From: Sarea resinae
Lineage: Eukaryota
Length of the DNA stretch: 29,408 nt
NCBI GenBank assembly: GCA_026026165.1
Contig: JAPEUD010000061.1
Span: 124,001-153,408 of the forward strand
Reading direction: 5' to 3'
Made by a program: the position numbers and the translations under genes
In this document: positions 1-29,408 of the stretch, one piece after another
Numbering within the stretch: the first letter of the stretch is position 1
Layout of the letters: each line of letters begins with the position of its first letter
Notes under the pieces: generated by a model
The model's input: the letters and a program-made list of their open reading frames with translations, nothing else
What the model was told of the DNA's origin: nothing
Databases searched by the model: none

Positions 1-627
1 CACGTTCCAAACCTCGAGGGACAAGAATGGAAAAGTACTAGACGAACACCAACTGTAGTAGCGAGCAGTGCCGTCAATGATCTGCCGCTCCAATGGTCTA
101 AGGGGCTTAGAGGTCCGGTCCAAGCGTCTGGACTAGACCATTTGGACCATTGGAAGCCATTGGCAGCACCAGTAGAGTAGCGAGACCCTGACACTAAAAC
201 ATGCAACCCTGCAACCCCGCAAAGATGACCCGCGCATGGCACTAGCCCTACAATAAGTTCGCCCTGATCCTCCTCAGCGTCAGCTACGGCTCTCAACCTC
301 TTTCCGACCTGAAGAGAGAATTGATCTTCAATCAAAGAGCAGAAAGTTACACCGGTAAAACTGGGTAGAGAGTACATCAGACAGCTGTCCATTCGGACCA
401 TCAATAAGCTACTATGATTCACACCTAGCATGACGGCATCCTCTACCAGGAGACTCGCAGCAAAAACGCCAGCAGACCTCGAAGCCCCACATGAAGTCCA
501 GCTCTTCAGTTGAACGAAGCCGGTCGTCTACACGCTTCGTTCAGACTAGAATCGCCCGGGGGCCGCTGGGTCTCATCGGTATGGAGTGTAGAAGTCGGCA
601 AGCGGCATGCGGTCTGCCAGATGACGC

Positions 628-894
628 GTGAAGGCAGCAACGACTGCTTGCCACAATTTAATCTCGATAGCCACGCCGTCCGACCGAGTGAGTGAGGGGT
701 TGCGGCAATCGGGCGTTGGATCTGCGCGAGGCAATACCATTCCATTGACGTCTGCGGGCTGTCGAGAGAGCGTGGCCAGTTTTGCATGGAGTGAAACCGG
801 CAAGTATAATGCGAACCTGAGTGCAGAGGAGAAGACGGCAGAGGAGAGCCGAGTGGAAGATAAGATGATGCCCAAGAATTATGACGTAGACTAA
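628..894 (+). CDS. Possible 3' end (last exon) of a hypothetical protein gene entering from upstream
   Basis: Open frame with protein-like composition ending MMPKNYDVD*; no recognisable domain. Confidence 0.2.
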   Translation: MKAATTACHNLISIATPSDRVSEGLRQSGVGSARGNTIPLTSAGCRESVASFAWSETGKYNANLSAEEKTAEESRVEDKMMPKNYDVD

Positions 895-2279
895 AAGTAC
901 GCCCAACTGCGAAGGACGTCTGAGACTAGTCTAGTGGTCCAGGTGCAGTAAGGGCTGGCCGACCTGCTTCAAGTCCTGCCGGATGGAAAATTGCAGCATA
1001 ATAACTTGCACGAGATCGAAAGCTATTATGCTGCGTACAACGATAGTAACATCGCAGTGCCTATTGATTAGGCGCGAGCATTCTATCGAGGTTTTCTATA
1101 TCATGATGTTGGCTACGACTTGCTCGTATACCCGCGAGAGCGATACGGCACGTTCCTACCCTTTAAGCAGACACATCACCTTGACCTGCTAGAGAGAATG
1201 AAGCGGTTTTACGATAAGCACTTGGGAGCCACCTAGAATCAATGTGGTTTTAAAGCGAGCTTTTATGCGCCTGTAGGAACCAAACCCAATGGATAATTTA
1301 GTAGACCTTCTTTAGTACAATTGATTTAGTAAATTTAGTAAATACAGATACTGAAAACCACATTGAGCTTAAGCAATTGCTTGATGTGAGGATTATAGCT
1401 CAATATATTCCTTGTGCCTACCTTATGTGTTAGATCGACTATTATGCACAGCATGAGGGCGACAGCGTTGTAGCACTAGAGGGTGCAAGAAGACAGGGCC
1501 TAATTAAAAAGACACTTACTTTTCGTGTCTATAAGATCAGCCAGATAAGAAGCAATTACATAGCTGGAGGGCAAAATAATTGTCGTCAAACACTTGCTGG
1601 GCGCCGCCCGCTAATCAATCCAAAGTCAACACTAAGCTTCTAAAGTATCTATTTGCCTTTTCTGTAATCCGTCTGTCAGTCAATCCTTTTCCTGTGGAAC
1701 CAAGTGCGCGTTCTGTAGGATATTTGATTATTCCATTTGCCTAGCCAGATAGATAGAGGCATTAGGTTAGAACAACAGGGCGTGGTAGGTGTTTGATATG
1801 CGTCAACTCGCTCGCCTTGGCGATTGGCGCGACTCTATAACGATCATCATTCTGGTCATTGCCTTGTCGAAGAACATTGTTGGTAGAGCAGAGAACAGAT
1901 CTGATACACAATATCATCTCCTTTTAGAAAAGATAGCATGCCATTATTATATACGCCCTATTCAATTTCACAGGCCTATGTACTCTATATACGCTCTCTC
2001 CAAGACGTCTTTTCTGCATAAATCCTCTAGGTTTAACCGTTATCAATCGTCCAATATACGTGAGAAACACGAAAGATGGACGGCTGCAGAGCTAGCGTCT
2101 AGCTACACGGTTCGCATAATAAGTCGGTGACGTCGAGGCCAAATCGTCGAGCCAGGGCAGACTGAGTTTGTATCCAGGTTGGCTTGACCCCTCGTGGACC
2201 CAGCTGGGTCCGGCGCGACCCGGGTCCAAGCCCGCTTGTACCTACGCCACCGGTTCGCCATGGGCGAGCAACAGCGGAT

Positions 2280-3561
2280 CTAAGTGAGTTCCTCTTCTGA
2301 TCCACTCTCCGCCGGCACAGGACGGTAGCGGCCTGGGGTGACATAGCCGGTCCACTCGTCATAATACCACAGACGCTCCCAGCCACACCACGCCCTGTGA
2401 CGAGACCGAGACTCATACTTTTTGAGGGAAGGGAGAAACGCCAGAAAGGCGGCAGTCGAATAAAGGGCGCCTCCGATCAGATCAATGCGCCAGTGATGCA
2501 GAAGGTAGATGGTCGACCACCATTGCCAGAATACAAAGGCGCCGCACAGGTACTTGCCCCGCTTGGGAGAGTAGCGGGCCAGGAAGAAGAAGTTCATGAC
2601 TGCGAAACCAGAGTGCAGAGAAGGAAAGGCGCCAAAAACCAGTGGAGAGGCACGGAATGCGTGTGCGTAGATGTGGGTGCCAAGGACGGCGTCCACCCGG
2701 ACCAGACCGGCCGCCGAGCCCGGCATGCTGTAGTTGCCCGGTTTCGGAGGAGTGCCATAGCCATATGCATCGCTTTGGTACCATGGCGAAGCATTGGGGA
2801 AGCTCAGATGCGTGAAAACACCGGCCAGGTTCTGGAAGCCAAACGCCCAGCCGTATACACCGATCACACCGGGAGGTGCGAAGAACCATAGCCAAACAGC
2901 CGTCAGGTATGGAGAGATGAAGTGCACGACGCCGTAGGAGATCCAGGCAAAGAGATCCTTGGTCCGGTTTAGGTCCTGGGCGAAGAAGTTCAGGATGTTG
3001 AGTATGAATGGAAGGGAAGCCGCGGTAAGGGCCCACGGTGTACGGATTACGGCATAGTAGATGCCGGCCAGGACAGCGCTTTGCGCAATCAGACCCGTCG
3101 GGGTCTCGTAGAGATACTTCTCCCACGCCGGTAGGAGGTCGACGTGAATATAAGGCCGAATACTCGCCGGAATCAGACGCGCTTCCTTGAAGGTGCTGAT
3201 CCAGACCGCGACCGGGAGAAGGTTGAGCAGGAAGATGCCCACGAACTGCAAGGGAGATTTTTCGTTGAGGAGGACGAGCGTCAGGTATCGGACGAAGCGA
3301 ACCACGTAACCCAACAATCCTCGGTGATAGAAGGGAGAGTTGGAGGATTTGGCGTCGTTAAGGGAGGCGCGAGGAGACGAGGAGGCTGTGAGGATGAGTA
3401 AGAGTACAATGCAGCAATCAACAACGAAACGCACCTTGGGATTCAGAGTCGATGTCAATGACGCCGATCGGTCCCAAGCCCTTCTCTATACGATCCTCAT
3501 CTTGGTCGACATCGGGCTCCCAGGTAAGCCGGTCTGCTTTGGAGGGTGTAGACGTCCGCAT
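2280..3561 (-). CDS. Inositol-phosphoceramide synthase / inositolphosphotransferase (Aur1/Ipt1 family, PAP2 fold), Ipt1-like; 2 exons join(2280..3385,3435..3561), ~410 aa
   Basis: Motifs HLSFPNASPWY, GSAAGLVRVD, FGAFPSLH and HHWRIDLIGG plus several hydrophobic helices. ATG at 3561 and a 49-nt intron (GTGCGT...CTCACAG, 3434-3386) splice in frame to the 2280..3458 ORF, whose TTG start is not a real start. HHWRxD resembles Ipt1 more than Aur1 (HHYxxD). Confidence 0.88.
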
Positions 3562-5485
3562 GTCGAACACAACGGGAAAAACAGCACGACTCTGATGCCA
3601 CGTGTCTAGTCGAGTCGAGCAGAGCAGAGCAGCAAGAGGCCGCTAGAGCATGGTGTTGCCAAGTGGAACTCCGTCCAGAAGCTGCAGCTGGTGGAGGGAA
3701 GAAAGGAGGAGAGGAGGGAGAAGTGGCAGTGAAAAGAAGCCGTCGAGATGAGTGAATAGTGAGATGGATCCGTCGGACGCTCCTTTCTCTCCGGACCGCC
3801 CGGAATACGGGTAATTGTTCGCCTCGCCCCTAAATTGTGCCAGCCCTGTCAGCCCTGAGGTGGCGTTACGGCGCGAACGAAGTACGGAGTACTGTGTACG
3901 GCGAGGAACTACGGGGATGAAGGGCTACGACAAAGTAGATGTACGAAGTACATGACACCTGGTACACCGCAGTCAGGAGCACAGCCGAAGTACCGTGATA
4001 CTTGCTATGGGAGTACGTTCAGTACCTACGTACTATCCCTTGTGTACTGCGCCGTACTCCGTACAGCCATGAGTACTCGGAGTACTTCGCACGAGTTCTG
4101 CCGCAGTAGACGGAGAAAAACCTGATCAGTCGTGTCCAATCAAGTGTGTTTTTTCAACTCCTATCGATGCAACGTTGACTTGGCTGAAACAAACAACAGA
4201 CGCCACCAATATACGCGACATTGGTTGATATGTAAACAAGTGAGAGGAGACCCGAACCTATGAACCCTGAGAGGTGACAGATGGGCACGCGCGGCACCCA
4301 AAGCGGGCCTGAGATATAGCCGCCAACCTGAACATCTGACGTTTCTCAAGGCTCAGATCACGATCGCAACAGGATTGCGTGATCGTTCTTGGCAGCATTT
4401 CAGGCTTCTGCGAAGCTGATAAGGTCTTTATGAACATTCTCCTGAAACATCAGATCTTGAAATTTGAATCCGAAAGGTTCTTTTACGCGTAACGAACTTC
4501 CTTTATTTACAGGGTACCTGCCACTTTCCAAATTCACATACAGTATTGTCTCGAATTACGGCTAAGGCTTCTGCAGGCCTAGGCGTGCAATATCAAGCAA
4601 ATTCTTACAAACGCGGAAAGACTTTGAGACGATCCATTACGCAGTATACACGTGCTGGATCGCCTATGACGCCAATGACGCCTATGTTGCTGAAAAAGTA
4701 TTGACCGGGCATGAAATTCGCGCGGAAGCTGGCTGGTGATATCGAACTCTTCCTAACCCAGCGGTAGATTGGCCTGATCAATTTCTAGCGCGGCATGATA
4801 TCGCTGCAATCCACTGCTATTGAAAAGGTCTGCATTTTCACCTGGTGCCAATGCTCTCGATCCTGCTTGCTGACCTGCCAGCCACGCGCCTGATTGCGAT
4901 GCTGCCTTATAAGTTTCCGATTGATTGTCATACAGTTGCACTGATCTTGTCAGCTTGATAGAGAATCAATGGTTCTCCCAATGCGTCAAAAGGTTGACGA
5001 GTTGTAGCCGCTAATCGACCTGATGTGGTTCTGCCTGTACACAGCGTTGGAATGCCTTACTATTTGCCTTTACTTTAGGTCAATATGGCATAGCAATACT
5101 CTCAATACCAATAGAGGTTCTCAACAGTGTTACATGTCGACTGCGGAGAAGCCCGAGAAAATCACGTTCATGGTGCAGCCATTGGTCGTAGAAACGCTGC
5201 CTTCTACGTCTATACCGACTTTCAATTCGACTGCGACTTCGATTGCTGCCATTGCGATCTATCAACTATTCAATCAAGTACGAATTTTTACCTGTCGCTT
5301 CTAGCTAGTTGAACGGCTCCTTGTACTGACCTGTTTCGACCCATTATAGCCAGCTTCCAGTCACTACTTGTTCGGTATCCTTGTGTGTTGATGCGGCGAT
5401 ATCTTGATTGACTAGCTCAAGTGCTCTCTTAAGCATGACTGAGATGCGATTCCCTTGAAATTAAAGTACAGACTTGATCTAGGCA

Positions 5486-6579
5486 TCACGTGCTCCTAAT
5501 CAGATCTTTCAATATCTCTTCCCTCTAATTTTCTGTAATGCTCGCGTGCGTCTCGTCCTCCACTCTGAGATGCGCTCTTCCACCTAGCCGTGCCGCTATC
5601 TGCTCACTATGATTCAGTGTAACGTTAGTATCGAGCTTCCTATACCACAGCTGCACAGGTAGGTCGGGACGAGTATCCTCGATGCGAAAACCAAAGTCTA
5701 TGCACATCAACTTGCCATCCTGTAGCGTCCCTTCAAATCCCTGCGCGAAGCTTTCCCGGGTCGCTCGCAACCGCAATCAGAGGATATCTTCATCCTTCAT
5801 AATGACAACGTCCTTCTTATGAGCGGTTGCCTCAGGCCTTAGCGCAAGCTGCTGCTGAAGTTTGAGACGCTTTTCGTCGCTCTAGTCTAAGCGTCCTGCT
5901 GGCTCGCTTTGCAAAAACCACCGCAGGAAAATGGCGGTGCTATAGCGCCACCCAAATGTGAATCCAACCCAGTGTAGAAATCCCGCGCCACGCATGCCGA
6001 TGTCCGCGGCGGCCCCAGGCCGCAGACGATTGAAACACACTTGAGCCTTTCGCGAGGTAATGACATTGCACAAGCAAGTTCATATGGCCCACCTCCTGAT
6101 ATTCCCTGTCAATTTCATTTAGTATCGAGTCTCGGACATTCTTAGGGATAAGACGTTGTTCGTACTAATACACTATACTCATCTAGCCCGAGATGCCTTG
6201 CAAGGCACTCCAAGTCTTTGGGATGATCAAGGAGTGTTCGACCGGGTTGGGGTGAGCTCCAACCTATACCAGGTCTGTCCACGGCGATAATACGGGCGCC
6301 TAATTTCAGACCCAGCTCGTCTTTCGCGGCAGCCTCGATGCGAGAGCCGGGAAGGCCATGGAGGTAAAAAATAGCCCGTCCTGTCGGCGAAGCATACTGT
6401 GCGTAACCAAGTTTTCGTCCTTCCGGGAGGGTCACGGTGTCCGAACCGTCGTTGTCCAAACGGAAACGCGACTTGCGCGGTTCACTTTCAAGGATCGCTG
6501 GAGGGTTGACCGGGTCGTTGATCGTTGTAGAGCGAGTAAACACTTGCCAAAGGTAAGCTATCAGATCCGACAGAGCCAT
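5486..6579 (-). pseudogene. Alpha/beta-hydrolase pseudogene
   Basis: Exon 1 6579-6166 (HGLPGSR, AVDRPGIGWS), intron GTACGA...CAG 6165-6106, exon 2 starts with the nucleophile elbow GISGGGPY. A frameshift near 6005 and in-frame stops at about 5882, 5777 and 5525 follow. The remaining sequence (LWYxKLDTNV...DETHASI) continues to TGA at 5486. Confidence 0.82.
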
Positions 6580-7812
6580 AATGCCGAAAGAATTCAGACA
6601 TAGCCTAAATAGCTGTTGCTTTATCTACCCTGCTAAACGGCTGGAAAGGTGGGTGTTACAACACTACAAGAAAAGCCATCATTTACTGCGATTTGCGTAA
6701 ATCATCGTGGATATATATTCCTCCTAATATCTCCGTATTTTGAGGCTGAATTTTCCGTGTCATGCCGACTGTCTAATTCAACATTGTCACATGATCATTC
6801 TGGACCAGGACAACCGTGGTACGATGATAAGAACCAAAGGGTTCGATGAAGTCCTACCAATTGAATCCCATATCTCTAATAATCCGATGTATACTAATGG
6901 TGTTTCTCACATGAGAGCATGTGTGCAGAATAGATACATGGTTGCAAGGCCGGAAAACGAGCTAATAATCGCTCCTTCCTCGACGTTCAATCTAACGCAG
7001 GCGCTCCTTCGTCGCGATGAGAGCTGTTTCTCATCATTGGCAAAGACGACATCACTAGTGCTCTATTAATGGAGGATAGTTGTTACTTCCACGTTCTGAA
7101 AAAGCAACAGCGTGAGTAGCAGTAGATCGCGGATCGCGGACTTTGATAACTGACAGCGAATCATACCAACAGCGCCCGACCAGTGTGTCAGAGATTGGGC
7201 CAAGGCCGTTTAGAATTGGCTCCTCACTGTAATAGTGAGTAAGTCATTGGACATCTCTCGGACTTGGATTGCCCGATAAGCCTCTACTGTTGATCGTGAT
7301 GCAGTCTTATGATTGATGCCTGAGAGCGAAAGAGTAGCCGCGCACTCGACGTTTAACGCGTCGAGCGAAGTACACACGACTTGAAAATTGGCGGTCTTTC
7401 CCGCATTCGACCAGGTTCTCCGTACTTTCGACACTCTTGAACTCAGGTCTCGACTTTTGCAGATCTTCGTGACTTGTGACCGCTGAACTACAAAGACGGA
7501 CAAGATGATGTCCAGAAGGCATCTCATTCCTATCAACTACACTGGCATGTCCACCTCACCTCTCACACCCTACGTTCTTTCGATCAATTACGGGAATGTC
7601 TCGGTACGACTCGCGGGGCTAGAAGACACAATAGATTAGTATTCGCGCGATTGCTCTGCATTGCTCTGCATCAACTCTCGCTAATCGAGGAAAATATCCC
7701 AATCTATGAATAAGAAAATGAAACCAATGGAACCAAAGAGAGAGAGAAAGAAAGAAAGAAAAGAGTGACCTAAGCCAAGGGAAAAGACGGGAAACCGAGA
7801 GAAGAAAAATAT

Positions 7813-9513
7813 TCACTTGTGCCCTAAGACCACGAGCTTCTTCCCAGTTCGTTGCTCGATATCGGCCAGGATCTTGTGCATCGGTGTCACGATGGTGAGA
7901 TCAATCAGCGCGTTCAGAGGCGTCCCTCCAATGATCATCGCGCAGACGCTCGCGGTGCCTGTTGCTTCATCTCCCATGGCAACCCAGCTTCCGGAATCGC
8001 CAACGTCAGAAAAGGCTTTTCTGCTATAGTCCTCGTTGGACCCGACGGCGAATTCGCGCGTGATCACTCGACGCCGCCCACCGTGGCCATCGAATATATA
8101 GTTTCCCTTCATGCACGCATATACTCGGTATCGGAGAACAGTTCCTGTCGTCACGCCGGTCGTTCGACCCGCTTTGCAGACCGTCGCTCCTGGTAAAAGA
8201 GGACCGACGTGGTCGATTGCGAAGTCATGCACGACATTTATTCCTGTGCGGATGGCGCGCACGAGCGCCCAATCCATGGTCAGTGACTCTTGCTCAAGCG
8301 CCACCGACCCTGTTCGGTATCCAAGCCGCACATCATTTGTCAGCGTGGGGTCCTCGATACTAGCTACAGTGTTGTACTCGGACCCAAACGAGACGGGAGC
8401 GCGGAAGGCGTGGGCAACCGTGCCCAAATACCGCTGCGCATTTGGCCGGCGATCCTGATGCCGGGCCAGTGTGGCCTTGAGATCTTGAAGCCGTCCCCGC
8501 AATTGCGTGGTATAGCGCTCGAGTCGTTCGATCGCTCTGTCGTCTTGACCGCCCAACATTGTTCGGCGGGCCGCGATCCTCTCCTCGTAGCCCGCCACCG
8601 CCGCCTCCTGGACCCGGATCGACCCCTCGAGCTCTTTTTCGCGCTTCATGTGATCTTCGTTCGACTGCTGAAGGATTGCAGTGTCAGGCGCCTGCCCCTT
8701 CTCATCGGTGTCAAGTTTACCCTGACCGACATGTCCGGCCGTCATGATGTATGTGGCAGAATCCTCCTCCGGATCTTCCAGGAACCCACCGAGTGACCCA
8801 GTGCCATGGTCGGCGAGCGAGGCCAATCCAATCGATGATCCGAGAGCGGGTTCCTCTTGGTATGTGCGGAGAGGATGCAGGGAAACTCCATTCTGGCTGT
8901 TGATCGCTCCACGATACATGACAAAGGACATGTTGCCGAAAATCAGGGGACTGACCAGGCTGCATTGGGGAAACACAAGCACAATCACTACCGCTTCCCG
9001 TTCGGCGTTCCGAAGCCGAGCGGGGAAGACGGCCCAACCCTCCTCAATCCCATGCCTATCTGCGAGGAAATAGATGCTGTGTGCAATATGGCGCATCTGC
9101 TGCTTCATGTCCTCACGCCAGTCGTCCTCAGTCAGGTCGTGGTTCAATCCTAGCCGACCTTGTGAACCGTCGAAGAGAGGCTTCAAGTCATCGGAGAATA
9201 TGAACATCATACTGTTCTCTGTCGACGGACCATGGCCTAGCTCCTCTACAGACGGAGGTGATGTCATAGTTGGAGAAATAGAGAACCGCCGCGACGAGGA
9301 AGATGGTTGTGGCGTTACAACATTCCGGGGCTGGGCGGGCGCGGGCGCGGGCGCAAATGCAGGCATTCGCATGGCCCGCGCGTTCTCGCTAATCTCTGCG
9401 AGCGCTGGTGGCGCAGTAGTATCGTCGGGGCGGATGATCTTCGCGGGAGGGCCCGATACGCTGGAACTTCGACTACGCCGGCGCTTGAGGGGTGCTTTGT
9501 TATGCTTGCCCAT
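7813..9513 (-). CDS. Intronless trypsin-like (PA clan) serine protease, fungal Ssy5/Nal1-like type, with coiled-coil insertion
   Basis: 566-aa ORF with catalytic-triad motifs IMTAGHV (His), MDWALVR (Asp) and FSDVGDSGSWV (Ser), plus CKAGRTTGVTTGTV. Basic, low-complexity N-terminus with no signal peptide. Confidence 0.8.
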   Translation of the reverse strand: MGKHNKAPLKRRRSRSSSVSGPPAKIIRPDDTTAPPALAEISENARAMRMPAFAPAPAPAQPRNVVTPQPSSSSRRFSISPTMTSPPSVEELGHGPSTENSMMFIFSDDLKPLFDGSQGRLGLNHDLTEDDWREDMKQQMRHIAHSIYFLADRHGIEEGWAVFPARLRNAEREAVVIVLVFPQCSLVSPLIFGNMSFVMYRGAINSQNGVSLHPLRTYQEEPALGSSIGLASLADHGTGSLGGFLEDPEEDSATYIMTAGHVGQGKLDTDEKGQAPDTAILQQSNEDHMKREKELEGSIRVQEAAVAGYEERIAARRTMLGGQDDRAIERLERYTTQLRGRLQDLKATLARHQDRRPNAQRYLGTVAHAFRAPVSFGSEYNTVASIEDPTLTNDVRLGYRTGSVALEQESLTMDWALVRAIRTGINVVHDFAIDHVGPLLPGATVCKAGRTTGVTTGTVLRYRVYACMKGNYIFDGHGGRRRVITREFAVGSNEDYSRKAFSDVGDSGSWVAMGDEATGTASVCAMIIGGTPLNALIDLTIVTPMHKILADIEQRTGKKLVVLGHK

Positions 9514-10029
9514 TATCAGAACCCTCAGACCAGCGATTCAAATGGGATCGGAAGGGCTTGGAATAACGCAACAATCTATACGAGACAGGAGAGAGCAGAG
9601 AAGACAAGAAGCGCAGCGGCCTATAATGCGATGAAACGAGGAGAAAAAGAGGAGAGGACAGCTTCCAGCGTTGGCATTATCGGCAGGGCTCTATCTACAT
9701 GTCTTTTCCCAGATCTAAGCTACAAAGAGTTTCTCGCTGAAGACAGGCAAGTGCGACCGGAGAGTGGTGTACTGGCGATCCAGCAAGGTGTTCTCGTTGC
9801 GGATTTCGACCCTGGCTGAAGGTAGACCACCAGGTTCCTTTTCCAAGTCTCTCGCGCTGATTGGTAAACACGAAAACAATTATATCGATAGTCATTCTAT
9901 CTCCTCCTTTATTAGTGAAGCCTATTGAAGCCTATGCTTGTACTAATTGAAAATAAAAAGTTAGCTAGTAATTTCGGCCCCTTTGTAGGGCGATCATCGC
10001 GCTAGGTAACCCTAGTGGCCGCGCCAGTT

Positions 10030-11032
10030 CAGAGTGTCCACTTAGGTACCCACTAGGCGGGTAGGGGGTCACGTACCCGCCTACCCGTGGGTAGCAGGTA
10101 CCTATAGCAGTACATACCCGCCTGATAGGACCCGATAGGTGGGCTTAGGTACCTATCATGTGACTTTTTCATAGGTACGTACCTATTATGTAATCACAAG
10201 ACAGGTACGTACCTATCCTTAATGCTAAATTGCTAAGGATATAGATAGGAATTAATTACCTATATAAGAATTAAGCGAATTTTAAACAATAAGAGGTAGA
10301 TAAGAATTAAGATAGGAATTACCTTAGAGTTATATATTTTATTAACAATTTAGAAGAGTTAAGCCTTTAACCTCCTAATAAAAGTTATAGTATTTAATGC
10401 AATAAATTATCTAATATTATTAGATTAATAGAATTTTATAAAAAAGTAGTTGTATTACACTTATTATAACTCTAAGCTTTATATAAAAGCTACTACTAAT
10501 AAAGGTGCTATATATAGCTTAGTATAGTAAAAAGTAACTACTTAGTATAGTTTAGTAATATTTAGGTAAGCTAAGTAGAGTTATTAGTTATATAGATTAA
10601 TAGAGGTGCTAGCTATTAGAGCTAGTGTTTAGTGCAATTATAAAGTTAGTACCTATTAGTAATATCTATAGTATTAGTTCTATATTGCTAGAGTAATACT
10701 AGCACACTATAATATACTAGCCTATTTAATTATACTATTTCTCCCTACTCTACTATAGCTAGAAGTCTAAAAAGTAGGCTAATAATTCTAAACACTCTAC
10801 TAATATAGTAATAGACTAGGTAAGATAGTAATAATTAATATATATAATACTATAAGGGCTTTTAACTCTTTACTAAGTAAAAGAGCTAATAGAGATAATA
10901 GTAAGATAATAGCAAGCTAAGTAGAAAGTAAAGTTAAGAAGCTTATCTCTAACTAAATTACTAATTAATTACTAGACTAAATATAGTAAAAGTATAACGC
11001 TAAAGAGTAGTAGGCTTTATATTATTAACTCT
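10030..11032 (+). mobile_element. hAT-like DNA transposon left end and 5' fragment A (RIPped, truncated by copy B)
   Basis: Begins CAGAGTGTCCACTTAGGTACCC; a CAGAGTG terminus is known from the fungal hAT Restless. GGTACC subterminal repeats follow, and the same terminus recurs at 11033 and 15735. No transposase could be read. Confidence 0.55.
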
Positions 11033-11163
11033 TAGAGTATCTACTTAGGTACCTACTAGGTAGGTAGAGAGGTATATACTTGCCTACTTATAGGTAGTAA
11101 GTACTTATAGCAGTATATACTTACTTAATAGAACCTAATAGGTAGGCTTAGGTACCTAAGGTA
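11033..11163 (+). mobile_element. hAT-like left end B (~130 bp, truncated by TLH copy 1)
   Basis: Colinear RIP-variant of 10030-10153. Confidence 0.6.
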
Positions 11164-11467
11164 CCTAACTATATTGCAGGCTATAATCTAAGTAGGATTA
11201 TATAGTATATTTCTTTACTACTTACTGCTAATTAGCTAGCCTAGCTAGTAGAAAGTAGGATTATAACAAGTAGAATTATAATTATAAGAATCTTATAAAA
11301 CATTGCTTTTAATATTGCTAGCCTAATTACTAACCTTTTAGCAACTACCTTTCTATATAACTTAATTAATTCTCTTTTACTATTACTATTATTCTAGCCT
11401 ACTTAACCTTCTAGGGTTTGTATAACCTTAGTTAGAGCTACTTTCTACTTATACCTTAACTAAGTCT

Positions 11468-11504
<37 letters not shown>

Positions 11505-12015
11505 CTATTTACTAGAGGTTCTAGAGGCTTTTTTTAGGCTATTTAGGCTAGATAGTAGCTGTAGCAGTTAACTAGTTACACTATAGAGGTAACTATTAGG
11601 TGCTGCTCTATAGTTAGTTTTATTACACTATTAAGAACATTATATAGTATCTAGAGTATAAGTATATACTGCTACTAAAGAAGTATAGGTAAATTATAGT
11701 AGGCTTATATAACTACACTTTAGCTAGACTATATAAGGTGCTCTTACTCTTAAGAAATAGCCTAGCCTTTATAGCTCTTAAAGAGCCTTTAAATAGCTTT
11801 AAATATAATAATTACAATTAATATAGCTATATTAGTGTAAGTTAGATAGTAATATAATAATATTGTAACTAAAAACACAACTAGTAAGTAAGTAAGTAGA
11901 ACCTAAAGTATTAGCACCTAATTAAAGTGTAGACTTTCTTTAATAGTAGTAGGCTACAGCGATATTTTCTAGTCTAGCTAGTAGAAAAAAAGCATAAGAG
12001 AGAGAGGAATAATAA

Positions 12016-12046
<31 letters not shown>

Positions 12047-13133
12047 AAGAATAATAATTGACTCTTATTACTGCTAGGCTAAGTAGCCTTAGACTACTTA
12101 GCTAGTTAGATCTAGCGCGAATTTAATGCTTAGCAGACTATATATAAGTAGAGTTAGGCTTTAATTAAGAGTAAGATATAGAAGACTAATTAGATAGGCT
12201 AGTTTAGTTGCACTAGCTAGCTAACCTACCTATGTTATTAGAATATAGCCTACTTTCTTTACACTAGTAAGCTTTTAAACTAGTGACTTAGCTAGTAGTA
12301 GTAGTAAGAGTAGTAGTAGTAATAAGAGTAAGATTTTAACTATATCTTAAGCTAAGTAGCTAAGGTTACTTACCTAATAATTAAGCGCTATATAGCTAGG
12401 CTAATAACCTTGCTATATAAGCTCTACTACTAGCTATATAGTAAGAAGTATACTAAGGTGTATCTAAAGCTATTAGGTTAGCTATAGAGTGCTAAGGCCT
12501 AGGTACACTATACTAACTATTAAGTGTGTCTAATCTGCTACTACTTATATATCTTTACTTACTACACTTTTACTATAGCTAATAATAATAATACAGCTAA
12601 TATATAGCTAAAAGATACTAATAAATTGCTGTATCTAATAGCAAAGCAGAATAAGCGCCTATAGGCTATCTAAAAGTCGCTTAAGCTAGATAGTAATAAG
12701 TCTTTATAGGTTAACTAAGTCTTTACCTTCTTATAAGCGCTAATCTTTCACCTACTACTACTAGTAGACTCTTTTAATAGCGTGCTAATCTACTTCCTTA
12801 CTATACTTAGTATTAACTCTCTTACTAATTAGCTGTATATAGTAATACATTACTCTTACTAGCTAGCTAGAGTAGTCTACTATATATAAGTGATTAGAGC
12901 TAAGGTGCTTCTACTAGTAGTAGTGTAGTAGTAGTAAGGCCTAGCTAAGTAGAAGCGCTTCTTAGCCTAGTATAAAAGATTCTTTACTAATAGCTTACTA
13001 AGCCTAATAAGTATAATAATTAGCCTGCTTATATACACTAAGTATATTAGTATATAGCAGCTAAGTATAGCTATAACAAGCTAGGCTAATAATGCTTAGT
13101 TGTTACACTTCTATAGTAAGCTAATTATAATCG
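11164..13133 (+). mobile_element. TLH element copy 1 (3'-truncated, heavily RIPped); ORF remnant ~11552-13136
   Basis: End motif CCTAACTATATTGCAGG, conserved module 11164-11456, (ACTA)n tract, then a DUF3505-like and downstream coding remnant colinear with 21123-22678. Confidence 0.88.
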
Positions 13134-14624
13134 CCTAACTATATTGCAGGTTGCTATTCTACTTAGATTATATAGTATATACTCTTACTACTTAACGCTA
13201 ATTAGCTAGCTAGGCTAGTAGAAAGTAGGATTGCATTAAGTAGGATTATAATTTAAAAAGTCTTGCTAAACGTTGCTTTTTTCGCTGCTAGCTAGATCTT
13301 TAACCCTTAAGCAGCTACCTTTCTATATAACTTAATTAATTTCCTCTTACTATTAAGGCTGTTCTAGCCTGCTTAATCTTTTAGAGCTACTTAACCTTAG
13401 TTAGAGCTACTTTTAACTTGTACTCTAACTGCATTGCAACTACACAACTAAGCAAGCTAGCTAGTAAGCGCGCTCTTAGGTAATAGCTATATATAACCTC
13501 TAAGTAACCTATAGTAGTATTGCTACTTAGAGCTCTACTACTAAATCGCTACTAATAGACTAGTAGAGCAACTACTAAGTAATTTATAGTAGTGTCTCTC
13601 TTTCTTATAGTAACTCTTAGTAGTAGTATTCTAACTACATTATAGGTTGCTATTCTATCTGCTCTAAGAGCTAGTTAATAATTATACCTCTAGATAGTCT
13701 AGAAGAAAAACCTCTCTATATACTATATATATATACTTTACCTACCTACTTTACTTACCTACTATTTTAGCTAGCTAGGCTAGCCTAATAATCTATAGCA
13801 GCAAATTAAATAGTATAGCTAAAAGACTCTTAGTAGTATCCTTAGAAGTAAAGTAAGCCTACCTATAGTAGCATTACTAGGTAACCTATAGTAGTATACC
13901 TTAACTACTTATTACTACTAACTAGCCTAGCCTAGCTAGCAGAAAGTAGAAAGGCAAGTAAAAGAGGATTATAGCTATATAAATACTGTAAAAGATTGCG
14001 TTAAACACTATACTACTAGCCTAGTAGCTAACTCTTTAGCAGCAGTTGTTCTATATTACTAACTTAATTAATTATCTTTATTATCTTCTCTACTATTAGT
14101 ATAGTGCTGTTTTTACTTGCTTAACCTTCTAGAGTTAAGTTGCTAGGCCTTAGTTAAGGCTACTCTACTTTTAACTTATACCTCTACTAGAATCTCTCTT
14201 TAACTAACTAACCTAGCTAGGTTCTAAAGGCCTTTACTCTAAATAGTAGCTGTAGTAGTTAACTAGTTACACTATATAGGTGACTATTAAGTGCTGCTCT
14301 ATAGTTAGCATTATTACACTGTTAGGAACCTTAATTAGTATCTAGAGTATTAGTATCTGTTGCTACTTAAGCAGTGTAGGCAAATTGTAGCAAGCTTATA
14401 TAACTACACTTTAGCTAAACTATATAAGGTGCTGTTACTGCCTAGAGATAGCCTTGCTTTTACAGCTCTAAGAGAGCCTTTAGAAGCCTTTAAATGCAAT
14501 AATTATAATTAATGTAGCTATATTAGCGTGAGCTAAACAGCGATACAGTAACATTGTAACCTAAAACATAACTAGTAGGTAAGTAGGTAAAACTCTAGGT
14601 ATTAGCACTTAATTAAGGCCTAGA
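13134..14624 (+). mobile_element. TLH element copy 2 (3'-truncated); ORF remnant ~14243-14627
   Basis: End motif CCTAACTATATTGCAGG, two modules (13134-13426, ~13920-14183), palindrome at 13687, and a Zn-finger coding remnant near-identical to 11552-11935. Confidence 0.88.
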
Positions 14625-15734
14625 CCTAACTGTATTGCACTAGGTAAAAACACTGTCTTCTTACTAATCTTTGCCTCTTTAAGGCATTAAACTAAGCCTA
14701 AGCAAGAATTAACAATGCTTTCTTAACAGTGTTTTTACACCTGTTAAAAAACGCCCTCTACCTACTAACCTAACTACCTTAATAGCTGCCTTAATCTTTA
14801 CCTACACACTTACTCTTTGTTTTGTTTAATTACTAGCCTACTAGCGTTAATTTCCTACCCTTAGAGTTGCCTTATCCCTTAGAGTTACTTAGAGTTCTAA
14901 GGTATATTAAGAGGTGATTGTAGCTAGCTAAGGCAGACTAACAGCGCACTTTGCCTCTAGCGCCTATATAGCGCTCTAAGGAAAGAAGAAGGCTTGCTTG
15001 CGTCTAATCTACTAGCCGCTGTTTAAAGATTAAAAAACTTCTTAATAGTCTAGAAGAAAAAGCTCTCTATATATATACACTATATCTGCCTAGCCTGCTA
15101 GCTATTTAGCTAGCCTAGCTAGTAAAATCTACTAGAAGAGTTTAAGTATCACTTAGAGTTAAAAGAAGATTAAGAGGTTATTACAATGAGCTAAGGTATA
15201 CTAACTATACACTTTACCTATAGTAGCGCTACTACTACCCTTAATAACTAGTAGCAGCAGCTGTAGCAAGCAGTGTAAAAATAAGAGCAATAAGAGTAGT
15301 AAGAGAAGTAAAAGAAGTAGTAAGAGAGATTAGGATTAAGATTAAGATTAGGATCGCAATTATTATTATTCTACTATAAGCTAAACTATTAGGTCCTAAT
15401 CTGCTATTAATATAGCTACACTCTTTAAAATATAGACTGCTACTTAAAGGACAGTTATATAATGCTAGCTAAAGAGCGATATCTACTTAGAGTGTAGTAT
15501 TAAGGCTATAGCCTACTTAATCTATATACTATACCTTTGCTACTACTAAATTACCTTGTATTTCCTACTCTAAAGGCACCTACTAATAGCTTTACCTATT
15601 AAGACTATAGTTTTAGCATAGTAAATCGCTAGATTATATAGAAGTATAGTAATAAGCAGTACACTTAGTTTGCTAATTAAGAGAAAGAAAAAGAAAAAGA
15701 CTTGCTAAATTAGCAGCTAGTTCTAGTGCAGACC
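14625..15734 (+). mobile_element. TLH element copy 3 (divergent variant, 3'-truncated); DUF3505-like remnant ~15360-15734
   Basis: End motif CCTAACTGTATTGCA, degenerate palindrome at 15038, and de-RIPped reading ...YxxDYQVLIC..HGY.L....HLK..H...WQRVxVQT. Confidence 0.75.
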
Positions 15735-17246
15735 TAGAGTGTCTACTTAGGTACTTACTAGGTAGGTAGAGGTAGAAGAACCTACCTAGGTATAGGTATT
15801 AAGTACCTATACCCTAATTAACCTACCTAATAAGACTTAGTAAGTAGGTATAGGTACTTATTATATAATATAAAGATAGTAGCTAAAATAGCATAGATAG
15901 TAAGGCATGTTTTATAGAGCATTAAAAAGCTGCTATTACTCTATAAATATTACCTATATATATTACTAAGTCTATTAAGTCTTTATTATAGACTAAGTAA
16001 AGTAAAGACTAAAAATACTAAAAGGTAGAGAAAAACTATAAGCCTCTTATAACTTCCTATAACCTGTGACTAGAAGACTAGAAAAGCTCTAATTATATCT
16101 CTAATTATATCTCTAATTGCATCTCTAATTGCACTACTAGGACTAGTAAAACCTTAGAGCTAATACTATAGAAACTTAACCTATATATTACTAGAGATCT
16201 AGATACTAAAGCCCTTTATTAAAGCCTTAATAAACTAAGTGTCTTTATAATTAATAGTTATACAGTTCTAATAAATGCAGGCCTAAAGCATATCTAGAAA
16301 AATTAAGTATAGAATAGAAAAAGAGATAGAAAAACTCACTTTTAAAGAACCTAACTATAAAAGCCTTAGTGGCTTCTTATAAGGCATATATAGCTAATAA
16401 CTAAAAACAAAGCTCTTTAAAGAGGTAGTAGTAATAAGATATAACCTTACAGACTAGGCGCTAGAAAGAGAGCTTTAGAATAACTAAATTAATAGATTTT
16501 TACAATCTCTTAATTTTATAGAGTGCAGATACTATAGTGTTTAAATGTTACTATAATATATTACCCTTAGAGTTTAGAGACTAAGACTTACTACCTAGAT
16601 AAGTGTAACAAGGTTAGATTAGTTTAGGCACACTATAAACCTTACTATAACTATAAAAGGCAGTATCTTTATAAACCTATGCTTTTATAGTATCTTTATA
16701 GGCCTTTTAGCGTTTAGTATATGTGCTAGTAGTAAAGCGTTATCTAGTAGTAAGATAACCTTTATATGCTGCTATACTAGCTAAGTTCTTATATAGGGAT
16801 TTGCTACTAGTAATACAATAAGCCTTAGCAGTAGATATTCTTTTACCTTTTCCTTTTCTTTTTCTACTAGTACTAGAGACAGTCTTATAAGCAGTACATT
16901 TAGTACAAGCTATTATCTAGTAAAATGTTACTATTAAGTGTCTAGTAGAGGTAAGAAAGAATAACTTACTGTATTAGTAACTATAATTATGTTAAGAGAG
17001 TAAGAGTATAGTGTAGAGAGTGCTAAAGGAGAATCTTTAGTTAGTATTAAAGAAAGAATCTAGAGAGTTGTTTATAGTTAGGAATTATTAGCTAAGTGTC
17101 TTTATAGTCTTAAATGTTACTTAAATGTGTTACTATTAAGTAGTAGTTCTTAAACTTACTTTAACCTTAAAACTTAAAGAGTACTAAGAGAGAAATCTTA
17201 ATAATGCTAATAATAGAAGTAATAAAGTTTATTAAGTCTTATTAGT

Positions 17247-17593
17247 TTAATAATAGAAGTGATAAAGTTAATAAGAGAGAGTAATTCTCTTGCTATAGGA
17301 GAAGGTTGCTAATAATATAGGTAGTAAGGTTAAATTAAGTAGTAGACCTATATAATATTAAGGTAAATATTTACTGCAAGGTATATACCTTAGTTAGTGT
17401 TATTAGCTAGTTAATAAGGTATATACCTTGTAGTAAATGTTATTAACTAATTAATAAGGTATATACCTTCTGCTTAAATCTTATATACCTAGTTCTACTA
17501 TGTAATTCAACCTTACTACCTATATTATTAGCAACTTTCTTCTATATAAAGAGAAGTGCTATTTTTTATTAACTCTATTACTTCTATTATTAA
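17247..17593. repeat. Long imperfect inverted repeat (foldback), ~100-bp arms with an inner hairpin
   Basis: 17247-17350 is reverse-complementary to 17490-17593 (e.g. GTTGCTAATAATATAGGTAGTAAGGTT / AACCTTACTACCTATATTATTAGCAAC). Inner pair ATTTACTGCAAGGTATATACCTTA / TAAGGTATATACCTTGTAGTAAAT. Confidence 0.85.
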
Positions 17594-17882
17594 TATTATT
17601 AAGATTTTATTAATTTTATTAATCCTATTAACTTCTTAACTGTTTAGGTAGTAGAAAGTTATAAGATAGATAGTTAATTACTTCTATTATTAATATTATT
17701 AAGATTTTATTAATTTTATTAATCCTATTAACTTCTTAACTGTTTAGGTAGTAGAAAGTTATAAGATAGATAGTTAATTACTTCTATTATTAATATTATT
17801 AAGATTTTATTAATTTTATTAATCCTATTAACTTCTTAACTGTTTAGGTAGTAGAAAGTTATAAGATAGATAGTTAATTACT
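17581..17882 (+). repeat. Tandem repeat, ~100-bp unit x3
   Basis: CTTCTATTATTAAT...GATAGATAGTTAATTA repeated essentially identically at 17581, 17681 and 17781. Confidence 0.95.
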
Positions 17883-18041
17883 CTTTAAATCACTTATATC
17901 ACTTATAAGCTCTTTTTAGAATAAGGCAGCTATAGAGAATACTAGCATTATAAAGAAGAGGTGAGTTTTAAACTTCTAAGTAAGATAAAGTAAGGTAAAA
18001 CTAACTTCTTCTTAGAAACTATAGCCTACTAGCAGCTTAGG

Positions 18042-20617
18042 CCTACCTGCATTGCAGCCCCTGATCCTACTAGGATTAAGGAGACGTACTAGGTACGTAC
18101 CCTGACCGCCTGGCCCCTGATTAGCCTGCCCTGCCAGCAGAAAGTAGGATTAAGCAGAGTAGGATCGAGCAATTGCTAGCGCGTCGAAATCGCCTCCTAA
18201 CGCTGCTAGCCGCATCTCTAACCCTTAAGGAGCCGCCTTTCTATAGCACTCGATCGATTATCTCCTCTTGTTAATGCTGTTTAGGCCTGCGCAACCTCTC
18301 TAGGGTTAGTGCTTAACCTTAGTTAGGGCTACCTTCTACTTGTACCCTAGACTGCATTGCTACTAAGAGCGACTAGGCAAGCAAGCAGGCGCGCCCTAGG
18401 TAACCCCCCCCCCTCTCTCTCTAGTGGTATATCCCTAGGTAACCCTTAGTAGTATAAGCTACCTTTTTTCTGAAATAGCGACTGACTGACTAACTAACCT
18501 AGTAACTAGTCAAGCGCGCCCTAGGTAACCCCTAGTAGCACCTTAAGGGAAGCAAGCCTTAGTAGTATCCTAACTGCATAGCTAGTCGCTATCCTATCTA
18601 ATGCAGCTGTTTAACAATTAAACTTCTAGACAGTCTAGCAGAAAAACCTCTCTCTAGGCTGCAGGCGCCTTGCCTGCCCTGCTTGCTAGCTATTTAGCTG
18701 GCTAGGCTAGCGAAATAATAAATGATCCTAAGCAGGCGTCTAGTGTTTGTTTGTTAACTGCCTAGCGCGCGCGCGTCGCTAATTAGCTAGCCTAGCTAGC
18801 AGAAAGTGCAATTAAGGTAGTGCATAGGATTAAGCTGACGCAAAACTAGTAAGACATTATATCTAACGCTGCTAGCCTAATCTCTGACCTATAGGCGGCA
18901 GCCTTCCTATGTACAACTAGATTAATTATCTCCTACTACTGTTAGAGCTGTTCTAGCGTGCTTAACCTCTTAGAGTTGCAAGGCCTTAGTTAGAGGCTAC
19001 CTTTAACTTGTACCTTCTACTAAATCCCCTTAGTTAGTCGCAGCAAGCAAGCGCGCGCGCCCTAACAATCTATTACTATTACTATTACTATTACTATAGC
19101 GGCTGCGGCAGCTGCTGCTACTACAACTATTGCAGTAAACTAGCTAGTCTATAAACTAGATTATTAGGTGCTACTATGCTAGCAACATAGTTATGCGATT
19201 CAGAACCTTAACTAGCATCTTAAGCATTATTATAGCATGTTAGCAAAGCAGCGGCGGCTGATTGTAGCTAGCCTGCGCGATTATATCCTTACTTAACTGC
19301 AAGACATCTGATTACTGCCAGTTAATAGCCAGCTGTTTCTAGCATTAGGAACGCTACTAGACGCCTTTTAATGCGATGATTTTAACTAATATCGCTGTAT
19401 CAGCGTTAGTCGACTAGCGATGCAGAAGCATTGCAATAAGCAGCACTACTAGCAGGCTAGCCAGCTGAAAAAAGCGACACATTAGCACTTAGTAAGAGTG
19501 CAGACCTTCTTTAACAGCTGTAGACTGCAGCGATATTTCCCTATACAGCTGCTGCTAGCAGATTAAAGAGAGCATGCTTTCTCTTTCTCTTCCTCTTCTT
19601 CTTCTTCTTCTTTTAACTCTGAGCTAGGCCGCTCAACTAGGTTGCCTACGCAGTTAAGTCACAAAGACGCTAACATAGTAAGCTAGATCTAGCGTGAATT
19701 CAATGCTTAGCAGGCCACGCACAAGCAGAGTCAGGCCCTAATTAAGAGCAAGGTGCAGAAGACTAATTAGACTAGCTAGTTCAGTCGCACAGGCTGGCCG
19801 ACCCACCTGCGCTGTCAGAATATAGCCTACCTTCTCTACACTAGCGAGCTCCTACTAAACTAGCGACTTAGCTGGCGGCAGCAGCAAGGGCAGCGGCAGC
19901 AGCAAGGGCAAGATTTTAACCGCATCCTAAGCTAGGCGGCTAAGGTCACCTGCCTAATAATTGAGCGCTGTGTAGCTAGGCTAGCGACCTTGCTGCACGA
20001 GCTCTGCCGCTGGCTGCGCAGCGAGAAGCGCACTAAGGTGCATCTAAAGCTATTAGGTCGGCTGCAGAGCGCTAAGGCCTAGGTGCGCTATGCTAACTAT
20101 TAGGCGCGTCTAATCTGCTACTGCCTGCGTGTCTTCGCCTACTGCACCTTTGCCGCGGCTAACAACGACAATGCAGCTAACACGCGGCTAAAAGATGCCG
20201 ACAAATTGCTGCATCTAACGGCAGAGCAGAACAAGCGCCTGCAGGCTATCTAGGAGTCGCTCGAGCTAGATAGCAACGAGTCCTCGTAGGTCGACTAAGT
20301 CCTTGCCTTCTCGCAGGCGCTGATCTTTCACCTACTGCTGCTAGTAGACCCCTTTGACAGCGCGCTGATCTACTTCCTCGCTGTGCTTAGCATTAACCCT
20401 CTCACTGATCAGCTGCACACAGCGACGCACTACTCCTACTAGCTAGCTAGGGTAGTCTACTACATGCAGGTGATTAGGGCCGAGGCGCTCCTGCTAGCGG
20501 CAGCGCGGCAGCGGCAGGGCCTGGCTAAGCAGAAGCGCTTCCTAGCCTAGCGCAAGAGATTCCTCGCCAACGGCTTGCTAAGCCTGATGAGCACAATGAT
20601 CAGCCTGCTTGCATACG
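18042..20617 (+). mobile_element. TLH element copy 4 (3'-truncated, moderately RIPped); ORF remnant ~19096-20617
   Basis: End motif CCTACCTGCATTGCAG, two modules (18042-18347, ~18780-19015), palindrome at 18623, and coding remnant colinear with 21123-22574. Confidence 0.9.
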
Positions 20618-21122
20618 CCTAACTGCATTGCAGGCTAGAATCCTACTACGATTCCACGGTACGTACTCCTACTGCCAGGCTCGCGACCGCGCCAGATTAG
20701 TTGCTAGGCGGCAGAACCCACTAGGATTCTAGCGGTTGAATTCCACCGGCCTACCACGCCTAGAAAACCCCTTTCCAAGCCTACATCGCTATCGCCGCCA
20801 CCCTGCCAACCTGATCGCACACGACCGCCACCCTCTAAACGTCCTTGTGGCTCTTCTAAGACGCCGTCGTTGATTTAGGGTTATGTGGCCTTAGTTAGGG
20901 TTAAGTTAGGGCTACTTTTGACGACGTACCTACTAGGCAGGCGCGCGCCGCCCACGACTGACTGAGCTATTCAAGCAGGCTAGAACGCAAGCAAGCAAGG
21001 GTAGATTCTAACTCTACACTAGAAGGACCTTTATCTATCCTAGAAGAGAAGAGAGGCAAGTGCAACGATTAAGGAGAGAGGGCCTATCTTATCAGATAGA
21101 AGAACGTAAAGGAAGAATCTAA

Positions 21123-24100
21123 ATGGTGGAACTAATTGCTGCGCTAGACTAGCTCTTATACAGGGCTGATTATCAGGTGCTCCTTTGCACCTAGCACTAT
21201 ACCGCGGTGCGCAACCTTAGCTAGCATCTTAAGCATTAGCATAGGCTGTCTGCCTGCTAGCGCTAGCCTATTAAAGCGGCATTACATGAGCAAGTCTGGC
21301 TGCTGCTAGCAGAGGTGCGCATCCCCCCTTTAGGTATTCTGCTATTTGCCGAGCTTAGGAGACTGCTTAATGCCTTTTAATGCTAGGAATGTGATTATAT
21401 CTCGATCAATTGTAAGGGCATTCGCTAGCATTGCAATCGACAGCATTAATAGTATGTGACTAAGGGTGAGACTAAACATTAGTCGCCTGTGAAGGTGCAA
21501 ACCTTTTTCTGTAGGCAAGGCCTAGAGCGCTATTTCGTGGTGGCCTAGGCTGAGCGTGACAATCCTGCGTCAACAAACAGTAGAGGGCTACTTGCACAGA
21601 CTAGAATAGATAGAGATCTAGCTGTAGACGACCAGCTTAAGCAAGAATTAAGCTCGCAGATCTAGCGCGAATTTAGTGCCTAGCAGGCCGCGCAGGAGCA
21701 GAGGCAGGCGCACTTTAAGAGCAAGGTGCAGAAGACTGATTAGACAGGCTAGTTCAACTAGACTAGTTAGCCAACCCACCTACAACGTTGAAACCTTAAA
21801 CACCTTCTCTATGCTAGCTAACTGCCTGATAACTAGCCGCGACATAGGCGGCGGCGGCGGCGGCCCTTGCTAGAGGATAGGTTGGACCGCATTATGAGCC
21901 AGGCGGCTAAGGTCACCTGACTTATGATTGAGCGCTGCGTGGCTAGGCTTGCAACCCTACCTCTTAAGCTCTGCTGCTAGCTGCGTAGTGAGAAGCGCAC
22001 TAAGGTCTATCAGAAGCCATTGGGTCAGCTGCAGACCCCTAAGGCTCAGGTGCGCTATGCCAACTATTAGGCGCGTCTGATCTGCTATTGCCTGCGTGTC
22101 TTCGCCCACCGCACCTTCGCGGCGGCCGATGCACCCCTGGACGCGCGGCTGCAAGATGCCGACGAATTGCTGCATCTGACAGCAGAGTAGAACAAGCGCT
22201 TGCAGGCTGTCTAGGAGTCGCTCGAGCTGGATAGCGACAAGGCCTCGCAGGTCGACTGAGTGCTGGCCTTCTCGCAGGCGCTGATCTTTCACCCACTGCT
22301 AGTAGACCCCTTTGACAGCGCGCTGATCCACTTCCTCGCAGTGCTTAGCATCGACCCTAATACTAATCGGCTGCACACAGCGACAGGCTACTCCTACTAG
22401 CTAGCCAGGGTGGTCTACTGCGTGCAGGTGATCAGGGTCGAGGCGCTCCTGCTAGCGGCTAGGCGCGAGCAGCAGGGCTAGGCCGAGCGAAAACGCTTCC
22501 TAACCTAGCGCAAGAAGTTCCTCGCCAATGGCTCGCTAAGCCTGATAAGCACGATAATCAGTCTGCTAGCATACAGCAAGTACATCGGCACGCAGGAGCC
22601 TAGCACAGCGACAACAAGTTAGGCCTAGGATAGTGCTCTGTCGCTGCGCTTCTGTGGCAAGCTGATTGTGATCGCCTACTTCTAGCAGATAGCGCACTAG
22701 GTCATCAAGGCGGCTAAGGCTATCCTCTAGCAGGAGCTTATGTGGTGCAGTAAGGCGAAGGACTGCTTCACAGTCGACCTTGCTGGCATCAAAGACAACA
22801 TAGCTTTCACTAAGCAGGATTGGTCCTTCCTTAGCAACCTAGCCAACCGGCTCGATCAGGGGCTCTCCTAGATAGTGGCGCGGGTAGTGCGCATGGCCTA
22901 GAACTTCTAGACAGTCTAGAAGAAAGAAAGAGAAAGAAGACCCCTCTAACAGCGCGACAGCACCGGCTAGGAACCCAGCCCAGTTAAGGACTACTGCTGG
23001 CAGGTGCAGGCCTTTCTTAAGCTGCTCCTCTTCAGCTGCTATATGACTAGGGGCTAGCCTAGCTGTAGCACAGAGGAGTTGTTGGTCCGGCATCGCAACA
23101 GCCTGCTGCAGGATCGCAATGTCTACGTGGTAGATAGATTAGTAGTGCTAGTGACCCGCTACTATAAGAGCTAGGCCTAGTACAATACACCTAAGGTGGT
23201 GCCGCGCTTTCTGCCCTAGCGAGTCAGCTAGCTCATAGTTGTCTACCTAGCCTACATGCGGCCGTTCTATAGCCACCTGCAGACGGCTGTCAGGATCGGT
23301 AGGGGGCTCGACAATGAATTTATCTAGGGGACAGCTGAAGGGCAGCTGTAGCTAACAGAGCGGCTGACCTGAGTCATCAGCTAGGAGACAGCCACGCGGT
23401 TAAAATGTCGGCTGACTACGCTAGACTACTGACATGTGGCTATCACTATTGGCTAGGAATTCGTGGGCTAGGAATTCGCTGCAAGAGAGGAGCGAGCCCT
23501 GCATAGGGGGGACAAGGCTAAGGATGTAGAGGAGCTGCAGTTAGAGCGGGAGGACGAACTCAAGCTCTAGACTAGGCACACCACTGCTACAGGGCAGACT
23601 CGCTATAGGGTCTCTAGGGATATCGTCTGCAATCTTAGCGCCTGCTCTCTCAAGGTGTTTAGCTAGGTCAGTCAGGCGTAGCATGCATTCCTGCAGCTTG
23701 ACAGCGGTAGGAGCCTAGCCGCTCTAAGGGATCAGAGAGGGTCTAAGCCTGAGCCAAAGCGAAAGCTAAAGCCAAAGCAGAAGTAGGAGGAGGAGGAGGA
23801 GGAGGAGGAGGAGGAGGAGAAAGCGCTGAAAGAAGAGGAAGACTAAGAAGAAAGAGAAGAAACAAGAGTGCTAGTGGTTAGCTGTGGCTGCTGCAAGCGG
23901 TTTTAGCTGCTGGCAGACAATAATAGTTCGAGGCAGGAGATCGATGTCGACTTAGACAAGGTGGTTGCTAGCATGCAGCAAGTGCTGCAGTGTAGTCAAG
24001 TGGAGTTTAAATCGGCTGAGCAGCGAGTGGCATTGCAAGCGATCTTGCAGCACAAGACCCTAACTGTAGTAGTGCTGCCTACTAGAGGTAGGAAGAGCTT

Positions 24101-25739
24101 GCTGTTCATGCTACCCGCTTGGCTCAAGCAACAGCGGCAGGAGAGAGGGCAGCAAGGGCCGCGGGTGACAGTGGTGGTGGTGCTGTTCTGTGCCCTAGTG
24201 AACAATCTAGTAGGCTGGTTGCAGCAGGTCGGCATCAACAGTCTCGAGTAGAAGCACAGCGATAGCAGCTTCGCTGCAGTAGTAGTGGTTAGCGCCGATC
24301 TCGCTAGTGGGTCGGGTTTCTTAATGTACGCCACTGTGCTGCAGCGCTACAGTCTGCTGCAGCGGATCGTCGTGGACGAGTGTCATCTGACGTTCACAGC
24401 CAACGATTACCAGCCGCGGCTCAACGATCTTAAGCATCTGCAGACGATGATGTGCCTGATGATACTCCTAACCGCGACCCTACCGCCAGCTCTTAAGCGG
24501 GAGCTAGCCGACAGCATGCTGATGCCGATAGCGCGGTGCATCTAGGCCTGCACGATCTGACTACAGACCTGCTATCTAGTGGTGCGGTGCGAAGATAGCT
24601 AGCTGCTTAAGAGCGCGGCGCATCTCTGCTGACAGCAGCTGCAGCAGCGACTGCAGCGGCAAGGAAAAGAGGTGGTCTACTGCTGAACGCAGGCGGCATG
24701 CGAGGCATTAGCTGACACGCTACAGTGCAGCTACTATCACTTAACGTCAGAGGACAAGGAGCGCTAGCTTAGGCGGTGGATATCTAAAGGGGGCTAGATC
24801 GTCGCTACAGGCGCGCTTGGCACTAGGGTCGACTACGGCAGGATCTTAATGACAGTGCATGTAGGCGTGCTGTATAGGATGATCGACTTCGCGCAGGAGT
24901 CTAGGCGGGCCAGACAAGGTGGCGAGGACGTGGATGCGGTCGTGCTTGTAGAAGCTAGCGAGCTCAGGGGACCAGTGCAACCGCAGCGGCAGGGTAGCGG
25001 CGGGTCAGCGGCGGCGGCTGTTGTAGAGCGTACTGTAGACCAGCAGGCGATGTAGGAATTCATGACGACTTAGGGCTGCTAGCGGCAGATCATAAGCGGC
25101 TATCTAGACAGAAAGGGGGTCTGGTGTAGGGAGGTCGATCAGGGCAGGGCGGCACAGTGCGATCGATGTAGAGAGGGCTTGACTGAGTGGCAGACTAGCT
25201 AGGCTGAAGGGGAGCGGCAGCGGGCTATAGTCAAGGAGGCACTCAACTAGCTCAAGGGGCAGTGCGCTGTCTGCTAGGTGGTAGAGAGGCTCAAGGAAGG
25301 GGTTAGGCAGGCGGAGCGGTAAGAGCATAGCTGGCACCAATGCCTGCAGCAGGGCGCACTGAGCAAGCAGGCTGTGGATAGCTTCTGACAGAAAATCCGG
25401 TTCTGAGAGGACTTGCAGGAGAAGACACACAGCTGCTTTCGATATAGCATCAGTCAGCGGTATTGCCAGACTAGGACTGACACTTAGGCCAGCTGTCAGT
25501 GGCTGAATCGACTGGTGCTGATTGTGCAGACAGTGGCAGCAGAGGCAGGAGGCAGCGCTAAAGGGTGGGAACTGATCTAGAAGGTCGGATTTCTTAGGGA
25601 GCAAAGGGACATAGAAGGATACAGCAAGTGGCTTAGGCAACGGCACATCTGGCGGGTGTAGGGAGAGTGGATTAGTAACGCGATAGTAGTGATAATCGAA
25701 GTGATTCTGTCTCTTTAGAGAGAGCTAGCAAGAACTTAG
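21123..25739 (+). pseudogene. Telomere-linked RecQ-like helicase (TLH) with DUF3505-like Zn finger and tyrosine-recombinase-like domain; inactivated by RIP stops
   Basis: ATG 21123 and ORF fragments 23961, 24285 and 24849 are all in one frame. Helicase motifs: LPT(G)G(G)KSL, VVDECH, LTATLP, VVYC, VATGALGT(G)VD, FAQES(G)RA, RecQ-type Cys cluster GC...C...CDRC and a further C-terminal Cys cluster. Native stop is at 25718 or 25739 (ambiguous because of RIP). Confidence 0.92.
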
Positions 25740-25894
25740 ACGTCGCTCTTAAGGCGGTTTAAAGTCTAATACAGCGGTTAGAAGATAAAACTTCTAGACT
25801 GTCTAGAAGAAAAGGCTTTAGGTTAGAGCAATAGAGTAGTAGTCAACCTGTGGTCAACCTGTAGTTAATCTGTTTAAACACCTGTTTAAATACT

Positions 25895-26555
25895 AGTAGG
25901 CAACCCGCCTAGTAGGCAACCTGCCTAGTAGGTAACTAGTAGGCAACCTAGTAGGTAACTAGTAGGCAACCTAGTAGGCAACCTAGTAGGCAACCTGTAG
26001 GCAACCCGCCTAGTAGGTAACCCGCCTAGTAGGCAACCTGTAGGTAACCTGTAGGCAACCTGTAGGCAGCCTAGTAAGCAACCTGTAGGTAACCTGTAGG
26101 CAGCCTAGTGAGCAACCTAGTAGGCAGCCTAGTAAGCAACCTGTAGGCAACCTGTAGGCAGCCTAGTGAGCAACCTAGTAGGCAACCTGTAGGCAGCCTA
26201 GTGAGCAACCTAGTGGGCAGCCTAGTGAGCAACCTAGTAGGCAACCTGTAGGCAGCCTAGTGAGCAACCTAGTAGGCAACCTGTAGGTAGCCTAGTAAGC
26301 AACCTAGTAGGCAACCTAGTAGGCAACTTGTAGGCAACCCGCCTAGTAGGTAACCCGCCTAGTAGGCAACCTGTAGGTAACTTGTAGGCAACCTGTAGGC
26401 AGCCTAGTGAGCAACCTAGTAGGCAACCTGTGGGCAGCCTAGTGAGCAACCTAGTAGGCAACCTAGTAGGCAACCTGTAGGCAACCTGCCTAGTAGGTAA
26501 CCTGCCTAGTAGGCAACCCGTGGGTAACCTGTGGGCAGCCTAGTAGGCAACCCGT
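25895..26555 (+). repeat. Minisatellite of 11-16-bp variants of CCTAGTAGGCAA
   Basis: Roughly 50 units (CCTAGTAGGCAA, CCTGTAGGCAA, CCCGCCTAGTAGGTAA, CCTAGTGAGCAA) with higher-order blocks. Confidence 0.95.
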
Positions 26556-27359
26556 TTGAACACCTGTTTAGACACTGTTAGGCAGCCTGTTTCAAAGCCT
26601 GTTTAAAAGCCTAGTGGTTAAAACCTAGCAGGCAAGCCGTTAGAAAAGCCGTTAGTCAACCTGTTAATTAGTTAGTCAATTGAGTATTTAAATTGTGAAC
26701 CTGTTAATTAGTTAGTTAGTTAGTTAAGCTGTTAACCTGCAGAAGCTGTAGGGTGCCTGTTTAGCGGCAGAGAGTTTATAGTGGATTTTACATGTCAGAC
26801 CTAAAACATCAGGTGAGAAGATTCAAATGCAAGTAGAAGAGTAAAGATAGTTTGATTAAAGAGGTGTATTATAATGGATTGCGCAAAAGGAGAGAAAAGA
26901 GTTATTCGATTTTAATCGAAATACAACAAAAATAATGACAATATTAAAGAGAGAGGTAAAGAGATACATATAAAAGATACATTTCAGAAATAATATTATA
27001 GATTATTTACAAGATACAGATAGATTATAGAAGGTAGAATGATTAGTAATAGAGGTAGTAGAGATATTTCAAGCGGTTAAAATCAAGGAAATAAAGGAGA
27101 TTACATATAAAGTAGGAGTGTAAAGCAATAGAGTTAGGCTTGAGTTTAGGGTTGTAGAATAGTGTACAAGTTTAAAGGGGTAGTAAAGGGTAAGGTTTTA
27201 TAGTAGTAGCGAAGAGAATAGAATGCAAGTAGTAGAAGAGAGTAAAGGTTAAAGGGGTAGAAAATAGAGTGAGATTTAAGTAGTAGAGAGAGTGAGAGTT
27301 TAAGATTAAGGTAAGAAGAGAGGTTTAGGATTAAGTTAGTAAGATCGAGTTCGAGTTTA

Positions 27360-29090
27360 ATGCAGTAGAAAAGGGTTTAGGTTTAAGGTAGTAGGAGAGG
27401 GTTTGAGTTTGAGGCAGTAGGAAAGGGTTTAGGTTTAAGGTAGGAGGAGAGGGTTTAGGTTTAAGGCAGTAGGAAAGGGCGAGGGTTTAAGGTAGGAGGA
27501 GAGAGTTTAGGTTTAAGGCAGTAGGAAAGGGTTTAGGTTTGAGTTTCAAGCAGTAGGAGAGGGGTTAGGTTTAAGGCAGTAGGAGATAGTTTAGGTTTAA
27601 GGCAGTAGGAAAGGGTTTAGGTTTAAGGCAGTAGGAGAGGGTTTGGGTTTAAGGCAGTAGGAGAGGGTTTGAGTTTGAGGTAGGAGGAGAGGGTTTAGGT
27701 TTCAGGCAGTAGGAAAGGGTTCGAGTTTCAGGCAGTAGGAAAGGGTTTAGGTTCGAGGTAGTAGGAGAGGGTTTAGGTTTAAGGCAGTAGGAAAGGGCAA
27801 GGGTTTAAGGTAGGAGGAGAGGGTTTAGGTTTAAGGTAGTAGGAGAGGGTTCAGGTTTAAGGCGGTAGGAAAGGGTTAGGATTTAAGGCAGTAGGAGAGG
27901 GTTCGGGTTTTAAGCAGTAGGAAAGGGTTCGAGTTTAAGGCAGTAGGAAAGGGTTTAGGTTTAAGGCAGTAGGAGAGGGTTTAGGTTTGAGGCAGTAGGA
28001 AAGGGCGAGGGTTTAGGGTAGTAAGAGAGGGTTTAGGTTTAGCAGTAGGAGAGGGTTAGGTTTAAGGCGGTAGGAAAGGGTTTAGGTTTGAGGCAGTAGG
28101 AAAGGGTTTGGGTTTAAGGCAGTAGGAAAGGGTTAGGGTTTAAGGCAGTAGGAAAGGGCGAGGGTTTAAGGTAGAAGAAGAGGGTTTAGGTTCGAGGCAG
28201 TAGAGAAGGGCAAGGGTTTAAGGTAGGAGGAGAGGGTTTAGGTTTAAGGTAGTAGGAGAGAGTTCAGGTTTGAGGCAGTAGGAAAGGGTTCAGATTTAAG
28301 GCAGTAGGAGAGGGTTCGGGTTTTAAGCAGTGGGAAAGGGTTTGAGTTTAAGGCAGTGGGAAAGGGTTTAGGTTTAAGGCAGTAGGAGAGGGTTTAGGTT
28401 CGAGGCAGTAGGAAAGGGCAAGGGTTTAAGGTAGGAGGAGAGGGTTTAGGTTTAAGGCAATAGAGAAGGGTTTAGGTTTAAGGCAGTAGGAAAGGGCAAG
28501 GGTTTAGGTTAAAGGCAGTAGGAAAGGGAGAGGGTTTAGGTTTTAAGCAGTAGGAAAGGGTTTAAGTACAAGGCAGTAGGAAAGGGTTTAGGTTTAAGGC
28601 AGTAGGAGAGGGTTTAGGTTCGAGGCAGTAGGAAAGGGCAAGGGTTTAAGGTAGGAGGAGAGGGTTTAGGTTTAAGGCAGTAGGAAAGGGCGAGGGTTTA
28701 GGGTAGAAGGAGAGGGTTAGGTTTAAGGCAGTAGGAAAGGGTTTAGGTTTAAGGCAGTAGGAAAGGGTTTAGGTTTAGGGTAGAAGGAGAGGGTTTAGGT
28801 TTGAGGCAGTAGGAAAGGGGTTAGGTTTAAGGCAGTAGGAAAGGGGTTAGGTTTGAGGCAGTAGGAAAGGGGTTAGGTTTGAGGTAGTAAGAGAGGGTTT
28901 AGGGTCAAGGCAGTGGGAAAGGGGTTAGGTTTAAGGCAGTGGGAAAGGGGTTAGGTTTAAGGTAGTAAGAGAGGGTTTAGGGTCAAGGCAGTAGGAAAGG
29001 GGTTAGGGTACAAAGCAGTGAGAGAGGGTTTAGGTTTGAGGCAGTAGGAAAGGGCAAGGGTTTGAGGTAGCAGGAAAGAGTTAGAGTTTA
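27360..29090 (+). repeat. Telomere-associated G-rich minisatellite, ~25-27-bp unit (AGGCAGTAGGAAAGGGTTTAGGTTTA)
   Basis: About 65 degenerate units, more decayed on the proximal side, containing GGGTT(T)AGG telomere-like cores. Confidence 0.95.
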
Positions 29091-29192
29091 AGGGAGTGAG
29101 AGCGAGTAAGAGTTTGTAGTAGAAAAGAGCAAGAACAAGAGTGTAAGAGTTGTAAAGTAGAGCAAAGCAAAGCAGAGTGAAACATTGCGCGA

Positions 29193-29282
29193 GCATTTGC
29201 ATTTGCGTTTGCGTTTGCGTTTGCGTTTGCATTTGCATTCACATTCACATTTGCATTCACATTCACATTCACATTCACATTC
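29193..29282 (+). repeat. Hexamer microsatellite (GCATTT/GCGTTT/ACATTC)n abutting the telomere
   Basis: About 15 six-base units directly joined to AGGGTT repeats. Confidence 0.9.
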
Positions 29283-29408
29283 AGGGTTAGGGTTAGGGTT
29301 AGGGTTAGGGTTAGGGTTAGGGTTAGGGTTAGGGTTAGGGTTAGGGTTAGGGTTAGGGTTAGGGTTAGGGTTAGGGTTAGGGTTAGGGTTAGGGTTAGGG
29401 TTAGGGTT
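29283..29408 (+). repeat. Telomere (TTAGGG)n
   Basis: 21 perfect AGGGTT units to the end of the window, G-rich strand pointing outward. Confidence 0.99.

Follow-up and report, generated by a model that had tools for sequence, protein, structure and literature searches.

A non-coding module at the centromere-side edge of decayed telomere-linked helicase units at a chromosome end of Sarea resinae

What is the non-coding module that recurs six times near one chromosome end of Sarea resinae, and does it encode a structured RNA? The stretch of DNA analysed here (29,408 nucleotides, hereafter the window) had been described in a first-pass annotation as carrying six copies of a candidate structured RNA or folded single strand with covarying, crossing stems. 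Our analysis leads to a different reading, to which we assign a probability of roughly 75%: the module would be the upstream non-coding segment and the fixed edge of a unit that carries a telomere-linked RecQ-type helicase (TLH) gene, repeatedly laid down at this chromosome end and decayed by RIP-like mutation.

The window represents a fungal chromosome end, whose layout is marked by the following features:

9997-10190, + strand: junction element of ~190 bp (repeat family D16) at the border between unique DNA and subtelomere
25924-29283, + strand: tandem arrays between the TLH gene and the telomere, including a 12-bp unit at 25924-26552
27355-29097, + strand: tandem array of a 26-bp G-rich unit
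29236-29283, + strand: tandem array of CATTCA
29283-29408, + strand: terminal telomere, (AGGGTT)21, i.e. (TTAGGG)21, with 100% matches

The junction element recurs at 15702-15895 and, in truncated form (10999-11160), directly before the first copy of the module. A DNA sequencing run (X1) contributed 1661 contigs on 18000-23400 at 80% likeness or more, differing mainly by transitions, and thus many variants of a multi-copy family. These contigs cover all 30 of the 30 bins of that interval, module and TLH bins alike, and their cover of 20715-21800 is lower than elsewhere, a contig depth by which the parts of the unit cannot be ranked. None among the contigs listed spans this repeat-rich end, and two other runs of the same study hold next to none of the window's sequence words.

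The gene that follows the modules was recognised from the read-through translation of 20934-24530, which returned 2655 protein matches at E<=1e-3 (best 1e-164). All five homologues that were scanned contain OrsD, DEAD and Helicase_C, and homologue N-termini align to query residues ~64-75, which places the ATG near 21123. Searched as single open frames, 18000-25800 gave only a weak DEAD match in Pfam (E 4.6e-4). The terminal copy carries 74 stops in 20934-25100, those listed being nearly all TAG, and ends ~3.6 kb short of the terminal telomere repeats. All TLH copies in the window are pseudogenes; one is near-complete and at least four are truncated, each lying behind a module or a junction element. 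The pieces are as follows:

11541-13137, + strand: truncated TLH 5' fragment of unit 1, RIP-mutated, broken at the equivalent of ~22678
15358-15697, + strand: additional piece of the TLH start region, mutated by RIP, with the junction element of 15702-15895 behind it
19113-20616, + strand: TLH 5' fragment of unit 5, cut short at the equivalent of 22574 (tblastn 19135-20619)
21123-25709, + strand: terminal TLH pseudogene in one reading frame (tblastn 21153-25709)

A separate observation concerns the "TLH domain" of these helicases, for which a structure model (pLDDT 77.3, pTM 0.77) predicts a tyrosine-recombinase fold with the matching catalytic signature. The top 20 rows of a fold search with this model were all tyrosine recombinases or type IB topoisomerases (Z 10.4-5.5), headed by an archaeal Xer (Z 10.4, rmsd 2.9, 148 aligned) and followed by XerH, XerA, Cre and XerD (Z 8.4-9.0), with unrelated rows at Z of 3.5 or less; the top 11 rows of Foldseek were likewise all tyrosine recombinases, at weak E-values of 0.035 or more. 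Across the family rows that have the residue, the catalytic positions are retained as R in 107/112, K in 112/114, R in 109/112, H in 86/108 and Y in 109/109. The sequence profile of the domain produced one stray match among PDB chains (E 0.93) and no recombinase family in Pfam. As judged by fold and motif, the element is predicted to encode a tyrosine recombinase, on which sequence profiles are silent. No description of a tyrosine-recombinase fold for the TLH domain was found in the literature searched.

The module itself measures ~250-310 bp. Self-blastn placed five + strand copies between 11164 and 19026, the first two being 78.6% identical (11164-11461 versus 13134-13430, E 2e-64) and the remaining pairs 69-76%, and repeat families D13, D14, D18 and D20 fall on the same places. 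The sixth copy (20618-20932) gave no blastn HSP in the self-comparison of the window; its first ~90 nt are supported by a transition-tolerant diagonal scan (11149-11237 and 13107-13210 versus 20591-20694), with scores of 38.6 and 45.0 at a shuffle maximum of 24.8, and its pairwise alignment reaches 72% over 272 aligned columns, with 80 gap columns. It also carries the invariant CCTTAGTTA block. With self-blastn and repeat families for five copies, and diagonal scan and alignments for the sixth, all six copies first proposed are real:

11164-11461, + strand: M1, a RIP-mutated full-length copy with the TLH 5' coding part behind it
13134-13430, + strand: M2, a RIP-mutated full-length copy with a truncated TLH fragment abutting it on the left and segment Y on the right
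13887-14194, + strand: M3, ~75 nt short at its start, with the TLH start region of 14238-14670 behind it
18042-18350, + strand: M4, full length and least mutated, followed by segment Y at 18351-18777
18778-19026, + strand: M5, likewise ~75 nt short at its start; the TLH start region of unit 5 follows after ~87 bp
20618-20932, + strand: M6, full length and divergent, joined to a truncated TLH fragment on its left

The non-coding nature of the module was upheld as well. Of the 438 tblastn HSPs obtained with 150 TLH homologues, only 2 share 30 nt or more with a module, both of them nearly identity-free tails of alignments to the preceding gene fragment, and tblastn of seven TLH homologues covered no module; a decayed coding sequence was ruled out by these searches with TLH homologues. 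A metagenome scan with a two-block pattern of the module returned two loci, which were chance matches and had no blastn similarity to the window.

The window is heavily marked by RIP-like mutation, directional C>T/G>A, which acted lightly on 18-25 kb and heavily on 10-18 kb. Comparison of 12096-13036 with 19673-20616 revealed 222 C>T/G>A changes against 3 reverse transitions, with 5 transversions in 941 aligned positions, and mutation of 82% of CpA and 78% of CpG sites versus 13-15% of CpC/CpT sites. The blocks that had been taken as conserved are to be read against this background. In the six-way alignment 58 of 415 columns are invariant, and CCTTAGTTA is the sole invariant run of at least four columns; the blocks largely coincide with stretches poor in RIP-prone sites. 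Conserved columns among copies 1-5 amount to 70 of 128 for A/T, 30 of 88 for other C/G and 3 of 46 for RIP-prone positions, and the two best conserved blocks contain zero RIP-prone sites. The proposed stems consist of recurring short palindromic or repeated words: "stem A" is the recurrence of the palindrome GCTAGC, which is counted 49 times against 32.1 +/- 5.7 expected, with 48 of the 49 in 10.6-25.7 kb.

Divergence between units was compared for module and gene. Between units 5 and 6, identity is 65% over the 211 aligned positions of the module, where 45 transversions and 70 gap columns were counted, versus 82% in the coding part (53 transversions in 916), and, on such sequence comparison, the module appears to be under no special constraint relative to the coding part. 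Units 1 and 5 differ by 61 transversions in the 407 positions of the start region versus the 5 in 941 of the coding part that follows; these uneven counts may reflect a mosaic make-up of the units or a poor alignment of AT-rich sequence.

Each module stops 50-190 bp short of the start codon of a TLH gene broken by RIP, and the order of the unit is module, spacer of that length, telomere-pointing TLH gene, tandem arrays and telomere. The TLH start region aligns at 11541, 14238, 19123 and 21117, just past M1, M3, M5 and M6, with 190 bp between the end of M6 and the ATG of the terminal pseudogene; in two places the module is duplicated with segment Y inserted. The module forms the fixed centromere-side edge of the TLH unit, and truncation on the telomere side varies. 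Its four full-length copies begin within 2-3 nt of the same base, (C)GCCTAACTGCATTGCAGG, in four different left contexts: M6 follows a TLH broken at the equivalent of 22574 and M2 one broken at ~22678, M1 follows the truncated junction element, and M4 lies to the right of AT-rich DNA.

Such an arrangement indicates a TLH-bearing unit that was laid down several times at this chromosome end. Older units lost their telomere-side part at differing points, each next unit starting at the first base of the module, and the RIP-like mutation of all copies came afterwards. New units may have been attached by end capture or by recombination between chromosome ends. The module would carry the TLH promoter or 5' leader; a promoter, leader or boundary function is one that we purely infer.

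It counts against the preferred reading that random breakage with homologous repair would not be expected to yield a left edge recurring to within 2-3 nt. Telomere healing at the junctions was ruled out, as no canonical TTAGGG tract was found between a truncated TLH and the next module; the first module bases, CCTAAC, resemble the C-strand repeat but stand in the wrong orientation. That the junctions, unlike those of the Fusarium arrays, are without a canonical TTAGGG tract, and that the telomere-like tract begins only ~255 nt into the module, also counts against the preferred reading in its account of unit attachment. Target-primed reverse transcription onto the chromosome end is unlikely. 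As with telomeric retroelements, the units have their intact end towards the centromere, but such a process would require a transcript antisense to TLH, a reverse transcriptase was not observed, and the sequence at the unit end is not complementary to the G-overhang.

Two features inside the module bear on its possible role, and are given here for M6:

20634-20733, no strand assigned: inverted repeat of M6, with perfect 12-bp arms at 20634-20645 and 20722-20733
20861-20930, + strand: degenerate telomere-repeat-like tract in the 3' part of M6, with TTAGGG at 20875, 20895 and 20906

The perfect 12-bp inverted repeat pointed out at first pass is real, and homologous arms of 17 nt occur in M4 (18063-18079 and 18150-18166, 82%). 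An inverted repeat near the left edge is present in 4/4 full copies, with one G:C to T:A double change, and its retention is not predicted by simple decay. The telomere-like tract, which has its M4 counterpart at 18281-18360, is oriented as the terminal telomere, and the 3' parts of the module are the most TTAGGG-like windows of 1-25700 (scores of 20 and 15; mean 4.6, sd 1.6). By analogy with a proposal for the repeat block upstream of Magnaporthe TLH genes, the degenerate TTAGGG tract and the TAGGAT/ATCCTA repeats may represent putative protein-binding sites, for a TTAGGG-binding factor or as boundary or promoter elements, with the CCTTAGTTAGGG block as a candidate site for a TTAGGG-binding Myb factor.

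Cryptons are eukaryotic tyrosine-recombinase DNA transposons with sharply defined ends and without terminal inverted repeats. We know of no helicase fusion or telomere association among them. Transposons of this type are named in PMC4522978. By comparison with such elements, fungal TLH units might be, or descend from, mobile elements with a fusion of tyrosine recombinase and RecQ-type helicase, in which the left ~130 nt of the module would serve as cis-acting terminus (a recombination or attachment site) made up of the exact edge, a small palindrome and the ATCCTA/TAGGAT inverted repeats, and the recombinase would join units to eroded ends or to broken or secondary sites. The fold matches and conserved R/K/R/H/Y of the TLH domain, the precision of the left edge, 2-3 nt across four contexts, and the 9-12-bp inverted repeat in the module are in line with this proposal, as is a CGCCTA common to the TLH sequence and the module start at one junction, although the second junction shares at most 1-2 nt. 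The small palindrome is found 20 nt in from the edge (GAATC-7-GATTC in M6, TAATC-7-GATTA in M1, TGATC-7-GATTA in M4, and weaker with a 6-nt spacer in M2); however, the junction falls ~20 nt outside the palindrome and not within its spacer, and known recombinase core sites have arms longer than 5 bp. The terminus is putative only, with no right end, recombination activity or target duplication known, the window's own TLH copies are all pseudogenes, and sequence profiles detect no recombinase family; the likeness to Cryptons consists here in the fold and motif of the TLH domain only. We therefore consider a mobile-element origin of this kind unlikely.

It is highly improbable that the module represents a structured RNA, an RNA gene or a folded single strand, such as a ribozyme, scaffold RNA or origin. 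About 85% of the cells of the proposed stems do pair (84.5-85%), one or two double changes preserve pairs, and the perfect inverted repeat of M6 has 9-10-bp counterparts in M1, M2 and M4. Nevertheless, the covariation claimed for the stems did not emerge: the scores of 0.118 and 0.125 lie below the shuffle means of 0.129 and 0.137, with 362/500 and 367/500 shuffles scoring as high, and only 1-2 of 22-23 pairs changed on both sides, in a test of low power based on six related copies only. The key pair of the covariation argument, GGCGGC 20707 with GCCGCC 20794, sits in non-homologous columns, as the alignment puts the M6 GCCGCC over the M4 GCCGCC at 18234 and not over CTGCTAGC at 18203. The crossing of stems in a pseudoknot received no support on the six copies. 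Moreover, the stems are made of the words GCTAGC and TAGGAT, which recur throughout, and the adjacent coding DNA is better conserved than the module.

Folding energies gave the same picture. Over the 415 columns, the RNAalifold consensus had an energy of -6.89 kcal/mol and a covariation term of -0.13, and the MFE z-scores of M4, M5 and M6 on both strands (-0.22 to -1.43; 40 dinucleotide shuffles per sequence) match those of the neighbouring controls (-1.28 to +0.22 for six strands of three segments). Rfam returned zero families at gathering score in the whole window; at E<=1 the interval 10000-23000 yielded mir-17 only (12891-12973, 23.6 bits versus a gathering score of 49.5), a chance match outside every module. 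Nothing in these tests, whose power is low, favours RNA structure. Thus, from the earlier proposal of a cis-acting structured element at the element end, the non-coding character and the fixed end were borne out, and the structured RNA or single-stranded DNA core was not.

We give next to no credence to the module as an LTR, whether solo or flanking a small non-autonomous retroelement, or as a repeatedly inserted SINE or MITE: its copy size lies within the LTR/SINE range and the succession of module, 1.7 kb and module (11164...13430) superficially resembles LTR, internal region and LTR, but the "internal" DNA is the TLH 5' coding part with break points that differ between units, the module begins with (C)GCCTAAC and not with TG, its right neighbour is constant (TLH start region in 4/6, segment Y in 2/6) unlike that of independent insertions, a tRNA-like head is absent (0 tRNA-like genes found), inverted repeats are internal and not terminal, and the X1 contigs cover module and TLH bins alike (30/30 in 18000-23400) at a depth that cannot rank the parts. 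Within this window, the hallmarks of LTR, SINE and MITE are lacking.

The structured-RNA call represents a false lead, in that islands free of RIP sites within RIP-mutated repeats mimic conserved blocks, and C>T-enriched words (CTAG, GCTAGC) produce what look like stems and conserved G-U "wobble" pairs; awareness of this is useful for discounting calls of this kind in fungal windows. With the module read as the fixed edge of the TLH unit, what remains would be a clear example of a subtelomeric unit with a helicase gene that, having lost its telomere side, was added again from one exact base. The predicted recombinase-fold TLH domain could recast widespread telomere-linked genes as mobile elements rather than host helicases.

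Several known systems invite comparison. Copies of the yeast Y' element are usually complete and have telomere-repeat tracts between them. To our knowledge, Y' proteins are only distantly related to TLH, and Y' elements are without a TLH-type recombinase-fold domain. The units described here resemble Y' elements, which are also cited in PMC4522978, in being helicase-encoding subtelomeric elements in tandem beside the telomere, which in yeast are spread among ends by recombination.

Closer parallels exist in filamentous fungi. The TLH-containing regions (TLHcr) of F. oxysporum, according to the reports on them (10.1101/2024.02.27.582403; PMC12857005), occur at many ends, single or in arrays, full or truncated, with telomere repeats flanking them. 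The chromosome end studied here shares with them a subtelomeric unit around a TLH gene, arrays, full and truncated forms, and RIP-type decay. In contrast to the telomere repeats on both sides in that account, the junctions here are without TTAGGG and a degenerate tract lies ~255 nt inside the module; a further difference from the Fusarium regions, as far as that account extends, is that every TLH copy in this window is a pseudogene.

A compound, helicase-associated repeat block of M. oryzae (HAR-CDEF) ends 181 bp before the TLH start codon and constitutes the "near boundary" of the subtelomere, as stated in PMC1635262. Compared by description, HAR-CDEF is a compound tandem array of short units, whereas the module consists of one unit of ~300 bp, duplicated in two places together with an insert. 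Like HAR-CDEF as described there (PMC1635262), the module is non-coding, stops no more than ~180 bp from the TLH start codon, forms a discrete centromere-side ("near") boundary of the subtelomere and has some telomere-like motifs.

The repeated module of about 300 bp, present in six plus-strand copies (M1 to M6), is the upstream non-coding block and the centromere-side border of a subtelomeric unit that carries a telomere-linked RecQ-type helicase (TLH) gene. The window represents a fungal chromosome end, with the terminal telomere as its last element, and its GC content falls to 23-35% within 10-18 kb.

Features of the window (coordinates, strand where assigned, description)
2280-3485, minus: gene for a PAP2-superfamily protein, unique part
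6142-6624, minus: alpha/beta hydrolase fragment, unique part
7813-9537, minus: gene in the unique part, whose matches to the Nal1 C-terminal and peptidase S64 families are weak and fall below the cut-off
9997-10190: junction element of ~190 bp, rich in TAGGTACCTA palindromes, at the border of the unique genes and the subtelomere
10999-11160: junction element, truncated, directly before M1
11164-11461, plus: M1, found by self-blastn and repeat finder
13134-13430, plus: M2, found in the same way
13887-14194, plus: M3, found in the same way, lacking its first ~75 nt
15358-15697: further piece of the TLH start region
15702-15895: second copy of the junction element, within the subtelomere
18042-18350, plus: M4, found by self-blastn and repeat finder
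18778-19026, plus: M5, found in the same way, lacking its first ~75 nt
20618-20932, plus: M6, found by transition-tolerant diagonal scan, the CCTTAGTTA block and pairwise alignment
~22990-23650, plus: "TLH domain", between zinc fingers and helicase
25924-26552: 12-bp array, unit CCTAGTAGGCAA, 52 copies
27355-29097: 26-bp G-rich array, 66.5 copies, strong GC skew (~0.8)
directly before the terminal telomere: CATTCA run
29283-29408: terminal telomere, 21 perfect AGGGTT units
9998-10026, 18389-18405, 18514-18530, 19052-19066 and 20930-20945: GC-rich word GGCGCGCC or GCGCGCC, then CCTAGGTAACCC or CCCTAAC

The units of the 26-bp and 12-bp arrays, which lie between the helicase gene and the telomere, both contain telomere-like GGGTTT / TAGG words. 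Outside the subtelomere, tblastn with three homologues (E 2e-7 to 3e-4) matched the second TLH zinc-finger motif to a short minus-strand stretch, 4824-4949, which possibly represents an unrelated OrsD-type gene.

All six copies reported in the first-pass annotation proved to be real. Pairwise identity among M1-M5 is 69-79%. M6 gave no HSP in self-blastn of the window; its first ~90 nt were recovered by the diagonal scan (scores 38.6 and 45.0 vs a shuffle maximum of 24.8), and the copy is further supported by the invariant CCTTAGTTA block and by pairwise alignment (72% over 272 columns, with 80 gap columns). The six-way alignment contains 58 invariant columns out of 415, CCTTAGTTA being the sole invariant run longer than 3.

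On the plus strand, one frame at ~21123-25709 reads as a long protein broken by stops (74 within 20934-25100, nearly all of those listed being TAG). Translated with X at the stops, 20934-24530 matched 2655 proteins at E<=1e-3 and 154 at <=1e-30 (best 1e-164), and the OrsD zinc-finger, DEAD and Helicase_C domains detected in all five homologues scanned match the make-up of fungal TLH proteins. Since the N-termini of homologues align at query residues ~64-75, the start codon is placed near 21123. Searches by tblastn with seven homologues located TLH at 21153-25709 together with a second, truncated copy at 19135-20619, and transition-tolerant alignment revealed four TLH start regions (11541, 14238, 19123 and 21117) directly after M1, M3, M5 and M6, respectively, so that each of these modules ends 50-190 bp upstream of a TLH start codon. 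The following ~940 bp of coding DNA is present three times (12096-13036, 19673-20616 and 21649-22574). None of the seven homologues extended over any module in tblastn, and among 438 HSPs from 150 TLH homologues (E<=1) two overlapped a module by at least 30 nt, both being almost identity-free tails of preceding-fragment alignments that reach 44 and 71 nt into M6. The module is non-coding, as had been proposed; decayed coding sequence was ruled out as its identity by these searches with 7 and 150 homologues.

The four full-length modules start within 2-3 nt of one common base, (C)GCCTAACTGCATTGCAGG, behind four different sequences, which bears out the earlier placement of the module at an element end. 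M6 is preceded by a TLH fragment with a break equivalent to 22574, M2 by a TLH fragment that breaks ~100 bp farther on (equivalent to ~22678) with CGCCTA common to both sides of the joint, M1 by a shortened copy of the junction element, and M4 by AT-rich DNA. One fixed edge behind four contexts indicates that units keep their centromere-side end, whereas the point at which the telomere-side part is lost varies; beyond it the next unit begins, at the module edge. Two pairs, M2-M3 and M4-M5, consist of a full module, a ~430-bp insert (segment Y) and another module that is shortened at its 5' end. TTAGGG was found at none of the unit junctions examined. The GC-rich word recurs at or near borders of repeat pieces, the tail of each less-mutated module among them; microsatellite-like (CTAA)n / GACTGACTGACTAACTAACC runs lie directly after M1 (11476-11518) and within segment Y (18480-18500).

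Relative to 19673-20616, the AT-rich 12096-13036 carries 222 C>T/G>A changes against 3 transitions in the reverse direction and 5 transversions. At CpA and CpG the changes affect 82% and 78% of sites, respectively, but at CpC/CpT 13-15%, a directional pattern of RIP-like mutation. In the sole DNA sequencing run containing this stretch, 1661 contigs with many variants matched 18000-23400 at >=80% likeness, and their differences (C>T 145, G>A 140, A>G 88, T>C 68, each transversion type 7-12) are mostly transitions, which points to a family that is multi-copy and RIP-like mutated genome-wide. Among M1-M5, conservation was found in 70 of 128 columns with A/T in M4, in 30 of 88 C/G columns not belonging to CpA/CpG, and in 3 of 46 RIP-prone columns. 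RIP-prone sites are absent from the best two blocks, AACCTYYTAGRGTT and CCTTAGTTAGGGCTAC, and the blocks thus lie largely where such sites are few. Between the TLH-bearing units 5 and 6, the module is 65% identical (45 transversions and 70 gap columns, 211 aligned positions) and the adjacent coding part 82% (53 transversions in 916). Judged from these alignments, the module is under no special constraint. It was copied along with the TLH gene and afterwards underwent RIP mutation. In the RIP-mutated stretch of lowest GC content (23%), three 100-bp tandem units (17577-17882) are 100% identical, which suggests that they expanded after the last RIP round; an inverted repeat (17230-17373 / 17467-17610) flanks them.

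Several features remain in the module. All four full copies share an inverted repeat on ATCCTAC / GTAGGAT at a matching position: the 12-bp perfect form noted earlier in M6 exists, and M4 has 9 bp, M2 10 bp with one mismatch and M1 a bulged 9 bp. M6 and M1 differ in it by one double change (G:C to T:A). TAGGAT occurs three times per module, and a small palindrome lies 20 nt from the edge (M6 GAATC-7-GATTC, M1 TAATC-7-GATTA, M4 TGATC-7-GATTA). Nothing else in the first 25.7 kb of the window is as telomere-like as the module's 3' part (local alignment to (TTAGGG)n: M6 20, M4 15; mean of all 60-nt windows 4.6, sd 1.6), which has the orientation of the real telomere, with TTAGGG at 20875, 20895 and 20906. 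The module may serve as promoter, leader or binding platform.

A further possibility concerns the TLH domain. Its motifs ARGTE, YHKS, YRHxA and GHx8Y (16 aligned homologues) resemble those of tyrosine recombinases; sequence profiles retrieved nothing in PDB or Pfam. For the AlphaFold model (pLDDT 77.3, pTM 0.77), the top 20 rows of a fold search against representatives were exclusively tyrosine recombinases and type IB topoisomerases (archaeal Xer Z 10.4, rmsd 2.9, 148 aligned; XerH 9.0, XerA 8.9, Cre 8.8, XerD 8.7/8.4), with unrelated rows at Z <=3.5; the top 11 Foldseek rows all came from those families, at weak E-values (0.035 or more). Across 153 domain rows from 150 homologues, counting rows with a residue at the position, the candidate catalytic residues are kept as R 107/112, K 112/114, R 109/112, H 86/108 (R in 18) and Y 109/109. 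The fungal TLH domain is accordingly predicted to have a tyrosine-recombinase / topoisomerase IB fold with an R-K-R-H-Y signature in 80-100% of rows, a likeness for which no description was found in the limited literature collection searched. Given this likeness, the sharply defined edge of the module may, with low probability, be a recombinase site.

The first-pass annotation read the module as structured RNA or single-stranded DNA with covarying, crossing stems, a reading that is not supported: six related copies offer little power, but none of the results speaks for a structured RNA. With its three helices mapped onto the six-copy alignment, ~84.5% of cells pair, one pair is altered on both sides, and the covariation score (0.118) lies below that of shuffles (0.129 +/- 0.020; 362 of 500 as high). 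When stem B is re-paired to better effect, 18063-18070 with 18159-18166, pairing is 85.0%, two pairs are double-changed and the covariation score is 0.125 vs 0.137 (367/500). The supposed replacement of GCCAGCAG / CTGCTAGC by GGCGGC 20707 / GCCGCC 20794 involves non-homologous columns: GCCGCC of M6 aligns to GCCGCC of M4 at 18234, and M6 has CCCCTTTC in the columns of CTGCTAGC. At the core of stem A is GCTAGC, a perfect palindrome that was counted 49 times in the window (expected 32.1 +/- 5.7, with every shuffle below 49), 48 of them within 10.6-25.7 kb; two copies in 300 nt are ordinary given this abundance. The RNAalifold consensus reached only -6.89 kcal/mol (covariation term -0.13), and MFE z-scores for plus/minus strands (M4 -1.43/-0.89, M5 -1.09/-1.29, M6 -0.22/-1.40) stand beside -1.28 to +0.22 for six control strands of three neighbouring segments. 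Rfam gave 0 matches at gathering score in the whole window and, at E<=1 within 10000-23000, only mir-17 (E 0.11), outside the modules.

The module repeat is real but ordinary as the border of a TLH-bearing unit, and parallels appear in published work. RecQ TLH genes have been recorded at telomeres affected by RIP in Leptosphaeria maculans (PMC3105345) and also in Mycosphaerella graminicola (PMC4522978). TLH-containing regions of F. oxysporum are described as single or in arrays, full or truncated, in agreement with our reading of the window's unit (bioRxiv 10.1101/2024.02.27.582403; PMC12857005). In M. oryzae, a repeat block with telomere-like motifs, the "near boundary" of the subtelomere, ends 181 bp upstream of the TLH start codon, a description that agrees with our reading of the module (PMC1635262).
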